DNA from: Patescibacteria group bacterium
Lineage (GTDB): Bacteria > Patescibacteriota > JAHJAL01
Assembly: GCA_049322675.1 (NCBI GenBank)
Contig: JBMORM010000025.1
Location: 128,520 to 192,519, forward strand
Length of the DNA: 64,000 nt
Direction: 5' to 3'
Shown here: positions 1-64,000 of the stretch, piece after piece
Position numbering within the stretch: position 1 is the first letter of the stretch
How the letters are laid out: every line of letters starts with the position of its first letter
The notes under the pieces: model-generated
Told to the model about the DNA's origin: nothing
The model's input: only the letters and a program-made list of their open reading frames with translations
The model's database searches: none
Made by a program: the position numbers and the translations under genes

Positions 1-25
1 AAGTTATTAATTTATAATCGTAAAC

Positions 26-871
26 ATGGATTCGAATAAAAAAATCTTGAGGTTTGGTACTGGTGGTGTGCCTTTGTCAGCTCAATCTCGTGATACTTTG
101 TCAGGTATCAAAAGAATACGAGAATTGGGTTTGGATCATATGGAAATTGAATTTGTTCATGGTGTACGCATGGGCCAGGATAAAGCTAAAGAGATTGGTG
201 ATTTGGCCAAAGAATTGGATATTTCTCTTACTATTCATGCTCCTTATTATATAAATCTCAATGCTTTGGACCCAAAAAAACGGGCGGCTTCGAGACAAAG
301 AATAATTGAAAGTTGTGAAATAGGGGAGATTTTGGGGGCAAAGTCTGTTTGTTTTCACGCGGCTTTTAATCTCGGCCAAAATAGTGAGCAGGTTTTTGAA
401 ATGGTTTTAAGCGAGATGATTTTGATTGAAGAGGAATTGAAAAAACTAAATTTGGAAAATATTTGGTTGGCGCCGGAGATTACTGGTAAACAGACTCAAT
501 TTGGTAGTTTGGAAGAATTGGTGGTGTTGGCAAATAATTTGGAAAGAACAAGACTTTGTGTTGATTTTGCTCATTATTTCGCTCGCGAAGCCGGACAAAA
601 AAATAATTATGACGATTTTCGCCGATTATTGCTTGTGATTAAAAATGAATTGGGTTTAGAAGTTGCAAAAAAGCTTCATATGCATTTTTCGGGGATTGAA
701 TATTCGGCCAAGGGCGAAAAAAATCATCTCAAATTGGAACATTCACATTTCAATTGGCAGGGGACGATGAAAGCTTTGAAAGATGAGAATATTGGCGGTT
801 ACATGGTTTGCGAGAGTCCGGTTTTGGAAGAGGATGCACTTATCGCAAAAGAGTATTATGACAGATTGTAG
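26..871 (+). CDS. nfo: Endonuclease IV (Nfo)-like AP endonuclease family 2, xylose-isomerase-like TIM barrel
   Basis: Aligns by eye with E. coli Nfo metal-ligand blocks: HAPYYINL (cf. HDSYLINL), FHAA, LAPEITGKQTQFGS, CVDFAHYFA, LHMHFSGIEYSAKGEKNH. Confidence 0.55.
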   Translation: MDSNKKILRFGTGGVPLSAQSRDTLSGIKRIRELGLDHMEIEFVHGVRMGQDKAKEIGDLAKELDISLTIHAPYYINLNALDPKKRAASRQRIIESCEIGEILGAKSVCFHAAFNLGQNSEQVFEMVLSEMILIEEELKKLNLENIWLAPEITGKQTQFGSLEELVVLANNLERTRLCVDFAHYFAREAGQKNNYDDFRRLLLVIKNELGLEVAKKLHMHFSGIEYSAKGEKNHLKLEHSHFNWQGTMKALKDENIGGYMVCESPVLEEDALIAKEYYDRL

Positions 872-881
872 GTGATTTCCT

Positions 882-1349
882 ATGATTAATTTCCAATTTC
901 TAAAAATTATTTCTTTGATTGTATTATTACCTCTGATTGTTGGGTGCAGTAATACAATAATTTATGAAGACAATAAAAAAATAACTTTAGTTGGCGATAA
1001 CCAAAGTTATTATTTCAATGTTGAAATTGCCGATGATCAGCATGAAAGATCAAACGGTTTGATGTTTCGAGAAAAATTATCAAAAGACGATGGGATGTTG
1101 TTTGTTTTTGAAACTGAAGATTATCAGTCATTTTGGATGAAAAATACTAAAATCCCTCTGGATTTGTTGTTTTTTGATCATCAGGGGAAGATGGTTGATT
1201 ACAAGGATGATTTTATGCCGTGTTTTGACGGAGAGGATTGTGATAATTACTTTTCAAAAGGAAGGGCTATATATGTGCTGGAGATTAATAGCGACGTTTT
1301 GGAAAAAGATGATTATTTTATGGACGTGCCAAAACTGATAAACACTTAA
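882..1349 (+). CDS. DUF192 (COG1430) family lipoprotein
   Basis: Signal peptide with lipobox LIVGC, followed by the DUF192-type core GLMFR...MLFVF...FWMKNTKIPLDLLFFD. Confidence 0.55.
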   Translation: MINFQFLKIISLIVLLPLIVGCSNTIIYEDNKKITLVGDNQSYYFNVEIADDQHERSNGLMFREKLSKDDGMLFVFETEDYQSFWMKNTKIPLDLLFFDHQGKMVDYKDDFMPCFDGEDCDNYFSKGRAIYVLEINSDVLEKDDYFMDVPKLINT

Positions 1350-1392
1350 AAACCCTTAGAAACTCTTGGAAACGCTTAAAAACGAAATTGGT

Positions 1393-2112
1393 TTATGGGT
1401 GTTTATGTTTTTTTGAAATTGTGATAATGTTGTGTCTTTCTGTATAGTTTTTTAATATTTTAAAGCCGGTAGAAGATAGCGTTTTGCCAATCTCTTCTTC
1501 GGTAAAACTGTGGTAATACCTTTGGGCTAATATTTCTTTGTTGCTGTTTTTCCAGGGGATTAGGCAGTCATTTTGGTCGAGGTCTGGTAAGATTTTTTTG
1601 CTAAAATTGCAGCATGATTGATATTTTGTTTGATCAAGTTGCCAGTTGGTGCAAATAAATAGTCCGCCTGGTTTGAGAAAGGAAAAAATGTTTTGAAGCA
1701 CTTTTTTTCTGAAAGATTCTGAAGGGATGTGATGGAGGCTGGCGATAGCAAAAATATAATCATATTTTTTTTCAGTTTTAAAATCCATTAGACTGTCGAC
1801 TTGAAATGATATTTTTTGCTTTGCTTTTCTGTGAGTTCTGGAATACTTTTTTGCTTCTTTGATGAGATATTTGGAAATATCCACTCCCGTATATTCGATT
1901 TGGTCGGGCAAAATTGATAATAAACGACCATTGCCGCATCCTAAATCAAGTATAGAACTATCGGATTTGACGTATTTGTCAGTAATTATTTTTATTTCCG
2001 TCCAGTTGTATTGTCTGGTTGATGAAAAATGCTCGCTTATCGAGTCGTAGGCTTTGGTTGTATCTGTTATAATTTGGGTAGCTATTTTTGGAAGCATGGG
2101 AAAAATTTCCAA
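1393..2112 (-). CDS. Class I SAM-dependent methyltransferase
   Basis: Motif I ILDLGCGNGRL and a post-I acidic residue (YTGVDIS); 239 aa. Confidence 0.7.
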   Translation of the reverse strand: MEIFPMLPKIATQIITDTTKAYDSISEHFSSTRQYNWTEIKIITDKYVKSDSSILDLGCGNGRLLSILPDQIEYTGVDISKYLIKEAKKYSRTHRKAKQKISFQVDSLMDFKTEKKYDYIFAIASLHHIPSESFRKKVLQNIFSFLKPGGLFICTNWQLDQTKYQSCCNFSKKILPDLDQNDCLIPWKNSNKEILAQRYYHSFTEEEIGKTLSSTGFKILKNYTERHNIITISKKHKHP

Positions 2113-2226
2113 TTTTCAATTCTCAATTTCCAATAAATTTCCAATGATCAATTTCCAAACGAATTAGTATATTGCTTTCAAAAAATATTTGGAAATTGGA
2201 AACTGGAAACTGGAAATTGTAAATTT
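2104..2226. repeat. Miniature inverted-repeat element, heptamer-repeat family (TTCCAAT / GGAAATTG units), in a divergent promoter region
   Basis: The left arm (2104-2160) is about 93% identical over 57 nt to 4757-4815. The right arm is GGAAATTGGAAACTGGAAACTGGAAATTG. Confidence 0.7.
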
Positions 2227-2234
2227 ATTTTATT

Positions 2235-3914
2235 ATGTCCTTATTTTCCCAAAAATTTGCGAATATTGCCAATGCGCGGCGGGAAGCTGTGTGGTTGATT
2301 ATTAATGAAAAAATTGATTCGGAAGAAAGGGTGATAAAAATTGTTCGTCAAATGTGTTCAAAATATCACGTTTCTTGTTTGGATTTGAAAAAATCCGGTT
2401 TGATAGAGGCATATCGAGAAATGTTGGCGAATACTGAAATTGAAGAAAATAAACAATTTGAACAATTGATGATAAAAAGAAAGGTGAGGACCCAGTCAGG
2501 AGTTAGCGTAATTTCAGTGATGACCAAGCCGCTGTCTTGTCCGGGAAAATGTATTTATTGCCCGACGCAGGACAATATGCCCAAGAGTTATTTGGATAAT
2601 CAACCGGCGGCGATGCGGGGGGTGATGTTTGATTTTGATCCATATGAACAAGTGCGAGCGAGATTGATGATGTTGGATCGAATGGGGCATGATATTTCCA
2701 AAAATGAAGTTATTATTTTGGGTGGGACTTTTTCGGCGCATCCGGCGAGATATCAGGAGCTTTTTATTAAGCGGATTTATGATGCGTTTAATAATTATTC
2801 TGGGGGAAAGGTTCTAGGTTCTAGGTTCAAGGTTTTAGAGGGGGAGAAAATTCAAAATTCAAAATATAAAACTCAAAATATTGCTGATGATCTTGAGGGC
2901 GCGAAGAGGATCAATGAGACGGCGGGGTGTCGGATGATTGGCTTGACGATTGAGACTAGGCCGGATTGGGTGACGCCAACCGAAGTCAAGAGATTGAGAT
3001 ATTTTGGAGTGACTAGGGTCGAATTGGGAGTGCAGAGTGTTTTTGATGATGTTTTGCAGGGTGTTAAGAGGGGACATGATGTCGCTGAGATCAAAAAAGC
3101 GACGAACCTTTTACGTCAGGCGGGTTTTAAAATCGTTTATCATATTATGCCTGGATTACCGGGAAGTAATGTTGCTCGGGATATAGAGATGTTCAAATTG
3201 TTATTTTCTGACCCGGGTTTTTTTCCGGATCATTTAAAAATTTATCCGACAGTAGTATTAAAAGATAGTCAGTTGTATAAAATTTGGCAAAAAGGTGGGT
3301 TTAAACCTTATAAAAATAAACAAGTGGTTGAAGTGTTGAAGACGGCCAAAAAAATCGTTCCCCCGTGGGTGCGGATAGTCAGGATTATGCGAGACATACC
3401 GCAAGAATCGATCGTGGATGGGGTAAAAGTGTCCAATTTGCGGCAACAGTTGGAAGAGGCAGGAGCGGTTTGCCAATGCATCAGGTGTCGTGAACCAAAG
3501 GGAAAATTTGTCAAAGAATTGAAAGTGGTTAAAAGAAGTTTCGAGGTTTTGGGAGGCCAGGAAGTTTTTTTGAGTTATGAATCTACTGACGAAAAGAATA
3601 TTTTGGCATTGGCACGTTTGTTTATTCCAGATAAGAAAACAAATTCGATAGTCAAAATCATTCGAGAGATAGAAGGTTGCGCTTTGATTCGAGAGTTGCA
3701 TACTTATGGAACGGTAATTGGTGTTGACCAAAAATCAGACAACAAGAGTCAGCATCGAGGTTTAGGCAAAAAATTAATGATCAGGGCGGAATCGGAAGCC
3801 AAAAAATATGGTTTCAAAAAAATGGCAGTGATTGCCGGAATTGGAGTCAGGGAGTATTATAATAAAATAGGTTATAAATTGGTAGGTGAATACATGGTTA
3901 AATATTTGGTATAA
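2235..3914 (+). CDS. elp3: Elp3-like radical SAM / GNAT acetyltransferase (tRNA U34 carboxymethyluridine synthase homolog)
   Basis: CPGKCIYCP radical-SAM cysteine triad in Elp3 spacing; C-terminal GNAT block HRGLGKKLM...KIGYKLVGEYMVK; 559 aa. Confidence 0.75.
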   Translation: MSLFSQKFANIANARREAVWLIINEKIDSEERVIKIVRQMCSKYHVSCLDLKKSGLIEAYREMLANTEIEENKQFEQLMIKRKVRTQSGVSVISVMTKPLSCPGKCIYCPTQDNMPKSYLDNQPAAMRGVMFDFDPYEQVRARLMMLDRMGHDISKNEVIILGGTFSAHPARYQELFIKRIYDAFNNYSGGKVLGSRFKVLEGEKIQNSKYKTQNIADDLEGAKRINETAGCRMIGLTIETRPDWVTPTEVKRLRYFGVTRVELGVQSVFDDVLQGVKRGHDVAEIKKATNLLRQAGFKIVYHIMPGLPGSNVARDIEMFKLLFSDPGFFPDHLKIYPTVVLKDSQLYKIWQKGGFKPYKNKQVVEVLKTAKKIVPPWVRIVRIMRDIPQESIVDGVKVSNLRQQLEEAGAVCQCIRCREPKGKFVKELKVVKRSFEVLGGQEVFLSYESTDEKNILALARLFIPDKKTNSIVKIIREIEGCALIRELHTYGTVIGVDQKSDNKSQHRGLGKKLMIRAESEAKKYGFKKMAVIAGIGVREYYNKIGYKLVGEYMVKYLV

Positions 3915-3921
3915 TATAGAG

Positions 3922-3993
3922 GAAATTTTCAATTTTCAATTTTTAATTTTCAAACGATATTGTTTAGAAATTAAAAATTAGAAATTAAAAATT
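3922..3993. repeat. Inverted-repeat element, same family (TTTTCAATTTT / AGAAATTAAAAATT units)
   Basis: Arms ggaaattttcaattttcaatttttaattttcaaac and gtttagaaattaaaaattagaaattaaaaatt. Confidence 0.65.
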
Positions 3994-4702
3994 GTTTATC
4001 ATGAATCAAAACAATGGCAATGATATTGAAATAAAAATTGGTGAGAATGATCAACATAAGGACGAGTTGGCCAATCGACTAAAACAGAGATTGGAAAAAG
4101 ACAAGAAGGATGAATTGGGAGATGTAGTATTTCATGCAACCGATCCTCGGTTAAAGTACAATGCCTGGTGGACAGTTTTGATGGTGACTTTGATCACGGT
4201 TGCTCTGGGTGTGATAGTTTTTTTGGTGGTCAAAGGAGCGCCGAATACTTCGGTTGTTAAGGAGCAAGAGAGGTTGGCTGGTTTCAATCAGGTAAAAGTA
4301 AAATATGATCAGGCCTTGGTGGCGGCTACCAATGAGTTGGTAAAGGCGGAAAATAGTTTTAATAACGGTAATTTTTCCGAGGCCAATGATACTTCCAAAA
4401 TAGCCGAAGACGATTTTAATCAGCTTATCGACTATGCTTATGAATTGGGTGGGGTTGATTTGGGAGATCAAAATCAAGCTTTCAAGAGTTATTTTGCCAA
4501 TTTGGAAGAAGCCGCCAAGTTAGGTGAAAAAATGTCTAAGTCTTTGGCGTACGCTTCGAGATCGGCTGATAGGGGACAAGAAGTCGAAGCAAAAAAATCT
4601 TTATCTGAATATGATGGATATGCGCAGGATTTGGAGTTGGTGATAAAAAAAGTACAGGCGTTTAAAAATAGCCAGGGAGAGTTTTTTAAGGCAAACACGT
4701 AA
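3992..4702 (+). CDS. Hypothetical single-pass membrane protein
   Basis: One TM helix (WWTVLMVTLITVALGVIVFLVV). The track start is TTG at 3992; ATG at 4001 is the likelier start. Confidence 0.4.
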   Translation: MFIMNQNNGNDIEIKIGENDQHKDELANRLKQRLEKDKKDELGDVVFHATDPRLKYNAWWTVLMVTLITVALGVIVFLVVKGAPNTSVVKEQERLAGFNQVKVKYDQALVAATNELVKAENSFNNGNFSEANDTSKIAEDDFNQLIDYAYELGGVDLGDQNQAFKSYFANLEEAAKLGEKMSKSLAYASRSADRGQEVEAKKSLSEYDGYAQDLELVIKKVQAFKNSQGEFFKANT

Positions 4703-4756
4703 TTTAATTTTTGAGTTTGTCTTTACATTTTTGTTTTATTTGATAGGCAAGAAAGG

Positions 4757-4900
4757 AATTTCCAATTCTCAATTCTCAATTTCCAATAAATTTCCAATGA
4801 ACAATTTTCAAACAAATATATTTTTTAGGCGATACTCATGTTTGTTTGGAAATTGGACATTGAGCCTTTTTTGGAAATTGAGAATTGAAAATTGGAAATT
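4757..4900. repeat. Miniature inverted-repeat element, heptamer-repeat family
   Basis: A 57-nt left arm nearly identical to 2104-2160; right arm GGAAATTGAGAATTGAAAATTGGAAATT. It contains the TTG that the track uses as the RNase H start. Confidence 0.7.
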
Positions 4901-4909
4901 ATAAATTCT

Positions 4910-5338
4910 ATGAATGAAATCGTAATTTTTTCCGATGGTGGTTCTCGTGGTAATCCTGGTCCGGGGGCGGGGGCGGCGATGGTTTTTTTTGACAGTCAAA
5001 AGCAATGTTTGGGCAAGTCAAGATATTATGGTCATTGCACCAACAATCAGGCTGAATATCAAGCCTTGCTTGATGGGATAAAAGTGGTTGAGTCAAAAAT
5101 AAAAGATGAAGATCTGCATGAAGTTGATTTGAAGATTTTTCTGGATAGTGAACTGATGGTCAAACAAATCAACGGGGAGTATAAGGTCAAAAGCGAAGGT
5201 TTGGCGCCTTTTTACGAGCAGATTCAACAAAAACTTTCCAAATTTGGCAAAGCGACTGTGACTCATGTCATGCGCTCCAACAACAAATTAGCCGACATGA
5301 TGCTCAATGCGGTTTTGGATAGATGGGAAGGGAAGTAA
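4910..5338 (+). CDS. rnhA: Ribonuclease HI
   Basis: IFSDGGSRGNPGPGAGAAM and the ...NNQAEYQALL... RNase H fold signature. The track ORF begins at a TTG (4892) inside a repeat element; the in-frame ATG at 4910 is preceded by that repeat. Confidence 0.7.
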   Translation: MNEIVIFSDGGSRGNPGPGAGAAMVFFDSQKQCLGKSRYYGHCTNNQAEYQALLDGIKVVESKIKDEDLHEVDLKIFLDSELMVKQINGEYKVKSEGLAPFYEQIQQKLSKFGKATVTHVMRSNNKLADMMLNAVLDRWEGK

Positions 5339-5340
5339 TA

Positions 5341-5480
5341 TGAGAAAAATTTTCAATTTTCAATTTTCAGTTTTTCCCTCACGGGATCGAACTGCTGCTG
5401 ACAAACATATTTTGTATGCGATATTTGAAAATTGGAAATTGAAAATTTATTGGAAATTGAAAATTGGAAATTGAAAATTT
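5341..5480. repeat. Inverted-repeat element, heptamer-repeat family, with a GC-rich core
   Basis: Arms ttttcaattttcaattttcag and (gaaaattggaaattgaaaatt)x2 flank the core ccctcacgggatcgaactgctgctgac. Confidence 0.65.
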
Positions 5481-8472
5481 TGTAAACGAATATAACAGAT
5501 TGAATCCTCGCCAAAAAGAGGCTGTTGATACTATTTATGGCCCCGTGATGGTAATTGCCGGTCCGGGGACGGGGAAGACGCAGACTTTGACGGTGAGGAT
5601 TGCCAATATTTTACAAAAGACGGATAGTATGCCGTCTAGTATTTTGTGCCTGACTTTTACCAATTCAGGTGTTAAGGCAATGCGGGAACGTTTGGTAAAA
5701 ATAATTGGTCCTGACGCCTATCGGATCGATATTCACACCTTCCATTCTTTTTGCAACGAGGTGATAACTTTTCATCCCGAGCGTTTTTTGTTTGCCAAAA
5801 AAATGCAGCAGATCACTGATTTGGAACAGATTCAATACGTGATGAAAATATTGAATGAAGGTGATTTTAAGTTATTGCGGCCACCCAAGGCGGCGGATTT
5901 TTATCTCAAAAGTATTATCAAGGCGATTGGTGATTTAAAGATGGAAGGTTTGACTCCTGAAGAGTATGAAAAAATTGTCCGGCAAAGACATCAAGAATAT
6001 GAAATATTTCTAGCGGAAAGAGAAAAGAAGCCGACGCAAAAAGATTTGTCGGAAAAAACTTCGATTGAAAGAAATCTGGAATTGTCAGATTTGTATCGCA
6101 AATATCAAGAGTTGATGCGGGAAAATGGTCGTTATGATTACAATGACATGATCTTGTTTGTTTTAAATGAGTTTAAAAAAGATATAAATTTTCTGGCGGG
6201 GTATCAGGAGAAATATTTATTTATTTTGGTGGACGAATATCAGGATACCAATGGGGCACAAAACGAGTTGATCAAATTGATGGGCGCCAAGGTGGATCAA
6301 CCGAATATTATGGTGGTGGGGGATGACGAGCAGTCGATTTACCGTTTCCAAGGCGCCAGTTTGGAAAACCTGTTATTTTTTACCGATTTGTTTCCCAAAA
6401 CAAAAAAAATTGTTTTGAATATAAATTATCGCAGTCCAAAAAATCTGGTGGCGGCTGCCAGATCGATGATTGTTCAAGCCGGGGTTAATGCTCAGCAAGT
6501 TTTGGCGATAGATAAAGAGATTGAGGCGGCAAACCAGAATGATGTGCCCGGGGCGTGGTTAGTAAAACTTGAGAGCGATGATTTGGAACAAAGTTGGATT
6601 ATGGAAAAAATAAAAAAATTATCGCAGAGCGGAGTAGATCTGTCGGATATTGCTTTGATTTTTCGAACCAATGACGAGATGGAAGATTATAAAAAGCTAT
6701 TTTTGGCAGCCGGCATTGACTGGCGATTTTTGACCGGAGCCAATATTTTGCAGGAGAAGATCATATCGCAGTTGGTTGATTTGATACGAGTGATTATCAA
6801 TCCTTTCAACGACGAGTTGTTGTTTAAGGTAATGTATTTTTCCTGGCTCAAAATAGATGAAGTGGATCATTATCGTTTATTAAGTTTTGGTCGCCGAAAA
6901 ATATTTGCTTGGCTAGTGGAAAACAAAGATGCTGATTTGACTGACAAGTTTAAAGATTGGCCTGGATTGGTAAAATTTGCCAATTTTGTTTTAATAATCA
7001 GAAAAGAAAATGCCAATCGGACTTTACCGGATGTTTTGGAAAAATTGATCAAACAAAGTGGTTTATTGAAATGGGTAGTGGAAGACAAAAAGAGAGTAGG
7101 GGATTTGCCAAAGTTAAAGAGCTTTTTCAAATTTGCCAAGTCGGCGGCCGCCAATCGGGTTGAATATGATTTAAGTGAGTTTATAAATACTTTGGCGGAC
7201 ATGAAAGATCATGATTTGCCGATTCGTTTCAACGAGATGGATTTTTCCAAGTCGGCAGTGGTTCTGACGACGGCTCATGGTAGCAAGGGCTTGGAGTTTG
7301 ATTATGTCTTTATTGTCAAAGCGGTGGACAAACATTGGAGCAACAAGACTGCGCGGGAATTAATAAAAATAGTGCCGGGAGTGATCAAAAAACAACCCGA
7401 AAAGACAGAAGCGGTGGATGAAGAAAGAAGACTATTTTACGTGGCTATGACGCGAGCCAAAAAAGAATTGTATATTACCTGGGCGAAAAAATATGGTCTG
7501 GGCAAAGATGAAAAAGAGACGATCGAATCAATGTTTGTGGCCGAAATAGATCAAAATTTTTCTCAGTCTGTCGATAGTGGATTGTCGGAGCAAAAAAATA
7601 AAGAATTGATTGCCGATTATTTTGACAAAAAGCCAGAGGCGGTTTTTTCAGTTGAATTGACTGATTATTTGCGACATTTGGTTGATGAATTTGTCCTCAG
7701 TCCTACTGCTTTGAATAAATATCTGGATTGTCCCAGAAAGTTTTTATACGAAAGTTTATTGCGGGTGCCGATGGCCAAGAAACTACCCTTGCAATACGGA
7801 TCGGCGATACATTACGCGTTGGAAATGTTTTACAGCGAGTATAAAAAGACTAAACAATTACCGGAAAAAGAGGTTTTGTTGCAATATTTTGAGGCGGGTT
7901 TAAATAAAGAAGTCTTAGCTGAGCATGACCTGAAACATCTTCGACAAAATGGCCGGGAAAATCTGGCAAAGTATTATGATTTTTATTGTGATAAATTCAA
8001 GATTCCGATTTACAATGAGTTCAATTTTGGCAGCAAAAAGATATTATTGGATCAGCAAATCCCGATCACGGGCAAGGTTGATCGGGTAGAGTTATTGGAG
8101 GATAGTGATGGTGAGACCGTGAGAGTGATTGATTATAAAACCGGACAACCCAAGAGTCGCAATGATATTTTGGGTAAAACCAAGACTTCGACTGGCGATT
8201 ATCACCGGCAGCTGATATTTTACAAGTTACTCGGGAGACTATCTTCCAGCTTTATTTACAAAATCAAAGAAGTGGAATTAGATTTTGTCGAACCCAAAAA
8301 AGGTTCGGGAAAATTTGTTCGAGAATCTTTTATGATCGAATTGGAACAGTTGAATCAATTAAAAAAAATGATTCGAGAAGTCTGGGTCAAAATTCAAGCT
8401 TTGCAATTTCCCTGCCTGCCTGAAAAAAATAAATGCAAAGATTGTGATTATCGCGATTTGTGTGATAAATAA
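5464..8472 (+). CDS. UvrD/PcrA-family helicase fused to a C-terminal PD-(D/E)xK (RecB/AddB/Cas4-like) nuclease with a 4-Cys cluster
   Basis: N-terminus LNPRQKEAV...VIAGPGTGKT (Walker A), DEYQDT (Walker B), helicase motif VI-like YVAMTRAKKELY. C-terminus YLDCPRKF ... CLPEKNKCKDCDYRDLC (four Cys, AddB/Cas4 type). The TTG start lies inside a repeat element. Confidence 0.7.
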   Translation: MEIENFVNEYNRLNPRQKEAVDTIYGPVMVIAGPGTGKTQTLTVRIANILQKTDSMPSSILCLTFTNSGVKAMRERLVKIIGPDAYRIDIHTFHSFCNEVITFHPERFLFAKKMQQITDLEQIQYVMKILNEGDFKLLRPPKAADFYLKSIIKAIGDLKMEGLTPEEYEKIVRQRHQEYEIFLAEREKKPTQKDLSEKTSIERNLELSDLYRKYQELMRENGRYDYNDMILFVLNEFKKDINFLAGYQEKYLFILVDEYQDTNGAQNELIKLMGAKVDQPNIMVVGDDEQSIYRFQGASLENLLFFTDLFPKTKKIVLNINYRSPKNLVAAARSMIVQAGVNAQQVLAIDKEIEAANQNDVPGAWLVKLESDDLEQSWIMEKIKKLSQSGVDLSDIALIFRTNDEMEDYKKLFLAAGIDWRFLTGANILQEKIISQLVDLIRVIINPFNDELLFKVMYFSWLKIDEVDHYRLLSFGRRKIFAWLVENKDADLTDKFKDWPGLVKFANFVLIIRKENANRTLPDVLEKLIKQSGLLKWVVEDKKRVGDLPKLKSFFKFAKSAAANRVEYDLSEFINTLADMKDHDLPIRFNEMDFSKSAVVLTTAHGSKGLEFDYVFIVKAVDKHWSNKTARELIKIVPGVIKKQPEKTEAVDEERRLFYVAMTRAKKELYITWAKKYGLGKDEKETIESMFVAEIDQNFSQSVDSGLSEQKNKELIADYFDKKPEAVFSVELTDYLRHLVDEFVLSPTALNKYLDCPRKFLYESLLRVPMAKKLPLQYGSAIHYALEMFYSEYKKTKQLPEKEVLLQYFEAGLNKEVLAEHDLKHLRQNGRENLAKYYDFYCDKFKIPIYNEFNFGSKKILLDQQIPITGKVDRVELLEDSDGETVRVIDYKTGQPKSRNDILGKTKTSTGDYHRQLIFYKLLGRLSSSFIYKIKEVELDFVEPKKGSGKFVRESFMIELEQLNQLKKMIREVWVKIQALQFPCLPEKNKCKDCDYRDLCDK

Positions 8473-8482
8473 TTGTCAATCG

Positions 8483-8543
8483 TAGGGGCGACCCTCGCGG
8501 TCGCCCGGTTTTCAATGTAGGGGCGAGGTTTCCCCGCCCCTAC
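8483..8543. repeat. Two adjacent GC-rich hairpin palindromes sharing a GTAGGGGCG arm
   Basis: GGGCGACC-ctcgc-GGTCGCCC, then GTAGGGGCG-aggtttccc-CGCCCCTAC. These are about 80% GC in a ~35% GC genome, immediately after the helicase-nuclease stop. Confidence 0.6.
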
Positions 8544-8612
8544 GGTGATGAATGGCAAAAAATTTTGGTCTATGATATATTTATTTCTTACGTGTTTAAC
8601 ACGAAAATACCC

Positions 8613-8641
8613 TTGACAATTATGTTTTTGCGTGATACGGT
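8613..8641 (+). promoter_or_regulatory. Sigma70-like promoter: TTGACA, 17-nt spacer, extended -10 TGATACGGT
   Basis: cTTGACAatt(N14)GTGATAcGGTG lies 34 nt upstream of the 8675 ATG. A near-identical ~44-bp motif recurs at 17935-17978. Confidence 0.5.
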
Positions 8642-8674
8642 GAGACCTGATTTTGAAACCATTAATTTTGTAAT

Positions 8675-11074
8675 ATGACAAATAGTTTAGAAAAAAATGG
8701 CTTGGACAAAAAGGTTATTGATTCGCCGGTGGATAAAATGTCGGCGGAACAGATAAAAAAATTGCTTTTTCAGTATTCCCAGTCTTTGGATCCTAAAGAT
8801 CGGATTACTAAAAATCCGGTCGATATTATGTCGCCAAAAATGACTCAACAGTTAAAAGAAAGGTATGTAAAAATTGATAAACCAGTAGAGGCGCGGTCTC
8901 CGCGCCTGGAAATGGCAGAAAAGGCCGAATCTGTTTCGGAAACATTAACAATGGAATCAATCGAAAAGGATTGGATGCCATCTGATTTTGTAGGGGCTGA
9001 CTTTACGCCTGCTCAACCTGAATCCGCAGGGGCGGACCCATGTGTCCGCCAGAATGCCGAACCAAAAACCTGGAAATCCTGGTTCAAATCCGCGGGTGAA
9101 AAATTGAAAAATGCCGGCGAAAAGATCAAAAATTTCTTTTTGGTACCGGAAGAGGAAAAATTAACCGCTATCAAAAGAGAAGACGATAAAATCACTATTG
9201 ATTCCGGGTTGCAAGCTGAATTGAAAGATCAAATCAGAAAAGAAGGCCAAAAAGAACAGGAAAAATACGAAAAAAATAGTTGGGTGGTGCGTTATCCCTG
9301 GCTTAAAAATACTTTGCAAAAAGTAGAAGACATGAAAGCTTCTGTTGAGGGATTTACTGTTGGCGTCTTGATACCGGCCGTTTCTAGAATTGTTTTGCAT
9401 GATCCAATCTTGACTTCATTGGCTGGCGGAACAACCGGGATGTTTTTGAAGTTTAAGTTGAGTCAAAAGTTTGAAAGAGCTTATTATTCAGTCGAACAAG
9501 TTAATGCGGTCGTGGAGGAAAAATTAAAGAATATCGATATTTTGTCGGTAGCGGCTTGCGCGGCTTTTTTGGATAAACTTGCCAGTAAGAATAAAATTTT
9601 AGCCGACAAGTCCGATATGCAATATTTTATTCAGTTAAGAAATGGGATAAATAACCGTTTGATCGATCTGCTGGCCAAAGCGGATAGCCGCGATGAATCC
9701 TGTGGTATCTGGGTTTTTCAAGATAAGCAGGGAAATAAAGTTATTCGTTCTCGGGTTGATATTAGCAGATTACTGGAAAAAGATGTTCAGGGGATGATGT
9801 TTGCCATGAATGCCGATGATCGTGCCAGATTTGAGAAAAGGTATTCTCAAGGCTTGTTGGCTGGTGTTTTGGGTAATCTGGCGACTGCGGTTTGGGGCTG
9901 TTCTCCTCACGACCAGGATCATCCTGGTAGCAAAAAAGATGATACCGACAATCATTTGCATCAAAGCAAACCGACCAAAATACCCAAGCCGGAAGATATG
10001 GAGCTAGACAAACATCGGATTATCAAACCAACTGCGGACTCAATTTTTGATCGTCACGATCATCCGTTTGATCTACAGGAAAAAATCAATACTGAATCTA
10101 CTCGTGTTGTGGCTCAAAATACGGTAAATGATTCTGTTGCTCCTGCACCGACTCCGACCGAGAATACCGGTTCGGGTAATCATGTTTATACGACTACCGA
10201 TGAAAATGGACATACCACTTATCATAGTGAAGGCGGATATTATAAATTGGAAGAAACTGACCCCAATGCCAACACGTATCGTTTGAAAGATAATGATCCG
10301 AATGCCAATCAGTATCATCTTGATTCAAAGCAGGACAGTGAGATTCAAGCTGGTTATCACCCCTTTGAAGCCACTCCAGATCATATAAAACATGATTCTT
10401 TCGGTGGCGGTGACAATAATCAACCGGGTATGGGCGGGGTCAATAAAGATCAAGATACTGTTTATGGTAATACAGAGTCAGATCAACCTACTTCCGATCA
10501 AAAACCGGTGTTACATCATAGCACTGAAGGCAAGAAGAATTTTGATGAATTTTTAAATGAGAAATCGGAATACAATGGATCAATAAAACCAGTTGTTAAT
10601 GAAAAACCGATCGATGCCAGCAAATTGTTTCATACTGAAAAGGGCTTGAAAAATTTTCAGGAAAATTGGGGCAGTCATTCTGAGCCCGTCAACAATCCTT
10701 CTTCGACTTCGACCACTCCGGCTCCGGAAAAGCTGGAAGATTATCAACCTTTGACTCCGGCGACACCGGTCAAGACTGAATCTTTAGATGGTTATCAAAA
10801 TTTGAACACTGATGTTCATTCCAATCCGGTAAAAGGAAGTGAAAATATCAATGAGTATCAATGGCTAAATGGTGAAAAACCATCTGGTACGGAAAAATTG
10901 GAAGATTATATTCCTTTAAACCAGAGTAATACTCAAAAGCTGGATGATTTGACTGGTTATACGCCTTTAAATCAGCCGGTCAATCAGGAAGATGTTAATT
11001 CATATGCTCCCTTGAATGGCAGTCCGGTGCCTCAGATCCAACCCGAGAGTTTGGACGGATATCAAAAGTTGTAA
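8675..11074 (+). CDS. Hypothetical 799-aa protein: ~430-aa globular N-terminal region plus a long low-complexity tail with 7 YxxLN-type motif repeats
   Basis: ATG at 8675. The tail carries repeats LEDYQPL, LDGYQNLN, INEYQWLN, LEDYIPLN, LTGYTPLN, VNSYAPLN, LDGYQKL. No recognisable catalytic motif. Confidence 0.45.
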   Translation: MTNSLEKNGLDKKVIDSPVDKMSAEQIKKLLFQYSQSLDPKDRITKNPVDIMSPKMTQQLKERYVKIDKPVEARSPRLEMAEKAESVSETLTMESIEKDWMPSDFVGADFTPAQPESAGADPCVRQNAEPKTWKSWFKSAGEKLKNAGEKIKNFFLVPEEEKLTAIKREDDKITIDSGLQAELKDQIRKEGQKEQEKYEKNSWVVRYPWLKNTLQKVEDMKASVEGFTVGVLIPAVSRIVLHDPILTSLAGGTTGMFLKFKLSQKFERAYYSVEQVNAVVEEKLKNIDILSVAACAAFLDKLASKNKILADKSDMQYFIQLRNGINNRLIDLLAKADSRDESCGIWVFQDKQGNKVIRSRVDISRLLEKDVQGMMFAMNADDRARFEKRYSQGLLAGVLGNLATAVWGCSPHDQDHPGSKKDDTDNHLHQSKPTKIPKPEDMELDKHRIIKPTADSIFDRHDHPFDLQEKINTESTRVVAQNTVNDSVAPAPTPTENTGSGNHVYTTTDENGHTTYHSEGGYYKLEETDPNANTYRLKDNDPNANQYHLDSKQDSEIQAGYHPFEATPDHIKHDSFGGGDNNQPGMGGVNKDQDTVYGNTESDQPTSDQKPVLHHSTEGKKNFDEFLNEKSEYNGSIKPVVNEKPIDASKLFHTEKGLKNFQENWGSHSEPVNNPSSTSTTPAPEKLEDYQPLTPATPVKTESLDGYQNLNTDVHSNPVKGSENINEYQWLNGEKPSGTEKLEDYIPLNQSNTQKLDDLTGYTPLNQPVNQEDVNSYAPLNGSPVPQIQPESLDGYQKL

Positions 11075-11376
11075 GAGATAAAAAGTATTGACTAAATATA
11101 TATTTTGTGGTAGTGTTTAGTTATTGGAAACGTGAAAATATTCTCTAGGGGCTGATTTTCAAAGGAGGGAGGCGGTAGTTAGGGATGGAGCAAATTGATG
11201 GTTCCATCTCCGTCTATCGCCTTTATTTTCAAAAGGGCGATTGTTCTTTACAAATTTGGTATTAAAAAACCTCTCGATCCTGTAAATTTAGGACTTAAGA
11301 AGGAGTGATGATTTTTTAAGTTAATGCAGGGGAGAGGGGGAAGAAATAAAATATAAAAAAGAAAGGATGATTTTCT

Positions 11377-12225
11377 GTGAGAAAAAAGATTGTTTTTCTG
11401 GTTGCTTTTTTTGTTCTGTTCACGTTTTCGGTTTCCATGGCTAATCCATTAGCATGGATTTCTTTGGTTTTTGGAGTATTTCAGTGTTTGCGACCTTCAG
11501 AGAAGGTGAATACGCAAAATGTGGCAATTTTTTCCGTGAGCTTTTACTCCAAAAAATTGGGTCAATCAAATATCATGAATGTTGCTGATAAGGAAATATC
11601 GGCATGGATAAATTCTGAGGCGTTAAAAGAATATCCTGACATGGAAATGATCGTTTCAGGAGATATGTCAATGATATTTGATGCTGATGCGCCTACTGAA
11701 CGTTTCCAAGTAGCAATAAATGGCTCAAGTGCAAATCCAATGTTGTGTAAAGATATTGATACTGAGTCTTTATCGGGTTGGACTGTAAAGTTTAACTTAC
11801 TGGATGTATTACGGACTGTATCTGCTGACCATCAAAGATCATGTGTGGTAAGGGTTATGATTATTTCAAAAGAAGACGCAGTTGCCCGCGGCTTCTTTTA
11901 CCTAAATTTTGAAGGCAATGACTTTATAGGGTCGCAAGGGTATGAAGCGCAGAAAAAAATATATGGCGATCCTGTTGCCATATACGGTGAACAAAAGTCG
12001 AATGTAGTTCAACTATTTTCGAATGAAAATTGTTATTTTCGTATAATCACCTCTAAGGGAGAAAAGTTGCTAGGAGAGTGTAACAAAATTTATGTTCTTG
12101 ATTATTCGAAAATCGGAACAACTTTTGTTATACAAAAGGTACAGGTTCAGAATGGTTTAGTACTTCCCATTGGAAGTGAAATAAAATTTGACGGAAGCCA
12201 GAAGGAGGTGAACTTGGATGAATAA
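11377..12225 (+). CDS. Secreted hypothetical protein (signal peptide)
   Basis: GTG start with upstream AAAGGA; N-terminus MRKKIVFLVAFFVLFTFSVSMA. Its end overlaps the next gene by 8 nt, which suggests an operon. Confidence 0.45.
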   Translation: MRKKIVFLVAFFVLFTFSVSMANPLAWISLVFGVFQCLRPSEKVNTQNVAIFSVSFYSKKLGQSNIMNVADKEISAWINSEALKEYPDMEMIVSGDMSMIFDADAPTERFQVAINGSSANPMLCKDIDTESLSGWTVKFNLLDVLRTVSADHQRSCVVRVMIISKEDAVARGFFYLNFEGNDFIGSQGYEAQKKIYGDPVAIYGEQKSNVVQLFSNENCYFRIITSKGEKLLGECNKIYVLDYSKIGTTFVIQKVQVQNGLVLPIGSEIKFDGSQKEVNLDE

Positions 12226-13192
12226 ATATTTTGTTTTCATCCTTGTTTTTTTATTAATTTTTAATTCAGTAAATTTTTCGGGGCAGGTTAAGGCACAGGC
12301 GGCTCAAAGCTGGAATCACATGGGAGGAAATCCCAACCAACTCTCTTTTTATGAGACGTTGGTTTTCATGGGATACTCCAAGTCCGAGGCCGGGCAACTG
12401 GCTGAGGATTTTAAAAGTGGAAAGTTCGAGGTGACTCTGAGAGAACATGGTATTATTTACAAAGTCATGACGTTTGGTTTCAAAGAAACAATGACCAACG
12501 TTATGACAAACTGGCAGGAGGGAAGTTCATATCCAGTGGCACACTGGAAAAATACCTCTAAAGGGCCGTTGGACTATTATGCTTGGTCGTGCAAAAATGT
12601 TGGTTGGCCAGAATTAACGGTTCCGACTCCGCCACCAACACCTCCGACAGTAGTCCCGACACCACCGCAGACACCTCCTCCAACACCTCCGACAGTAGTC
12701 CCGACACCACCGCAGACACCTCCTCCAACACCTCCGACAGTAGTCCCGACACCACCGCAGACACCTCCTCCAACACAGCCGCCCACGCCTCCTCCGACTC
12801 CGCCCCAGACACCCCCGCCAATTACTTTCAGTAAGGGGTCAATTCCGACTCCGGCAGCAGTTGTGATTGGGCGGCCGCCGTTTATTCCTCCGGTTGATAT
12901 ACCGGAACCGGAGGATAACGGGACGCCTTGTCCTACGGGGTCACCTACAGTGGTGCCGACGCAAAATTGTGATCCGGGGGGTACTCCAGCTCCCACCCCG
13001 CCGCTTCCAGCTCCTACCCATCTTCCCATTACTCCAGTCCCCGGGGCTCCTACGCCCCCACCTCTTCCTACTCTGATTCCGGTTGTGACTCCCGTGCCTA
13101 CTGGCGGCACGGTGGTCACAGTTCCGACTTATCAACCAGTATCTGGGGGAACCCCGGCCCCCACGCCTCCTTTACCCGGGGTAAAAAAATAA
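12218..13192 (+). CDS. Secreted Pro/Thr-rich repeat protein (extensin-like linker)
   Basis: Perfect SD GAAGGAGGTG before ATG 12218; signal peptide; (PPTVVPTPPQTPPPT)x3 encoded by a perfect 45-bp tandem repeat. Confidence 0.55.
   Translation: MNKYFVFILVFLLIFNSVNFSGQVKAQAAQSWNHMGGNPNQLSFYETLVFMGYSKSEAGQLAEDFKSGKFEVTLREHGIIYKVMTFGFKETMTNVMTNWQEGSSYPVAHWKNTSKGPLDYYAWSCKNVGWPELTVPTPPPTPPTVVPTPPQTPPPTPPTVVPTPPQTPPPTPPTVVPTPPQTPPPTQPPTPPPTPPQTPPPITFSKGSIPTPAAVVIGRPPFIPPVDIPEPEDNGTPCPTGSPTVVPTQNCDPGGTPAPTPPLPAPTHLPITPVPGAPTPPPLPTLIPVVTPVPTGGTVVTVPTYQPVSGGTPAPTPPLPGVKK
12641..12775 (+). repeat. Perfect 3 x 45-bp tandem repeat (cctccgacagtagtcccgacaccaccgcagacacctcctccaaca)
   Basis: Three identical copies with a partial fourth upstream, in frame inside the Pro-rich CDS. 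Confidence 0.85.
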
Positions 13193-13227
13193 ATATATAA
13201 ATATATAAATTTTTGGCCATTTGAGCG

Positions 13228-13290
13228 TTGTCTCTTTTTTAATTTCTTATATTAAAAAAGAGCAACGCTCTTTTTTTGCCCTTTTTTCGG
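13228..13290 (+). terminator. Rho-independent terminator (long hairpin plus T-run)
   Basis: GAGCGTTGTCTCTTTTTTAAT-ttcttat-ATTAAAAAAGAGCAACGCTC followed by TTTTTTTG. Confidence 0.7.
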
Positions 13291-13356
13291 TTGTTATAAA
13301 CTATTGATTTATTTTATATATTATGTTACAAACAGTATCAATAAATAGGAGGAATT

Positions 13357-13977
13357 ATGGAAATAAAAAATGAAAATAGGTTTGGTAAGTTAATTGCATT
13401 TGAAGGTATTGATAATGTTGGAAAAAGTAGTCATGTCGAAGAGTTGGCCAAGAAATTGAAGATGATGAACATACCTTGCGAAGTGGCCAAAGAAATGACA
13501 TCGCCTTTTGGGAAAATTATTAGGGAAAATTTAAAGAAATCCAATTTTTCATCCCATTTGAAAACCTTGTTGTTTGCGGCTGATCGAGTAGAGCTGGTGG
13601 AAAGAATGGTCAAGCCGTGTTTGGAAAAAAATGGGATTGTATTAGCTGATCGTTGGACGATGTCGGCAATTGTTTATCGAACCGTGGAAGGATTTGATGT
13701 TGATTATGTGGCGATGGTTAATTCGAAAACTATAAATCCGGATCATATTTTCTTGCTTGATTTGCCGGCGGAATTGTCAATAAAGAGAGGAGAATCGACG
13801 GGTAAATTTACGCCGTATAGTTTGGATTTTTTGCATAAGGCACGAGGTGAATATTTAAGATTGGCAAAACTTGATAATAATATTGAGATAATTGATGGTA
13901 GTGAGGATTTTAAAAAAATTAATTCTCATTTATTTGAACGAATTTTGGAAATTATTGGTTCAAGGAAACAAGGTTAA
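13357..13977 (+). CDS. tmk: Thymidylate kinase
   Basis: SD AGGAGG. P-loop IAFEGIDNVGKSS, FAADRVELV, DRWTMSAIVY and LID region LDLPAE all align with Tmk. Confidence 0.7.
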   Translation: MEIKNENRFGKLIAFEGIDNVGKSSHVEELAKKLKMMNIPCEVAKEMTSPFGKIIRENLKKSNFSSHLKTLLFAADRVELVERMVKPCLEKNGIVLADRWTMSAIVYRTVEGFDVDYVAMVNSKTINPDHIFLLDLPAELSIKRGESTGKFTPYSLDFLHKARGEYLRLAKLDNNIEIIDGSEDFKKINSHLFERILEIIGSRKQG

Positions 13978-14753
13978 TCAATCAATTTTATAATATCTTC
14001 TTTTGTTTTTGGTTTTCCTTCTGAACCGAGTAGCCACAAGGCTCGATCAAAACTAATCCAATCGACATTTGCGTTTCGACAGGCTCTTTGCCAAAGCTTT
14101 TTGATGGCGTTAATATTTGTTTCTGTTTGATCATTTTCGTTTATATTGGAGAAACCTAGGAGACGGGCGATACGGATATCATGAACATCGACTGGTTGCG
14201 GGATTTTGTCGAGATCGGGGAATTCTAGTTTGAAGTGCGAAGTCATTGCTCGGAAAAATAAGTTGCCAATTTTTGGCCCCATGCCGCGAAATTCGCGGAT
14301 TTTTTTGATAGTATTTGTGGCGGAATTTGTTTCAGAGAATATATTTAACGGATTATTTGCATATTTTTGTCGTAGTAGATGAGAATTTTTTTGGAATCTG
14401 ATAACAGCTTCGTTGGGATAGCGTGGTTTAAAATATGTAGTAATAATCTGAAACAATTGTTGATCATTTTGATTGAGGATATAGTCGGGAGTGAAAAATT
14501 GTGGCGTTTGTTGGTGGAGAATAATTGAGCCTTGGTATAAAATTTGTCCTTTCATGGCGTAATCGAGTTGCACAGTATAAAATGTCCAGTTGGCTTGTTC
14601 TATAGGAGTGATATTTTTTGGAATGTAGTCTTCGATGTTCTTGGTATTGGTAAATAAACCTTCACGTTTTAAAAATTTAGAAGTTAGTTTGTCAGCAAAT
14701 TCAGAGGGAGTGATTGACGGTTGAAATTTTTCAATAAAATTTAAATTTTTCAT
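13974..14753 (-). CDS. HhH-GPD-like base-excision DNA glycosylase family protein (putative)
   Basis: Helix-hairpin-helix block IREFRGMGPKIGNLFFRAM followed by PVDVHDIRIARLLG, resembling LPGVGxKTA...VDTHVxRVxxRLG. No Fe-S Cys cluster. Confidence 0.4.
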   Translation of the reverse strand: MKNLNFIEKFQPSITPSEFADKLTSKFLKREGLFTNTKNIEDYIPKNITPIEQANWTFYTVQLDYAMKGQILYQGSIILHQQTPQFFTPDYILNQNDQQLFQIITTYFKPRYPNEAVIRFQKNSHLLRQKYANNPLNIFSETNSATNTIKKIREFRGMGPKIGNLFFRAMTSHFKLEFPDLDKIPQPVDVHDIRIARLLGFSNINENDQTETNINAIKKLWQRACRNANVDWISFDRALWLLGSEGKPKTKEDIIKLID

Positions 14754-14876
14754 AAGTGTTTTATTATTTTTTGATTTACATTATTATTTTACCTTATTAT
14801 TTAAGGTTTGTTTTGTGATTTATAAATGATGGAGTGACATGACATTTTTCTTTACCTGGATTTAATGCGGGTTATA

Positions 14877-14905
14877 TTACATTAAAGATAATTTAGAGTT
14901 ATAAT
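14877..14905 (+). promoter_or_regulatory. Near-consensus sigma70 promoter TTACAT-17-TATAAT for hicBA
   Basis: Seen directly in the sequence, 12-33 nt upstream of the hicB start candidates. Confidence 0.5.
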
Positions 14906-14937
14906 AGAATTGTTGATTGGATATTAATATTTTTTTT

Positions 14938-15156
14938 ATGACTTATCGTTTTACAACTATTATTACCAAAGAAGGCAAATGGTATGTGGCGCGCTGTTTG
15001 GAGCTGGAAGTGGTTAGTCAGGGGAAGACGGTGGAAGAGTCGCAGAAGAATCTGAAGGAAGCGGTGGAGCTGTTTTTGGAGGATCAACCGAATCCCCGGA
15101 AATTTGCTACAAAATCTTATCCAATTGTGACTACGTTGGAATTGAATCATGCCTAA
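14938..15156 (+). CDS. hicB: HicB-family antitoxin (UPF0150)
   Basis: YVARCLELEVVSQGKTVEESQKNLKEAVELFLE is the typical HicB N-terminal RNase H-like fold signature. The track start is TTG at 14917; ATG is at 14938. It overlaps hicA by 8 nt. Confidence 0.7.
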   Translation: MTYRFTTIITKEGKWYVARCLELEVVSQGKTVEESQKNLKEAVELFLEDQPNPRKFATKSYPIVTTLELNHA

Positions 15157-15373
15157 AACTATTTCGGGAAAAAAATTGGTGCGGATTTTATGTCGTTATT
15201 GGGGTTTTGTTTCGGTTTCGCAAAGAGGCAGTCATATAAAATTGAAGTTTTGCGATAAAAACAAAGATATTGTTGTGATTGTGCCTTTGCATTCGGAATT
15301 GGCGCGGGGAACTTTGAAGGGGATTTTAAAGCAGGCTCGGATTGGTGAAAAAGAGATTAGGGGGTATTTTTGA
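15149..15373 (+). CDS. hicA: HicA-family mRNA interferase toxin
   Basis: GKKLVRILCRYWGF...QRGSHIKL...LKGILKQA matches the HicA/YcfA dsRBD-like consensus (SGKELIKLLEKNGW..RQKGSHH...GTLRSILKQAGL). Confidence 0.75.
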   Translation: MPKTISGKKLVRILCRYWGFVSVSQRGSHIKLKFCDKNKDIVVIVPLHSELARGTLKGILKQARIGEKEIRGYF

Positions 15374-15401
15374 TTAAATCTTTTTTTTGTGATTGTACTG
15401 A

Positions 15402-15432
15402 AACGATTTTTGGATAAAATCGTCTTTTTTTT
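15402..15432 (+). terminator. Rho-independent terminator after hicA
   Basis: ACGATTTT-tggata-AAATCGT followed by CTTTTTTTT. Confidence 0.6.
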
Positions 15433-15500
15433 GTGTTGGGCTACCGTAATGGTCGCCCTTACTGATGGGGTGGATGCATGGTCATGTGTTGTTTTGTATC

Positions 15501-15528
15501 GTAGGGGCGGTTCATGAACCGCCCCTAC
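15501..15528. repeat. Perfect 28-nt GC-rich palindrome GTAGGGGCGGTTCATGAACCGCCCCTAC
   Basis: It shares the GTAGGGGCG/CGCCCCTAC arms with the elements at 8483-8543. Confidence 0.7.
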
Positions 15529-15607
15529 AAAAAATGATCATATAATCTTGATATTTTCTTAATTTTATTTTATAATATTAGGATATTTTTATTTTTAGTG
15601 AGTACAT

Positions 15608-17326
15608 ATGGGAAATGGTAATACAGATGATAATATTAGACTAAATGCTTTGGAACAACCAGGTGTCAAACAGAGAATTGATGCTTTTTTTCGAGAAAAT
15701 CGCAATAGTATCAATCGCCTTTTGCCAAAAGAGTGGTATCGAGGGCCGGATATATATGCTGATTGTGATTTTGATAAAAAAACCAGAGAATTAATAGATA
15801 TTCAGGTTGTATTTGAGGTTGATTTGGACTTGCCAATTAGGCCTGAATATAGAGGAACCTATATCGAAGCAAAGTTATATGAATATTTTTTTAGAAATAT
15901 TGTTGAGTACAAACATAACAATGATTTTAATGATTATGTCCAGGAAAAACCTGAAGCCGGTTCAAACCCGAGAAAATTACTGAGTTGGGCGAGAAATGAA
16001 GCCGAGGGATTGTATAGATTGCATGGGAAAAATCTCGTTGCGGTGATGGTAAAAGCCGAAGAAGATGTCAAAGAATTGCAAGCCGAATGCGAAAAAAATA
16101 ATATTGCGGAAATGGATTTGTTGGATCAGGAGAAATGGATAAATAGAGTTTTTTTGGAGAAGTTTAAAGAAAACAAAAATATTAGTTCATATGCCGATTT
16201 GATGGTATTGAAAGAAAGATATCAGGAGGTGTTGGGTTGGTTAAAGTTGCTTGTCGGCTATCGTTGGCAAAATGCCAATCCGGGACTGGAGAGCGTTTTT
16301 TTGGAAAAAGACGTTTTTGAACGATCGGCCAGAAAAGTCAATCGTGCTTTCAATGCTGATGCTTTGCGATTGTCGAGAGCCGATTGGATCCAAAACATTG
16401 AAAATTATCGAGAGGTGATAGATGCGATTATCTCTGAGATACAAGTTGCCGAAAGGCAATTACCAGCCAATGATTTGTACAAGAGAGAAAAATATGTTTT
16501 GGGTGAGTTGATATATGGATTGTCATCGAAGTCAAGAGTAGGGGAAAAGATGCCTATTTTGACTGATAAATTGGTGGAGATGTGTATCAGGCTTGATGTT
16601 TTTAAAGATCAGATTGATTTTGAAAGGTTTGGTCAGGATATGCATGCTGTTGGGTTGGACATGAATCCGGGTAGAAATGAATATGAATTGGCAAAAGAAA
16701 AGGTTATAGAACAATTGTTTTCGGCGGGTTATTTTTATCAAAATGATTCACGAGATTACAGTAAGTTCAAATTTTTGGACAGAAATTATATCCCGACTGA
16801 ATACGAAGATGTTGATTTGTTTAGTTTGGAATTTTTACTGAGAAATACTTATGATAGTTTCCGTCACAAGTCATCAATGCATAAATATATTGGTGATTTG
16901 GTAACTTGTCGATCAATCAGGGATATTGAATATGAAAAAGTGGTGGTTGATTATTCCAGTAGCGAGTTACCTGGTTTTTTGGATATTCATGGATATAGGA
17001 AATATCTGAAATATTCTTTGAGTCTGAAATATTTGGAAAAAATACTGTCTTTGTTTGAACGACCGGATATTATTCAATTGGTTGAAAAATATGATAAAGT
17101 AGGTGATTTTGCTGATTTCTGCAAATTAAAAGATAGGATTTCCAGTGGTGATTGCCAACAAATTGACAATCTGGTTATGAGATTCGAAAGTATTGTGAAA
17201 GAGAGAAATTTTGATAGAAACAATGAGGTGGTGGTTGATTTAATGACGAGCGATTTGCGTGATTTGGTCAGAAGGATTAGGGATTTGTATCGTGATTACA
17301 ATCAGGTGGTAAAATTGTTGATTTAA
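15608..17326 (+). CDS. Hypothetical cytoplasmic protein, 572 aa, no recognisable domain
   Basis: A long ORF with ordinary codon usage. No TM segment, no signal peptide, and no motifs I can assign. Confidence 0.4.
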   Translation: MGNGNTDDNIRLNALEQPGVKQRIDAFFRENRNSINRLLPKEWYRGPDIYADCDFDKKTRELIDIQVVFEVDLDLPIRPEYRGTYIEAKLYEYFFRNIVEYKHNNDFNDYVQEKPEAGSNPRKLLSWARNEAEGLYRLHGKNLVAVMVKAEEDVKELQAECEKNNIAEMDLLDQEKWINRVFLEKFKENKNISSYADLMVLKERYQEVLGWLKLLVGYRWQNANPGLESVFLEKDVFERSARKVNRAFNADALRLSRADWIQNIENYREVIDAIISEIQVAERQLPANDLYKREKYVLGELIYGLSSKSRVGEKMPILTDKLVEMCIRLDVFKDQIDFERFGQDMHAVGLDMNPGRNEYELAKEKVIEQLFSAGYFYQNDSRDYSKFKFLDRNYIPTEYEDVDLFSLEFLLRNTYDSFRHKSSMHKYIGDLVTCRSIRDIEYEKVVVDYSSSELPGFLDIHGYRKYLKYSLSLKYLEKILSLFERPDIIQLVEKYDKVGDFADFCKLKDRISSGDCQQIDNLVMRFESIVKERNFDRNNEVVVDLMTSDLRDLVRRIRDLYRDYNQVVKLLI

Positions 17327-17391
17327 TCTCCTTTTGTCTTTACATATTGGTAAAAAAATGATATTTTGAAGGTAGGAAATATAATAAAAAA

Positions 17392-17844
17392 ATGGAAAGA
17401 GGTTTACAAAAATTTGAAGGCAATTCTTTTGGAGTAAATGTTTTTCCAAAGAAACCTGAGAAACCTGATTTTTCCAGGAACTATGCACTTCCTGGTCTTA
17501 GGCGAGCGCAGCCTGAAATAAATAATCCTTTAGTCAACGATACAATCAATTATCTACTAGAGAAAAAAGAAGACGTTTTTTCTCTTGAAAAAGGTATTTT
17601 TCCTTCTGAGATGGAAAAGTGTATAAAATCTGCTCAAGAAGAGTTGAAAAAACTCTCAAATGATCAAGAAAGGAAAAATCTGGTTTCGGCTTTGGTTTCC
17701 AATATTTCGACTTTGTTTCCTGAGAAAAGGTACAAGGGTTTAAATGATCGGATTGGTAAGAGTAGTACTTTTAAAGAAATATTGGATTGGATAAAAGAAA
17801 ATGTGCTTGTTTGGCAACGCATAGATAATTCAGATCGGAAATAA
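17392..17844 (+). CDS. Hypothetical protein, 150 aa
   Basis: ORF only. A weak hairpin plus T-run (17871-17896) follows it. Confidence 0.3.
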   Translation: MERGLQKFEGNSFGVNVFPKKPEKPDFSRNYALPGLRRAQPEINNPLVNDTINYLLEKKEDVFSLEKGIFPSEMEKCIKSAQEELKKLSNDQERKNLVSALVSNISTLFPEKRYKGLNDRIGKSSTFKEILDWIKENVLVWQRIDNSDRK

Positions 17845-17944
17845 ATTTTTTGTTTCTACTTTAATAAAAATAACCTTTGATGAGGTTGTTTTTTTTGTGT
17901 CCAAATGTTATGTTGGTTTCTGGCCTATTTTTCCGTAAATACTC

Positions 17945-17973
17945 TTGACAATTGGCTTTTCAAGTGATATGGT
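17945..17973 (+). promoter_or_regulatory. Sigma70-like promoter TTGACA-17-TATGGT embedded in a conserved ~44-bp motif
   Basis: cgtaaatactcTTGACAattggcttttcaaGTGATAtGGTGgga is about 80% identical to 8601-8644. Confidence 0.5.
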
Positions 17974-18017
17974 GGGATAAAACTTTATCATATATCTAAG
18001 GGAAATAAAATAATTTT

Positions 18018-21000
18018 ATGGTGAACAAAATGAAAAATTTATTTGCAAGTGTTCCTAAAAAGGTTAAATCCTTTTTGGTGGGAGTGGTGGCAATGGGTAT
18101 GTTATTGCCGACTATTTTACCTGGATTGGGAAATTCTGCAATGGCTGCGTCTCCTGTGTTTAATGATCAAGCCAATGATTATGCGACATTGAGAGTAGCC
18201 AATGCCAATAATCCCAGTGTTTTTAGTACCAGCGTGAATGCCAATCCTGGAGATCAGGTAATTTATAGTATTTATGTTCATAATACTGTTCTGGATACAA
18301 CCGCTATCAATACTGCTGTAAGAGCGGCTATTGATACTCAATATGCGACTGCGCATGGTGCAATGGCAACAGTTTGGGCAGAAAATGCCAGTCCGGTAGC
18401 TGGTAATGCCATTGTTTATACAGGTAATACCAGAACAAAAATGGAATATTTGCCCAATTCTGCTTATAGGTTTGTTACTGGTTCAAGCAATTGGGAGCCG
18501 ATGCCTGATGGGGTAATCGGGACTGGTTTGGTTTTGGGAAATGTTCAAGGTTGCTGGGAATATGTACAGCAGGTAATTTTTAGAGCAACTGTTGTTGCAG
18601 AACCTGTTCAACCTGCTGTAATTGGTATTAACAAACAAGTAGCTTTGGTTACCACAGGTGGTAATTCTTATGTTGAAAATGTTACTGCTAAAAATGGTGA
18701 CACTGTTTCTTTCAGTTTGAGTTTGGCAAATACCGGAGGTAGTGCTGCTACCAACGTAGTTGTTAAAGATGTATTGCCAAGTGGATTGGAATTTATCTCG
18801 GGATCTACCAAATTGAATGGTAATCCTGTGGCTGACACTTTGTTTACGACCGGTGTCAAAATTGATAGTTTAGCTGTTGGCGCAGTACCTTCTATTACTT
18901 TCCAAGCGAAAGTGACTGCAAGTACACCTGGTGTTTTGACAAATACGGGCACGGCGACGGCAGATAGTTTGGGACAGGTAAGTGATACTGCTACTGTGAC
19001 TATTCAACAAGTTTTGCAACCGGCTTTGGGTATTGCTAAAACTGTTTTAAATAATAGTTTAGTTGGCGGCACTTTTGCTGAAAATGCCAATGCTAAGACT
19101 GGTGAAACCGTGACTTTCAAGTTGATTGTAAGTAATACCGGTCAGTCTGAGGCCAAGAATGTGGTGGTGGCTGATCAGGTTCCGGCCGGATTGGCTTATG
19201 TCAGCGGTTCTACCAAGGTGGATGGAGTGGCGGACAATACCAATGCGATCACCGGGAATGGTTTAAATATTGCCAATATTGCCGCTGGAGCTTCCAAAAC
19301 GGTTACTTTTGAAGCGACTGTTTCGGCTACTTTGGCTCAGACTATTACCAATACTGGTACAGCCAGGGCGGAAAGTGTTAATCAGGTTGGTGATACGGCA
19401 ACTGTAACAGTTCAACAAGCTGGCCAACCCGTAATCACTATCGCCAAGACAGTGTCTTTGGGTGATGGATCCAGCAATTTTATTGAAAGTGTCAACGCGG
19501 TCAATAACGATATAGTACGTTTTCGTTTGATTGTAAGTAATAATAGCGGAGTTTCCGCTGACAATGTAAAAGTTTGGGATGGTTTGCCAAGTGGTTTAAC
19601 TTACATCGACAATTCAACTACTTTGGATGGAGCGGCACAATCTGGCAATGCGATTGTAAATAGTGGTATTACTTTGGGTACGATGACCAATGGTTCAACT
19701 CATACAGTTATTTTCAATGCTCGAGTCAATTCCAATAGTACTACTTTGACCAACTATGGCCGAGCCAATATCAATGGGACTAGCCAAGTGGAAGATCCAG
19801 CTACTGTAGTGGTGGGTGGAGCGAGTAATACTACCTTGTCTTTAGACAAGCAAGTTGCTCGAGGTGAAAATGGAACTTCTTATTATGAAAGTGTTTCGGC
19901 AGAAAATAGTGAATATGTTCGTTTCCGTATGGTGGTGCGAAATACCGGTAATGTTAGAGCCGACAATGTACAAATTGCCGATAATTTACCAAGTGGCTTG
20001 ACTTATGTGTCTAATTCTACTTACCTCGATGGGGTAAGACAAAATGATACTATAACTTCCAGTCGTTTGGATTTGAGTAATATGGATCCGGGTGTAAGTC
20101 GTACTGTTACTTTCAATGCTCGAGTCAATACTTCGTCCAATTCGACTATTACCAATGAAGCTACTGTTACATCGGATAATGCGACTTTGGTCAGGGATAC
20201 AGCGCAAGTTCAGGCCAACGGTTCTGATAGTGATCCATATTTGGAAATTACCAAAGAAGTTGATCAGGCAGTTGCAGATCCAGGTGACGAATTGAGATAT
20301 ACTATTCGAGTTCGAAACACCGGATCCGGTAATGCCACCAATGTTCGTATAGTTGATGATTTGCCGGAAAGAGTTCGCTATGTTTCGGGTTCATTGACTA
20401 TAACCGGAGATGGTGATGTCGAAGATGATGATTTGTTTGACGATGGTGTGATTATTGATAGACTGGAACCCGGAGATGATGTCTTGATTCGTTTTACGGC
20501 TCGTGTTGATAGTGATATTTCAGGAAATATGACTTTGGAAAATGTGGCTATTGCTCGTGATGATCAAGGTGATCGAGCCGAGGATGAGGTGGTGACAGAA
20601 ATTGAACAGGATGAGGCATATTTGGATATAGACAAGCAAGTTGACAAGTCAAGGGCCAATCCCGGTGATGAATTGCGCTATACAATAACAGTCCGCAATA
20701 CCGGATATGCCAATGCGACAAATGTCAGAGTATATGATGATTTGCCAAGTTATGTTGAAGTGGTGAGTGGCAGTTTGAGTGTTTCCGGTGATCATATTTC
20801 TTCCAGCGATTTGTTTGATAATTATGTTCGAGCCAGTTATCTGGAAAGAAATGATGAAATCAATATTACTTTTAGAGCCAAGATTAGAAGTGATATTACT
20901 ACTGATATGACTTTGGACAATGTGGCACGAGTGACTGCTGATGATGGATTGAGCGATAGGGATGTTGCTTCTACTTATATAGGCGCCAATGTTTTGCAAC

Positions 21001-21548
21001 CGAGTTTCAAGTTATCAAAGTTGGTTCGTAATGAGACCAAGGGTGAATCAACATTCAATCAATCAAATACTTCTGACCCTGGTAATGTTATGGAATACAA
21101 GATTACCTTGACCAATAATGGAAGTAGCCGTCTGACCGGCGTCAAGTTGAATGATATTTTGCCAAGTGGTTTGATGTATTTGGGTGGTACTGCTAAAGCC
21201 AGTATGAACAACTACGACATATCTGGTGATTGGAACAAGGTTGTTGAGCAGGGTGGTGTATTGTTGCCTGACATGAATGTCAATGATATTTTTACTTTGG
21301 TGTTCAAAGTGAAATCGAAAACTGATATTGCTGCCAATTCAACTTTAGTGAATACGGTCAATGTGGTGGCTGATCAAAATGTAAATGCTCAGGCGACGGC
21401 TAGTACATCATTTACACAAGTTGCTCAACCGCAGGAACTTCCCAAATCTGGTCCAGAAGTTGCTTTGGCTGGGTTTATCTTTTTGGCAGTTTCGTCAATA
21501 TTTTGGTTTGTCAGAGAAAAATGGCTTTTGACGACACAGATTATGTAA
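18018..21548 (+). CDS. Giant cell-surface protein with tandem DUF11-type repeat domains and a C-terminal LPxTG-like sortase signal (LPKSG + TM + REKW)
   Basis: N-terminal signal peptide. At least 8 repeats of ~110 aa with the DUF11 signature (TYTITVxNTG...ATNVxVxDxLPxGLxYVSGS). C-terminus ELPKSGPEVALAGFIFLAVSSIFWFVREKW. Confidence 0.65.
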   Translation: MVNKMKNLFASVPKKVKSFLVGVVAMGMLLPTILPGLGNSAMAASPVFNDQANDYATLRVANANNPSVFSTSVNANPGDQVIYSIYVHNTVLDTTAINTAVRAAIDTQYATAHGAMATVWAENASPVAGNAIVYTGNTRTKMEYLPNSAYRFVTGSSNWEPMPDGVIGTGLVLGNVQGCWEYVQQVIFRATVVAEPVQPAVIGINKQVALVTTGGNSYVENVTAKNGDTVSFSLSLANTGGSAATNVVVKDVLPSGLEFISGSTKLNGNPVADTLFTTGVKIDSLAVGAVPSITFQAKVTASTPGVLTNTGTATADSLGQVSDTATVTIQQVLQPALGIAKTVLNNSLVGGTFAENANAKTGETVTFKLIVSNTGQSEAKNVVVADQVPAGLAYVSGSTKVDGVADNTNAITGNGLNIANIAAGASKTVTFEATVSATLAQTITNTGTARAESVNQVGDTATVTVQQAGQPVITIAKTVSLGDGSSNFIESVNAVNNDIVRFRLIVSNNSGVSADNVKVWDGLPSGLTYIDNSTTLDGAAQSGNAIVNSGITLGTMTNGSTHTVIFNARVNSNSTTLTNYGRANINGTSQVEDPATVVVGGASNTTLSLDKQVARGENGTSYYESVSAENSEYVRFRMVVRNTGNVRADNVQIADNLPSGLTYVSNSTYLDGVRQNDTITSSRLDLSNMDPGVSRTVTFNARVNTSSNSTITNEATVTSDNATLVRDTAQVQANGSDSDPYLEITKEVDQAVADPGDELRYTIRVRNTGSGNATNVRIVDDLPERVRYVSGSLTITGDGDVEDDDLFDDGVIIDRLEPGDDVLIRFTARVDSDISGNMTLENVAIARDDQGDRAEDEVVTEIEQDEAYLDIDKQVDKSRANPGDELRYTITVRNTGYANATNVRVYDDLPSYVEVVSGSLSVSGDHISSSDLFDNYVRASYLERNDEINITFRAKIRSDITTDMTLDNVARVTADDGLSDRDVASTYIGANVLQPSFKLSKLVRNETKGESTFNQSNTSDPGNVMEYKITLTNNGSSRLTGVKLNDILPSGLMYLGGTAKASMNNYDISGDWNKVVEQGGVLLPDMNVNDIFTLVFKVKSKTDIAANSTLVNTVNVVADQNVNAQATASTSFTQVAQPQELPKSGPEVALAGFIFLAVSSIFWFVREKWLLTTQIM

Positions 21549-21584
21549 ATGAAATTTTTAAGATTACGATGCTATTTTGTAGCA

Positions 21585-21620
21585 AAAAGAGTTCTCATTT
21601 TTTGAGAGCTCTTTTTTATC
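21585..21620 (+). terminator. Rho-independent terminator after the surface-protein gene
   Basis: AAAGAGTTCTCA-ttttt-TGAGAGCTCTTT followed by TTTAT. Confidence 0.6.
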
Positions 21621-21670
21621 TGAATTAACAATGAATAATTAACAATTAACTGTTAATTATTCATTGTTAA
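21611..21670. repeat. AT-rich palindrome (aacaatgaataattaacaattaac / gttaattattcattgtt) of the AATGAATAAT family
   Basis: Seen directly in the sequence, downstream of the surface-protein terminator. Confidence 0.55.
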
Positions 21671-21736
21671 TTATTAATTCCAACCTTGGGTTTGTGTTAT
21701 ACTTTATAAAGTAATATAAGTTTTATATTGAGAAAA

Positions 21737-22832
21737 ATGATTCATGAATTGGAAAAGCAAGTTGAGATATTGAAATCAGAAGTAAACAAAAATAAGGAGT
21801 ATCTTTGAGGGCACTGGCATATTAAAAAATATTGCTGATTTGGAAAGTAGGACGATGGTTGAGGATTTTTGGCTTGATAGGGACAAAGCGGAGTCTGTGT
21901 TGTCTAGTTTGTCGGCGGCAAAAAAAAAGTGGCAGGTGTGGCTGGATTTAAGTCGGGAGGTTTCAGATTTAGCTGAGTTGATATATATAACCAATGAGGA
22001 AGCTCAGCAAGATGAGCTAGAACAGTTGGTTGCTGATTATAATTTATTGGAGCATAGATTCAAAAGGGCGGAGATCGAGTTGCTATTGACTGGTTCTTAT
22101 GACCATTGTGATGCATTTTTGTCGATTCACTCGGGTACAGGAGGGGTGGATGCACAGGATTGGGCAGAAATGTTGCTGAGAATGTATTTGAGATACTGTG
22201 AAATAAGTAATTACAAGGCTGAAATTGTTAATATTTCTTCTGGAGAAGAGGCGGGGATAAAGAGCGCAATGGTCAAGATTGTTGGCGAAGATGCCTATGG
22301 CTACTTAAAAACTGAGCATGGTGTTCATCGTTTGGTTAGGCAGTCTCCGTTTAATGCCAAAGCTTTGCGTCAGACTTCTTTTGCCTTGGTTGAAGTGATG
22401 CCGATTTTTGATAAGACCATCAATCTGGAAATAAAAAAAGATGATTTGAGAATAGATACTTTTCGAGCTTCTGGTCATGGGGGGCAAAAGGTTAATAAAA
22501 CCGATTCGGCAGTTAGGATTACGCATTTACCTTCTGGTTTAGTAGTAGCTTGTCAGAGCGAGCGTTCTCAGATGCAAAACAAGGAAACAGCGATGAATAT
22601 TCTCAAAAGTAAATTGATTTTATTGCGAGAACAAGAAAATCGAGAGAAAGAAAAAAAGATCAAAGGGGAGGTAAAGCAGGGAAGTTGGGGTAATCAGATT
22701 AGGTCATACGTCTTGCATCCTTATCAGATGGTAAAAGATCATAGGACTGATTTTGAGACGAGTGATACTCATGGTGTTTTAAATGGCGAGATAGAAGAGT
22801 TTATCGAGGCGGCTTTGAGAAAAAGTTTCTAG
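21737..22832 (+). CDS. prfB: Peptide chain release factor 2 with programmed +1 ribosomal frameshift (CTT TGA G at 21803-21809)
   Basis: Frame 0 reads MIHELEKQVEILKSEVNKNKEYL then TGA. Internal SD AAGGAG plus TAT CTT TGA G matches the E. coli AGGGGG TAT CTT TGA C site. The +1 frame continues EGTGILK... through the SPF tripeptide and GGQ (RASGHGGQKVNKT). Confidence 0.8.
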
Positions 22833-22890
22833 TTTTTAATTTCTAAACAATGTATGTTTAAAAATTAAAAATTAAAAATTAAAAATTGTT
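22831..22890. repeat. Inverted-repeat element (AATTAAAAATT units) between prfB and ftsE
   Basis: aatttctaaaca-atgtat-gtttaaaaattaaaaattaaaaatt. Confidence 0.55.
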
Positions 22891-22894
22891 TGCG

Positions 22895-23575
22895 ATGATT
22901 CGTCTCGACCATGTTTACAAAAAGTATGAAAATAATCTGGTGTTGGAAGACATCAATTTAAGTGTGTCTGAAGGAAATTTTGTTTCCCTGGTTGGGCCTT
23001 CTGGGGCGGGTAAATCAACTTTGATTAGATTATTGATAGCCGAAGAAAAACCCTCAAGAGGACAAATATATGTTCGTGGATTTGATATTGCCAAATTGTA
23101 TAAAGGCGATATTCCTTTTTACAGAAGAGGGTTGGGAGTGATATTTCAGGATTTTAAATTATTACCCCAGAAAACTGTTTTTGAAAATGTAGCTTTCGCT
23201 TTGGAAGTTTGCGATCGTACCAATGCAACCATAAAAAATCGGGTTCCGCAGATATTGGATATGGTTGGGTTGTCAACGAGATCCAATAATTTGTCTCATA
23301 AATTGTCGGCGGGAGAGATGCAAAGAGTGGCAATTGCGAGGGCGTTGGTCAATAAGCCAAAATTATTGATTGCCGATGAGCCGACCGGCAATTTGGATCC
23401 GGTTAATTCCTGGGAAATTATGCAGTTGTTATTGAAAATAAATAGTTTGGGTACGACAGTTTTTTTGGCAACGCATGATCGGGAAATAGTAAATTCATTG
23501 AAGAAACGGGTGGTGACGATTGAAAATGGAAAGATCATTCGAGACCAAAAGAAAGATGGAAAATATATACTTTAG
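22895..23575 (+). CDS. ftsE: Cell-division ABC ATPase FtsE
   Basis: MIRLDHVYKKY, Walker A GPSGAGKST, signature LSAGEMQRVAIARAL, Walker B LLIADEPTGNLD. ATG at 22895 (the track begins at an upstream TTG). Confidence 0.8.
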   Translation: MIRLDHVYKKYENNLVLEDINLSVSEGNFVSLVGPSGAGKSTLIRLLIAEEKPSRGQIYVRGFDIAKLYKGDIPFYRRGLGVIFQDFKLLPQKTVFENVAFALEVCDRTNATIKNRVPQILDMVGLSTRSNNLSHKLSAGEMQRVAIARALVNKPKLLIADEPTGNLDPVNSWEIMQLLLKINSLGTTVFLATHDREIVNSLKKRVVTIENGKIIRDQKKDGKYIL

Positions 23576-23590
23576 AAATGGGATCTAAAA

Positions 23591-24496
23591 ATGTTTTTGA
23601 TACGAACTATTAGATTAATAAAACTGGGTTGGATAAATTTTTGGCGTAATCTTTGGTTAAGTTTGATTGCGACTTTTGTCATGTCTTTGACTTTGATGAC
23701 GATTACTTTTTTAGCCTTGTCTGCCTTTGTTATCAATAGTGAAATTGAAAATGTTAAATCTCGTATTGATTACGAGATATTTTTGAATGATGATGTGGGA
23801 CAGCAGGGGATTGATTCTTTAAAAAAAGTAATTTCGGAAAAAGTTGAAGTAAAGGAGATTGAGTATATTGACAAACAAAAAGCAGTTGAGAGATATAAAG
23901 AGATTTTTGGTGATAAAGAAAGTCTGATAAATTATATCGAACAGGAAAATCCTTTAAAAGAAAGTTTGATTATTAGAGCCAATGATCCAGCTGATTTAGA
24001 AAAGTTGAATGATGTTTTAAAACAGGCGGAATTTGCATCAATGGTGCATAGTAGTAGTTATTCGAGAAATAGGGAAGTGATTGTGCGTTTATTGAATATT
24101 ATTGATTTTGTCGAGAAAGCCGGAGTAGTAATTGGTTTGGTTTTTATAGTTATATCGGTTACGGTTGTTTTTAGTATTGTTAGGGTGGCAATATATACCA
24201 GAAAGGATGAGATTGAAATTATGAAATTGGTTGGTGCAACTGATTGGTTTGTGCATGGGCCGTTTATGATCGAAAGTGCCTTATATGGTATTTTGGCAGC
24301 GATTTTCGGGTTTGCTTTTTTGGCAGCGATTTTTTATTATGTCTCAGCGGCGGCAACGGCATATTTGTCAATATCGACAGACTCGTTGATGGAATATTTT
24401 AATGAATACATGGTTTTTGTGATAATCTTCCAGTTTTTAATGGGGTTAATTATTAGTGTTTCTAGTGGTTTTTTCGCGATTAGGAAACATGTTTAG
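23591..24496 (+). CDS. ftsX: Cell-division permease FtsX
   Basis: Directly downstream of ftsE. Four-TM topology with a large periplasmic loop and FtsX-like N-terminus (RTIRLIKLGWINFWRN). Confidence 0.7.
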   Translation: MFLIRTIRLIKLGWINFWRNLWLSLIATFVMSLTLMTITFLALSAFVINSEIENVKSRIDYEIFLNDDVGQQGIDSLKKVISEKVEVKEIEYIDKQKAVERYKEIFGDKESLINYIEQENPLKESLIIRANDPADLEKLNDVLKQAEFASMVHSSSYSRNREVIVRLLNIIDFVEKAGVVIGLVFIVISVTVVFSIVRVAIYTRKDEIEIMKLVGATDWFVHGPFMIESALYGILAAIFGFAFLAAIFYYVSAAATAYLSISTDSLMEYFNEYMVFVIIFQFLMGLIISVSSGFFAIRKHV

Positions 24497-24590
24497 ATAA
24501 GTATTAAGTAACAAGTTTCAAGTGCCAAGTGACAAAAAATAAATAAATTATTTTTGGCTTGTAGCTTGTAACTTTTTTTGAAGGGTAATA

Positions 24591-25784
24591 ATGAAATTAT
24601 TGGGTTACATTTTAATTACATTCTTGTTGTGGGCTGATATAGGTGCTGTTAGAGCAGTAACTGTTAATGAATTGCGTGATCAACAAGAGGAGATAAAACA
24701 CAAGATTGATGATTTGAATAATTTGGTGGAGCAAAAGAAGAATGAGGCAGTTAATCTCGAGAATCAGTTGGCGATTTTTAATGCTAAAATTGAACAACTT
24801 GAGTTGCAAATTCAGGATACGCAATTAAAAATTGATTCGGTTGGAGCCGAGATTGATGATTTGACGAAGGAAATTGGTAGACAGCAAAGAATGCTTGATT
24901 ATCAAAAGGGAATATTGGACGAAAGTTTGCAGATCTTATACGAAAGAAGAGAACAAAATCTGTTGACAATGTTGCTTAGTTCGAAGAATTTTTCGGATTT
25001 TGTTGATCAGGTGACGTATATTGAGACTGTAAAAGAGCAGGTAAAGAAAACAATAGTTGAAATTAACACTTTAAAATCCAGTTTGGAGGAGAAGAGAGGT
25101 GATTTAAATAAGCGAAAGGGCGAATTGGAGGACTTGCAGTCGAGAAAAGTTGGAGAACAACAGGCTTTGGAATCACAAAAATATTCAAAACAAATTTTAT
25201 TGGATCAAACAAAAGGTGAAGAAGAAGAGTTCCAAAGGCGTTTACAAGAGGCGACCCAAGAAGAACAGGAAGTGGAGAGTGAAATTGATAGACTGATTGA
25301 AGAGGCCAAAAAAAAATTGGTGCAAAAATATCCTGGTCTGGTTGACAATGGTGAAGGTTTTGGGTATCCGCTGAGTGGGTCAAATAGAATCAGTGTGATC
25401 GGAGGTGATTTTATGGATCCATATTATGGTTTTGGTTTCCCTCATACCGGAGTTGATTTGGCGGCAGGACAGGGGACACCGGTTTATGCTGCCGGGGAGG
25501 GTGTTATTTTGGTGGCTCATGATTCAGGTGGTGTTGGTTTGAGCTATATTGTGATCCAACATCCCAGTGGTTTTATGACGAAGTATTTGCATATGAGTGA
25601 AATTTTTGTTTCTACTGGTCAATATATCGCTAGGGGTGAGGCAATTGGTCTATCTGGTGGTGCGCCCGGCACAAATGGGGCTGGTTTTTTTACAACCGGT
25701 CCGCATTTACATTTTGAAATAAATGATGCCAATGGAAATGCAGTCAATCCTCATGAATTTTTGGAAATTGAGTTACCTTATTAA
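24591..25784 (+). CDS. EnvC-like coiled-coil M23 peptidase (murein hydrolase activator)
   Basis: Signal peptide; ~230 aa of coiled coil; C-terminal M23/LytM domain (HTGVDLAAGQGTPVYAAGEGVI...HLHFEI). Forms the classic ftsEX-envC cluster. Confidence 0.7.
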   Translation: MKLLGYILITFLLWADIGAVRAVTVNELRDQQEEIKHKIDDLNNLVEQKKNEAVNLENQLAIFNAKIEQLELQIQDTQLKIDSVGAEIDDLTKEIGRQQRMLDYQKGILDESLQILYERREQNLLTMLLSSKNFSDFVDQVTYIETVKEQVKKTIVEINTLKSSLEEKRGDLNKRKGELEDLQSRKVGEQQALESQKYSKQILLDQTKGEEEEFQRRLQEATQEEQEVESEIDRLIEEAKKKLVQKYPGLVDNGEGFGYPLSGSNRISVIGGDFMDPYYGFGFPHTGVDLAAGQGTPVYAAGEGVILVAHDSGGVGLSYIVIQHPSGFMTKYLHMSEIFVSTGQYIARGEAIGLSGGAPGTNGAGFFTTGPHLHFEINDANGNAVNPHEFLEIELPY

Positions 25785-25810
25785 TTCAAATTAACAATTA
25801 ATAATGAAAA

Positions 25811-26038
25811 ATGAATAATAATGTTGAAGAAAAATTTTTTCTAGGCAAAAATGAATTGTCTGAATTTATGCTTGAGGATAAAGTAAAAGCTGCTTTGTAT
25901 GCAGCTTTGGGAGACTATAATGGCGAAGATAAGCAGCGCATATTTGAAAGATCATGGGAGGAAATAATACATTACAAAAAGTCGATAATTGAAACATGTT
26001 TGAAAATTAAAGAAATTATAAAAAATGGTAAAAAATAG
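25811..26038 (+). CDS. Small hypothetical protein (75 aa)
   Basis: ORF only; it overlaps the start of the next gene. Confidence 0.25.
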   Translation: MNNNVEEKFFLGKNELSEFMLEDKVKAALYAALGDYNGEDKQRIFERSWEEIIHYKKSIIETCLKIKEIIKNGKK

Positions 26039-27257
26039 GTATGACAAACCCGAATTATTAGCACCGGCTGGTGATCTTGAGAGATTAAAGATCGCTTTTT
26101 TGTATGGGGCGGATGCAGTTTATTGTGGAGTACCAGAATATGGTATGCGTGTAAAAGAGATAGAATTCGATTTGGAAAGTTTGGAAGAGGGAGTGAGGTT
26201 TGCACATGAATTGGGAAAGAGGGTCTATATTACGGTCAATATTTTTGCACATAACGAAAATTTTAATAATTTGCCTGATTTTTTACATAAATTGGAAAAA
26301 ATTGGGGTTGATGGTTTGATAGTTGCCGATCCGGGTATTTTACAAGTTGTATGGGAAGAAAAAATAAAAATACCAATTCATCTTAGTACCCAGGCCAATG
26401 TGACCAATTGGAAGTCGGTAGAATTTTGGATGAAAAATAATATTAATAGGGTGGTATTGGCACGAGAGTTGTCGCATCTGGAAATAAGTGAAATAAAAAA
26501 GAGACTTCCAAAGGCAAATTTGGAGATATTTGTTCATGGGGCTTTGTGTATGTCGGTTTCCGGCAGATGTCATATTAGTAATTATTTTAATAAGCGAGAT
26601 GCCAACCGGGGAAATTGTAGCCACTGTTGTCGTTGGGAATATAATGTCTATGTTGAAGAAAAGACAAGGCCTGGCGAGATGATGCTGGTTGAGGAAGACG
26701 AGCGTGGAAGTTATTTTTTTAATTCCAAAGATTTATGCTTGATCGATTGTATGGATGAAGTGTTAAAAACGGGGGCAATGAGTTTAAAGATAGAAGGTCG
26801 AAATAAGACAGAATTTTATGTGGCTACCGTAGTCAGGGCATACAGACAAGCTTTGGATATGATTTTTGACGATCTTAAGTCATATAAAAAAAATAAAAAG
26901 AAATTTGTTGGTGACTTGATGTCGATAAATACAAGGGGTTTTACGCATGGTTTTTTTATGGAAAATCAGGCGGATATTTCAAATTATAATGAGAGATCGG
27001 GTGGGGGAGATAGGCAATACGTTGGTAAAGTTATTGGGAGGGTTGGCGAATTGACAAAAATTTTGGCAAAAAACCAGATGAAATTGACTGACGAGTTTGA
27101 GTTGTTTTCTCCAAGTACGACACATAAACTTAAAATAAAAGAATTTCTCAATGATCAAGAAGAGAAAATTGGTGAAGTGGTCAATACAAATGATATTTTT
27201 TTTATTAAAAATGATTTTCCCTTGCCAGATTCGACGATGATAAGAAAGGTTTTGTAA
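26025..27257 (+). CDS. Peptidase U32 family protein (YhbU/TrhP-like)
   Basis: ELLAPAGDLERLKIAFLYGADAVY plus a Cys-rich region (CMSVSGRCHISNYF...CSHCCRW), typical of the U32 family. Confidence 0.75.
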   Translation: MVKNRYDKPELLAPAGDLERLKIAFLYGADAVYCGVPEYGMRVKEIEFDLESLEEGVRFAHELGKRVYITVNIFAHNENFNNLPDFLHKLEKIGVDGLIVADPGILQVVWEEKIKIPIHLSTQANVTNWKSVEFWMKNNINRVVLARELSHLEISEIKKRLPKANLEIFVHGALCMSVSGRCHISNYFNKRDANRGNCSHCCRWEYNVYVEEKTRPGEMMLVEEDERGSYFFNSKDLCLIDCMDEVLKTGAMSLKIEGRNKTEFYVATVVRAYRQALDMIFDDLKSYKKNKKKFVGDLMSINTRGFTHGFFMENQADISNYNERSGGGDRQYVGKVIGRVGELTKILAKNQMKLTDEFELFSPSTTHKLKIKEFLNDQEEKIGEVVNTNDIFFIKNDFPLPDSTMIRKVL

Positions 27258-27307
27258 AAGCTATTATGATAAAATATATGTGTTTATAAAATAATAGGGA
27301 GAAAAAA

Positions 27308-28105
27308 ATGGAATTGATTTTTGTTCTTCTCGGGTCGGCCTTTCCGATTTTAATTGTTCTTTTTTTTGTTTTATTGTCCACTGTAAAACAAATAAATCAA
27401 TATGAAGTGGGTGTGAGATTTACTTTTGGAAAATATTCCGGTTTGATGGCTCCTGGTTGGCGGATTTTGCTGCCAATAATTCAAGGATGGAAAAAAATAG
27501 ATATGAGGACTAGGGTAGTAGATGTGCCGGAACAGGAAACAATAACAAAGGATAATATTGCTGTTAAAATTAGCGCAGTAATTTATTATAAAGTAATTGC
27601 AGCTGATCGAGCTGTTTTGGCGGTTGAGGACTATAATTATGCAATTTATCAATTGGCACAGGTGACAATGCGAAATATTATTGGTGAAGTGGAAATGGAT
27701 GAATTGTTGTCGAAAAGAGATGAAATATCAGCGAAAATTAAGGATATAGTAGAGAAAACAACTGATGTTTGGGGAGTAGAAGTGGAAAATGTTGCCTTGA
27801 AAGATATTATTTTGCCTGAGAATATGGTAAGAACTATTGCCAAGCAAGCAGAGTCGGAACGAGAAAAGAGAGCGGTTATTATTAAAGCCGAAGGCGAAAA
27901 GATAGCGGCTGACAATTTGGCGGAGGCGGCACAAAAATTATCTTCTGTTCCAGGCGCTATGCATTTGCGAACTTTGAGCACTATCAATGATTTGAGTAGT
28001 GATGACTCCAATACGGTTATTTTTGCGGTGCCTCTAGAAATACTTCGGGCTTTTGAGAGTTATATTGATAAAAATAATTTTGAAATAAATGCTAAAAAGA
28101 AATAA
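27308..28105 (+). CDS. SPFH/band-7 (stomatin/prohibitin-like) membrane protein
   Basis: N-terminal TM segment followed by an SPFH domain (YEVGVRFTFGKYSG...DNIAVKISAVIYYKV). Confidence 0.7.
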   Translation: MELIFVLLGSAFPILIVLFFVLLSTVKQINQYEVGVRFTFGKYSGLMAPGWRILLPIIQGWKKIDMRTRVVDVPEQETITKDNIAVKISAVIYYKVIAADRAVLAVEDYNYAIYQLAQVTMRNIIGEVEMDELLSKRDEISAKIKDIVEKTTDVWGVEVENVALKDIILPENMVRTIAKQAESEREKRAVIIKAEGEKIAADNLAEAAQKLSSVPGAMHLRTLSTINDLSSDDSNTVIFAVPLEILRAFESYIDKNNFEINAKKK

Positions 28106-28129
28106 TTAATTAACAAAGGAGAAGATAAA

Positions 28130-29152
28130 ATGAAAGTAGCAATCAATGGATTTGGTAGGATCGGGCGACAGGTATTGCGAGCAGCTTATAAGAATGGTTG
28201 GCACAAGAATATTATTGCTTGCAATGATTTGACGGATGTGGAGACTTTAGCTCATCTGATGAGATATGATACTGTATATCGAAAATTTGAAGGAAAGGTG
28301 GAAACAAAGCCGGGCGACGATAAGTATGTTGGATATTTGGTTATCGATGGTCATCAAATTGGAGTTTTGGCACAGAAAGATCCGACAATGTTACCTTGGA
28401 AAGATTTGGAGATAGATGTTGTTGTCGAATCTACCGGGTTTTTTACTGACAGGTCGGGAGCGGAAAAACATTTGACAGCGGGTGCCAAAAGGGTTGTTAT
28501 TTCTGCGCCGGCAAAGTCGGACGATATCGAAACTTTCGTTATTGGTGTCAATGAAAAAGATTTAGATGATCAAACGATAATTTCCAATGCCTCTTGCACT
28601 TCAAACTGTATTGCGCCTGTGGCTAAGATAATTGAGGAAAATTATGGAATTGAAAAAGCTATGATGACTACGACTCATGCCTATACGGCTGACCAGGTTT
28701 TGGTGGATGGTCCTCATCGGGATCGTCGACGGGGGCGGGCGGCGGCAATGAATATTGTTCCAACCAGTACTGGAGCAGCAACCGCGGTGGCAAAAACCAT
28801 AACCACATTGAAGGGTAATTTCGACGGATTGGCGATACGGGTTCCGGTGATTTGTGGTTCGTTGGCAGATTTTACTTTTCTTTTGAGAAAAAATGTTACA
28901 AAAGAAGAAGTAAATAAATTGATTTCTGAATTGGCGGAGGGACAGTATAAAAATATTATTCAAGCTACAAATGAACCATTGGTTTCTACTGATATTATTG
29001 GCAATGAACATTCGGCAATAATAGATTTGGGATTAACTATGGTGGTTGGTGGCAATATGCTGAAAGTGATTGCTTGGTATGATAACGAATGGGGTTATAG
29101 CAATAGGTTGTTTGAATTGTTGAGATCGATGGAGGGAAAGTATGGCAATTAG
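28130..29152 (+). CDS. gap: Glyceraldehyde-3-phosphate dehydrogenase, type I
   Basis: INGFGRIGR NAD-binding motif and ASCTSNCIAP active-site Cys; SD AAGGAG. Confidence 0.9.
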   Translation: MKVAINGFGRIGRQVLRAAYKNGWHKNIIACNDLTDVETLAHLMRYDTVYRKFEGKVETKPGDDKYVGYLVIDGHQIGVLAQKDPTMLPWKDLEIDVVVESTGFFTDRSGAEKHLTAGAKRVVISAPAKSDDIETFVIGVNEKDLDDQTIISNASCTSNCIAPVAKIIEENYGIEKAMMTTTHAYTADQVLVDGPHRDRRRGRAAAMNIVPTSTGAATAVAKTITTLKGNFDGLAIRVPVICGSLADFTFLLRKNVTKEEVNKLISELAEGQYKNIIQATNEPLVSTDIIGNEHSAIIDLGLTMVVGGNMLKVIAWYDNEWGYSNRLFELLRSMEGKYGN

Positions 29153-30356
29153 GACGCTAGATAAAGCGGATTTAAAAGATAAGATAGTCCTTGTGCGTGC
29201 AGATTATAATGTTCCAATGGAAGGATTAAAAATTGTTGATAATACAAGAATCGTTGAAAATATGCCCACTATCAGAGATTTGTTGAATAGGGGGGTCAAA
29301 AAAGTTGTAATAATATCTCATTTGGGACGTCCATTGGGGTCAGTAGTGGAAGAATTGCGTTTGAAGCCTATTGTTGCTGAATTGGAGTCCTGTTTGGGGG
29401 AAGAAGTGGATTATTTTTCAGATGATATAAATTTGGTTACTAGAGAAAAAATCGAGAGTTCTACTTTTAGAGTGATTTGTTTGGAAAATATCAGATTCGA
29501 TCAAAGAGAGGAAAATGGTGGCGAGGATTTAGCGAAAAAAATCTCGGAGTTGGCTGATATTTTTGTTTTGGACGCATTTTCTGTTGCTCATAGAGCTCAT
29601 GCAAGTGTGGTAGGGGTTGCAAAATTTTTGCCCACTTATGCTGGCTTGGCTCTTATAAAGGAATATGAGAGTATTAATATTTTTTTAAAAAATGTTAGAA
29701 AGCCATTTTGGGGGTTTTTTGGCGGGATTAAACTTGATGATAAAATGCCAGTGATTAAGTCATTGGTTGATAAATTAAATGGCATAGCTATTGGATCTAG
29801 TATTGCAGTAGCATTTTTGAAAAGATATGGTTTTGGTGTGGGTGATTCGATTGTTTCAAAAGATAGCGAAGTAGTTGTTGATCAATTTTTGGAGTTTGTA
29901 CTGGAAAAAAATATCCAAGTTGTTTATCCGAGAGATTTGATCATTGGTGATTCATTGAGTTTTAGGCGAGTAAAAGTTTTTGATATTGATTTTAATAAGA
30001 TTATTAAGAAAGAAGTTTCTCCTATTGTTGTTTGTGAGGATGGAGAGGGAATATATGATGTGGGAGAAAAAAGTGTAATAGAATATCAAAAAGTCATTGG
30101 TGCCGCAGGTTCAGTTTTTTGGAACGGGCCGTTTGGTTGGGTGGAAAAAGATGAATTCTCGCAGGGAACAATAGAATTAGCAAGATTTATGGCTAAGTCA
30201 CCCGCACAAGTGTTGATTGGTGGAGGTGATACAGTAGGTTTTGTTGCCGCAAAGGGCATGGTTAATGAATATGATTTTGTTTCAACTAGTGGTGGGGCGA
30301 TGTTAGAGTATATTGCCAATGGTACTTTACCTGGTTTAGACATTGTAAAAGAATAA
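29142..30356 (+). CDS. pgk: Phosphoglycerate kinase
   Basis: VLVRADYNVP N-terminal signature and the C-terminal block GGGDTVGFV...STSGGAMLEY. Confidence 0.85.
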   Translation: MAIRTLDKADLKDKIVLVRADYNVPMEGLKIVDNTRIVENMPTIRDLLNRGVKKVVIISHLGRPLGSVVEELRLKPIVAELESCLGEEVDYFSDDINLVTREKIESSTFRVICLENIRFDQREENGGEDLAKKISELADIFVLDAFSVAHRAHASVVGVAKFLPTYAGLALIKEYESINIFLKNVRKPFWGFFGGIKLDDKMPVIKSLVDKLNGIAIGSSIAVAFLKRYGFGVGDSIVSKDSEVVVDQFLEFVLEKNIQVVYPRDLIIGDSLSFRRVKVFDIDFNKIIKKEVSPIVVCEDGEGIYDVGEKSVIEYQKVIGAAGSVFWNGPFGWVEKDEFSQGTIELARFMAKSPAQVLIGGGDTVGFVAAKGMVNEYDFVSTSGGAMLEYIANGTLPGLDIVKE

Positions 30357-30376
30357 TTTTTTTGTTTTTTTAAAAA

Positions 30377-30404
30377 AATAACGGATATTATTCCGTTATT
30401 TTTG
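30377..30404 (+). terminator. Rho-independent terminator after pgk
   Basis: AATAACGGA-tattat-TCCGTTATT followed by TTTG. Confidence 0.65.
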
Positions 30405-30471
30405 TGTTGTGTCTAGCGTTGACTATATAAAATAATAGTGTTATTGTTAAGGTAATTATTTTAATATTGGG

Positions 30472-31836
30472 ATGATAAAAATTATGGTTGAAATTAAAAA
30501 GATACCTGAAAGTAGGATAGTGATGGAAATATTTGTTACATCTGAAGAGGTTCAAAAATATAAAAATGAAGCATTGGGTATTTTGGGCCAACAAGTAAAA
30601 TTGGAAGGTTTTCGAAAAGGTAAGGTTCCATTGAATATTTTGAAAGAGAATATTGACAGGGATAAGTGGCTGATTGAGACCGTTGATGTGGCAATCAACA
30701 ATAAATATTATGAAATCGTTGTTGCAAATAAGGATAAATATTTGGTGATTGGTAGTCCAAAAATTGATTTTAAATCAAAGATTGATTTTGATTCTATTGA
30801 CGCTGGTATAAGTTTTACGGCAGAAGTTGATGTGTATCCTGAAGTATCTTTGCCTGATTTGAGCAAGATCAAAGTTGAACAAAAAAAAGCGGTTGTCTTG
30901 GATGAAGATTTTGAGAAAAGTAAAGATTTGTTATTAAAAAAAAGATCTACTTTGACCGAGACTCAGGAAGGATATAATACGATCAAGGGAGATTGGATTG
31001 ATATTGATTATGAAGTAGAAATTGATGGAAAAAAAATATCTGATGCTGGGACAAAAAGTTTTCCTTTGATTATTGGTAATAAAATAATGACTGATGGTTT
31101 TGAGGATTATTTGCTAGAACATAGGGTGGGGGATGAGTTTGATTTTGTGTTAAAGGTTGATAGTGATTATAGAGACAAGAGGTTGGCTGGAAAAAATGTA
31201 AAATTTTATGTAAAGGTTAACGATATCAAAAAATTGGTAGTTCCTGAGTTCAATGATGATTTTGTAATTAGTTTGGCGATTGATGGTATTAATACAACTG
31301 ATGCTTTCAAAAAATACATGATGGAAAATTTGCTTTTGGAAAAGGAGAGGGAAGTAGAAGAGAGCGTCAAAAATGAAATTTTGGGAAAAATTGAAGCCGG
31401 AGTACAGATCGAATTGCCGGTTAGTTTGGTTGAGCAAGAATTGGACATGATGTGGCATGAATTTGAGCATAATTTGAGAGATAAAGGCATTGCGACGGAT
31501 GATTATCTAAAAAGAGAGAATGTTGATATGGAAAAGATAAAGGAGGGATGGAGAGAGCAGGCTACTAAGAGAGTTAGATTTGGGTTGATAATACGTGAAT
31601 TAATTAAAAGTTTGGATATAAAAGTTGACGAAAAAAACGTTATTGATTATTTGGAAAAGAGAATGAGTGTTATTAAACAAGATTTATTAAAACATGCGCC
31701 TGACAGTTTTGAGAAGATGGAACAAGAATATCGAAAAAAACTTTTTTCTGAAGATTATAAAAAACGCGCTGAGCAAGAATTGATTATTGATAAAATGTTT
31801 GATGTTTTAAAATCGATGACAGTTGTAAAAAAATAA
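30472..31836 (+). CDS. tig: Trigger factor
   Basis: N-terminal ribosome-binding domain with GFRKGKVP, and the overall FKBP plus C-terminal arm architecture. The start may be ATG at 30484. Confidence 0.8.
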
Positions 31837-31855
31837 TTATTTAAATAAATATATT

Positions 31856-32449
31856 ATGAAATCAAGTACAATTATAAATCAGTTGGTGCCGATGGTAATT
31901 GAAAAGTCGGCATATGGTGAGAGAGCTTATGATATTTTTTCTAGGTTGTTGAAAGAAAGAATTATTTTTCTTGGTTCTCCAATTGATGATGGTATTGCTA
32001 ATTTGATTGTTGCTCAATTGCTTTTTTTGCAAAGCGAGGATGAAAAAAAAGAGATTAAGTTTTATATTAATTCACCAGGTGGGTCAGTGACTGCAGGGAT
32101 GGCTATTTATGATACTATGCAGCATATTAAATCTGATGTTGCTACAATATGTATAGGTCAAGCTGCTTCGATGGCAGCGGTATTGTTGTCGGCTGGTGAA
32201 AAAGGAAAACGTTTCGCCTTACCTAATTCCAGAATTATGATTCATCAAATTATGGGTGGGGTTGAAGGACAAGCTTCAGATGTAGAAATTCAGGCAAATG
32301 AGATGTTGAGGTTGAAAAAGAAATTAAACGAAATATTGGTTGTTCATACCAGACAAAGCTATGAAAAAATAGATAAAGATACAGATCGTGACTTTTTTAT
32401 GTCACCCGATGAGGCGAAAAAATATGGTTTAATAGACAAGGTTTTATAG
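31856..32449 (+). CDS. clpP: ATP-dependent Clp protease proteolytic subunit
   Basis: [12 protein letters not shown]...[19 protein letters not shown]...GQAASMAA...IMIHQ carries the Ser-His-Asp triad context. Confidence 0.9.
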
Positions 32450-32509
32450 TAATTTTTACTTGACATATATTTTTTATGGTGTTATTATTTTTTTGTTTAA
32501 GGGATTACA

Positions 32510-33643
32510 GTGAATAATATGAATAATCAAGTGAATAACTCTAATCAGCCTATTGGTCAGAGTGAGGGTAAGTTGTTGGACAGCATATATGCTTCTTGGC
32601 AGCAGGAGGAGTTGGATAATATTAATGTTACCAATATGATTGCCAAGGCTTTTGGTGGTTTGAAACGCAAACAGAGGCATGTTTTAAAGAGGAGATATGG
32701 AATTGGTGGTTTGGAAAAAAAGACTTTGCAAGAGATAGGTGATAGTTTTGGTGTTACTAGAGAAAGAATAAGACAGATAGAGAGATCAGCGTTAAAAAAA
32801 TTGAACAAAGAAGTAAATATTAAATATTTTCGTCCGGTTACGGCAGCAGTTGCTTTTGAATTGGAAAAATCTGGTGGAATTATATCAGAGCGAACATTAA
32901 TAAGACGCATTTTAGGTAATAATTATTCAGAGGAAAATAATAGTGGTATGAAATTGATTTTGGAGGTTTTTCCTGATTTTTATTATGCTAAAGAGTGTGA
33001 TCATAAAAATGAAGCCTGGCATCTAAGAGAATGTGATCTAGAAAGAGTCGTAAAGGTGATAAAAAGTTCGATTGAGTATTTGGAAAATAGAGGGGAAATA
33101 GTGTCTATTGATGAATTAAAAAGTGATATTGCTAGTAAACATGAATTGACTGAAGATCATTTGGTGTCGCTTATGGATTTGTCGAAGATGATTATGCAAA
33201 CATCTGATGGTGGTTTTGGTCTTAAATCTTGGAAGTTTATAAATCCAAAGAATATTAGGGACAAGATATTTTTTGTTTTTCATAGAACAAAGAAACCTAT
33301 GCATTTTATGGAAATTACCGATTTAATAGTGAAAGAGGATTTTTTGCATAAGAAAAAAATAACTCACCAGGCGGTTCACAATGAGTTGATTGCTGATGAT
33401 AGATATGTTTTGATAGGCAAAGGAATATACGCTTTGAAAGAGTGGGGTTATCAACCTGGTACAGTAGTGGATGTTATCAAACAGATAATAAAGGAGGCAA
33501 AAAGACCTCTTTCAAAGGCTGAAATTATCGAAGAGGTCTTAAAACGTAGAATAGTGAAAAAAAATACTATTGTCATTAATTTGCATAATAAAAAATATTT
33601 TGACAGAACTACTGATGATAACTTTGTTTTGAAAAATCAATAA
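32510..33643 (+). CDS. Sigma-70 region-4 HTH domain fused to a HARE-HTH (RNAP delta-like) domain; putative transcription/DNA-binding factor
   Basis: N-terminal block LKRRYGIGGLEKKTLQEIGDSFGVTRERIRQIERSALKKL (sigma region 4.2). C-terminal KPMHFMEITDLI...RYVLIGKGIYALKEW matches the HARE-HTH signature (GKGxYxLKEW). GTG start at 32510 or ATG at 32519. Confidence 0.5.
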   Translation: MNNMNNQVNNSNQPIGQSEGKLLDSIYASWQQEELDNINVTNMIAKAFGGLKRKQRHVLKRRYGIGGLEKKTLQEIGDSFGVTRERIRQIERSALKKLNKEVNIKYFRPVTAAVAFELEKSGGIISERTLIRRILGNNYSEENNSGMKLILEVFPDFYYAKECDHKNEAWHLRECDLERVVKVIKSSIEYLENRGEIVSIDELKSDIASKHELTEDHLVSLMDLSKMIMQTSDGGFGLKSWKFINPKNIRDKIFFVFHRTKKPMHFMEITDLIVKEDFLHKKKITHQAVHNELIADDRYVLIGKGIYALKEWGYQPGTVVDVIKQIIKEAKRPLSKAEIIEEVLKRRIVKKNTIVINLHNKKYFDRTTDDNFVLKNQ

Positions 33644-33676
33644 AAATAAATAAAAAATAAATATATACTGTATTTA

Positions 33677-36379
33677 ATGGGAAATTTTTATTACATAGGT
33701 TTGTTTTTGTTATTTTTGGTGGTATGGGTAGGAATAGTGTACCTTGCTTTTTTGGCGTGGCAATATCGCAGATATAGGACATGGTTAAAAAACCAAAAAT
33801 ACCAGTGTTTGTTAATAAAAGTTCCTAAAAAAAATGAAAAAAATGCGTTATCGGCGGAGCAAATGTATGCGAGTTTGCATGGAATAATGCGCAATCGCTG
33901 GGTAATGTTTTGGGAAGGAAGCATGCAGGAACATATAAGTTTTGAGATAGTTTCTTCAAATAAGTATATAAAATTTTATGGATTTGTTCCGGATTATTTG
34001 GTTGAATTTGTTGAAGGTCAGATTTATGCTCAGTATCCCACTGTTTTGATTGAGAAGGTAGATGATTATATTTCAGAGTATAAGTATCAAAATAAAGACT
34101 TTTCTTCATGTGAGTTGGTATTGGATAAAGATGAGGTTTATCCGTTGAGAACATTTGAAACATTTGATGTTGATCCTTTGGCAGGTATTACTGCAGTTTT
34201 AAGTAAATTGGGTGATACGAAAAATCAGATATGGTTGCAGTTTTTGATTCGACCGGTAAATAATCATTGGCAGCATAGAAGTCAGAAGATAATAAACAAA
34301 ATTAGAGGCGGTGTTGACACATTATCTTTTTTTGGTTTTGTTGGAAGCTTTTTAAGTTTGATTGTTAATCATATCTTAAATCCAGGGAGCACGAATGAGA
34401 AAGCTTCAGAAAACAAGAAGGTGTTATCTGGTCCTGAAGAGGAAGCAATTGCAGAAATAAATAAAAAATCAGTAAAATTAGGATTTGAGACAAAAATTAG
34501 AATTATTGCTTTTGGAGATAGCTCTATTGACGCTAAAAGTAAATTGCAGTCAATTATTGGGACGTTTAAACAATTTAGTCTTACCAATCTTAATAGTTTG
34601 AGTGCCAATCGTATTAGCGTGGGGAATTTTAGAGATTTGGAAGTGTATAAAAATAGAAGTTTTGCAGGAAAAGGTTTTGTGTTGAATACTGCCGAATTAG
34701 CGAGTTTATTTCATTTGCCAAGTATTTCTGTTGAGACGCCAACTATCGTTTGGTCAAATAATAAAGTAGCTGAGCCGCCAAGCAATTTGCCGACAGTAAA
34801 TAATTCAAATTTAGCTGATCTAACTGTATTTGCAAAAACTGATTTTAGAGAATTGGAGAATGTTTTTGGAATAAAAACTGAAGATAGGTCGAAACATGTT
34901 TATATCGTGGGAAAGACAGGTATGGGTAAAACTTCTTTGTTGCAAAACATGGTTATTGACGATATGAGAAAGGGCAGGGGAATAGCTGTGGTAGATCCGC
35001 ATGGTGACTTTGTTGATACGGTATTGAATTATGTTCCTTCAAACAGAATAAATGATGTTGTTTTATTTGATCCTGGAGATAGAGATAATCCGATTGCCTT
35101 TAATTTACTTGAGAATGTTGCTGATGATTATAAACCTATTATTGCTTCAGGTTTAATTGCGATTTTTAAAAAACTTTGGCATGATTCCTGGGGACCAAGA
35201 TTGGAACATATATTGCGCTATACTTTTTTGGCTTTATTAGATTATGAGGGAAGTACATTTTTGTGTGTTCCTCGGTTGCTTTCAGATGAAGTTTTTAGAA
35301 ATGAGGTTATTAATCATATTAAGGATCCGGTAGTAAAAGATTTTTGGGAAGTCGAGTTCAATGGTTATACTGATAAACTAAGGCAGGATGCGATATCTCC
35401 TATTCAAAATAAAATTGGTCAATTTTTGGCAAGCTCGACGATTAGAAATATTGTTGGGCAGCCAAAAACGGCTATCAATATCAGGGAGGTGATGGATAGC
35501 AAGAAGATCTTGTTGGTTAAAGTTGCAAAGGGTGTAGTTGGAGAGGACAATGCTGCATTGTTGGGTGCAATGATAATTACTAAAATCCAATTGGCTGCTA
35601 TGAGTAGGGCGGATATATCTGAAGAAAAGCGTATTCCTTTCAATCTGTATGTTGATGAATTTCAAAATTTTGCTACTGAAAGTTTTGCGTCTATTTTATC
35701 GGAAGCTAGAAAATATAAATTGAATTTGCATGTTGCGAATCAATATATTGAACAGATGGAAGATGTAGTTCGTGGGGCTGTATTTGGTAATGTTGGTACT
35801 TTGATTACTTTTAGAATCGGAGCTACAGATGCGGATTATTTATCTAAAGAGTTTGCACCTACTTTTTTGGCAGAAGATTTGACCAACTTGGAGAAATTTC
35901 ACATTTATCTGCGTATGACAATTGATGGGATTTCTAGTCCGGCTTTTTCCGCGGTTACTTTAAGTTTGCCAGTAGAAAAAACAAATAATGTTGATAAAGT
36001 ACTTTTTTCTTCTAGGGAAAAGTATGGCACTAAAAGAGATTTTGTTGAGACAAAAATTAAGGAGTGGTCTGAAGTATTGGATTCTAAAAAAAAGAAGGTG
36101 AACAACAATAAGTGCGGAAAAAAAGGAAATATGGTGATGAAGAAGACTGATGAGTCGGTTGTTGAAATGGATCAAGAAAAAAGAGAACAATTGTTAACGA
36201 AGTTGAAGGCATTTCAAGAAGAGAGAACCAGTAATAAAGATGACAATATTAAGATTGATTTGGACAAAGAAGCTGTTAAAAGAAAGTTGGTTGAGTTTAA
36301 TAATACAAGAATGAAAAAGTCAGATTTTAGCGAGAAAATAATTGAGGATAATGATGAGGAAATTATTATCGAACAATAG
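33677..36379 (+). CDS. Membrane-anchored P-loop ATPase of the FtsK/HerA/TraG-VirD4 (type IV coupling protein, TraG-D_C type) superfamily
   Basis: N-terminal TM segment. Walker A VGKTGMGKTS; Walker B LYVDEFQNF; then the EARKYKLNLHVANQY...Q arginine-finger block typical of TraG/TraD/HerA. Lys/Glu-rich C-terminal tail. Confidence 0.5.
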   Translation: MGNFYYIGLFLLFLVVWVGIVYLAFLAWQYRRYRTWLKNQKYQCLLIKVPKKNEKNALSAEQMYASLHGIMRNRWVMFWEGSMQEHISFEIVSSNKYIKFYGFVPDYLVEFVEGQIYAQYPTVLIEKVDDYISEYKYQNKDFSSCELVLDKDEVYPLRTFETFDVDPLAGITAVLSKLGDTKNQIWLQFLIRPVNNHWQHRSQKIINKIRGGVDTLSFFGFVGSFLSLIVNHILNPGSTNEKASENKKVLSGPEEEAIAEINKKSVKLGFETKIRIIAFGDSSIDAKSKLQSIIGTFKQFSLTNLNSLSANRISVGNFRDLEVYKNRSFAGKGFVLNTAELASLFHLPSISVETPTIVWSNNKVAEPPSNLPTVNNSNLADLTVFAKTDFRELENVFGIKTEDRSKHVYIVGKTGMGKTSLLQNMVIDDMRKGRGIAVVDPHGDFVDTVLNYVPSNRINDVVLFDPGDRDNPIAFNLLENVADDYKPIIASGLIAIFKKLWHDSWGPRLEHILRYTFLALLDYEGSTFLCVPRLLSDEVFRNEVINHIKDPVVKDFWEVEFNGYTDKLRQDAISPIQNKIGQFLASSTIRNIVGQPKTAINIREVMDSKKILLVKVAKGVVGEDNAALLGAMIITKIQLAAMSRADISEEKRIPFNLYVDEFQNFATESFASILSEARKYKLNLHVANQYIEQMEDVVRGAVFGNVGTLITFRIGATDADYLSKEFAPTFLAEDLTNLEKFHIYLRMTIDGISSPAFSAVTLSLPVEKTNNVDKVLFSSREKYGTKRDFVETKIKEWSEVLDSKKKKVNNNKCGKKGNMVMKKTDESVVEMDQEKREQLLTKLKAFQEERTSNKDDNIKIDLDKEAVKRKLVEFNNTRMKKSDFSEKIIEDNDEEIIIEQ

Positions 36380-36430
36380 ATTTTTTTGATTTTTAGTTTG
36401 GATTTTTCAAGAGTGGGGTCAAATGTTATA

Positions 36431-36462
36431 GTCGTACAATGTATCTTGTGCGACTTTTATTG
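36431..36462 (+). terminator. Hairpin plus T-run after the ATPase gene
   Basis: GTCGTACAA-tgtatc-TTGTGCGAC followed by TTTTATTG. Confidence 0.5.
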
Positions 36463-36695
36463 TTGGTTTGGTCGACTTTGATCATATTTAATTTGTGGCA
36501 ATAATGTTGTAATGGTATTGATTTTTTAGATATTTTTTAGATTTAATCTTTCGTAGGTGAATATTCATATTTGTAAAATTAGCTATTTGGTCGCACAATA
36601 CTAAATAATTTTGTTTGTTAATAGAGAATATTATTGTCACTTATAAATAGTGGGTTTTCGCTCTTTTTCGGTGATTATTGAAATTGGGTCCTTCC

Positions 36696-37781
36696 CTATT
36701 GTTCGTCAATGATCTCTTGGCGTATTTCTTTGACTAAATTTAGGTAAAAATTCAAATTATGAATTGTGTTGAGATACATACTTAGTGGTTCGTTGTTGAT
36801 GAAAATATGACGGAGGTAACTGGGTGTATAGTTTTTGCATGTACTACAAGAACAGTTTTTGTCTAAAATGCTAAAATCTTTTTTGTATTTTTTTTGTTTA
36901 ATTCTAATTGTGCCTTGTGACGAGAAAAGATAACCGTGGCGTGCATTTCTAGTGGGCATTACGCAATCAAACATATCGATACCGTTTTTTATTGCTTCTT
37001 TGATATTTTCGGGTGTTCCAACTCCCATTAGATATCTGGGTTTGTTCTCGGGTAGTAATGGGGTTGTATATTCTAAAACTTTGTACATTTCGTTTGACGT
37101 TTCGCCTACAGCCAATCCACCAATAGCGTATCCATCAAATCCAATTTTTAGCAGTTCATAAACTGATTTTTTGCGTAAGTCGGGAAATAATGCACCTTGG
37201 ACTATGCCAAATAAAGCTTGTTTTGAATTTTCGATTGTATTGTGTTGTTTTTTGCATCGTTTTGCCCATTTTAACGTAAGTATTAATGAGTTGTTGGCGT
37301 ATTCATATGAACAATTGCTTGGTGGACATTCGTCTAAGACCATCATGATATCTGAGCCAAGGTTTTGTTGAATTTTTATGGATTTTTCCGGACTAAGGAA
37401 ATGTTTTGATCCGTCGATGTGAGAAGAAAAATACGCTCCTTTTGGGGTAATTTTTCGAGTTTTGGCCAGACTGAATATTTGGTATCCTCCACTATCGGTG
37501 AGAATTGGTTTTGGCCAATTCATGTATTTATGTAAACTTCCAGACGCCTTGATTATATCGTCTCCTGGTCGGAGATGGAGGTGATAAGTATTGGCAAGTA
37601 AAATATTGGCTTGTAATTCGTTGTTGAGTGTTTTTGTATCTAAGCAACGAATGGCGCCGGCAGTGGCAACTGGCATAAAACAAGGAGTTTGAATTTTGCC
37701 ATGAGGTGTTGTAATTTCCCCTACTCTAGCATTTGTTTTTTTTGATTTTTTTATGACTTTGAATTTGAATAATGATGACAT
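36696..37781 (-). CDS. tgt: Queuine tRNA-ribosyltransferase
   Basis: LTDSGGYQ catalytic motif; Zn site CSCSTC...H; TPHG...TPCFMPV N-terminal block. Confidence 0.9.
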   Translation of the reverse strand: MSSLFKFKVIKKSKKTNARVGEITTPHGKIQTPCFMPVATAGAIRCLDTKTLNNELQANILLANTYHLHLRPGDDIIKASGSLHKYMNWPKPILTDSGGYQIFSLAKTRKITPKGAYFSSHIDGSKHFLSPEKSIKIQQNLGSDIMMVLDECPPSNCSYEYANNSLILTLKWAKRCKKQHNTIENSKQALFGIVQGALFPDLRKKSVYELLKIGFDGYAIGGLAVGETSNEMYKVLEYTTPLLPENKPRYLMGVGTPENIKEAIKNGIDMFDCVMPTRNARHGYLFSSQGTIRIKQKKYKKDFSILDKNCSCSTCKNYTPSYLRHIFINNEPLSMYLNTIHNLNFYLNLVKEIRQEIIDEQ

Positions 37782-37815
37782 AAATGGTAATAAGTTTTAT
37801 AATATAGAGTATTAA

Positions 37816-38895
37816 ATGAATTTTGATTATATGAAATTTAATTCTAGCCAGGATGATTTTGGCGCAAGTCTCGAGGTAGTAAAAAATAAGTTGGCGAAAT
37901 CTGAAATTGTAGCCTCAATTGATCAGTTGAGTTGTGTTGTTGTAGAAAAGTGGTGGAATAATTTGGATAAAATTGTGGTTCCAAAAAATGTAACCGAGTC
38001 GTCAGTTGTCCGAGCGATAGAAGCAGTAAATAAGATATTGATTCCAGCTGGTTTTGAAAAAGTTGGGGTATCTGTTCGGGGCGGTTTAATGACGGATATA
38101 GAAATGGCATCGAATTTGTTGGCAAAAAATCGAATATTATTTAGTAGTGGTGACTTGCCGATTCGAAATATTGTTGGAGGAAATAGTTTTAAATATTGGA
38201 TTGAGGATGTGACGGTTGATGAGAAAAAACCGGTTTCTTTAGCGCAATTGGTAGGTTACCGTTTGCATAATGTAATTAATACGAAACAGTTGGTAGAGAA
38301 ATATCAACAATTGCGTGCAAAAGTGACTAATATCTATGGGTTGAAAGTAATTCGTTGGGATATATATGGTATTTGTGATGATGCGGCAAAAATTATTCCC
38401 TTGTTGGATGAAAAGACAGCATTGGCGATAGAATATTATCCAAGGTTTGGCCGACCGGAGATTTTTTTTGAAAAAATTGATGAATTGAGAAAAAAATATC
38501 CTGGTAAACAGATTGGAATATCATTTGACCCTGTATATTATCAGATGGCGTCAAGTTTGTATAAAGGTTGTATGACTCCGGAAAACTATTTTAGGAAGAT
38601 AATTTCTGAGAGACCTGATCAATTGATGATGTTGGAGGTTAATCAGATTGCTTTGAATCAAAATAAGCCTCATTCGGCAATTACTGATGGAAAAGTAAAT
38701 CATTATGAGATGTTTAATCAGTTGGGGAAAGCATATCGTGGTGGCAGATTGTATTATTTACCTCATTTTGCTTATGAGCCTTCACCAAAATATTATGATC
38801 AAGTCATGGTTGAAGGAAAAGAGTATATGGTTAAATTGAATGAAAGTTTTATGGGAAATGACGAGTATATGTCTGGATCAAAGAGGGATTTGTAG
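37816..38895 (+). CDS. Hypothetical protein, 359 aa
   Basis: ORF only; no motifs recognised. Confidence 0.35.
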   Translation: MNFDYMKFNSSQDDFGASLEVVKNKLAKSEIVASIDQLSCVVVEKWWNNLDKIVVPKNVTESSVVRAIEAVNKILIPAGFEKVGVSVRGGLMTDIEMASNLLAKNRILFSSGDLPIRNIVGGNSFKYWIEDVTVDEKKPVSLAQLVGYRLHNVINTKQLVEKYQQLRAKVTNIYGLKVIRWDIYGICDDAAKIIPLLDEKTALAIEYYPRFGRPEIFFEKIDELRKKYPGKQIGISFDPVYYQMASSLYKGCMTPENYFRKIISERPDQLMMLEVNQIALNQNKPHSAITDGKVNHYEMFNQLGKAYRGGRLYYLPHFAYEPSPKYYDQVMVEGKEYMVKLNESFMGNDEYMSGSKRDL

Positions 38896-39600
38896 AGATA
38901 TTTTTTGTTTATTAACTGGATGATTAAATATTAGTTGACTAGCTAGGAGCATGATGTTTTTTTGAGGTAGGGGTTGGGTGGCATTGTATTTAATATCTCC
39001 TAAAATAGGATGTCCTATATTTGATAACTGAACTCTTATTTGATGCGAGAGTCCGGTTTTGAGATTAATTTTTAAGATAGAATAGTGTTTGGAATTTAGA
39101 TAAAAATCTGATGTTTTGAAGTATTTTTTGTAGATTTTAACATTATTGGTAGCCAAAACAGTGTATTGCAGAATAGCAATTTTGGAATTTTGCTGTGGTT
39201 GTTTGCAGATTGTTGTTTTGTTGTTTTTGTTGTTTTTTTTGAGATAATTTTGGAGATTTTTGTTTTCCCCTATTTTCATTGATCCTTCAACAACAGCTAT
39301 GTAATTTTTGGTAATGTTTCTGTCCCTGAATTGTTTTGACATTCTAGAGGCTGCCTTTGATGTTTTTGCAAATAATATTATGCCACAAACCGGCCGATCA
39401 AGTCGATGCAGAAGCCCCAAATATACATTTCCTGGTTTATTGTATTTTGATTTTATATATTGCTTGGAAATTTTTATTAAGCTATTGTCTTTTGATATGT
39501 CGGTTTGGGTTGGCATATTGAATGGTTTAACAACTGCGAGCAAATGGTTGTCTTCAAAAAGTATCTTCAGTTTTTGTTTTGTTTGAGGATTGTTTTTCAT
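38878..39600 (-). CDS. RluA-family pseudouridine synthase
   Basis: HRLDRPVCGIILFAKT catalytic Asp motif. Confidence 0.75.
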   Translation of the reverse strand: MKNNPQTKQKLKILFEDNHLLAVVKPFNMPTQTDISKDNSLIKISKQYIKSKYNKPGNVYLGLLHRLDRPVCGIILFAKTSKAASRMSKQFRDRNITKNYIAVVEGSMKIGENKNLQNYLKKNNKNNKTTICKQPQQNSKIAILQYTVLATNNVKIYKKYFKTSDFYLNSKHYSILKINLKTGLSHQIRVQLSNIGHPILGDIKYNATQPLPQKNIMLLASQLIFNHPVNKQKISLQIPL

Positions 39601-39674
39601 AGGTTAAAAAAAGTATCAAGTTTTTGATAGAGGAACTTGATACTTTTATTATAATATCGGATTAGTGATTTGGT

Positions 39675-40715
39675 TTAGTTCTTTTTATTTCCAAGATAGT
39701 GCCAGGTAACTAATAATGGTGAAGCATTGAAGATTGATGAATATGTTCCTGATATTAAGCCGATTATAAGCGTAAGAACAAAGATTTTAATTGATTCTCC
39801 ACCAAATAGGTATAAGGCCAATAAAGTTACTATTACAGTGAGAGAGACGTTGAGAGAACGAACAAGAGTCTCGTTGATTGAAATGTTGACAACTTCGGCA
39901 AAGTTTTCTTTGGTATATTTGCGTAGATTTTCGCGAATTCGATCAAATACAACTATTGAGTCGTGGACGGAAAAGCTCATAACAGTTAGAATTGCCGGTA
40001 AGAAAAGAATATCTAGTTCAATGTGATAATAAGCGCCTAAAATAGAAAATACTCCTAAGACAAATAAAACATCGTGAAGTAGAGCAGCAACAGCACATAT
40101 TCCAAAACGCCAGGAACTGGTAGGAGCAGGTACGCCTCGGAAAGACCAAGCAAGGTATAGAATTATGCATATTGAGGCGATCACAACGGAAAGAAAGGTG
40201 TTTTGGGTAAGTTGATTACTGATGGTTGGGCCAATGGCTTCAAATCGCAGTTCTTTGACGTTGCCATATTTTTTTTGCAAAGTAGAAATGATTTGATTGT
40301 ATTTTTCTGATCCGCCTAGAATTTGGCTGGTTTGACTTTGATCTAAAGTGTTGGTTAAATCATTGTTTTGGGCATAAGCAACAGAATTGATGAAGCCGAG
40401 AGTATTGGTTTGAGAGGAATCATTTTCGCTTTTTGTTTGATTTTCTTCAACGGCTAAGGTGTCAGTGCGAATTATTATTTTGTTGTTACCGGAGGATTGC
40501 ACGACAAGATTGCCTAGGTTTAGGGGAGCGAGTGTTTCTCTAATTTCTTCGGTGTTGATATTACTTTGTTCTGTAAGTTGTAATTCCATTAGAGTTCCAC
40601 CTCGAAAATCAAGACCTAGTTTGAGTCCATTGAACATGAGTGAAATCAGTCCGGGAACGATCATGACAGCTGAGATTATGTACCATAAATTGCGACGACT
40701 GATAATTTGAAGCAT
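39675..40715 (-). CDS. secF: Protein-export membrane protein SecF
   Basis: LGLDFRGGT motif and 6-TM topology; adjacent to secD. Confidence 0.85.
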   Translation of the reverse strand: MLQIISRRNLWYIISAVMIVPGLISLMFNGLKLGLDFRGGTLMELQLTEQSNINTEEIRETLAPLNLGNLVVQSSGNNKIIIRTDTLAVEENQTKSENDSSQTNTLGFINSVAYAQNNDLTNTLDQSQTSQILGGSEKYNQIISTLQKKYGNVKELRFEAIGPTISNQLTQNTFLSVVIASICIILYLAWSFRGVPAPTSSWRFGICAVAALLHDVLFVLGVFSILGAYYHIELDILFLPAILTVMSFSVHDSIVVFDRIRENLRKYTKENFAEVVNISINETLVRSLNVSLTVIVTLLALYLFGGESIKIFVLTLIIGLISGTYSSIFNASPLLVTWHYLGNKKN

Positions 40716-40761
40716 AGAAGGTTAATAATGAATGAATAATTTTTTATTGATTGAAAAAAGG

Positions 40762-42030
40762 TTATTTTTGGATAATACCAAAGACCTTTGGGTTATCTGA
40801 ATTACTTAGGAATAACCTTAGGAAGGTACGAGTGATAGTGATTGCTGAAAAAAGACTGACGAGTACTCCGATGGCCAAGGTCAGGGAGAAACCTTTGATA
40901 GTGCCGGTGCCAAAATACCATAGGATAAAACAGGTAATAAGAGTGGAAAAGTTGGCATCTCTGATGGATGGCCAGGCACGTTTGAAACCGGCTTCGATGG
41001 CGGCGAGAAGTGAACGTCCGTCTCGTAATTCTTCTTTGGTTCTTTCGAAGATAAGTATATTGGCGTCAACAGCCATGCCAATAGAGAGAACAAAAGCGGC
41101 AACTCCAGCCAAGGTAATTGTAACAGGTATTAATTTGAAGATACTGATGGAAATTAGTATATATATTCCCAATGCGATGGTAGCTAGTATTCCTGGAATT
41201 CGATAGTTGATCAAGAGGAAAATAATAATTAGTAATAAGCCTATTAGACCAGCAACTAGACTTTTTTTCATAGCTTCGTTTCCGAGAGTAGCGCCGATGT
41301 TGGATTGAGCGATTAATTTGACGGGGACAGGTAGAGCGCCGGAGTTTAATTGTATTTCCAGTTCTTTGGCTTCGTCAACTGAAAAGTCGCCTTCAATAAT
41401 CGCGTTGCCGTCGGTGATTTCGGCTTGAACAGTTGGGGCTGAGATAATAATGTCATCAAGAAATATGGCAATTCGTTTATTTAGATTTTCTTTTGTTAGT
41501 TTTGCAAATAGTTCTTTTCCTTCAGCTTTAAATTCAAGCGATACGACTGGCTTTTGTTGCTGAGGATCGATATCAACCTTGGCCTTGTTTAGATTGGCGC
41601 CGGTTAGTTCGGTGTCTATCCAATCTGTACCTTCGGCATTTTCGGTTTTGAATTTTAATTGAGCTGTTTTTCCAATCAAATTTATAGCTTGATTGATATC
41701 ATTGACACCGGGTAGTTCGACAATGATTTTGTTGCCGCCACTGGATTGAATTAGTGGTTCTGATACTCCAAGTTGATTGATACGAAAATCTATAATATTG
41801 ATTACGCCTTGTACGGCTTCAGATTGTTGATTGGCGGGTATATTGGAAACGTCAGCTTGGTACGTCAATTGAGTCCCGCCTTTTAAGTCGAGACCTTCAT
41901 GAATATTTAATTCTTTGTAGATATTGAGTTGGGGAATGTTGATATTTGGTCCTTTTGGCCAAACTGCTAAGCCAGATAATACAGTGATAATAATAATCAG
42001 AATTGTGAATAGAAAGGTGTTATTTTGCAC
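40762..42030 (-). CDS. secD: Protein-export membrane protein SecD
   Basis: LDLKGGTQL motif, large periplasmic domain, and a C-terminal TM bundle. Confidence 0.85.
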   Translation of the reverse strand: MQNNTFLFTILIIIITVLSGLAVWPKGPNINIPQLNIYKELNIHEGLDLKGGTQLTYQADVSNIPANQQSEAVQGVINIIDFRINQLGVSEPLIQSSGGNKIIVELPGVNDINQAINLIGKTAQLKFKTENAEGTDWIDTELTGANLNKAKVDIDPQQQKPVVSLEFKAEGKELFAKLTKENLNKRIAIFLDDIIISAPTVQAEITDGNAIIEGDFSVDEAKELEIQLNSGALPVPVKLIAQSNIGATLGNEAMKKSLVAGLIGLLLIIIFLLINYRIPGILATIALGIYILISISIFKLIPVTITLAGVAAFVLSIGMAVDANILIFERTKEELRDGRSLLAAIEAGFKRAWPSIRDANFSTLITCFILWYFGTGTIKGFSLTLAIGVLVSLFSAITITRTFLRLFLSNSDNPKVFGIIQK

Positions 42031-42119
42031 AGATAGTATGGTTAATAATAAAACAGGAGACTATATATAATATTAGAAACTTTGAGTTAAAAAAGCAATA
42101 TCAGATTGGAGACTGATTT

Positions 42120-43190
42120 TTAGAGATAGTGGTTTAATTTTTTTTCTTTGAGGAGTTCGATTATTTTTTTAATATCGGCGGATTTGTTTTTTGGACAAAT
42201 AAGAGTAATATCTTCGGTATCGACAATGATCATATTTTCTACTCCGAGCGTGACGATTGGTTTTTTGGAGCCATAGATTAGCGAACCTTTTGTATCTATC
42301 GTAATTAGATCCCCTTTGGTAATATTTTTGTCTTCGTCTTCGGAAAGCATGTCTTTTAGAGCTCCCCAGTTGCCGATATCGTTCCAATTTAGATCAGCTG
42401 GGATAACTAAAAGATCATCTGATTTTTCCAGAATGCCATAATCTATGGAGATTTTTTTCAATTGACTGTAAAGTTTTTTGACGATTTTGTCTTCGTTTTT
42501 ATGACCGAGATATTCGTTGATTTCCATTAAAATTTTGTAGTTTTTTGGCATGTATTGGGCAATTTTTTCCATCATGACGTTGGCGGGATATATAAACATG
42601 CCGGCATTCCAGAAGTATTTCCAGCTTTTAACGTATTTTTTGGCAGTGGCAATGTCTGGTTTTTCTACAAATTTTTTTACATTGAATACTTTGTATTTTT
42701 CTATACTTTTGGCTGATTTACTTATATTGATATAACCGAATTCAGTGGCTGGTCGGGTTGGTTTGATGCCTAAGATTACGATTTTTTTGTCTCTATTGGC
42801 CAATTCACCAGCTTTCTCTAATATTTCTCGAAATTTTTTTTCTTTGCCGATGTAATGATCAGCAGAGAGAATGGCAATAGTGGCATTGGGGTCAAGTTTT
42901 GAAATTCGTAATGTAGTTAAACCAATGCAGGCGGCGGTATCTTGTATCGATGGTTCGGAAAAAATATTTTCTGACGGAAAATTTGGTATCTGTTTTTTGA
43001 TTAATTCAACGTAGTTTTGGTTGGTAGCAATAAAAATATTTTTTAAAGGAAATTTGGGAGTGACTCTATCGATGGTGTCTTTAAGAAGGCTTTGGTTGGT
43101 AACCAAATTAAAAAGTTGTTTGGGACGATCGTGACGGCTCATGGGCCAAAGTCGTGTTCCCTGTCCCCCAGCCATAATTATAATATACAT
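42120..43190 (-). CDS. Mannose-1-phosphate guanylyltransferase (nucleotidyltransferase domain only)
   Basis: IIMAGGQGTRLWPMSR..PKQ N-terminal sugar-nucleotidyltransferase signature. Confidence 0.7.
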   Translation of the reverse strand: MYIIIMAGGQGTRLWPMSRHDRPKQLFNLVTNQSLLKDTIDRVTPKFPLKNIFIATNQNYVELIKKQIPNFPSENIFSEPSIQDTAACIGLTTLRISKLDPNATIAILSADHYIGKEKKFREILEKAGELANRDKKIVILGIKPTRPATEFGYINISKSAKSIEKYKVFNVKKFVEKPDIATAKKYVKSWKYFWNAGMFIYPANVMMEKIAQYMPKNYKILMEINEYLGHKNEDKIVKKLYSQLKKISIDYGILEKSDDLLVIPADLNWNDIGNWGALKDMLSEDEDKNITKGDLITIDTKGSLIYGSKKPIVTLGVENMIIVDTEDITLICPKNKSADIKKIIELLKEKKLNHYL

Positions 43191-43229
43191 TTTTTGGAAT
43201 TTAAAAAATAAAAAAGTACTGTTTTTTTA

Positions 43230-44192
43230 TTATACCTGTTTTTTGAGGTGCGATAAAATTTTTTCAAAATCCTTTGGCGGGTTGATTTTAAAAATGAGTT
43301 TTTTCTTGTCACGCGGATTTGAGATTTTAAGATAGTAGGCATGAAGCAATTGTCGGTTGATTTCTAGCATTTGAGATATTTGTTTTGATTCTTTTGTACA
43401 ATAGGTTTGGTCGCCGATGATTGGCATATTCTCTGATAGGAGATGCACTCTAATTTGATGGGTGCGTCCGGTTTTTAAATTGATATCAATTAAGCTAAGG
43501 TTGTTATTTTTGTAATTAAAATTTTTGATAATTTTGTATTCTGTTGTGGCGGTTTTGCCTTTGCCAAGATGGGTAGTGATAAATTTTTGGCGGTGATGAG
43601 GATCGCGGCAGATATTTTTTGTGATCACTCCCCTACTCTTTCGATTGTTATTGATAATTAGGGCGTAATATTTTTTGATCCAATGTCGATTTTTGATTTC
43701 ATCCTGAAAAAAATTGAGAGAATTTTGATTTTTGGCAATTAGAATCAAGCCGGATGTATCTTTGTCTAAACGATGAACTATCCCGGGACGAAATATATTG
43801 TTTATGGGTTTGAAATTGGCAAATTTGGGATAGTGATAAAGGATAATATTGATCAATGTGTCGTTTTGGTGACCATGACTGGTGTGAACCGGTAAGAAAG
43901 GTGGTTTATTGATTAGAAGAAAATCTGTATTTTCAAATATAATATCGAGATTCCCTTTTTGGGGTTCTATTTTTAGTATTTCGGTTTTGGGAATAATGAT
44001 TGTTATTTTTTCGTTTTGTTTTATTTTGTGACTATTTTTATTGATAATTTTATTGTTTATCGAAACTTGTTTGTTTTTGATTAAACTGCCAATAAAAGAT
44101 CTGGAGTATTCAGGCAGTTGGTTGGAAATTTCTTTGTCTAAACGATTATTTATTTGAGCAATGATTTTGATTATTTTTGGTTTCTTTGTCAT
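43230..44192 (-). CDS. RluD-like pseudouridine synthase (S4 domain + RluA catalytic domain)
   Basis: N-terminal S4-like region and HRLDKDTSGLILIAKN. Confidence 0.75.
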   Translation of the reverse strand: MTKKPKIIKIIAQINNRLDKEISNQLPEYSRSFIGSLIKNKQVSINNKIINKNSHKIKQNEKITIIIPKTEILKIEPQKGNLDIIFENTDFLLINKPPFLPVHTSHGHQNDTLINIILYHYPKFANFKPINNIFRPGIVHRLDKDTSGLILIAKNQNSLNFFQDEIKNRHWIKKYYALIINNNRKSRGVITKNICRDPHHRQKFITTHLGKGKTATTEYKIIKNFNYKNNNLSLIDINLKTGRTHQIRVHLLSENMPIIGDQTYCTKESKQISQMLEINRQLLHAYYLKISNPRDKKKLIFKINPPKDFEKILSHLKKQV

Positions 44193-45169
44193 ATATTTTG
44201 CAAAATTGATCTAAGTTCCGATGTGTTGTTGCATAGGTATAGTTTTTGTCGAATTTCAGTAGCATTGGGAATATTTTTGATGTACCAGCCGAAATGTTTT
44301 CTCATCTGAATAATTGCTTGTTCGTCGGCAGATTTACGGTGATCTTTTCTTAATGATAATTCTTTGATTAATAAATTGGTGTGTGTCAGAATTATTTTTT
44401 TTATTTTTTTGATATTGGTTTTGGGTCTGATTTTTTTTCCCAGTAGTAGTTTTTTTATTTGTTCAAAAATCCAGGGTTGACCAAGAGCGCCGCGGCCAAT
44501 CATGATGCCGCTGGGAGTGTATTTTTTGATATATTTTATTGCTTGTTGCGGATCGATTATGTCCCCATTGCCGATGACTGGTATATTTAGTTTGTCAGCA
44601 ATTGTTTTAATGTAATCCCAGTCGCTAGAACCGGCGTATTGTTGTTTAACGGTACGTCCGTGAAGGGTGAGACAGTCAATATCTGTTTTTTTTATTATGT
44701 TTTGATAGAAAGATGGTGGAAGTTTTTTGTCGTATCCAATTCTGGTTTTTAGTGATACTGGGATATTGACTGATTTTTTGAGGGCAGATAATATTTCTAT
44801 CAGTTTGTCGGGGTCTTGCAGTAGTTTGCCGCCATTACCTGAAGCCAGCATACTGCGGGCTGGGCAGCCGCAATTGAAATCGAGACCGTCGGCGCCGTTT
44901 TTTTCTAATTCTTGTGCGATAGTAATTGTTTCTGGAATAGTATGTCCGAATACTTGGACAATGATTGGTTTTTCGTATTTGGTAAAGTATGTTTTATTGA
45001 TTGTTTTTTTGTTTTGGTATTTTAAACCCATTGAAGAAACCATTTCGGTAAAAACAACATCGGCGCCAAATTTCTTTAGAATTCGGCGTTGTGAACTATT
45101 GGTTATGCCATGGAGAGGGGCGGCACATAGTATAGGATGGTTTTGGTCCCATGTAAATTTTGTTTTCAT
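44189..45169 (-). CDS. dus: tRNA-dihydrouridine synthase
   Basis: LAPLHGITN...FGADVVFTEM, the catalytic Cys context NCGCP, and LKTRIG. Confidence 0.8.
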   Translation of the reverse strand: MKTKFTWDQNHPILCAAPLHGITNSSQRRILKKFGADVVFTEMVSSMGLKYQNKKTINKTYFTKYEKPIIVQVFGHTIPETITIAQELEKNGADGLDFNCGCPARSMLASGNGGKLLQDPDKLIEILSALKKSVNIPVSLKTRIGYDKKLPPSFYQNIIKKTDIDCLTLHGRTVKQQYAGSSDWDYIKTIADKLNIPVIGNGDIIDPQQAIKYIKKYTPSGIMIGRGALGQPWIFEQIKKLLLGKKIRPKTNIKKIKKIILTHTNLLIKELSLRKDHRKSADEQAIIQMRKHFGWYIKNIPNATEIRQKLYLCNNTSELRSILQNI

Positions 45170-45185
45170 GCTTATATTATATTAC

Positions 45186-45217
45186 ACATAAAAACACCAC
45201 TCTATAGATGTGGTGTT
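45186..45217 (-). terminator. Hairpin plus T-run on the minus strand, 20 nt upstream of the dus start
   Basis: The minus strand reads AAACACCAC-atctataga-GTGGTGTTT followed by TTATGTG. Confidence 0.45.
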
Positions 45218-45402
45218 TGGAAGGGTATCAACGTACGACACTCCGCTTGGTTAACTGTTTGTCAAAACAGCCAATTGGACACTTCGCCTTGTTAAACTTT
45301 ATCCATTCAACCCGAACATTGAGATTACTCTCGAATAGTTGGCCGATGAAAATCAGCGCTATTACAATCCAACCTTGTAAAGGATAGGTATGTTTAGGTT
45401 TA

Positions 45403-46821
45403 TTATAAACTATTTTTTAGTAATTGATAACCGGAAGAGGTATCTTCGATAGAATAACCGGCTTTTTCTATGGCTTGTCTGAATTCATCAGCTTTTTCAA
45501 AATCTTTTTTTTGTCTGGCTTGTTCGCGTTTTTCGGCTAGGTCTTTTATTTTTTTTGGGATAACAATTTTTTTAGGCAAAGCAACAAATAAAACACCGAG
45601 AACTTGATCGTATTTTTCCAGTAGTTCTAAGGTTTTTTCGGCAATACGCTGACCGATTTTATTGTCGTCTATTAGAATATTTATTTTTTTGATTAGATTG
45701 TGCATGACGGCTAGGGCTTTAGGGGTGTTCAAATCGTCTTCGATAGCGTCAAAAAATTGGTCCTCGGATGAAACGAAAAGACTTTCATAGCTGTTGGCAG
45801 GAATATTGGGAATATCATTTTTGACGTTTCGTAAGCGAATAATAAAGTTATCGATGTTTTTTAGTACATTATGGGCGGCTTGTAGGCTATCCCAGGTAAA
45901 ATTCATTTTGGAACGGTAGTGACATCCGAGATATAGATATCTTAAATCTCGACCAGAATATTTTTTTTCCTTGATATCTCTAAGATTGTAAAAATTGTTG
46001 AGACTTTTGCCCATTCTTTGGCCGTTGATGAGAACGTGTTCGTTGTGGAGCCAATATTTAACAAACTGATGTCCAGAATAACATTCTGATTGAGCAATTT
46101 CGTTTTCGTGATGTGGAAAAACCAAATCAATACCGCCGGTATGAATATCGATAGTTTCGCCGAGATTTTTCATGCTCATAGCTGAGCATTCTATGCTCCA
46201 TCCTGGTCGGCCGTCGCCGAATGGAGATGGCCAAAAATTTTCTCCGTCTTCGGGAGTTTTGCTTTTCCAGAGAACAAAATCGGCGGCGTTATCTTTGTCG
46301 TATTCCTGGTGATCAACCCTAAATCCGATTTTTAGGCCGCTTTTGTCGAGGTGTGCCAATTTGCCATAGTCAGGGAATTTGAGAATGGAAAAATAAACAG
46401 ATCCATCTTGCCCGACATAAGCGAATTTTTTATCAATCAATTTTTGAATTATTGTTATTATTTCGTCGATGTATTCTGTGGCAGGGGTAAAAGTCGGAGG
46501 TATTGTGTTTAGTTCTTGCAAATCTTGTTTGAAAGCGTCGATATATGTTTTTGTAAAATCTTTTAAAGAGATTTTTTGGGTTTGGCTGGCTTTGACTGTT
46601 TTGTCGTCGATGTCGGTTAGATTCATTACTTGTTTGACTGAATATTTTTTGTATTCAAGATAACGGCGTAATACGTCGGGGAAAATATAGGCGAAGAGAT
46701 TGGCTATGGTAACGTAATTGTAGACTGTTGGTCCACAGATATACATCTTCACTTCGTTTTCTGTGATGGGAATAAATTCTTCTTTTTGGCGAGTGAGGGT
46801 GTTGTATAGTTTGAGAGTCAT
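45403..46821 (-). CDS. cysS: Cysteinyl-tRNA synthetase homolog with a degenerate HIGH motif (TIAN)
   Basis: Aligns with E. coli CysS throughout (NTLTRQKEEF, CGPTVY, HIECS to SIECS, FPHHENE, KMSKS to RMGKS). The HIGH tetrapeptide position reads TIAN, verified on the DNA at ~46699-46710. Confidence 0.75.
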   Translation of the reverse strand: MTLKLYNTLTRQKEEFIPITENEVKMYICGPTVYNYVTIANLFAYIFPDVLRRYLEYKKYSVKQVMNLTDIDDKTVKASQTQKISLKDFTKTYIDAFKQDLQELNTIPPTFTPATEYIDEIITIIQKLIDKKFAYVGQDGSVYFSILKFPDYGKLAHLDKSGLKIGFRVDHQEYDKDNAADFVLWKSKTPEDGENFWPSPFGDGRPGWSIECSAMSMKNLGETIDIHTGGIDLVFPHHENEIAQSECYSGHQFVKYWLHNEHVLINGQRMGKSLNNFYNLRDIKEKKYSGRDLRYLYLGCHYRSKMNFTWDSLQAAHNVLKNIDNFIIRLRNVKNDIPNIPANSYESLFVSSEDQFFDAIEDDLNTPKALAVMHNLIKKINILIDDNKIGQRIAEKTLELLEKYDQVLGVLFVALPKKIVIPKKIKDLAEKREQARQKKDFEKADEFRQAIEKAGYSIEDTSSGYQLLKNSL

Positions 46822-46837
46822 GATAGTATTTTAATTT

Positions 46838-47428
46838 TTAATTTCTATTGTCCATAGCTTTGGTAAGAGTTATTTCGTCTGTGTATTCCAAGTCTACGCC
46901 CATGGGGATTCCAAAAGCCAGACGGCTGATTTTTATTGGGTATTGTTCGAGGATTTTGAAAATGTATGTAGCCGTGGCTTCTCCTTCCAAGGTGGGATTG
47001 GTGGCAATGATTACTTCTTTGATAATATCGTTTCCGGCTCTATTTTTTAATTTTTCCAAGGTTAGGTGTTCTGGTCCGATGCCGTCGATTGGCGATAGAG
47101 CTCCATGCAAAACGTGATATAAACCATTGTAATGTGTTTTTTCGATGGCAAGAATATCTAGTGGTTGTTCGATAACGCAAATGATTGATTGGTCACGTTT
47201 GTCGTTTTGACAAATATGGCAGGGATTTGTTTCGGAATAATTGAAACACAATTGGCAGAGTTGAAGATTTTTTTTAAGGTTTGTTAGCGCATTTCCAAAA
47301 TCGATAGTTTCTTGTTCTGGTTTGTGAAGAAGATAATAAGTTAGGCGGCTGGCGGTTTTTTGTCCAATTCCAGGCAATTTGGCAAAGTGATTGATAAGGT
47401 TGTTGATTGATTGAGGAATGTGGGACAT
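46838..47428 (-). CDS. recR: Recombination protein RecR
   Basis: HhH KLPGIGQKTASRL, C4 zinc finger CQLC...CHIC, and a Toprim domain. The true ATG is at ~47428; the track start is a TTG inside the repeat element. Confidence 0.85.
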   Translation of the reverse strand: MSHIPQSINNLINHFAKLPGIGQKTASRLTYYLLHKPEQETIDFGNALTNLKKNLQLCQLCFNYSETNPCHICQNDKRDQSIICVIEQPLDILAIEKTHYNGLYHVLHGALSPIDGIGPEHLTLEKLKNRAGNDIIKEVIIATNPTLEGEATATYIFKILEQYPIKISRLAFGIPMGVDLEYTDEITLTKAMDNRN

Positions 47429-47429
47429 A

Positions 47430-47500
47430 TTTTCAATTTCCAATTTTCAATTTCCAATTTTCAATTTCCAATTTTCAAATATATTTTGAAAAATAATTTG
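47430..47500. repeat. Heptamer tandem repeat (TTTTCAATTTCCAA x3.5) plus hairpin TTTTCAAATATATTTTGAAAA at the recR start
   Basis: Seen directly in the sequence; it supplies the spurious MEIEN N-terminus in the track. Confidence 0.65.
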
Positions 47501-47514
47501 GATATTGAACAATA

Positions 47515-48777
47515 TTATTTGACGTTAATATTTAAAAATACACCTTGATCTTCCATCCAAGTGGCGCCTTCGGCTACCAGTTGAAAATATTCGGTAAAAA
47601 CTCCGGTTTGATTGGGTGCTAGGATTTCAAATTCAAAAGTTCCGGTTTCGCCAGGAGCGACTGATGTTTCTTTGAGATTTGTTAATCTATTGTTGGCTAA
47701 CCATGAATTTGGATTGTAAAATATACTGCTGCGATCTTTTTGGTGACTGGTGGCTAAACGGATTGGATTGACCCCTGAATTGTACCAAGTGCGGCTGCCA
47801 GTATTTCGATATTTAATTTCCAGTTTTGTGGTTTGATTTTTGTTGACTACTGGATAATCTGATTGACTAACCCATTGACTACTGTATTCTGGTTGCCAGA
47901 CTTTTATATACCAGACAATATCAATATCATTGAACCAGGAGTGATTTTCAGCTACTAGTCTAAAATGTTCTTCATAATCTTTCTGTTGATTGGGGGCAGT
48001 GATGGAGAAATTGAAAGTAGTTTCTTGATTATTGGCAATACCGTTTGTACTTAATTTGGTTGGACGATTGGATCCTATCCAAGTGTTGTTGCTGAACGAA
48101 GAAAGACGATCACGCGGACTGTCTGTGCCCAGATGGATTGGATATAGGCCTTCCTTGTACCACCAATTTTTTCCTGTGTTTTTGACTTTTACCCAAACGT
48201 TGACAGTTTCTCCTGGTTTCAAGGTGAGATATTGCGGGGATTGATCTATGATGGTTGCATCATAGTCAGGTGGATTGAAAACTGCTTGTACACCGGAGGT
48301 ATCATGGATAATAACTGGTGTTCCGTTTGGAGCCCAATCATATAGCCAGGCGGCGTTGGTGAGAGACAAACGAACGCAACCGTGACTTACTCTAATGCCC
48401 AAATGGTTTTCTCCTTCATAAACATTTCCCCAGGAGTATTTCCAATATGGTAAGCCATGTATGCCGTAGCCACCATCGGGGGTAATGGCCATCCAGTTGG
48501 GCATGTATAGGTCATAGAGAGTGGAATAGGCATCTGAAATGTGGTTGTATATTTTATGAGTGCCAATAGGTGTAGGCATATTCCAGGTGCCGGTGGAAAC
48601 GGGAAATTTGTTGATGATTTGGTAATTTTCAATGACGGTCATTTGTTGGTCCGGGATTGATATGTCGATTACTTTGCCCCCGCCTGCTTTGACTTTTTCT
48701 ATCTCAAAAACATTTGGAATAGAAAAAGTAAAGGCAAGTGCGATAATAAGCAGGACCAGGCTCGATTTTTTTTCCAT
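47515..48777 (-). CDS. Secreted L,D-transpeptidase (YkuD domain) with two C-terminal ~100-aa repeat domains
   Basis: Signal peptide; YkuD catalytic block HG...SHGCVRLS. The C-terminal duplicated domain (NTGKNWWYKEGLYPIHLGT / NTGSRTWYNSGVNPIRLATS) is also seen in the 62993+ ORF. Confidence 0.7.
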   Translation of the reverse strand: MEKKSSLVLLIIALAFTFSIPNVFEIEKVKAGGGKVIDISIPDQQMTVIENYQIINKFPVSTGTWNMPTPIGTHKIYNHISDAYSTLYDLYMPNWMAITPDGGYGIHGLPYWKYSWGNVYEGENHLGIRVSHGCVRLSLTNAAWLYDWAPNGTPVIIHDTSGVQAVFNPPDYDATIIDQSPQYLTLKPGETVNVWVKVKNTGKNWWYKEGLYPIHLGTDSPRDRLSSFSNNTWIGSNRPTKLSTNGIANNQETTFNFSITAPNQQKDYEEHFRLVAENHSWFNDIDIVWYIKVWQPEYSSQWVSQSDYPVVNKNQTTKLEIKYRNTGSRTWYNSGVNPIRLATSHQKDRSSIFYNPNSWLANNRLTNLKETSVAPGETGTFEFEILAPNQTGVFTEYFQLVAEGATWMEDQGVFLNINVK

Positions 48778-48940
48778 TGTAGTTTTCTCTTTTTTATAGA
48801 TATAATTTGTAGTTTAATTTTATTCTATACTGTCACACAACTTAATAGCAAATAATTCTTTGTATGCCAAAATTACCCCTGGTTGGAATTGGGGTAATTT
48901 TGGCAAGGGTAATTGCTGCAAAAAATACTATGGAATTGTT

Positions 48941-49198
48941 TTATTGGCTGGCAGATTGTAGATTATTGCTTAATAATAATTGTCGTTGAAGAGTTTGGAG
49001 TGATTCGTCGATAGATTGTATTTGTCTAAAAATGTTAGTGGTGGAAGTTTGCCCAAGTTGATTGAGTTGTATTTTGATCTGGTTTAATTTTTGATAGATT
49101 TCTTTGGTGGTGATGTGGTTATCGATTAGGTATTGTTCGATAAAGGCAATCCAAAGTTTATAGTCGATAACTAGATTCCAAATTTGTTTTTTACTCAT
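48941..49198 (-). CDS. Small hypothetical protein (85 aa) downstream of the LytTR regulator
   Basis: ORF only. Confidence 0.3.
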   Translation of the reverse strand: MSKKQIWNLVIDYKLWIAFIEQYLIDNHITTKEIYQKLNQIKIQLNQLGQTSTTNIFRQIQSIDESLQTLQRQLLLSNNLQSASQ

Positions 49199-49306
49199 AA
49201 AAACCTCCTTGATGAAATTAACTTACAACCAGATTATAATCATAAAAAAACTCGTTTCGAACCATAATCGAACGAGCGGTTAATAAAATGGAATAAGCGG
49301 GAAAAA

Positions 49307-50065
49307 TTACCAATTTAACTTGTCTTTGACGAAGTGACTGTAGCGACGGGAAACTGGTATGGTAATTTGATTAGTTAGCTCAAGTTGGTAGTTTGATTTT
49401 TGCCAGAGATACATGCGTGAAATATAGTCCAGATTGACTATAAATGATTTGTGGGTACGTAAAAAATTATCTGGTAGGTTTTTTTCTAAATCTTGGAGAT
49501 TGTAGTTGACTCTTTTACTGTCTTTTTGATGGTTATTGGCGAACACTAGTGGTCCTTCGGCGGCAAAATGAGTTAGATCTTTGAGTTGGAATATGTACCG
49601 ATCATTTGGGTTGGTACCGAAGGCAGTTATTTTTCCGCCAATAAATAAGTTGGTCGAATCGATTTTGGCTGGTAGTAAAAGTTGGGTTTTCTTTTTTTCG
49701 ATTTGATTTTTGATTTTGTTGATAGTAACTTGAAGGCGTTTGGGATCTGTGGGTTTTAATAGGTAGTCTATTGCGTTTAACTCGAAAGCTTTGACGGCAT
49801 ATTCGTCGTAGGCTGTAACGAAGACGATAATTATTGTGGGGAAATCTCGAATAATTTTTTGTGCAAGATCAATGCCGGAAATAAAGGGCATGTTGATGTC
49901 CAAAAAGACTAGAGAGATACTTTTTTCTTTAATTAGATTTAAGGCCTTTTCCGGATTATTCATGGTAAAGATTTTTTGCGTTGGGAAATATTCACTTAGT
50001 TGATATTTTAATTCATTGGTGGCTGGTTGTTCGTCATCAATGATTAATGTATTGATGTTTAACAT
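49307..50065 (-). CDS. LytTR-family response regulator
   Basis: REC domain (LIIDDE...VFLDINMP) plus a C-terminal LytTR DNA-binding domain. Confidence 0.75.
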   Translation of the reverse strand: MLNINTLIIDDEQPATNELKYQLSEYFPTQKIFTMNNPEKALNLIKEKSISLVFLDINMPFISGIDLAQKIIRDFPTIIIVFVTAYDEYAVKAFELNAIDYLLKPTDPKRLQVTINKIKNQIEKKKTQLLLPAKIDSTNLFIGGKITAFGTNPNDRYIFQLKDLTHFAAEGPLVFANNHQKDSKRVNYNLQDLEKNLPDNFLRTHKSFIVNLDYISRMYLWQKSNYQLELTNQITIPVSRRYSHFVKDKLNW

Positions 50066-50076
50066 GTTTGTATGTT

Positions 50077-51288
50077 TTAAAGTGGAATTTTGATAGTTAC
50101 GATTGACCCTTGTTTGGATGAGTTTATCTCCAGGAGGTTATTTTGTTGGTAAAAGTAGTAAAGTCTTCTGATGGTTCCGGCTAGACCCAGATGTTTTGAT
50201 TGACTAATTTTATTCAAAGTTTCTTTGTCTATGCCTTGACCATTGTCTTGAGTGATTAGGTATAAGAAATTTTGGTCTTTTTTGACAGATAGTTTTATTT
50301 GAACTGATTGCTGTCGTTTAATGTTGTGAGAAATAGCATTTTCGACAATTGGTTCCCATATGAGATTTGGTACGGTATGTCGATTATAGATGTCGGGTAT
50401 GTTTTTTATGATTTGCAGACGTTCACCAAATCTGGCGGTGGCAATAGCCAAATAGCTATCAATATTTTTTAATTCGTCAACAAGTGGCACTAACTCGCCT
50501 TGACGACGCAAACTACTGCGTAACAATGAAGATAATTCGATAATCAGGGTATGGGCTTTTTCCGGTTCGGTACGGGTGAGTGAGCCAATGGTATTGAGGG
50601 AATTGAAAAGAAAATGAGGATTGATTTGTGATTCCAGATTTTTGAGGCGAGTTTGGTTTTGCAAGTATAGAGTTTGCTCTCTTTTTTGGTAATCAATGAT
50701 GGAAAAGATGATATAAAGAAAGATTAAAACGCTGGCAACTTGTATTAAGATGACGATCAAGACGGAAGCGAAGTCTTCCCAAAATGTTTGATAGAGAAAA
50801 CCTTCAAGTAAAAAATAGATTATTCCGATTTGAAAACATGAGAAGACAAATTGCAGGCCGGCGGCGACGATCATTTTGTCTCGATGGTTTTGACGGACGT
50901 GGCTGAGTATGCCACTGATTATACCGGCACAAACGGTGAGTATGGCATATGGCCATGATAACGGGAAAAGGACATTGAGCATAATAGCCGCCACTCCTGA
51001 TACAACTAGGCTGACTCTTAGACCAGATAGGATGCCGGAAACGATGATTATCGGCAGGGCCAAGTCGAAAATCAGAAGTCTTTTTTCTCCATAATTGAAA
51101 AGTAGAGTTGCGATGTAAATCAAAAAATATGTAAGAGTAAGTAAGATTTTTTCAAATGGTTTGGGCTGAATGATGTTGAAGTTATTTTTGATGATTAAGT
51201 GACTGATTATAAAAGCAATAATAAGGACAATGGCTGTTCGGCCAGTAATATCCATAATCTGATTCCAGAAATATATATTGGTAGTCAT
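50077..51288 (-). CDS. LytS/YehU-type sensor histidine kinase
   Basis: Multi-TM N-terminus; His_kinase block NPHFLFNSLNTIGSL; HATPase_c (DNGQGI). Confidence 0.75.
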   Translation of the reverse strand: MTTNIYFWNQIMDITGRTAIVLIIAFIISHLIIKNNFNIIQPKPFEKILLTLTYFLIYIATLLFNYGEKRLLIFDLALPIIIVSGILSGLRVSLVVSGVAAIMLNVLFPLSWPYAILTVCAGIISGILSHVRQNHRDKMIVAAGLQFVFSCFQIGIIYFLLEGFLYQTFWEDFASVLIVILIQVASVLIFLYIIFSIIDYQKREQTLYLQNQTRLKNLESQINPHFLFNSLNTIGSLTRTEPEKAHTLIIELSSLLRSSLRRQGELVPLVDELKNIDSYLAIATARFGERLQIIKNIPDIYNRHTVPNLIWEPIVENAISHNIKRQQSVQIKLSVKKDQNFLYLITQDNGQGIDKETLNKISQSKHLGLAGTIRRLYYFYQQNNLLEINSSKQGSIVTIKIPL

Positions 51289-51704
51289 GAGATTGAATAG
51301 AACTCAAAAAGATAATATTAGAACTATTATAATTATATAATTCTTTTTGATTTTAAGAGAGATTAAAAAAATAATGATTGACCAATTATTAACATGTATG
51401 CTAATTTGTAAATGGTCTATAAAATTAACACTTATGCTAAATAATAATACAAATGTAATCGAAGAGAAAGTTGGAGTGGTAATTTCTTTTGTTGAAAAAA
51501 TGACTCCCCTACTCTTGATTTGGCGTCGAAGAAGAATTGCGATTAAGAAATTAAATCTTCTTGTAAAAAAGAAAATTGGTAAAAATGTTTCGTATTATTT
51601 TTTTGTGAGTGATGCGGACAACAATGGTTATAAATTATGTTTTAATCTTTCAAAAATGGAATGGATTTTGGATGAGATTACTTTTTAAAGAACAGGAGAA
51701 AAAA

Positions 51705-52955
51705 ATGAAGGCTATCAAAAATGATTTATTTTCTTTGCCAAAAAAGAACGTTATCGTGATGCATGTTGATATGAATAGTTATTTTGCCAGTTGCGAACAA
51801 CAGGCTAATCCGGCTTGGCGGGGCAAGCCGTTGGGAGTTTGTTCCTATCTTCATCCTAAAGGGACGTTGATTGCAGCTTCGATTGAAGCTAAAAAGATGG
51901 GGATAAAAGCCGGAATAAAGGTGTGGGAAGCTAGATTAAAATGTCCTTCAATTGTTTTGGTGAGGGATGAACCGGCAAAATATCGGGTTGTTACCCGAAG
52001 GTTTAGGAGGATATTCGAAAGTTACAGCAATAGTGTTTCCAATTATAGTATTGATGAATCTTTTTTGAAGTTTTCTGATTTTGATATAGATTTTTCTGAG
52101 AACAAAAGAGATATTATAAAAAAAGCTCAGGAAATAAAAACAAGAATTGGAGGAGAGGTTGGAGAATGGTTAAAGTGTTCGATTGGCATATCCTCGACTA
52201 TGTTTTTTGCTAAAATTGCTTCTGATTATCAAAAACCTGATGGTTTGACTGTAATTGATAAAAACAATGTTGATTTGATTTTGAGTAATTTAGAATTGTT
52301 GGACATATGGGGTATTTCTTGGGGGTTAAAAAGACGGTTAAATAGTTTGGGAATTTTCAGTCCGTTGGATATAAAATACGCAAAACCGTCTTTTTTGTTT
52401 AAAAAGATGGGCAAGATTGGTTATTTTTTGTGGTCAAGATTAAATGGTTTGGAAATAGACAATTTGACAACGAGAGAGAAAAAAGGAGAAAAATCTATAG
52501 GTCATTCTTATACTTTAATAAAAAAAACCGAAGATAAAAAAACCTTATCTTTACTTTTATTAAAATTATGCGAGAAAGTCGGTAGAAGATTAAGAAAAAG
52601 TCAAAAGGTGGCCAAAGTTTGTTGGTTGGCTTGGACTTATGTTTATGGTGGTGGTTTTGGGCGTCAGGAAAAGATGATAAAAGCGACGGATGATAGTTGG
52701 GAAATTTTTCAAGTTATATATAAGAACGTTAAAAATAAGTTGTTGGCGGGAAAAATTAGTAAGATTTTTATTAGTGTTTCTGGTTTGGAAGACAAAAAAA
52801 TACAATTATCATTGCTTTCTGATGAATTAAAAAAGGGTCGACTGGTAAGGTCGATGGATATAATAAATGATAGGTATGGTGATTTTACCTTGGTTAGAGG
52901 AGGTTTGGGGAAATGGAGCGAGGAGATTTCGGATAGAGTGGCATTTGGTAAGTAG
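51705..52955 (+). CDS. dinB: Y-family DNA polymerase IV
   Basis: HVDMNSYFASCEQ (catalytic Asp/Glu context), and SIGIS...AKIASD thumb/little-finger blocks. SD AGGAGA before ATG 51705. Confidence 0.8.
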   Translation: MKAIKNDLFSLPKKNVIVMHVDMNSYFASCEQQANPAWRGKPLGVCSYLHPKGTLIAASIEAKKMGIKAGIKVWEARLKCPSIVLVRDEPAKYRVVTRRFRRIFESYSNSVSNYSIDESFLKFSDFDIDFSENKRDIIKKAQEIKTRIGGEVGEWLKCSIGISSTMFFAKIASDYQKPDGLTVIDKNNVDLILSNLELLDIWGISWGLKRRLNSLGIFSPLDIKYAKPSFLFKKMGKIGYFLWSRLNGLEIDNLTTREKKGEKSIGHSYTLIKKTEDKKTLSLLLLKLCEKVGRRLRKSQKVAKVCWLAWTYVYGGGFGRQEKMIKATDDSWEIFQVIYKNVKNKLLAGKISKIFISVSGLEDKKIQLSLLSDELKKGRLVRSMDIINDRYGDFTLVRGGLGKWSEEISDRVAFGK

Positions 52956-53081
52956 ACGAGTTACTTTGTTTTAAATGGTTGTTATATGATTGTAAATAGG
53001 GATGATACTGTTGAAAGAATCATGATCATTGTGATAGCGATGATGACGATCTTTTGAATTTTTTTGTTCATGTTTTTTGTT

Positions 53082-53564
53082 TTAGTTTAACCAATTTAAT
53101 TTGTCTTGGATGGTGAACTTATATTGAGAAGAAAATTCGGAAATTTTGTGGAATATATTTTTTAATTGTTCCGGGGTGATTCCATATCGATTATTAATGA
53201 CAATTGTTTCATTATTAGATTTTATGTATATAGTGTAGATCCAATATTTTCCCCACTCATAGCCAGGTTCTTCAAATTTAAAATTACCAATCTTTTTGAC
53301 TTGATTCCATAAAATCAATTTTTCTTTATTTGTTTGATATTTAATATAATAATGATTTATTTTGATGCATTTTCTTTGAATTAGTGGATATATGCTTCTA
53401 ATGATAATAAATTCGGAAATAAGAAAATATGGTAGGAGAATTACTGGTCCAGCTTTATAAATGCAGGCGCATACAAGAATGTTGATTATTGTACCTATTA
53501 ATAAACCGTTAATTCCTAATTTTAATGACCTTGCTTCAAAGGAATAATTTTGCTTGGAATTCAT
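53082..53564 (-). CDS. Hypothetical membrane protein (160 aa)
   Basis: Two TM helices; no motifs recognised. Confidence 0.35.
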   Translation of the reverse strand: MNSKQNYSFEARSLKLGINGLLIGTIINILVCACIYKAGPVILLPYFLISEFIIIRSIYPLIQRKCIKINHYYIKYQTNKEKLILWNQVKKIGNFKFEEPGYEWGKYWIYTIYIKSNNETIVINNRYGITPEQLKNIFHKISEFSSQYKFTIQDKLNWLN

Positions 53565-54166
53565 TTTTTAGTATTTTGTATTTTTTCTTTATCAATTAAT
53601 TTGATTACTTTTTTTACTAATGTGGCAGGATTGGTGTCGTAGGCTATTTTGCCGGGACCGCGATAGCCTCTTTCTATGATGCCTCTAAATTCGTCAATCA
53701 AACCGCCGGTTCCTTCCATGATGCCGATTGGCTTTTTATCCTCAAAGGCAATGGAGAATTCATTGAGAGTACCGATGCGACCACAAACATTGATGATTGC
53801 ATCCGCCATGCGTGTTAAAAGTAAATTGCGTCCCGAGTAGCCAAAACCGGTGTACATGATAAGGTCGTAGTATCTGGTAGGTAAATGATAGCGGCGGACG
53901 TGATCTTTTTCGGAGGAGGCAGGCGAAATACCAATACTGATGCCTCCGGCTTTTTTGCAGCCTTCGGCGGCATAATTGGGCATGCCGGTGGTGGCGCCAG
54001 TAATTAGGAAGGCATTGTTTAATGCTATTTGACGGCCAAGCTCTCGTACTTTTTCTTTGGCGTCGATAGCACAGATTTCGGCAAGAGCGGAACCGGAAAC
54101 GCATATCGAGTATTTGAGATGGGTTTTGTCGTATGGATTGGAACAGTTGATAGACTTTTTTTTCAT
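53561..54166 (-). CDS. LOG/TIGR00730-family Rossmann-fold protein
   Basis: GATTGMPNYAAEGCKKAGGISIGISP and CGRIGTLNEFSIAFE match the LOG-family signature blocks (GGxxGxM...GGxxIGI; GGxGTxEE). The start is set at the ATG (~54166) that avoids overlap with pfkB. Confidence 0.55.
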   Translation of the reverse strand: MKKKSINCSNPYDKTHLKYSICVSGSALAEICAIDAKEKVRELGRQIALNNAFLITGATTGMPNYAAEGCKKAGGISIGISPASSEKDHVRRYHLPTRYYDLIMYTGFGYSGRNLLLTRMADAIINVCGRIGTLNEFSIAFEDKKPIGIMEGTGGLIDEFRGIIERGYRGPGKIAYDTNPATLVKKVIKLIDKEKIQNTKK

Positions 54167-54204
54167 TTTTTTATTTTTAGCTTTGATAAATTTTGATATG
54201 AATT

Positions 54205-55179
54205 TTAAATTTTGTTGATTTTTGGAGAATATTTGGAGATTTTTTTGATCATTTCTTTTTTTGTCAGAAGTCCGATTTGCGGACCTATGTGTTGAATTAC
54301 GGAATCGGAATTGATAGTCCCCCATTTGAGAGCGTTGTGGCAGTCGAAACCATTTAGAACGGCTGATATATAACCGGTAGAAAAAGCATCGCCGGCGCCG
54401 GTGCGTTCGACAACTTTCGAGCCAAGAGTGTTGATATGCAAAAATTCTCGGCCGTCATAAGAATAGGCACCATATTCACCATTGGTAATAACAATATTAT
54501 TGCTTCCAAGTTTGAAAAATGATTTTAGATAGTATTTTATATCTTTACTTTCAGTGTTGTTTAATATCATTCTAGCTTCGTCTTTGTTGATAATCATGAC
54601 ATTTGATTGTTTGATAACATTTTTAATTTTTGTTAGACCGTCTCTTACTTGAAGAGTGCCTGGATTGAAACCAAGTTTAACATTATTTTTTTTGCAGTAA
54701 TCAACAGTTTTTTTGTAGAGGGTTTCATAATTTTTGCCGACTGATGTTAGGTAAATCCATTTCGGTTTTTGTTTAATTGTTGGAAACGAATACTGGCGAA
54801 TTTCGTGGTGAGAAAAGATAGTTCTTTCTCCCTTGTAATTAATTATTGCAGAATAATTGGTCGGAGATTTCTTATCGTGAGTCAAATAACGGAGATCAAC
54901 TTTTTCTTTTTTGAAATTTGCAATTATGGCATGATGAGATCCTTCATTGCCAACTATTGTATTTATGGTGCTTTTGAGGCCAAGACGGGCGGCGCCGATG
55001 GCTAGATTGGCAGCATTGCCGGTGCCGGCGATTTGGATTACTTCTTTGACAGGGATCTTGTCTCCATAATTGAAACAGATTTCACAGATTTGTTTTTTTA
55101 GGTTACATTGAATATTTCCTTCCTCAACATTGAGAAAGACGTCTATCGTGCAGTCGCCAATTGATAAGATATCCAACAT
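54205..55179 (-). CDS. PfkB-family carbohydrate/nucleoside kinase
   Basis: N-terminal LSIGDCTIDVF and C-terminal GAGDAF PfkB signatures. Confidence 0.75.
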   Translation of the reverse strand: MLDILSIGDCTIDVFLNVEEGNIQCNLKKQICEICFNYGDKIPVKEVIQIAGTGNAANLAIGAARLGLKSTINTIVGNEGSHHAIIANFKKEKVDLRYLTHDKKSPTNYSAIINYKGERTIFSHHEIRQYSFPTIKQKPKWIYLTSVGKNYETLYKKTVDYCKKNNVKLGFNPGTLQVRDGLTKIKNVIKQSNVMIINKDEARMILNNTESKDIKYYLKSFFKLGSNNIVITNGEYGAYSYDGREFLHINTLGSKVVERTGAGDAFSTGYISAVLNGFDCHNALKWGTINSDSVIQHIGPQIGLLTKKEMIKKISKYSPKINKI

Positions 55180-55224
55180 ATTGTAATTAATAATTAATAA
55201 TGAAAAATGAATAATATAAAAGAA

Positions 55225-56202
55225 TCAGTTTTGTTTTAGGAAGGAAGTAATTGCAGAGGTAATTGTTTTTACGTCGAGACCATATTTACTAATAAGCTCG
55301 TTGGGTTGACCGGATTCACCAAAGGTATCTGGCATTCCGATTCTTATGATAGGAACGGGATATTTTTCTGATAATAATTCGCAAACTGCCCCGCCTAAGC
55401 CACCGGTGATTTGGTGTTCTTCCAAGGTGATGACTTTTTTGGTTTTTTGTACAGATTTTAAAATAGTTTTTTTGTCCAAAGGTTTGATAGTGTGCGAATT
55501 TATAACCTCAACGGAAATGCCTTGTTTTTCCAATTCATATGCTGCCAGGAGGCCATTGATTAGAATAGGGCCACAACCAATAAGAGAGATGTCTTTGCCT
55601 GTTTTTAAAATATTGGCTTTGCCAATTTGAAAAATTGATTTTTGAGTGGTAATAATGGGGGTTTTTTCGCGAGCAAAACGGAAATAGACGGGGCCGGAAT
55701 ATTTAGCGGCGGCAATGGTGGCTTTGTAAGTTTCGTGATAGTCAAGTGGAGCGATAACAACCAGATTTGGTAGGACGCGAGTAATAGCGATGTCTTCAAG
55801 AGCTTGGTGAGTAGCGCCATCTGGACCGACAGAAACGCCGGTGTGGGCACCTACAATTTTAACATTGGTGTTGTTGTAACAGACGTTGGTACGCAACTGG
55901 TCCCAGTTGCGTCCGGGATTAAAAACGGCGTAACTAGATACAAATGGAATAAACCCTTCATGGGCCAGTCCGGCAGCGACACTCATCATGTTTTGTTCAG
56001 CCACACCGCATTGGATAAAACGATCAGGAAATAATTTGGCAAATTTATCAACTCGAGTTGATTCGGTTAAATCAGCAGTTAATACAACTACTTTGGGGTT
56101 GGTTTTGCCCAATTCAACCAAAGCGTCGCCATAGCCGTTGCGAGTGGGAAGTATTTCAGATGATTTTACTGTAAGTATATTTTTTAGTTTTTTTTCTAGC
56201 AT
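55225..56202 (-). CDS. Transketolase, C-terminal (pyrimidine-binding) subunit
   Basis: Pyr and C-terminal domains (NGYGDALVELG...; GVAEQNM; GPDGATHQALEDIA). Confidence 0.85.
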   Translation of the reverse strand: MLEKKLKNILTVKSSEILPTRNGYGDALVELGKTNPKVVVLTADLTESTRVDKFAKLFPDRFIQCGVAEQNMMSVAAGLAHEGFIPFVSSYAVFNPGRNWDQLRTNVCYNNTNVKIVGAHTGVSVGPDGATHQALEDIAITRVLPNLVVIAPLDYHETYKATIAAAKYSGPVYFRFAREKTPIITTQKSIFQIGKANILKTGKDISLIGCGPILINGLLAAYELEKQGISVEVINSHTIKPLDKKTILKSVQKTKKVITLEEHQITGGLGGAVCELLSEKYPVPIIRIGMPDTFGESGQPNELISKYGLDVKTITSAITSFLKQN

Positions 56203-56223
56203 TTTCTTGAAAATTTAGTGAAA

Positions 56224-56289
56224 AATGAATAATGAATAGTGAAGAATGAATAATATTTTTGATTATTATTCACTATTCATTATTCATTT
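56224..56289. repeat. ~66-bp AT-rich palindrome of the AATGAATAAT family between the two transketolase subunit genes
   Basis: aatgaataatgaatagtgaagaatgaataata-ttttt-gattattattcactattcattattcatt; it overlaps the stop of the N-terminal subunit gene. Confidence 0.7.
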
Positions 56290-57094
56290 TTAATTGTTCC
56301 AAGGCTTTTTTTGCTTCTTCTTGACTTGGTGGTATGCCGTGCCATTTGGGATCATTTTTCATGAAATCAACTCCTTTGCCGGGTATTGTATGGGTTAAAA
56401 TTAAAGTAGGTTTTTCGAAAATGGCTTTGGCTTCGTTGCAGGCATCTATGATTTCTTCGATATTGTGTCCGTTGATTTCGATAACGTGCCAGTTGAAAGC
56501 CTCGTATTTTTCTCGTAAAGGTTCAAGAGGCATGACATCTTCGGTATGACCGTCGATTTGGATGTTGTTGCGGTCAATGATTTGCGTCAAGTTATTTAAT
56601 TTGTATTTGCCGGCAAACATGATGGCTTCCCAGGTTTGACCTTCATTGTGTTCACCATCGGAAGTAAGGCAATAAATACGATGTTTTTGATTATTTAGTC
56701 TGGCCGCCAAAGCCATACCGCAAGCTTGGGAGAGTCCTTGACCCAATGGACCGCTGGTGGTCTCCAAGCCCGGTAAAGACTTACGGTGAGGGTGTCCTTG
56801 CAGTCTGGTGCCCAATTGCCGAAGAGTTTGCAATTCAGATATTGGGAAATAGCCGGCATGAGCCATGGTGGCATAAAGAACGGGGCAAATATGGCCATTG
56901 GATAATACTAGTCGATCTCTTTGTTCCCAGTTTGGTTTTTTGGGGTTGTGTTTTAAGATATTAAAATATAAAGTTGCAAAGATGTCAGCCATACCAAGTG
57001 AGCCGGCAGTGTGTCCTGATCCGGCTTTGACAAGAATTTTAATAATATCTTGTCTGATATTATTGGCCCTCTTTGCAATGTCTTTTTTTTCCAT
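56273..57094 (-). CDS. Transketolase, N-terminal (TPP-binding) subunit
   Basis: GSGHTAGSLGMADI; GHPHR...; SDGEHNEG TPP-binding blocks. Confidence 0.85.
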   Translation of the reverse strand: MEKKDIAKRANNIRQDIIKILVKAGSGHTAGSLGMADIFATLYFNILKHNPKKPNWEQRDRLVLSNGHICPVLYATMAHAGYFPISELQTLRQLGTRLQGHPHRKSLPGLETTSGPLGQGLSQACGMALAARLNNQKHRIYCLTSDGEHNEGQTWEAIMFAGKYKLNNLTQIIDRNNIQIDGHTEDVMPLEPLREKYEAFNWHVIEINGHNIEEIIDACNEAKAIFEKPTLILTHTIPGKGVDFMKNDPKWHGIPPSQEEAKKALEQLKMNNE

Positions 57095-57101
57095 TTAAAG
57101 T

Positions 57102-57767
57102 TTATTTTTGGTCGAAATGATTTATGAAATCTTCCAGTTCTTCTATTTTTTTGATTGGATTGTTTGATACAAATATTTCGCTGCCGCAGACGATTTCGTT
57201 GGCTCCGGCTAAAAGTGCTTGTTCGATGGTGTTTTTTGGTTTGAGATGCATACCGCCGTCGATTTGAATATTTAGATTGGGATAGCGGTTGCGTAAAGTT
57301 TTAATTTTTGAAAGGACTTTTGATTGAAATTTTTGATGTCCGCGCCCAGGATCAACACTCATGATAGTTACCCCGTCAATATTACCCATTTTTTCATCAA
57401 GTTTGTTTAATGGAGTATCCGGATTGATGGCTAAATATAGTTTAATAAAATTTTCTTGGTAGATTTGAAGAATTTTTTGCCAGTCCATTTTGGCTTCAAC
57501 GTGTAAAATTATTTTTTCGGCGCCAGCCATTATCCAATCGTTAATGGTTTTTTCTGGGTTTTCAATCATAAGATGGGCTTCGACTGATGGTTGGGGGTTT
57601 AGCTTGTAAAGGTCTTGAGAAGTAAATTGGGTTTTGGGACGAGCAAATTTTCCATCGGTAAAATCGATTTGAATTGATTCGACAAAATCTTCGATTTGGT
57701 CGATTTTGGCAATCAATTGTTTCTTATTGTTTGCCAAGATAGCAGGTATTAGGCTTTTTTTAAGCAT
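57102..57767 (-). CDS. rpe: Ribulose-phosphate 3-epimerase
   Basis: Aligns by block with Rpe: IPAIL, IDFTDGKFARP, AHLMI, IMSVDPGRGHQ, IQIDGGM, AGANEIVCGSEIF. Confidence 0.65.
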   Translation of the reverse strand: MLKKSLIPAILANNKKQLIAKIDQIEDFVESIQIDFTDGKFARPKTQFTSQDLYKLNPQPSVEAHLMIENPEKTINDWIMAGAEKIILHVEAKMDWQKILQIYQENFIKLYLAINPDTPLNKLDEKMGNIDGVTIMSVDPGRGHQKFQSKVLSKIKTLRNRYPNLNIQIDGGMHLKPKNTIEQALLAGANEIVCGSEIFVSNNPIKKIEELEDFINHFDQK

Positions 57768-58225
57768 TTTTCAATTTTCTCGATTTGTTTTAAGCGACGA
57801 CTATTTTTAATTTTTCCGGAGAATGGAGTAGTTAAAAATTTATTCAAGATAAGCTTGGCTTCTTTTTTGGTGACAAAATCGGCCGGGATAACAAGAATAT
57901 GTGGATTGTCATCGTTTTTTACTTCTTTGGCGATTTCTTTGTTCCAACATACGGCGGCACGAAGACATTTGATTTTATTGGCTACGATATTCATACCAGC
58001 CCCGGAGCCACAAATCAAGACTCCAACATTGTTTTGACGATTTTTTTTAACCGCTAAACATACTTTTTGACCGAATATTGGGTAATTATCTTTGGCCTCG
58101 TAATGGTTGTTTCCATGGTCAATGATATTATAACCCTTTTTTTGCAGGTATTTTTTTAGTTCAAATTTCAAACAATAACCTCGATGATCGGCGCCGATAT
58201 GGATGGTGGGCTTTTTAATTGGCAT
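57749..58225 (-). CDS. rpiB: Ribose-5-phosphate isomerase B
   Basis: IGADHRG...; GVLICGSGAGMNIVANK; catalytic Cys context. Confidence 0.8.
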   Translation of the reverse strand: MPIKKPTIHIGADHRGYCLKFELKKYLQKKGYNIIDHGNNHYEAKDNYPIFGQKVCLAVKKNRQNNVGVLICGSGAGMNIVANKIKCLRAAVCWNKEIAKEVKNDDNPHILVIPADFVTKKEAKLILNKFLTTPFSGKIKNSRRLKQIEKIEKCLKKA

Positions 58226-58853
58226 TGTTGATGATATTATTTTTAGAAAATGAATACTTATTTTTTTCCTGATAAAGAGAATTATAGGCTACGAGTAGTT
58301 GAGAAAATTCTTTTATATACTCTTGATATTTTTTTTGATCTTTTTTTCTTTCTTCTTCATTATCGGCAATATTGAAATTGATTATTTGTTTAATAAAGAT
58401 TATTTCGGAATATTTGTGTGAGAGTAAATGAGAAAAGGTTTTTTTGTCGAATGCCAAATCAAATAATCTTTCTTTATAGATTGGGTCTTTGAGAAAGTTT
58501 TCTGGTATATCTACTTGAGAAATGTTATTAGTTTTATTTTGATTTTCCGAGTGTAATACTTGGAAAAGATATGATTTTGCTTTTAAAATATCTTCGTCTG
58601 TCGTTATTTTTTTTATTTCCGAGGCGATATTGTTTTCATTGTTATATGGATCGATAGCTGGATCGTTGGATTGAAGTATAGTGTTAATATTTTTTAATAT
58701 GTGAGATATCGTTCCGAATGTTGATTTTTGAAAATCTTCAAAATAATTTGATTTGAGAAAATCCAATGATACTTGTTTTATATTTGATTTTTTTTCGATC
58801 TCTTCGATCTCATTTTCTTTTAAAGAAAATGATGAGAATGTTTCTTTAAACAT
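58215..58853 (-). CDS. Hypothetical protein, 212 aa
   Basis: ORF only; it overlaps the rpiB start by 11 nt. Confidence 0.35.
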   Translation of the reverse strand: MFKETFSSFSLKENEIEEIEKKSNIKQVSLDFLKSNYFEDFQKSTFGTISHILKNINTILQSNDPAIDPYNNENNIASEIKKITTDEDILKAKSYLFQVLHSENQNKTNNISQVDIPENFLKDPIYKERLFDLAFDKKTFSHLLSHKYSEIIFIKQIINFNIADNEEERKKDQKKYQEYIKEFSQLLVAYNSLYQEKNKYSFSKNNIINNAN

Positions 58854-59241
58854 TTTTTATTTTTTTATTTATTTTATTTATTTATCTTAGTATTATATCA
58901 TTTATTTTATAAAATATCAATAAGTAAAACTTAAGTTATTTTTCTAGGTTCTCTTTTAGTTTATTTATTCTTGCTTCAAGAGATATTTTAACTCCGGTCT
59001 CTTTTTCGATTTGTTTTTGGATATTTTCGAAGAGTATTTTTTTTAACTCAAAAATAATTTTTTTTTCACTAGGCGGCCAAGTTGGTTTTTCTGGATTCAT
59101 AGTAGAAATATAATGATTATGAAATCGACCAGATTGTATCAGGGTTTATTTTTATAATCAATAATTTTTGCACAAGAATATAATCATATTGTTAATTATA
59201 ATATGATTATATTATTGACTAAAATAGTGTAATATTATTTA

Positions 59242-60024
59242 CTATCGATTTTGGTTCTTCTCGTCTTCATCAAAAAACATTTTTATGATTATTATAGTGC
59301 ATGAGAAATTTTTGATAAAGTCGTTATATATTTCTGTATCTTTTTGATATAAGCCAAATTCATATCCTGAAAAGAATGTAGCTTTGTGACCAATAAGATT
59401 TGTTAAATTATGCAAAACAATATTGGTAACTTTTACAGTTTTGATTTTATCTTCAGAAATCTTGATTTGGACTTCGGCACCAGGTATTTTGGCATAATTT
59501 GGATTCGTATTTTCGATGTAGTTTAATGGTTTTGGTTGATTATCTTCTGTCCCGTCTTTTGTATTTATGTATTCGTTTTTTTTATTAATGAAATATTCAA
59601 CAAAAAAATTATATACTATCGCGGGATTGATGTCTTCAATTTTTTTTCTCAAATTTTCAACAAACGAGTGATATTTGTCTGATTCATTAGTTTGTGCGTT
59701 TTTCGGGAGATTTGATAAGCAGTATACAATGCCTGGACATCGATGGATGTTTTGAAAATATTTAATAATATTTTTAAAGGTATCTGTGTTTGTTTCGAGA
59801 AATTTCTCTTTTTTGGATTCGAAGTGATTAAGAAAATCTGGGTTGATTATTGTTTGTTTTACTTCATTTTCATCATTGATTGTTGGGATGGGGTTAATAT
59901 TGTTTTGGAGCTTAAAGAATAATGGATGGTGAGGAACAAAATATTCTTCAGTTTGTTTTCTTTCAAGATTTGACAATATGTTTTGATCAAACGAGGCGAA
60001 TTTTTTTGGTTGATCCAAAGACAT
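59242..60024 (-). CDS. Hypothetical protein, 260 aa
   Basis: ORF only. Confidence 0.35.
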   Translation of the reverse strand: MSLDQPKKFASFDQNILSNLERKQTEEYFVPHHPLFFKLQNNINPIPTINDENEVKQTIINPDFLNHFESKKEKFLETNTDTFKNIIKYFQNIHRCPGIVYCLSNLPKNAQTNESDKYHSFVENLRKKIEDINPAIVYNFFVEYFINKKNEYINTKDGTEDNQPKPLNYIENTNPNYAKIPGAEVQIKISEDKIKTVKVTNIVLHNLTNLIGHKATFFSGYEFGLYQKDTEIYNDFIKNFSCTIIIIKMFFDEDEKNQNR

Positions 60025-60093
60025 AAAAAATTACCAGGATTAAATATAAATCATCCTGGTAGTGTAACATTTTATTGATTGTTAATCAAGATT

Positions 60094-60549
60094 TTAAGCT
60101 GCTTTTTCCAATATATGACTGTTTGGTTTTAGTGTTGCGAATGAGATATTGTTTGGTAATTCTTGATTCGGATAATGCAACTTATGAATAAATGTTTTAT
60201 AATCTTCCAGTGTTTTTTCAAGATGAAGAATTAAGAATATTTTATCGGAATTTTGAATATGTTTTGGTAGATTAAAAATCGCAGTATTGTCTAGTATTTG
60301 AAATGAAGAAGGGTTGAGAAGATTTTTAGGTTTGGGAAATTTGCTCCAAGCTTGATATAATCTTTCTTTATCAATGGATGGATGGTAGAAAACTTGGGAA
60401 GTTAGTTTTATTTTTTCTATATTGCTTGCCTGTTTTTTAGATTCCGGAATATAGATATATAATTCCTCATTATTTGGAAGAATATCCAGAGGGAGACTTA
60501 TGTCTTCCTGGTCAGAAAAGTTTTTTTCAAACTTTGATAAGGGTGTCAT
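60094..60549 (-). CDS. Hypothetical protein, 151 aa
   Basis: ORF only. Confidence 0.3.
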   Translation of the reverse strand: MTPLSKFEKNFSDQEDISLPLDILPNNEELYIYIPESKKQASNIEKIKLTSQVFYHPSIDKERLYQAWSKFPKPKNLLNPSSFQILDNTAIFNLPKHIQNSDKIFLILHLEKTLEDYKTFIHKLHYPNQELPNNISFATLKPNSHILEKAA

Positions 60550-60625
60550 AAAAATAGATTATTTCTTTCTTAACTTTATATTAACTTGCAAACATTAAAA
60601 AAAGATTAAGATTTTATTGAGAATA

Positions 60626-61747
60626 CTATTCAATTATTGGTTTGTCAATCAATAAGGGCTCAATAGTGCTTTCTTTGTCTGTTAGACGAGAGATATCTTT
60701 GTCTATTTTTTTGAATTCTTTGTAGCCGTCGTTGTATTTGTTGACGGTGGCTTGAAGATTTTTGCCGATTCCTTGCATGTAACTATCATATTCATGTAGG
60801 TGGCGACTAAGATTTTGGACGTTTTTGATAATTTCTTTGACCGATTCTTCGACTTGAAGTGATTTTAAAGCTTGTAAGACAGTTTGCAGGTAGGCAAAAA
60901 ATGATGTTGGCGAGACGATAATTACTTTCTTGGAAAAGGCGTATTCGATCAAATCTTTCGAATTGACATTGGTGGTGCCGACTTTATAAATGAGCAAATT
61001 GTAATAAATGCCTTCGGCAGGAATAAACATAAAGGCGAAGTCGGTAGTATTTTCTGATGGGCGGATATATTTGGCGGTTTCATCAATACGATTTTTGATA
61101 TCCATTTTGAATTGTTTTTCCAGATTATCTCGTTTGGATTCTTCTTTTTCTTCCATAATAAGGTTGTATTTTTCCAGGGAGAATTTGGCATCGATTGGGA
61201 TGATTTTGTTTTTGACAAAAATAGCGGCGTCAACTATCTCGCCATTGGGGAATTTGTATTGCATTTGATAGTGACTGGGAGGCAAAATATTTCCTAGTAA
61301 TGTTTCCAGGAAATACTCTCCCAAAATACCTCGTTGTTTGGGATTTTTTAGAATATTTTCCAAACTTTGCATCTGAGTAGCAAAGTTGACAACTTGTTTG
61401 TTGGTCTCATCAAGTTTGGTTAATTTTTCGGTGACTTCTTGGATGGTTTTTGATGAGTCGGCACTGATTTTACTGATAGTTTGGTTGCTGATAGCAAATT
61501 GTTTTTGCAGGGTTTCATTTGATTTTTCCAGTTGTTGATTGATGTTTTGATTGGAATTGATAAGTTGTTGATTGGTTTCTTTTAATCGATCGTCGATTTG
61601 TCTGGTTAATTCGTTTATTTGGTTCTGTAGTAAAAGCAGAGTTTGATCTTGGGAAGAATCAACTTTGGTTTTTTCCAGCTTGAAATAGAGATAGACAAAG
61701 ATAATTATTAGTAAAATGCAGATGATGACGTAAAAGATGTATTGCAT
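60626..61747 (-). CDS. rmuC: DNA recombination protein RmuC
   Basis: N-terminal TM segment, long coiled coil, and a C-terminal RmuC nuclease-like domain (LGEYFLE...FPNGEIVDAAIF...IDAKF). Confidence 0.7.
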   Translation of the reverse strand: MQYIFYVIICILLIIIFVYLYFKLEKTKVDSSQDQTLLLLQNQINELTRQIDDRLKETNQQLINSNQNINQQLEKSNETLQKQFAISNQTISKISADSSKTIQEVTEKLTKLDETNKQVVNFATQMQSLENILKNPKQRGILGEYFLETLLGNILPPSHYQMQYKFPNGEIVDAAIFVKNKIIPIDAKFSLEKYNLIMEEKEESKRDNLEKQFKMDIKNRIDETAKYIRPSENTTDFAFMFIPAEGIYYNLLIYKVGTTNVNSKDLIEYAFSKKVIIVSPTSFFAYLQTVLQALKSLQVEESVKEIIKNVQNLSRHLHEYDSYMQGIGKNLQATVNKYNDGYKEFKKIDKDISRLTDKESTIEPLLIDKPIIE

Positions 61748-61751
61748 GGGA

Positions 61752-61825
61752 TAATTTTTAATTTTTAATTTCTAATTTTTAAACATATTTTGTTTAAAAA
61801 TTAGAAATTAAAAATTAGAAATTTT
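61752..61825. repeat. Inverted-repeat element (TTTTTAATTTCTAA / TTAGAAATTAAAAA units) between rmuC and truB
   Basis: taatttttaatttttaatttctaatttttaaac-atattttg-tttaaaaattagaaattaaaaattagaaatttt. Confidence 0.65.
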
Positions 61826-62540
61826 GTGTTTGCTGATTTTTATGGTGTTGAAGACGAATTATGAGGTCTGATGGTAAATGGTGAGAATTTTTGTGTTCCC
61901 ACTCCCCTACTCTTGTGCGAATTAAGTTGGTACAGTAACCGCCTGTTTTAAGGATTTGGCCTAGATCATGAGCGATAGAGCGAATATAGGTGCCGGAGCC
62001 GCAAGTGATTTTCAGGATTAAATTAGGATATTTATATTTTTTTATCTCTATGTTATATATTATAACTTTTTTGGGTGACAATTTAACAGTTTTGTTATTT
62101 CTGGCCAACTGATAAGCCCTTTGGCCATTTATTTTTTTGGCGGAGAAGATTGGAGGCATTTGCGATATTTCGCCGATAAATTTTTCAGATATGATTTTTG
62201 CAATTTGTTGTTTGGTTGGGAGTGGTTGAAAATTTTCAACCACTACAATATCGCCTTCCGGGTCGTAGGTGCTTGAAGTAAAACCAAATTTGATAGTTGC
62301 TAAATATTCTTTGGGTTGGGATTGGATCTCGATAATTTTTTTGGTGTCGGTATCGGTGCAAATCACTAATACTCCTTCGGCAAAAGGATCGAGGGTACCG
62401 GCATGACCGATTTTTTTTGTAAAAATATCAGATGAAATGATATTTTCTAACCAGGGAATATTGTCTTTTTTTATTTTTTTAATAATTCGAATGCAATCGT
62501 AAGATGTAATATTGGTTGGTTTGTGAATATTGAGAATCAT
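61815..62540 (-). CDS. truB: tRNA pseudouridine(55) synthase
   Basis: GHAGTLDPFAEGVL catalytic Asp motif; TruB-size protein. Confidence 0.8.
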   Translation of the reverse strand: MILNIHKPTNITSYDCIRIIKKIKKDNIPWLENIISSDIFTKKIGHAGTLDPFAEGVLVICTDTDTKKIIEIQSQPKEYLATIKFGFTSSTYDPEGDIVVVENFQPLPTKQQIAKIISEKFIGEISQMPPIFSAKKINGQRAYQLARNNKTVKLSPKKVIIYNIEIKKYKYPNLILKITCGSGTYIRSIAHDLGQILKTGGYCTNLIRTRVGEWEHKNSHHLPSDLIIRLQHHKNQQTQNF

Positions 62541-62595
62541 TTTTTATTTATTTGTAAATTAAAAAAGAGAAAAACATTTTTCTCTTTTTTGCTAA

Positions 62596-62677
62596 TGGGC
62601 GAGAGAGGAATCGAACCTCCATGGATTGCTCCACATGCTCCTAAGGCATGCGCGTCTGCCAGTTTCGCCACTCGCCC
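62596..62677 (-). tRNA. tRNA-Leu (anticodon UAG), type II with long variable arm
   Basis: Folded by hand. Acceptor GGGCGAG/CTCGCCC; 3-bp D stem; anticodon stem CATGC/GCATG with loop CTTAGGA (U33, UAG, G37); variable hairpin TGGA-gcaa-TCCA; T arm GGAGG-TTCGATT-CCTCT; discriminator A. No encoded CCA. Confidence 0.85.
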
Positions 62678-62992
62678 GCGTCGGAACCGATCCTATCGTT
62701 ACATGAAAGCCAAAAACTTTTCGGACGGGCAGGTCGCGACCTGCACCTACGGTTAGGATCGGTTCTTCCTCTACAAAAAAATTTCTGCGACAATTTTTTT
62801 GTTATCAACTACATTAAATATACGATTCTGCCGTTGTTTGTATGCCAAAAAATATTGGAAGATGGGATCTTGTATTTTTAAGCTGGTTGGGGTATAATGG
62901 TTTGATTTGAAATATTTTGGGGTAGTTATGGAAAAAATATCCCAAGCAAGAGATATTTATATATTACCAGAAATAAATAAAAAAATAAAAAT

Positions 62993-64000
62993 ATGAAGAA
63001 GATTCTTTTGGCTTTATTTGTATTACCGATTTTATTGATCGGTAGTTCCAACATGGTAAAAGCAGATGCAACTACAGGTTATGATTACGAGGTAGTTGGA
63101 AAATCAGATAATGCGGAGATATATCAAGGTAGTCGAGTTATTTTATGGGTAAAGATAAAAAATACTGGGACAAAACCATGGTATAACTCAGAGATTCCTG
63201 ACGGCAAGGATGGAGGGTGGATTGAAATGATGTGTAAGCCAAATTCGACAGTAGTATCGCCAGGTGATTGTCCATTTTATACTGAAGGAAATTGGCAGAA
63301 ACCTGGAATTTTACGTCGAATGGACGAATCAATAGTTTTGCCGGGACAAACAGGTAGTTTCGGTTTTTATGCTACTCCAGGGGAAACGTTGGTTCCTGGT
63401 GAATATAGATTAAATATTGTCCCAACTATAGGTTTATTGGATTCTGAAGGAATTGGATATGAAGCAACATTGTTGCCAGATAAAGGAATTTCGTGGACGA
63501 TCAGAGTATTGCCAAAAATTCAGACCACTGAAATATATGCGGCTGAGGTGGTAGGTCCAAAAGAAATTATTTTGGGAATGAAAGATTTGGATCAGTTGTG
63601 TTCCGATGAAGAAAATCAACAGGCAACAACTTTGCTGACTCTGGGAGAAAATAAAAATATTAATGTTGATTGTGGCAAATATTTACAAACGAGAGAGGTA
63701 CAAGTAAGATTTGATGTTAAAAATATTGGGAATGTACTTTGGAGACGAAATGAGGGTTTTCCGATTCATATTGCGACTTTTGTCCCTAGAGATCGATATA
63801 GCTTGATTTATCATAATAGTTGGTTGGGTTTTAATCGTCCGGCCGCTATTGACGGTGATAATATCGCAAATGGAGGAAATACGAGTATTTCTTTTAAGAT
63901 TAAAGTGCCAAATACTTTGTCTTCTGGACAGAATGAGTTGATTGAATCATTTTGGCTTGTGGCTGAGGGCAAACAATGGTTTACCAATACTGGGTTGATG
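62993..64000 (+). CDS. Secreted protein with repeated beta-sandwich-like domains (3' partial; continues past window end)
   Basis: ATG at ~62993. Signal peptide MKKILLALFVLPILLIGSSNMVKA. Repeat domains (KIKNTGTKPWYNS; DVKNIGNVLWRRNEGFPIHIATF) are paralogous to the C-terminal repeats of the L,D-transpeptidase at 47515-48777. It is not in the supplied track because no stop codon lies inside the window. Confidence 0.55.
   Translation, partial: MKKILLALFVLPILLIGSSNMVKADATTGYDYEVVGKSDNAEIYQGSRVILWVKIKNTGTKPWYNSEIPDGKDGGWIEMMCKPNSTVVSPGDCPFYTEGNWQKPGILRRMDESIVLPGQTGSFGFYATPGETLVPGEYRLNIVPTIGLLDSEGIGYEATLLPDKGISWTIRVLPKIQTTEIYAAEVVGPKEIILGMKDLDQLCSDEENQQATTLLTLGENKNINVDCGKYLQTREVQVRFDVKNIGNVLWRRNEGFPIHIATFVPRDRYSLIYHNSWLGFNRPAAIDGDNIANGGNTSISFKIKVPNTLSSGQNELIESFWLVAEGKQWFTNTGLM

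Follow-up and report, generated by a model that had tools for sequence, protein, structure and literature searches.

Heptamer arrays in the window

The window, a stretch of 64,000 nucleotides from a Patescibacteria (CPR) MAG, is 8.4% intergenic. A period scan across it found 20 period-7 segments, against 0.56 expected from first-order Markov simulations with the base composition of the window (~ 35-fold); the other periods from 4 to 12 gave 0–6 segments each. Sixteen of the 20 arrays lay mostly in intergenic DNA (binomial P = 2e-14 against the 8.4% share), and hairpin elements built from heptamer arrays took up about one-fifth of the intergenic DNA. These figures bear out the initial annotation, which had described a dispersed family at gene junctions rather than chance AT-richness. 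All seven copies that it listed were found in their places, and the phenomenon is larger than it claimed. It had missed three two-armed elements (starting at 21623, 24500 and 56217), three one-armed arrays (25785, 46829 and 55181), arrays inside the ELP3 gene, a period-10 array, and the variation of the heptamer unit with its period-9 and period-10 cousins.

Most arrays formed inverted pairs, with predicted hairpins of 20–45 bp. Folding against dinucleotide shuffles gave z-scores of −3.5 to −12.7 for the elements starting at 2104, 3922, 4757, 5341, 22831, 61750, 21623 and 56217. The fold was weak at 24500 (z = −1.8) and 47429 (z = −1.2), and none was found for the one-armed arrays at 25785, 46829 and 55181 or for the in-gene ELP3 arrays. 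The earlier picture of two arms around a core therefore holds for most copies but not for 47429, which is essentially one-armed.

Each arm is a short array of AT-rich heptamers, typically four units. The units come in at least four flavours (types I–IV), plus the period-9 and period-10 cousins seen in the window and in relatives. The two arrays of a type I or type II element run outward from a YAAAC-loop-GTTTR core, a centre that the cousins share, and in type III the arm order is opposite. The core had been called unique; types I and II have this centre in common, but cores otherwise vary, even between copies with near-identical arms. Short forms have cores of 6–7 nt, and the long form is a composite of heptamers and the non-repetitive modules AATA, AATGAWY and AAAC. 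Where the arms are unequal (5341, 22831, 47429 and 46829), the gene-proximal one is longer.

Elements of types I and II

The divergent methyltransferase/ELP3 spacer holds a type I long form (2104–2226; z = −3.5). Its left arm (2104–2160) reads (AATTTYC)x4-AATA-AATTTCC-AATGATC-AATTTCC-AAAC, and it is followed by the core (2161–2188) and a shorter right arm (2189–2226) of (GGAAAYT)x4. The long form between a hypothetical gene and RNase H (4757–4900; −61.5 kcal/mol, z = −11.3) has 57-nt arms and a loop of 18 nt, and the ATG follows 9 nt after its end. The arm common to both, for which about 93% identity had been claimed, was identical at 54/57 positions (94.7%; 2104–2160 vs 4757–4813). Between RNase H and the UvrD-PD-(D/E)XK helicase-nuclease, the type I element at 5341–5480 (z = −5.2) has a left arm of 3.9 units, a core with a GC-rich insert and a double right arm of 8.3 units. 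On the minus strand, a type I array of 7.1 units (47429–47500; the 14-mer ATTTTCAATTTCCA x3.6) adjoins the start codon of RecR, and its partner arm is degenerate.

The type II short form at the ELP3/hypothetical gene junction (3922–3993; z = −4.0) reads (AATTTTY)x4-AAAC-GATATT-GTTT-(ARAAATT)x4 and ends 7 nt before the ATG. At the prfB/ftsE junction, the type II element at 22833–22890 (z = −3.5) has a short left arm that enters the prfB stop codon and a right arm of (AAAAATT)x4.3. The short form at the truB/rmuC junction (61750–61823; genes on the minus strand) forms an almost perfect 32-bp stem (z = −12.7). A one-armed type II array (46829–46849, minus strand; AGAAATT AAAAATT ...) overlaps the end of recR and lies shortly before the start codon of cysteinyl-tRNA synthetase.

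Elements of types III and IV and related arrays

The type III palindrome at 21623–21679 (AATTAAC/AATGAAT :: ATTCATT/GTTAATT; 22 perfect pairs, z = −10.2) is flanked by a canonical intrinsic terminator on one side and a conserved extended −10 (TGTTATACT) upstream of prfB on the other. Another type III element (56217–56295; TGAATAA :: TTATTCA, z = −8.4) separates the halves of a split transketolase, with one arm overlapping the upstream half at its 3′ end. Two type III arrays are one-armed: 25785–25815 (plus strand) enters a conserved ORF of 75 aa at its start, and 55181–55215 (minus strand) lies directly upstream of the start codon of a pfkB-family kinase. The type IV element at the junction of ftsX and an M23 peptidase gene (24500–24575; AAGTNNC units) is the only one with a T-run after it.

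The in-gene arrays of ELP3 (2807–2871, plus strand), (AGGTTCT)x4 and (AAAATTC)x4, encode a lineage-specific insertion of ~ 24 aa in a variable loop; in another lineage, the same loop carries a translated, GC-rich, REP-like hairpin. The DUF192 gene carries the period-10 array (AAACNCTTNN)x4.5 at its 3′ end (1334–1384, plus strand). In relatives, two junctions have inverted arrays of this period-10 unit in place of heptamer elements.

Gene context and start codons

Nearly all copies lie within tightly packed strings of co-directional genes. Most genes here have no SD sequence. As noted in the initial annotation, codons donated by the arrays create spurious N-termini. The codons are TTG-GAA-ATT, and the N-termini are (M)EIEN on the helicase-nuclease and RecR, (M)EIINS on RNase H and (M)EIFP on the methyltransferase. 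The true helicase start is more probably the TTG at 5500, since 'ttgaat' is also found at the called start of the relative L003.

Conservation, gain and replacement in relatives

The element at 3922 retained 95% and 90% identity in two relatives (L001 and L002), compared with 62% at adjacent third codon positions. The hypothetical gene/RNase H spacer, which holds the 4757 element, was 93% identical over 213 nt in L125, where silent-site identity was 48–57% (48% at four-fold sites). The alignments show that some copies have been kept nearly unchanged while silent sites saturated. The type IV element was conserved in L174 and L180, and no element changed length among strains 99–100% identical.

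Other junctions differed between relatives. The one clear case of presence and absence is ftsE/ftsX, a junction of 15–21 nt in the window, L174 and L181. L180 has a type II element of 67 nt there, with a right arm identical to window positions 3962–3993 (32/32). The ELP3/hypothetical gene element of L125 matches the RNase H/helicase element of the window in its variant unit (CAGTTT) and in a 25-nt core. The 22833 element has an ortholog in L181, and period-9 inverted arrays take its place in L174–L180. In relatives, period-9 or period-10 inverted arrays stand in for heptamers at prfB/ftsE, methyltransferase/ELP3 and RNase H/helicase. No such arrays were found in 12.8 kb of L003, a relative with 64% identity. 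These comparisons show that, over the timescale of genus divergence, elements have been acquired, duplicated into other junctions and exchanged for sister families (other heptamers or periods 9 and 10).

The gain in L180, the relocation with its core in L125 and the replacements at the same junctions support the earlier description of a mobile or recently homogenised element. The proposed MITE-like nature stands as far as the family is duplicative, gained and relocated. Strict MITE membership is not supported: no target-site duplication was seen around the elements, the cores are variable, and a transposase, RAYT or any other gene that might mobilise them is absent from the window.

Beyond these relatives, the composite architecture of the 57-nt arm recurred in Moranbacteria, Saccharibacteria and other Patescibacteria MAGs, spanning several CPR classes. 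The T-rich-first hairpin form occurred at 18 loci, every one of them in Patescibacteria or unlabelled low-GC MAGs, and a scan for (RRAAATT)x4 also turned up lineages of cyanobacteria and Bacteroidetes. We found no description of such elements in the CPR literature.

Comparison with known repeats

Rehm et al. (2015, PMC4692102) described intergenic heptanucleotide SSRs with the unit GGGAATC in Xanthomonas, where each genome has 70–75 convergent inverted pairs, and with the unit GGGGAYT in Nostoc. Those arrays resemble ours in their 7-nt units, strong intergenic bias and clear four-unit mode (PMC4692102). Two opposed arrays are often paired there into potential stem-loops, near housekeeping genes of all classes, and the junctions are mostly the same in related species while sequence and length differ. 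The units themselves are similar (GGGAATC, GGGGATT and GGAAATT). In contrast, the units here are AT-rich and the host has a reduced Patescibacteria genome; also distinctive are the composite long form with its non-repeat modules and YAAAC...GTTTR centre, and the period-9 and period-10 sister families. AT-rich units cannot form G-quadruplexes, and the four-unit preference here is therefore not explained by them. The cyanobacterial STRR heptamers are likewise among the closest known systems.

The (ATCTTTC)n array in the 5′-UTR of H. influenzae hmw1A forms a hairpin processed by RNase III, and is the only heptamer-array hairpin acting at the RNA level to have been dissected experimentally (PMC12721329). 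There too, a tandem heptamer array makes up a hairpin arm just upstream of a gene. However, its partner arm is a non-repeat G-rich region, whereas both arms are arrays here; hmw1A is a phase-variable adhesin gene with fast repeat-number change, unlike the housekeeping genes and length-stable elements of our close strains. The TAACTGA direct repeats of marine Beggiatoaceae, also present in cyanobacteria and Bacteroidetes (PMC4679880), are likewise intergenic tandem heptamers, mostly in one orientation, ending a few nt before start codons. Unlike our elements, they are nearly always direct (1/170 inverted) and have a single unit sequence.

REP/BIME, ERIC, Neisseria Correia and Rickettsia palindromic elements are small palindromic repeats that are co-transcribed and fold in the mRNA, with effects thought to lie in mRNA processing and stability. 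Our elements are likewise dispersed, non-coding, palindromic, located at gene boundaries and variably present between relatives, and they occasionally intrude in frame into genes, as the Rickettsia elements do. They differ from REP/BIME-type repeats (features from PMC3733652) in their tandem-heptamer arms, the absence of the GTAG/CGTC tag and of a TA duplication, the lack of a recognisable terminal inverted repeat apart from the array, and the lack of an associated RAYT or transposase in the window.

Proposed origin and role

The explanation we favour, giving it about an even chance, is a duplicative, MITE/REP-like family of intergenic palindromes derived from heptamer repeats and transcribed as intercistronic or leader hairpins, with post-transcriptional punctuation as the likeliest effect. 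No mobilising enzyme is known for the family. Arrays would grow by replication slippage of the 7-nt units. The symmetry of the arms would arise in the DNA, through template switching or inverted duplication together with ectopic conversion between copies, and not from selection on an RNA stem; the lack of wobble asymmetry among sense-strand mismatches (34 of G.U type vs 38 of A.C type, P = 0.72) points that way. Copies in co-directional gene strings are presumably transcribed on account of that position, and their transcripts would fold into long, AU-rich intercistronic hairpins. For types I and II, the arm nearer the gene may serve as an A-rich, SD-free leader ending 0–20 nt before the next start codon, an idea that is not general because type III has the opposite arm order. 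The flanking mRNAs would be processed or stabilised, and cleavage of the 25–45 bp duplexes by RNase III may be envisaged by analogy with hmw. Several results weigh against this explanation: cores differ where arms are nearly the same, no target-site duplication or mobilising gene was seen, and the RNA-level role has against it the lack of wobble asymmetry, of covariation and of compensation for left-arm changes, as well as the arrays that do not fold.

Alternatively, though we think it unlikely, the hairpin itself could be a selected structured RNA (an RNase III site, a 3′-end stabiliser of the upstream mRNA or a 5′ stem-loop of the downstream one), and the periodicity a by-product of stem lengthening. 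The very stable stems, their position between co-transcribed genes, the strong conservation of the whole hypothetical gene/RNase H spacer and the hmw precedent (PMC12721329) are consistent with it. Moreover, the 4757 element differs between the window and L125 by one full compensatory change (T:A → C:G) and two wobble-to-Watson–Crick changes, and complementarity is register-specific in 4757, 21623 and 56217. Nevertheless, G.U mismatches are not in excess, and own-arm versus other-arm comparison of the outer arms of 26 CPR-type elements revealed no covariation (4.54 vs 4.94 Watson–Crick pairs of 9, P = 0.94). Left-arm changes at ELP3/hypothetical gene are uncompensated and their mismatches persist, one-armed arrays occur, a divergent spacer contains one element and convergent spacers contain comparable ones, and Rfam has no matching family.

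A protein that reads the sequence could instead account for the strong conservation. Outward RRAAATT-type heptads around a palindromic nucleation core would then form a DNA-level binding lattice acting as operator, insulator or nucleoid organiser, comparable to the direct and inverted arrays of 7-bp heptads recognised by the ribbon-helix-helix omega repressor. The strict 7-bp register agrees with such a lattice, as do the commonest arm length, about four units, and conservation of sequence rather than pairing: the right arm was identical in three genomes (31/31) and left arms drifted without compensation, mismatches are strand-symmetric and covariation is absent. The 21623 element also directly precedes the −35 region of a conserved promoter. 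Yet at least four flavours and the period-9 and period-10 families replace one another, which is hard to square with one sequence-specific reader; no candidate binding-protein gene adjoins any element in the window, and the genes preceded by elements are unrelated housekeeping genes. We consider the lattice quite improbable.

Neutral accumulation of slippage-prone AT-rich heptamers under weak selection, with neither mobility nor function, is already disfavoured, and we rate it very unlikely. In many bacteria no class of long SSR is commoner than the heptamers, and slippage has been put forward as the cause (PMC4679880, PMC4692102); the many unit flavours and lineage-dependent abundance would fit. 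Against this stand conservation far above silent-site identity, a composite AATA/AATGAWY/AAAC architecture common to several CPR classes, the joint movement of element and core in L125, and the absence of length polymorphism in close strains.

Strong promoter or termination activity is unlikely. Elements might be promoter cassettes, with sigma-70-like promoters in the long-form cores, arms as UP elements or leaders, and insertions harmless downstream. Promoter-like matches do occur in the cores of 2104 (2195–2166, minus strand, TTTCCA-18-TATACT, toward the methyltransferase) and 5341 (5398–5425, plus strand, CTGACA-16-TGcGATATT, toward the helicase), and L125 has the same 25-nt core, including TGCGATATT. 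The divergent spacer of 137 bp consists of element throughout, so its promoters must sit inside the element or the flanking genes; in L002, however, this spacer measures only 30 bp. Promoter-like sites were at shuffle level (13 vs 10.5 ± 3.2), and the elements are not canonical promoters. The short-form cores are too small for a promoter, and the clear promoters of the window (TTGACA-17-TAnnnT) lie in element-free spacers. Such cassettes are highly improbable. Intrinsic or bidirectional terminators are a passive reading even less likely than neutral accumulation, and the elements are not canonical terminators. The earlier suggestion of bidirectional weak terminators is not supported: the elements have no GC stem or T-run, copies lie between the split transketolase halves, subunits of one enzyme, and between prfB and ftsE, and a canonical terminator is already present before the 21623 element.

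The favoured explanation remains the duplicated intergenic palindrome, which would most likely act after transcription. Inverted heptamer arrays are already known from Xanthomonas and Nostoc (PMC4692102), and the family in this Patescibacteria genome is an AT-rich relative of them.

Heptamer arrays lie mostly in intergenic spacers

The window has a low GC content (27–42%), a strongly positive GC skew and densely packed housekeeping genes. The product of ELP3 (2235–3914) is 100% identical to a protein from a 'Patescibacteria group bacterium' MAG, encoded on a contig of 192.6 kb. The skew was positive in all 2-kb bins of positions 1–64000 (0.03–0.49) despite the switch of the coding strand from + to − near 36.5 kb, and it therefore tracks the replication strand, not gene orientation. 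Tandem head-to-tail 7-nt units were confirmed by Tandem Repeats Finder (TRF) and by our own period scan, which returned 20 period-7 segments in the window, compared with 0–6 at the other periods in the range 4–12. In first-order Markov simulations, 0.56 period-7 segments were expected, which bears out the view of the initial annotation that the repeats exceed chance. TRF placed a period-7 array at each of the seven sites listed there, and at several further sites, with copy numbers of mostly 3.9–5.3, i.e. typically about four units per array. Sixteen of the 20 arrays were mostly intergenic, for an intergenic share of the window of 8.4% (P = 2e-14).

Read directly, region 1900–5700 contains AATTTCC/AATTTTC runs that lead into a short core and then into GGAAATT/GAAAATT runs. 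Inverted pairing of this kind was the commonest arrangement, with about 10 two-armed elements in the window. The elements measure 57–144 nt, have inverted arms and a non-coding body, and are dispersed in at least 10 copies over 64 kb; from their coordinates they sum to ~ 1 kb, out of ~ 5.2 kb of intergenic sequence.

The units fall into at least four types, and the elements are named here by their start coordinates. Type I (AATTTCC/AATTTTC :: GGAAATT/GAAAATT) is found at 2104, 4757, 5341 and 47429, and type II (AATTTTT/AATTTCT :: AAAAATT/AGAAATT) at 3922, 22833 and 61750, with one arm at 46829. Type III (AATTAAC/AATGAAT/TGAATAA and complements) forms the elements 21623 and 56217 and single arms at 25785 and 55181, and type IV (AAGTNNC) is represented by 24500. 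The T-rich arm comes first in types I and II, and the A-rich arm in type III. The long-form composite arm reads (AATTTYC)x4-AATA-AATTTCC-AATGAWC-AATTTYC-AAAC. It is the same 57-nt arm that had been proposed to be shared between 2104 and 4757, and the two copies are indeed identical at 54 of 57 positions. A central YAAAC-loop-GTTTR is common to types I and II; its AAAC...GTTT also marks the centre of the families with periods 9 and 10 that are dealt with below.

As single strands, the inverted pairs folded into long hairpins, with z from −3.5 to −12.7 relative to dinucleotide shuffles (−61.5 kcal/mol and z −11.3 for 4757–4900; −27.8 kcal/mol and z −12.7 for 61750–61823). Such folding was absent from the one-armed arrays and from the arrays within ELP3; a hairpin concealed in the latter by G·U pairs was rejected (z = +1.5, no fold). 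The AT-rich units cannot form a G-quadruplex.

Gene junctions and start codons

Each element occupies an intergenic spacer. The flanking genes are co-directional for 10 of the 11 two- or one-armed copies, the exception being 2104, which fills the entire divergent 137-bp spacer between a methyltransferase gene and ELP3; the placement at mostly co-directional gene boundaries with one divergent case thus holds. The arm nearer the next gene in types I and II is (RRAAATT)n when read in that gene's sense, and it ends 0–20 nt short of the start codon. Of two unequal arms, this gene-proximal one is the longer (5341, 22833, 47429, 46829). The arrays contribute in-frame TTG GAA ATT ... codons, which account for the spurious (M)EIEN-type N-termini suspected at the outset and also for the 242-aa FtsE that public records give for a relative. 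Most window genes, with or without an element, have no Shine-Dalgarno sequence, so we rejected the element as a specific substitute for it.

The 21623 element is preceded by a canonical terminator and followed by a conserved extended −10. Elements also lie between prfB and ftsE and between the halves of a split transketolase (55225–57094), whose N- and C-terminal parts are separate genes with an intervening type III palindrome, one arm of which overlaps the first gene at its 3′ end. We also note that prfB carries a classical RF2 programmed +1 frameshift site at 21795–21809 (AGGAG TAT CTT TGA G), which means that UGA acts as a stop in this organism. A 75-aa ORF at 25811–26038, which overlaps the start of a U32 peptidase gene, begins within a one-armed heptamer array; it is kept in the close relatives L174–L178 and L180, has a 69-aa counterpart in the relative L181, and has no Pfam hit on record in relatives.

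Other features of the window are a perfect 45-nt tandem repeat at 12635–12776 (3.2 copies, 100% identical) in ORF 12218–13192, set in a broader degenerate 12/24-nt repeat region, and a 377-aa protein (32510–33643) that combines sigma-70 region 4 with a C-terminal HARE-HTH, an unusual architecture for a sigma-like factor. Three unusually long spacers of 316–457 nt (15151–15607, 36380–36695 and 58854–59241) contain no heptamer arrays and gave no Rfam hit; they may house unannotated small genes or RNAs.

Conservation and turnover in relatives

Gene order around ELP3 and around prfB-ftsEX is preserved in the relatives, whose loci carry L numbers. Samples ERZ724101, 3300010355, 3300029288 and SRR13306812 are the sources of relatives, and the window's contig forms a set of four related genomes with DAIRGB01, JAEAMF01 and SRR21359064_144. 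The ELP3 of L001 and L174–L178 is 89% identical to that of the window in amino acids, with 91% nucleotide identity for L174 over the 10-kb prfB-ftsEX region. L125 is 81% identical to the window in the hypothetical protein encoded between ELP3 and RNase H (hyp). L180 has an FtsE 96% identical to that of the window and 78% nucleotide identity to L174, L002, L126 and L181 have an ELP3 of 75% amino-acid identity and 74% nucleotide identity to L174, and the ELP3 of L003 is 64% identical.

Some copies were better conserved than the adjacent proteins. The ELP3|hyp element is 95% identical in L001 and 90% in L002, compared with 62% at adjacent third codon positions. The 213-nt hyp|RNase H spacer (long-form element, loop and 54-nt leader) is 93% identical in L125. 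For the gene beside it the identity is 79% as a whole, with 57% for third positions and 48% for four-fold sites.

The arrays had also been gained, replaced or moved. Period-10 inverted arrays (AAACNCTTNN) stand at methyltransferase|ELP3 in L001 (4944–5044) and at RNase H|helicase in L002 (6601–6685), where the window has heptamers. Period-9 inverted arrays (CAAACNTAT) occupy prfB|ftsE in L174–L180 (L174 4959–5037, L180 4708–4785), a site with heptamers in the window and L181; a period-10 array also lies at 1334–1384 of the window. The ftsE|ftsX spacer is 15–21 nt in the window, L174 and L181 and 67 nt in L180, which has gained a type II element with a right arm identical to window 3962–3993. 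At ELP3|hyp, where the window, L001 and L002 have a type II element, L125 has one of type I. This type I element shares its odd unit (CAGTTTC) and its 25-nt core (AAACATATTTTGTATGCGATATTTG) with the window element at RNase H|helicase, as in a relocation.

The arrays have also intruded into a gene, with an insertion of ~ 24 aa derived from heptamer arrays in a variable loop of ELP3 in the window and L001. At that loop the L003 protein has VGAGLKPART, which we read as a GC-rich hairpin of GTAGGGGCGGG type, apparently translated in frame. A hairpin of this type (REP-like, of the GTAGGGGCG kind) also fills the ELP3|hyp spacer of L003 (2858–2923), and no period-7 or period-10 arrays occur in 12.8 kb of L003.

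Comparison with known repeat classes

The elements share with the SSR/STRR-type class, including its inverted pairs in Xanthomonas, tandem 7-nt units, a non-coding bias, paired arrays and a mode of about four units. Unit numbers vary between species-level relatives, but six contigs of the sister species revealed no array indels among 99–100% identical strains. Exact-protein look-ups with the window RNase H and hypothetical protein, sought for strain-level repeat-number polymorphism, found nothing.

The suggestion of a MITE-like element stands in part. Inverted arms, a small non-coding body, dispersed copies and presence/absence at orthologous sites (ftsE|ftsX in L180, the ELP3|hyp element in L125) were all found. 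In the sequences read, the edges of the elements showed no direct repeat, although an AT-rich duplication of 2–4 nt could be hidden there, and the filled and empty ftsE|ftsX sites differ by replacement of the whole spacer. Pfam identified no transposase or RAYT among all window genes. Strict MITE membership thus fails on target-site duplication, and a parent element is also absent from the window genes.

The elements lie outside REP, attC, intrinsic terminators and all Rfam families. REP/BIME sequences are 20–40 nt palindromes with a GTAG or CGTC head, whereas the elements are 57–144 nt, AT-rich and free of such a tag. Distinct from them are GC-rich, GTAG-tagged, REP-like hairpins headed by GTAGGGGCG at 8482–8543 and 15501–15528, the latter within spacer 15151–15607; these are the only exact copies of GTAGGGGCG, and with ≤ 1 mismatch there are 14 matches compared with 3.4 expected. 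Integron attC sites carry RYYYAAC ... GTTRRRY at cassette ends, whereas AAAC...GTTT is central here; moreover, the neighbouring housekeeping genes keep their synteny in relatives, and the window has no integrase. With Rfam, at gathering and E-value thresholds, only tRNA-Leu passed, and the sub-threshold matches of the elements were plant miRNA hairpins (22–24 bits vs 90–102).

Tandem heptamers have been noted in bacteria for decades, among them cyanobacterial heptanucleotide repeats, and intergenic heptamer SSRs are described without an accepted function (PMC4692102, PMC4679880). Xanthomonas genomes have a four-unit mode and 70–75 convergent inverted pairs each, and Nostoc has similar arrays (PMC4692102); in Beggiatoaceae, TAACTGA repeats precede start codons (PMC4679880). 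Both the window and Xanthomonas show intergenic bias, inverted pairs and about four units, but the window units are AT-rich and form no G-quadruplex. Compared with the earlier heptamer SSRs, the window elements add a composite architecture across classes of Patescibacteria (CPR), period-9 and period-10 sister families, and direct evidence of constraint and of relocation. We found no report of such elements in CPR/Patescibacteria in the searchable literature.

Distribution across bacteria and viruses

A scan for (RRAAATT)x4 with one genome per species returned at least 120 loci. Among the matches listed, 52 were labelled Patescibacteria, from many classes (Saccharibacteria, Moran-, Zambryskii-, Nealson-, Levy-, Shapiro-, Woese-, Doudna- and Yanofskybacteria, Paceibacteria, Absconditabacterales and Peribacteria), and the remainder were chiefly Bacteroidota and cyanobacteria with a few high-GC MAGs. 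We take this to be a large enrichment, given the presumably small share of CPR in species and bases. The T-rich-first hairpin form, among the matches listed, was confined to Patescibacteria or unlabelled low-GC MAGs (18 of 18 loci), and several of these loci share the long-form modules of the window.

High-GC MAGs (Acidobacteriota, Planctomycetota, Verrucomicrobiota; 56–68% GC) have AT-rich inverted heptamer arrays in the opposite, A-rich-first order with GC-rich cores, just upstream of genes (L007 7130–7276; L091 493–581 and 1925–2010; L081 1006–3448; L025 5915–6023). In L007, L091 (493–581) and L025, an ATG lies 1–13 nt after the T-rich arm and is followed by what resembles a hydrophobic N-terminus of signal-peptide type. 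Phage carriage was rejected, since an IMG/VR scan for the inner module returned mostly chance hits in coding DNA and one CPR-like hairpin (L134). Ten viral contigs of an unrelated group from IMG/VR (L127, L128, L132, L135, L137, L141, L144, L158, L161 and L165; ~ 47% GC) carry very long mixed arrays of AATTTTC/AATGATC/AATGGTC followed by arrays of AATCATT/GTTCATT/ATTCATT.

Origin and possible action of the elements

The explanation that we favor, with a probability that we set about midway between doubt and certainty, is a duplicative palindromic intergenic family that arose from heptamer SSR arrays and acts as intercistronic or leader hairpins. Copies may have been made by slippage with inverted duplication or template switching, by ectopic conversion between copies, or by a putative trans-acting enzyme. 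Action as intercistronic or leader hairpins is the most likely, because the copies lie among tightly packed genes and are necessarily co-transcribed with them; the hairpins would be processed or would stabilize the flanking mRNA, and types I and II would leave an A-rich, SD-free leader beside the start codon. Of the features of an RNase III-processed hairpin, the elements show the long AU-rich duplex predicted by folding, with cleavage in the stem putative. The 5′-UTR of H. influenzae hmw, where a heptamer array forms a hairpin cleaved by RNase III (PMC12721329), is the only dissected precedent.

Alternatively, the elements could be primarily a selected RNA structure, which we consider unlikely. 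In agreement with it, the arms of the three elements with heterogeneous units complemented each other clearly better in register than after a one-unit shift (4757, 96% vs 76–86%; 21623, 100% vs 73%; 56217, 93% vs 76–86%), and comparison of 4757 in the window and L125 revealed one full compensatory change. However, selection on the sense-strand RNA should leave more G·U-compatible than A·C mismatches, and in 31 elements with known gene direction we counted 34 and 38, respectively (P = 0.72). Moreover, at variable positions of 26 CPR-type elements, outer arms paired with their own partners no better than with arms of other elements (4.54 vs 4.94 of 9, P = 0.94), and the ELP3|hyp element has an invariant right arm and a left arm that drifts with uncompensated changes. 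In our reading, arm symmetry would be made and renewed at the DNA level, with constraint acting on sequence and not on pairing alone.

A DNA-level lattice of heptad-binding protein is distinctly improbable in our estimate; Pfam revealed no obvious heptad-binding protein among all window genes. We give only a small chance to an ancient CPR-wide cis-signal, in which outward RRAAATT heptad arrays, nucleated at YAAAC-loop-GTTTR, would be read by a conserved heptad-spaced reader as gene-boundary punctuation or as a translation-initiation leader. The AATA and AATGAWY interruptions do recur in Saccharibacteria, Moranbacteria and other classes; the putative reader could be a DNA-binding protein of the ribbon-helix-helix type or an RNA-binding one of the OB-fold Csp/S1 type. 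If true, this would provide general punctuation or an initiation leader in SD-poor, regulator-poor genomes and would explain the Xanthomonas four-unit rule without G-quadruplexes.

A neutral by-product, or the bidirectional weak terminators suggested initially, is very unlikely. Intrinsic terminators have a short GC-rich stem and a T-run and mark operon ends; a consensus scan of 1900–5700 found none at the elements, a T-run is present only at 24500–24575, and the positions between the transketolase halves and at prfB|ftsE speak against this function. Promoter or UP cassettes are scarcely probable, as the consensus scan showed no enrichment of canonical promoters at the elements.

Implications

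In practical terms, the arrays corrupt start-codon calls, as with the MEIEN-type N-termini and the publicly recorded 242-aa FtsE, and can introduce repeats into coding sequence; they should be masked in pipelines that annotate CPR MAGs. With regard to the biology, about 1 kb of 5.2 kb of intergenic DNA is given over to the elements in a minimal CPR genome, where idle DNA is expected to be scarce. The four-unit inverted-pair design is built here from units that form no G-quadruplex, which takes away the only structural explanation put forward for Xanthomonas; the recurrence of the design points to a shared cause, either a slippage mechanism or a heptad reader.

Follow-up and report, generated by a model that had tools for sequence, protein, structure and literature searches.

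Introduction

The described systems closest to the palindromes reported here are the REPs associated with TnpA-REP subclass 2.4, for which Quentin et al. (2018, PMC6006769) distinguished canonical long REPs, whose stem has a base of three G-C pairs, and "double foot" REPs. In the same work, subclass 2.4 REPs were also found inserted in frame in the tnpA-REP gene, between the regions encoding HuH and Y, and the subclass was abundant in Cyanobacteria and Bacteroidetes and scattered elsewhere. As cross-referenced in PMC6006769, TnpA-REP subclass 2.4 corresponds to group 4 of the REP-associated tyrosine transposases (RAYTs) of Bertels et al. (2017). For RAYT groups 2 and 3, the transposase recognises the folded single strand together with GTAG, is strand-specific and cleaves adjacent to the hairpin (PMC8266576). 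Classic REP families are described as having more than 100 copies per genome (PMC2817692).

The DNA analysed in this study is a stretch of 64 kb, hereafter called the window, from a Patescibacteria (CPR) MAG. Its palindromes share with subclass 2.4 the presence of both REP forms, the in-frame location of REPs inside genes and a patchy, cross-phylum spread, and the very 28-mer of the window occurs in other genomes inside a RAYT gene between HuH and Y. Unlike the hosts of subclass 2.4 in PMC6006769, the host here belongs to the Patescibacteria; unlike the described REP/RAYT pairs, no RAYT was found in the 74 kb of this strain that were covered; and the inner stems within the one lineage of the window are notably diverse.

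Similarities to other systems were also observed. The elements resemble the GTAG-tagged REP superfamily (Di Nocera et al. 2013, PMC3733652) in carrying GTAG at one end of a GC-rich palindrome of 20-40 bp, in lying mostly downstream of coding regions, in occurring as singletons and head-to-tail pairs, and in being located inside genes in some cases. In that superfamily, however, the GTAG tag is unpaired, while in the present elements it frequently pairs with CTAC (double foot), and head-to-tail dimers like the first two copies described below are rare there. GTAGGG, CCCTAC and GTAGGGGC do not appear in the main text of PMC3733652, where the family consensus sequences are placed in a figure. By analogy with the REPtrons of E. 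coli, S. maltophilia and Marinomonas (Messing 2012, PMC3479197; Corneloup 2021, PMC8266576), a strand-specific Y1 HUH enzyme recognising a folded single-stranded hairpin with GTAG would be expected here. The palindromes are perfect, as in group 3 REPs, but those REPtrons belong to RAYT groups 2 and 3 and to Proteobacteria, and the E. coli REPs have a bulged, imperfect stem unlike that of the elements described here. The subterminal hairpins of IS200/IS605 are likewise recognised as single-stranded hairpins by a Y1 HUH transposase with a 5' guide tetranucleotide, while the elements here are only 25-28 nt long and have no transposase between them.

Hairpins and REP copies in the window

Three intergenic hairpins stand out in the window, which has a GC content of 36.1%. 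Copy 1 (8482..8506, + strand) is of the canonical long form, with a GTAG foot, an 8-bp stem (GGGCGACC/GGTCGCCC) whose base consists of three G-C pairs, and the loop CTCGC; GGTTTTC follows the hairpin. The copy starts 10 nt past the stop codon of a gene encoding a UvrD/PD-(D/E)XK helicase-nuclease (5464-8472). Copy 2 (8517..8543, without strand) is a double foot REP of 27 nt (GTAGGGGCGAGG TTT CCCCGCCCCTAC), which reads GTAGGGGCG AGGTTTCCC CGCCCCTAC when its arms are marked and whose stem reaches 11 pairs with one A/C mismatch; it starts 45 nt after the same stop codon, and the pair is 10 nt apart. Copy 3 (15501..15528, without strand) is a double foot REP forming a perfect 28-nt palindrome (GTAGGGGCGGTTCATGAACCGCCCCTAC), located 128 nt past the stop codon of hicA (HicA, 15149-15373, preceded by a weak HicB-like ORF, 14917-15156) and 20 nt ahead of a strong promoter-like site (15548-15576). 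The feet of copies 2 and 3 are GTAGGGG...CCCCTAC.

Two further intergenic copies are on the minus strand. The first (15438..15462) is a decayed canonical REP, GTAaGGGCGACC ATTAC GGTaGCCC, which equals the core of copy 1 with two substitutions. The second (62729..62750) is of the canonical type, GTAG GT GCAGGTCG CGACCTGC (GTAGGT-GCAGGTCGCGACCTGC), and is found about 50 nt upstream of a tRNA-Leu (62596-62677, minus strand), the only Rfam match at the gathering threshold in the whole window. A same-strain short-read (Logan) contig, whose positions 1-68 correspond to about 62729-62797 of the window, stops about 47 nt beyond this REP, and the repeat near tRNA-Leu may be the cause of the assembly break.

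Together with the copies inside an ORF described in the next section, the window contains five intact and three degenerate REPs, at three places in 64 kb, and no further copy was found in the additional 10 kb upstream of the window. Both REP forms are present: copy 1 and the copy at 62.7 kb (minus strand) are canonical long, and copies 2 and 3 are double foot. The stem is immediately preceded by GTAG in five copies (8482, 8517, 8885, 15501 and 62729, the last on the minus strand), and the foot is degenerate at 9026 (GCAG) and at 15462 (GTAA, minus strand). When the window was scanned for GC-rich hairpins of any kind, REP elements made up the majority. The exact 9-mer GTAGGGGCG occurs five times, and with at most one mismatch it gave 14 matches compared with 3.35 +/- 1.86 in shuffled sequences (0/100 shuffles reached 14). 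Folded as single-stranded DNA, copy 1 gave -10.4 kcal/mol (z-score -2.7), copy 2 -12.4 kcal/mol (-5.4) and copy 3 -14.7 kcal/mol (-7.6), and the decayed copy at 15438-15462 gave -6.8 kcal/mol.

These results bear out, with minor corrections, a preliminary description, which had reported three hairpins with a common 9-nt arm in two distant intergenic regions, downstream of the helicase-nuclease gene and of hicBA, two of the three lacking a T-run. The places and the gene context were right apart from the start of the first hairpin, whose GTAG begins at 8482 and not at 8483; the recurrence of the arm is confirmed by its enrichment over shuffled sequences; and copy 1 is indeed the only one of the three that has a T-run and scores as terminator-like. 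The GC content of about 80% given there applies to the arms and to copy 1, and the whole copies 2 and 3 have 70% and 64% GC. The number of copies was too low, since the five at 62729-62750 (-), 15438-15462 (-), 8885-8907, about 8990 and 9026-9050 have to be added.

The inner stems in the lineage of the window comprise at least six cores and are unusually diverse; this core diversity within one lineage is more like the diversity seen across phyla than like that of a single homogeneous family.

The 10-mer AGAGTAGGGG, which has GTAGGGG in common with the REP foot, was observed at six exact sites in the window (7093 and 16535 on the plus strand; 37727, 43639, 51515 and 61913 on the minus strand), and with at most one mismatch it gave seven matches compared with 1.6 expected (0/100 shuffles reached 7). 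It is on the sense strand of the host gene at five of the six sites, and at the remaining, intergenic site (51515) it has the orientation of the gene downstream. Four of the six sites read R-V-G-E/D in frame in unrelated ORFs, and the 10-mer forms no hairpin. No link was found between it and the REP foot.

REP copies in frame inside the 799-aa ORF

An ORF of 799 aa (8675-11074) follows copy 2 and contains three REP copies in frame on the plus strand. The first (8885..8907) is intact, GTAG AGGCGCGG TCT CCGCGCCT. The second is a degenerate remnant (8990..9012, the end coordinate being approximate) that reads V-G-A in frame (GTAGGGGCTGACTTTACGCCTGC), and the relative L123 has GTAGAGGCGGGGTTTCCCCGCCC at its position. 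The third (9026..9050) has the mutated foot GCAG, GCAGG GGCGGAC CCATGT GTCCGCC, and its core is intergenic in L123 (2891-2916). The ORF is uninterrupted despite the REPs and is 84% identical to its homologue of 831 aa in L123, while residues of about 106-130, the REP-derived stretch, are wholly different between the two. Pfam gave no match for the 799-aa ORF. When its first 275 residues were used to search for homologues at 1e-10, no protein was returned, not even its own, despite the existence of the L123 homologue.

Comparison with related strains

Eight syntenic contigs from relatives were retrieved with the exact HicA sequence, and copy 3 was identical in all eight. For the spacer downstream of the helicase-nuclease gene, the window was compared with one relative, L123 (GCA_036794765.1), whose flanks are 85-95% identical. 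At the site of copy 1, directly after ...GTCAATC, L123 has GTAGGGGCATGCCATGGCATGCCCCTAC, followed by about 790 bp that are absent from the window (L123 2131-2836; window 8507-8516) and are bounded by REP feet. This segment contains two small ORFs, one of 107 aa on the minus strand (2140-2463) and one of 69 aa on the plus strand (2621-2830), neither of which matched a Pfam or NCBIfam family. The segment may be a small cassette gained or lost via REP-REP recombination.

On the 3' side of the segment, L123 has three REPs, the last two of which align with copies 1 and 2 of the window. The aligned REPs have the same foot, the same spacer g(g)ttttxaat and the same right flank, yet their inner stems are different while remaining self-complementary. 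In addition, the same cores recur at other sites: core GGACCCATGTGTCC is intergenic in L123 and inside the ORF in the window; core GGGGTTTCCCC is found both in the intergenic region and inside the ORF of L123, and in copy 2 of the window with one mismatch; and core CAGGTCGCGACCTG, located inside the ORF in L123, reappears in the window at 62.7 kb. With different cores at homologous sites, an indel bounded by REP feet and cores recurring at other sites, the difference between the window and L123 is turnover and not simple drift by point mutation.

Association with RAYT genes in other genomes

The palindrome was found inside genes encoding RAYTs. In contigs from Salinibacteraceae (L016) and Calditrichaceae (L101), the 28-mer lies in frame in an ORF, between the HUH motif (MPNHIHG and MPNHLHG, respectively) and the Tyr motif. 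Both ORFs match the NCBIfam model NF047646 "REP-associated tyrosine transposase" with E values of 5e-16 and 3e-15, below the curated cut-off, and have a weak match to Pfam Y1_Tnp. In L016 the variant TATTGCAATA is present as identical copies in the gene, 26 nt upstream of the gene and 1.8 kb away.

A search for RAYT homologues gave 3,710 proteins, many of which are named RayT by JGI. A simple pattern found the translated palindrome GTAGGGGC...GCCCCTAC just past HUH in 72 of the best 120 of the 3,710, and on inspection most of the other proteins among the best 120 have related forms of the palindrome. Either open frame is used in the RAYTs (RRGVLQYAPT, VGAQHAAPL, VGATGRSPL), at times in tandem; no paper on the peptide VLQYAPT was found in the literature.

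The exact 28-mer of the window is present in 74 metagenome contigs with GC contents of 32-70%, none of which is otherwise similar to the window. Seven of the 74 contain a RAYT gene, with the 28-mer inside the gene in six (L143, L166, L204, L195, L162 and L181), where it reads VGAVHEPPL, and in the 3' flank in the seventh (L177). A REP-RAYT-REP layout was observed in L195 and L162. The RAYT in L204 (9789-10304, P0133), a Y1 HUH protein with an in-gene REP, is 100% identical to KKQ13964.1 from Candidatus Moranbacteria. Close homologues of KKQ13964.1 are found in MAGs of Patescibacteria, Kuenenbacteria and Gracilibacteria, some of them named "REP-associated tyrosine transposase" by NCBI, and in six samples one such RAYT follows a Mur ligase gene at an unchanged position. 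The RAYTs P0135 and P0245, which also contain VGAVHEPPL, come from samples unrelated to the lineage of the window.

The NCBI name of KKQ13964.1 is "CRISPR-associated integrase", which is likely a misannotation. It was also observed that the 28-mer is identical at the DNA level in the RAYT genes of L162, L204, L195, L181 and others, while the proteins are roughly half identical as judged by eye; on that estimate the embedded REP is better conserved than its host gene.

With an HMM built from 120 subclass 2.4-like proteins, neither the window and the 10 kb preceding it nor the related contigs (L122-L132) yielded a RAYT gene. For the window, Pfam on nine small ORFs gave no RAYT, and phmmer with approximate RayT and IS608 queries, serving as a probe only, gave none either. 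A literature search combining RAYT and Patescibacteria returned only spurious matches.

Distribution in reference genomes

The pattern GTAGGGGCG-N(0-20)-CGCCCCTAC was found at no fewer than 120 loci in a set of species-representative genomes from many phyla; the matches listed include Chloroflexota, Cyanobacteria, Bacteroidota, Desulfobacterota, Omnitrophota, Clostridia, Acidobacteriota and two CPR genomes. Among the 126 matches listed for these loci, 88 are exactly 28 nt long and 23 are 29 nt long, the stem is extended by at least three more pairs in 113, and 65 of the 88 28-mers are perfect palindromes. Identical 28-mers are common to unrelated phyla among the matches listed, which are mostly intergenic, with neighbouring genes that are convergent in 34 cases, in tandem in 37 and divergent in nine, and the TAG within the foot is often the stop codon of the neighbouring gene. 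No associated gene family was found by Pfam on 284 neighbouring ORFs of the 120 listed loci, which gave scattered housekeeping families. Y1_Tnp matched two of the 284. One of these, the tnpA in L065, was judged a coincidental neighbour, being an ordinary IS200 located 450 nt from the palindrome with its own, different hairpins; the other was taken to be the truncated RAYT ORF of L101.

In a MAG of candidate division FCPU426 (L115, 1292-5516), four different 28-nt double foot REPs were observed within 4.2 kb (GTAGAGGCGCGATTAATCGCGCCTCTAC, GTAGGGGCGCGATTAATCGCGCCCCTAC, GTAGGGGCGTATTGCAATACGCCCCTAC and GTAGGGAACGGTCGCGACCGTTCCCTAC), and thus one genome is able to hold several cores, like the lineage of the window. 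A literature search for the 9-mer GTAGGGGCG gave only primer and promoter sequences from unrelated work.

Identity of the elements and alternative explanations

The elements are very probably REPs of the class associated with RAYT group 4, or TnpA-REP subclass 2.4. This assignment is made because the GTAG foot at the base of the stem, the GGG/CCC bottom of the stem and the double feet of some copies match the description in PMC6006769. The hairpins have 5' GT[AG]G at the foot; their stems have three G-C base pairs or GT[AG]G...C[TC]AC at both ends; the same REP is found elsewhere flanking or inside a RAYT gene; and turnover is seen between strains. Arguing against the assignment are the lack of a RAYT gene in the 74 kb covered and in the related contigs, the modest density of copies compared with classic REP families, and the diversity of the inner stems. 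The REP/RAYT system, including REPs within the RAYT gene, is already published, and the elements here are a new member of it in a CPR genome. Of the two proposals in the preliminary description, a REP-like mobile palindrome or an operator for a dimeric DNA-binding protein, the former is thus supported by the foot and GC-rich stem, by the 28-mer in or beside RAYT genes elsewhere and by the strain differences at the same sites. Its expectation that copies would recur and be conserved in relatives also agrees with the additional copies and with the identity of copy 3 in the eight related contigs.

By analogy with the systems of E. coli, Stenotrophomonas and Marinomonas, whose chemistry is presumably the same, a Y1 HUH enzyme encoded once per genome would bind the folded single-stranded hairpin with its GTAG foot and would then cut and rejoin single-stranded DNA beside the hairpin, and such cutting and rejoining would spread, replace or recombine the REP copies. 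The copies in the window would be acted on by a putative RAYT of this genome.

Another reading, which we regard as improbable, is that the REPs are genuine but that the small CPR genome lost or never had a RAYT, the copies being immobile leftovers or having arrived with transferred DNA and persisting solely at positions where they do no harm or serve as 3'-end hairpins. The missing RAYT in 74 kb of the strain and in the related contigs, the decayed copies at 15438-15462, about 8990 and 9026 (GCAG foot), the low density of about five intact copies at three places in 74 kb with none in the extra 10 kb, and copy 3 remaining unchanged in eight related contigs are all consistent with such relics. 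However, between the window and L123 the inner stems at homologous sites differ wholesale yet are self-complementary and cores move, and an active exchange process or recombination is therefore needed instead of plain decay. Perfect 12-bp stems also persist in a genome of 36% GC, and RAYTs with the same 28-mer are common in other Patescibacteria, both of which count against relics.

Much less probable still is that the hairpins are ordinary transcription terminators or mRNA 3'-end stabilisers with no mobile origin, the shared arm being a habit of the lineage. Copy 1, with its T-run (GGTTTTC) 10 nt past a stop codon and its terminator-like score, would fit, as would the position of the palindromes elsewhere, mainly after the 3' ends of genes and between convergent genes. 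But hairpin and T-run are combined in copy 1 only, since neither strand of copies 2 and 3 has a T-run; the three copies in frame within the ORF cannot be terminators because of their location; and the GTAG foot is not needed for termination. The exact 28-mer occurs in genomes of 32-70% GC and inside RAYT genes, and this RAYT association refutes termination as the sole explanation. Copy 1 may nevertheless have a secondary role as a terminator of the helicase transcript or as a 3'-end stabiliser. The least credible reading is the second proposal of the preliminary description, an operator recognised in double-stranded form by a dimeric protein such as a repressor, or else an 11-6-11 site resembling Xer/dif. 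Copy 3 is formally 11-6-11 in its perfect 28-bp palindrome and ends 20 nt before the promoter-like site, but the copies of 25, 27 and 28 nt vary in inner sequence and retain only the potential to form a hairpin, so that neither fixed half-sites and spacing nor a single-locus or promoter position was found. Copy 1 is single-footed, copies 1 and 2 begin shortly past a stop codon (10 and 45 nt), and three more copies lie within an ORF. A dif site would be single-copy, whereas several copies per genome are present here, and identical sequences stand beside unrelated genes in many phyla. The operator proposal is not supported.

Three other candidates were also rejected. The copies are single or paired 10 nt apart, are unlike one another and form no array, in contrast to a CRISPR array or remnant; there are no terminal inverted repeats around a body, as in a MITE; and a sequencing adapter does not agree with a 28-mer in frame inside genes.

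Possible exchange of cores, annotation and strand of the foot

At homologous sites of the two strains, the GTAGGGGC foot and the flanks are retained, while the self-complementary cores differ and are drawn from a small shared repertoire, even inside the ORF. A speculative explanation, to which we give a low probability, is that REPs of this CPR lineage are exchanged at fixed sites by RAYT-catalysed, foot-guided cassette exchange, instead of moving simply by insertion and excision. A master copy for the exchange could be provided by the REP within the RAYT gene, and exchange inside the ORF would yield a hypervariable protein segment. The swapping of cores at fixed sites between strains and the identity of the 28-mer DNA across very different genomes are the only parts that go somewhat beyond the descriptions found.

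Subclass 2.4 REP/RAYT systems thus extend to the reduced genomes of Patescibacteria, in which REPs are markers of rearrangement between strains and of in-frame variation in a protein without an assigned function (the 799-aa ORF). For annotation, neither "operator" nor "small RNA" is an appropriate label for such hairpins, ORFs spanning them (peptides V-G-A... or R-G...A-P-T) are REP-derived, and homologues of the Moranbacteria "CRISPR-associated integrase" gene are RAYTs.

In the cluster at 8.4-9.1 kb, GTAG is on the plus strand in each of the four intact single-foot copies (window and L123 together), and the copy of the window at 62729 has it on the minus strand. GC skew in 2-kb windows ranges from +0.03 to +0.49, indicating that the plus strand is G-rich along the whole window and would therefore be the lagging-strand template. 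A GTAG strand on the lagging-strand template would fit a process that depends on single-stranded DNA, in a sample that is small. The GC skew is positive throughout, although gene orientation turns from mostly plus to mostly minus after about 36.7 kb.

Follow-up and report, generated by a model that had tools for sequence, protein, structure and literature searches.

A conserved pair of putative primary-sigma promoters upstream of an orphan gene and a surface protein gene in an uncultured Patescibacteria lineage

Two large genes in a genome of an uncultured Patescibacteria lineage are each preceded by a 44-bp block, and the two blocks closely resemble each other. Does this resemblance reflect a regulator or a specialised sigma factor which both genes share, or does it reflect what RNA polymerase itself contacts in a strong promoter? 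The original prediction, made on the 64,000-nucleotide stretch of DNA to which we refer as the window, took the former view. It described the blocks as a common promoter/operator and regarded their similarity beyond the -35 and -10 hexamers as implying a shared regulator or a sigma-specific extended promoter.

The two blocks and the genes behind them

The blocks and the two genes, designated A and B in the following, are located in the window as listed here.

8602-8645, plus strand: 44-bp block, copy 1 (CGAAAATACCCTTGACAATTATGTTTTTGCGTGATACGGTGAGA), which is the promoter P1 of gene A
8675-11074, plus strand: gene A, encoding an orphan protein of 799 amino acids with C-terminal YxxLN repeats
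17934-17977, plus strand: 44-bp block, copy 2 (CGTAAATACTCTTGACAATTGGCTTTTCAAGTGATATGGTGGGA), which is the promoter P1 of gene B
18018-21548, plus strand: gene B, encoding a cell-surface protein of 1176 amino acids with seven DUF11/CLIPPER repeats

Both blocks are present as predicted, save that the coordinates originally given for each were off by one and that their identity, put at about 80%, amounts to 34 of 44 positions (77%) in an ungapped comparison. Taken by itself and seen window-wide, this identity is only weakly significant; a pair of 44-mers identical in at least 34 positions arose in one of ten first-order Markov shuffles of the 64-kb window. A consensus pattern is matched twice in the window and in none of 100 shuffles, a result which we do not count as evidence as the pattern was derived from the pair and the test is circular. 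We consider the pair real because of its intergenic position and its conservation at orthologous positions, not because of identity alone. Both copies are situated between genes, on the same strand as the next gene and directly after terminator hairpins, and both are kept at orthologous positions in three other genomes of the same clade. The end of the -10 hexamer is separated from the start of the open reading frame by 33 nt in the case of gene A (8675) and by 44 nt in the case of gene B (18018). With this placement and the canonical anatomy described below, the reading of the blocks as promoters of the two named genes stands, and so does the assignment of the one to the open reading frame at 8675 and of the other to that at 18018.

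The start of gene A at 8675 is backed by N-terminal homology in its orthologues. Its product has no match in Pfam or NCBIfam. Only four homologues were found among 5.8e9 proteins, and a profile search of 1.84e9 representatives returned two representatives, that is, only the family itself. The AlphaFold2 model calculated from four sequences is unusable (pLDDT 34). The product of gene B matches PF01345 in seven stretches (E = 1.4e-96) and also TIGR01451. Fibrillar adhesins have isopeptide-bonded stalks which are built from CLIPPER domains (PMC12617251). The original prediction had proposed to look for such promoters upstream of secreted or surface proteins. This description fits the product of gene B, which possesses a signal peptide and a C-terminal LPKSG anchor followed by a hydrophobic tail, and does not fit that of gene A, for which hydropathy indicates neither a signal peptide nor a clear transmembrane segment. 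The true start of gene B is probably the ATG at 18030 rather than 18018, because the conserved ATGGTGAA precedes this codon and would supply a GGTGA ribosome-binding site. Codon adaptation was tried as a proxy for expression and rejected, as the index ranks all plus-strand genes of the window above all minus-strand genes, which reflects strand composition bias.

Promoter anatomy and the upstream element

The elements which can be assigned within the two blocks are the following.

8605-8612, plus strand: A-rich block AAATACCC at about -43 to -36, position of the proximal UP subsite and flank of the -35 hexamer
8613-8618, plus strand: -35 hexamer TTGACA of copy 1 (6/6)
8633-8641, plus strand: extended -10 of copy 1 behind a 17-nt spacer, with TG at 8633-8634, A, and the hexamer TACGGT at 8636-8641
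8642-8645, plus strand: discriminator GAGA of copy 1, read from the sequence
17945-17950, plus strand: -35 hexamer TTGACA of copy 2 (6/6)
17965-17977, plus strand: extended -10 and discriminator of copy 2, with TG at 17965-17966, A, the hexamer TATGGT at 17968-17973 and GGGA at 17974-17977

Each copy displays the complete layout of a sigma-70/sigma-A-type promoter, made up of AAATACYC, TTGACA, a 17-nt spacer, TG, TAYGGT and a G-rich discriminator. The -35 hexamer is invariant across the 12 orthologous or paralogous promoters compared. Both copies share the spacer length of 17 nt as well as the TG at -15/-14, which is kept in every clade and outgroup orthologue. The -10 hexamers match TATAAT in three of six positions (TACGGT, copy 1) and in four of six (TATGGT, copy 2); a weak -10 can be compensated by a consensus -35 combined with an extended -10 (PMC10911233). 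The discriminator is G-rich and conserved as G/T-R-K-R, the orthologues displaying GAGG, GATG, TGGA and TGGG, while GGGA at -6 to -3 represents the optimal, strengthening discriminator for sigma-A of Thermus aquaticus (PMC3526302). Transcription is predicted to start near 8647-8649 for gene A and near 17979-17981 for gene B.

Upstream of the -35 hexamer, AAATACCC is invariant in the three A orthologues, and its counterpart at B is AAATACTC. The stretch at the UP position reads CGAAAATAC and CGTAAATAC in the pair and AAAAAAACC, AGAAAAGAC and AAAAAAGTG in the outgroups, all of these being A-rich. The consensus of the proximal UP subsite is, as Estrem et al. reportedly described in 1999, AAAAAARNR at -46 to -38. 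The A-rich block at 8605-8612 may be contacted by the alpha-CTD, and some polymerases do not read UP elements (PMC3526302).

The promoter frame TTGACa-17-TGnTAtnnT is matched nine times in the window versus 2.1 times expected and can be regarded as the house style of this genome because it recurs before other genes of the window. The other sites which conform to it are devoid of AAATACYC, of AATT after the -35 and of GG within the -10. At other promoter-like sites of the window the -10 hexamer reads TATAAT, TATTAT, TATTGT or TAGTGT. Reading the two copies for motifs of alternative sigma factors, namely sigma-54 (GG-N10-GC at -24/-12), sigma-28 (TAAA-N15-GCCGATAA) and the ECF type (GAAC...CGTC-type), revealed none in either copy but only TTGACA-17-TAnnnT.

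Further elements are found between the blocks and the genes preceding them.

8486-8545, plus strand: two GC-rich hairpins which follow the gene for the helicase-nuclease (folding energy -41.1 kcal/mol, z = -4.3)
8552-8557, plus strand: ATGGCA, possible -35 of a second promoter P2 for gene A (promoter scan: ATGGCA-18-TATATT with TG)
8572/8573-8581, plus strand: upstream block TGATATATT, candidate extended -10 of P2 for gene A
17866-17896, plus strand: hairpin and run of eight T, AACCTTTGATGAGGTTGTTTTTTTT, the intrinsic terminator of the preceding 150-aa gene (-11.6 kcal/mol, z = -4.5)
17886-17891, plus strand: TTGTTT, possible weak -35 of P2 for gene B
17905/17906-17914, plus strand: upstream block TGTTATGTT, candidate extended -10 of P2 for gene B

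The upstream block, ATGnTATnTT, is invariant in six of six clade sequences and located 36-37 nt upstream of the P1 -35 hexamer. A comparable TGTTATGAT is found 35 nt upstream of TTGACA in front of gene B of the outgroup L091, and a similar element stands at the same distance of 35 nt in front of gene B of L092. This second invariant block suggests a tandem P2-P1 arrangement in which P2 would act as a promoter in its own right. The hairpin at 8486-8506 is followed by GGTTTTCAAT and was listed as terminator-like; the hairpin upstream of gene A is kept in the relatives L012 and L013 despite an altered stem sequence. The hairpins at 8486-8545 set gene A apart as its own transcription unit. On the downstream side, both the similarity between A and B and the conservation end at about +1. 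The presumed 5'UTRs are unstructured, folding no better than shuffles (z = +0.2 and -0.5), and no Rfam family was matched, be it at the gathering threshold or at E <= 1.

Conservation, origin and distribution of the motif

Three relatives form, together with the window, a clade of four genomes. The MAG DAIRGB01 ("Patescibacteria group bacterium") contains both loci with about 4% divergence in the promoter regions. In L012 (GCA_016294905.1), which carries both genes on one contig, the products of A and B are 59% and 57% identical to those of the window, and in L013 and L089, which stem from one sample, 39% and 78%. The more distant relatives L090, L091, L092 and L093, whose B proteins are 42-50% identical, were used as outgroups. 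Orthologues of copy 2 at gene B were available from the DAIRGB MAG (L002, L094), L012 and L089. Genes A and B are syntenic throughout the lineage; they are always separated by a few kilobases and flanked by a UvrD/PD-(D/E)XK helicase-nuclease gene on one side and prfA on the other. The positions of the block and its surroundings which are invariant in all six clade sequences are distributed as follows.

Canonical positions: 13/14
Extra positions outside the spacer: 9/19
Spacer positions: 1/11
Flanking intergenic positions: 15/85

At both clade loci AAATACYCTTGACAATT and TGATAYGGT have hardly changed among relatives whose proteins are only 39-78% identical, in contrast to the diverged 11-nt spacer and 5'UTRs. 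The A orthologues of L012, L013 and the DAIRGB MAG keep AAATACCCTTGACAATT and TGATAYGGT, and the latter is invariant in all six clade sequences. The conserved extra positions are situated at -45 to -36, -29 to -27, -13 and -6 to -3. Over the six sequences the extra positions are invariant more frequently than the flanks (p = 0.009). Among the three A orthologues 16 of the 19 non-spacer extras are invariant, compared with one of the 11 spacer positions (Fisher p = 9e-5); among the three B orthologues the number is 12 of 19, which does not differ significantly from the flanks (p = 0.13). Since the blocks are nearly fixed while spacer and 5'UTRs have diverged, the extra positions are, as far as can be read from this footprint, under purifying selection, most clearly at A. 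In this respect the original observation of a similarity which extends beyond the hexamers is borne out.

Some of the bases common to the pair do not take part in this conservation. The spacer TTTT and the G in front of TG are not conserved in the orthologues (L013: GCAATATCGCATGATA), nor is the 5' CG of the pair, which is replaced by TG in both L012 copies and by TGC in the B copy of DAIRGB. In the B promoter of L089 the extras are relaxed (AAAAACCC...ACAACA), while the canonical parts are kept. The non-consensus GG within the -10 is kept in six of six clade promoters and is present at no other promoter-like site of the window. The promoters of the outgroups L090-L093 retain the A-rich stretch, TTGACA or TTGACT, the 17-nt spacing and TG, while the clade extras are absent; their -10 hexamers read TATGTT, TACTTT, TATCTT and TATTTT. 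L090-L092 share 19-26 of 44 positions with any other member, which is about the level of any two canonical promoters.

Within the clade, A and B promoters are identical in 30-35 of 44 positions, A promoters among each other in 32-37 and B promoters among each other in 34-38. The A-B identity shows no within-genome excess, which argues against ongoing gene conversion and in favour of an event dating back to the ancestor of the clade. Beyond the canonical elements, the similarity is seen in this one clade of four genomes only. Probably, one locus received a copy of the other's promoter region, about 95 bp in length, in the clade ancestor, and purifying selection on the polymerase contacts followed.

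A third site with at most three mismatches in 25 specified positions was found neither in the window nor in L012 or L013, and about 113 kb of clade DNA contained no similar further site. A position weight matrix built from the six clade sites scores the two window sites at 65.8 and 63.9 bits and the third-best site at -16. The A and B promoters of L091, though outside the training set, are its two best matches in 22.8 kb. In 185,579 species-representative genomes the pattern CTTGACAATT-N10-GTGATANGGT retrieved the two orthologous DAIRGB01 sites plus nine unrelated sequences. In a metagenome collection AAATACNCTTGACAATT-N11-TGNTA retrieved 74 loci, only two of which, on one L012 contig (MAG JAEAMF01), belong to the lineage. 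The genome scan proposed with the original prediction took the form of these two collection-wide searches, each of which returned within the lineage only the two sites of one related MAG, the count of two sites per genome resting on strict patterns and incomplete MAGs. AAATACNCTTGACAATT followed by TGnTA occurs in 28 unrelated metagenome groups, and among all 30 groups TAnnnT is found in 28 and TATAAT in seven. As judged from these loci, generic sigma-70 promoters of other bacteria can carry the upstream half of the motif as well. It had been argued that many unrelated genes with equally similar sequences would reduce the motif to the local housekeeping consensus; no third site comes close in the window or the clade loci, and on the sequences compared here the extended motif is not simply the house consensus.

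Polymerase contacts or a dedicated factor

We consider it reasonably probable that the two P1 elements are strong primary-sigma promoters which stand in tandem with P2, go back to a common origin and have been selected for their contacts with the polymerase. The P1 blocks would be read by RNA polymerase carrying a primary factor, presumably of the sigma-70/sigma-A type. Each of them would offer this enzyme nearly every known strengthening element, i.e. an A-rich UP position, tCTTGACA, a 17-nt spacer, RTGn, TAnnnT and a G-rich discriminator, and the consensus -35 along with TG would compensate for the non-consensus hexamer TAYGGT. Placed directly after a terminator, the tandem P2-P1 would lead to a strong, largely constitutive and similar expression of A and B if the promoters are as strong as their elements suggest. 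The two genes are independent and encode, respectively, the orphan protein of 799 aa and a sortase-anchored protein which resembles CLIPPER/DUF11 adhesins.

The conserved blocks coincide with the contact zones of proximal UP subsite, tCTTGACA, RTG-n, -10 hexamer and discriminator. Neither a direct repeat (at least 8/9) nor an inverted repeat (at least 7/8) is common to the six clade sequences, which disfavours a dimeric or LytTR-type operator, and conserved bases such as an operator would add outside the polymerase contact zones were not found, the spacer being essentially free. A perfect -35 with TG needs no activator. The step from extended similarity to a shared regulator or a sigma-specific promoter, which the original prediction took, does not follow from blocks of this kind. 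One point speaks against the preference for polymerase contacts. The exact AAATAC and AATT are not obviously required by the polymerase, with the outgroups using other A-rich sequences, and the strict conservation of AAATAC/AATT and of the GG in the -10 is not predicted in detail by the contacts as they can be mapped here. The A orthologues keep their extras at 39-59% protein identity, a constraint which also fits a sequence-specific factor.

Such a factor, a clade-specific DNA-binding or sigma-like accessory protein which recognises AAATACYC, AATT and A-TAYGGTG and thereby unites A and B in a two-gene regulon, is a possible but doubtful explanation. It would account for extras which are under selection, which occur at two sites only in the clade DNA examined and in the two collection-wide scans, and which are absent from outgroup promoters, as expected if the factor arose in the clade; that A and B are syntenic neighbours lineage-wide agrees with it as well. 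The window also encodes conceivable regulators, namely a LytS/LytTR pair, whose LytTR regulator is located at 49307-50065, and a 377-aa protein (32510-33643) which combines sigma-70 region 4 only with a delta/HARE-HTH domain, and it is speculative to assume that the latter fusion acts atop an otherwise canonical promoter. No regulator gene, however, adjoins A or B, the variable spacer and the lack of a conserved dyad or direct repeat are hard to reconcile with an operator, all conserved blocks are polymerase contact zones of a promoter in need of no activator, and the B promoter of L089 dispenses with strict extras while retaining the canonical parts. That AAATACYCTTGACAATT, the 17-bp extended -35 block, and TGATAYGGTG together constitute the site of a clade-specific factor controlling a minimal two-gene regulon appears rather unlikely to us. 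A regulon of this kind, if it existed, would link the orphan protein of 799 aa with a CLIPPER adhesin which is sortase-anchored. An episymbiotic life is assumed for many Patescibacteria, and the regulon could serve host attachment if this bacterium is an episymbiont, too.

Both promoters might be read by an alternative sigma factor, belonging to group 2 or 3, which prefers TTGACA and TGATAYGGT, given that TGATAYGGTG is invariant in the clade and unlike all other promoter-like sites of the window. This is improbable considering that -35, spacing and TG are exactly of the primary-sigma type, that GG is dispensable for A and B as indicated by the outgroup hexamers, that two sites would make an unusually small sigmulon and that the window contains no complete alternative sigma gene. 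Even less credit can be given to a chance resemblance of independent strong promoters or to a neutral remnant of a recent duplication. While an identity of 34/44 is not very rare window-wide and canonical positions make up 14 of the 34 matches, two unrelated promoters of canonical type have about 19-26 of 44 positions in common here and not 30-35. The extras persist in three diverged genomes whose spacers and UTRs have changed, so that the similarity is neither recent nor neutral, and the two regions have a second block in common, which in each of them is placed equally far upstream (about 37 nt). Finally, the block might encode something else, for instance a small antisense ORF or an RNA which regulates in cis, or it might mark where a mobile element ends. 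The two copies are indeed overlapped in the same frame by ORFs on the minus strand (24 and 27 aa), and an inverted 11-mer (ATAATTGTCAA / TTGACAATTAT) brackets the hairpins upstream of A, but with no Rfam match, conservation stopping at about +1, unstructured UTRs, two copies only and no terminal repeats at B this is hardly credible. The antisense small ORF was rejected as a candidate, given that neither L012 copy retains its start codon and that the variable spacer leads to non-conservative changes. A dispersed repeat or mobile element (REP/MITE) was likewise rejected, there being only two copies, at orthologous positions in every genome.

Regarded as primary-sigma promoters, the pair can be compared with the "full-consensus" sigma-70/sigma-A promoters, represented by the engineered T5 N25cons and by the Thermus sigma-A promoter with TATAAT-GGGA (PMC3526302). 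Common features are TTGACA, 17 nt, TG at -15/-14, TAnnnT, A-richness at -46 to -38 and the discriminator, GGGA at B and GAGA at A. Unlike those promoters, the pair conserves a non-consensus -10, TAYGGT, and has a short A-tract (AAAT/AAAAT), and strength and sigma dependence are presumed from the layout. Genes of abundant surface-layer proteins use two successive strong promoters, as in the case of slpA in Lactobacillaceae (PMC10221546). Here, too, two promoter-like elements stand in front of a large and probably abundant surface gene, B, the same holds for A, and both arrangements lie behind terminators. In contrast to slpA, all that P2 displays is a conserved nonamer resembling an extended -10, along with a weak -35, the 5'UTRs are devoid of a stabilising stem-loop, A is not evidently a surface protein, and B is of the adhesin type rather than a demonstrated S-layer protein. 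The "-16 region" (TRTG), or extended -10, of Gram-positive promoters of the Bacillus type is said to have been described by Voskuil and Chambliss in 1998. R-T-G (GTG or ATG) precedes the -10 in all clade and outgroup copies, whereas the T at -17 is not conserved in the family of the pair, where C, A or G is found instead. LytTR sites of the AgrA/ComE type consist of a pair of 9-bp direct repeats which are spaced by about 12 bp and precede a weak -35. With regulon operators the pair shares extra conserved bases which flank or overlap the -35, a small gene set and a LytTR regulator within the window. It differs from LytTR repeats and from class II activator dyads (-41.5) by having no repeat or dyad, a perfect -35 and a bipartite conservation with a free spacer in between. 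The pair is probably a further case of a primary-sigma promoter with extended -10, A-rich stretch and G-rich discriminator, possibly in tandem arrangement, and it would point to a new mechanism only if a dedicated factor came to light.

Descriptions of promoters from Patescibacteria (CPR) are scarce, and a full-text literature search found no specific study of promoters or start sites in these bacteria. The pair provides a footprinted example of the strong-promoter layout in this group. The pattern of TTGACA, 17 nt and TGnTAnnnT with an A-rich stretch upstream and a G-rich discriminator may be useful for annotation and for the choice of expression signals. It also flags the products of A and B, an orphan protein and a CLIPPER adhesin-like protein, as probable high-abundance products of the cell. 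Beyond that, the pair would illustrate how a second gene can acquire a copied promoter region which selection then maintains.

Leader of gene B and surroundings of gene A

Comparison of the window with the regions upstream of the gene B orthologues in L089, L090, L091, L092 and L093 reveals a conserved element within the 5' untranslated region (17978-18032) of gene B, which encodes the 1176-aa DUF11 surface protein. This element, located 10-30 nt downstream of the -10 hexamer, reads AAACTTTATCATATAT in the clade of the window and TTGACATAWTTWTAT in the outgroups, and possible interpretations are a UTR element or an additional promoter. In addition, ATGGTGAA, which is conserved at the nucleotide level, lies immediately 5' of the likely true start of gene B.

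The C-terminal repeats of the protein encoded by gene A, the 799-aa orphan, differ in type among the orthologues. In a comparison comprising the window protein, P0002 and P0003, the repeats encoded at 10700-11074 are of the form LxxYxxLN in the window versus F(E/A)PYQ / SYTSSGS in the orthologues that share 84% and 59% identity with it. This tail is of low complexity and evolves rapidly. Immediately 3' of the gene A stop codon a promoter-like TTGACT-17-TGgTAGTGT (11088-11116) is present, followed by a 290-nt leader which leads into the genes of two secreted lineage-specific proteins (11377-13192), the second containing a stretch of tandem PTPPQTPPPTPPTVV repeats (12625-12817). A toxin-antitoxin pair is encoded in the stretch that separates locus A from locus B, and HicA_toxin was called on L094, the contig orthologous to this region.

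Regulator-like genes and strand composition

The following genes of the toxin-antitoxin and regulator type are found in the window:

14939-15373, plus strand: HicB-like/HicA toxin-antitoxin pair
32510-33643, plus strand: 377-aa sigma-70 region 4 protein
49307-51288, minus strand: LytS-like histidine kinase (5TMR-LYT, His_kinase) and LytTR response regulator (BtsR/LytR-like)

The 377-aa protein, whose gene is preceded by its own promoter-like TTGACA-17-TGnTATTAT, contains an RpoD/RpoS-like sigma-70 region 4 alone at its N-terminus (residues ~4-110) and an RNA-polymerase delta/HARE-HTH domain at residues ~253-351. Region 2 is absent, so the protein does not qualify as a complete sigma factor. 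The LytS-like/LytTR pair is the sole classical regulator pair among the window proteins scanned.

The GC skew is strongly positive throughout the window (+0.03 to +0.49 over 1-64000) and does not change sign at ~36.7 kb, where gene orientation flips. With plus-strand genes as its training set, a codon index places all plus-strand genes above all minus-strand genes; since it separates the genes wholly by strand, strand composition bias dominates codon usage.

Among the 74 metagenome loci retrieved by the scan of the metagenome collection for the upstream half of the promoter motif followed by TGNTA, 34 represent one unrelated locus (L017, L018, L021 and ~30 others), apparently gut-associated, several records being labelled human gut metagenome. 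It comprises AAATACYCTTGACAATTATTTRATTAAATGATAACAT with repeated AACTTTGAATATCAAA boxes and an ATG downstream, and constitutes a highly conserved promoter of some abundant organism.

Hairpin and repeat families

Perfect GC-rich hairpins of the form GTAGGGGCG...CGCCCCTAC occur against a genome background of ~36% GC:

Window: 8482-8506; 8516-8545; 15453-15462 (minus); 15501-15528; ~62733-62760 (minus)
L012: 9840-9870
L013: 5607-5690

They are situated 3' of the helicase gene, 5' of a 572-aa gene and upstream of tRNA-Leu. In orthologous hairpins the stem sequence is altered while the hairpin itself is retained, and the family looks like REP-like or terminator elements. Both hairpins upstream of gene A are flanked by the promoter A 11-mer TTGACAATTAT (8613-8623) and its inverted copy ATAATTGTCAA (8470-8480), which overlaps the helicase stop codon and is found in L013 as well (5596-5606). 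For TTGACAATT, 4 matches were observed versus 2.1 expected; the pair may be due to chance or may mark the boundary of a hairpin element that has been inserted.

In many intergenic regions of the window, AT-rich heptamer repeats, (AATTTYC)n, precede inverted copies of themselves:

2097-2164; 3917-3998; 4750-4817; 5341-5479
21624-21671; 22826-22892; 47421-47509; 61747-61828

The repeats pair with their inverted copies, giving long AT hairpins with as many as 20 base pairs, one example being located 3' of gene B. These hairpins could represent terminators typical of the lineage, or else small repeat elements.
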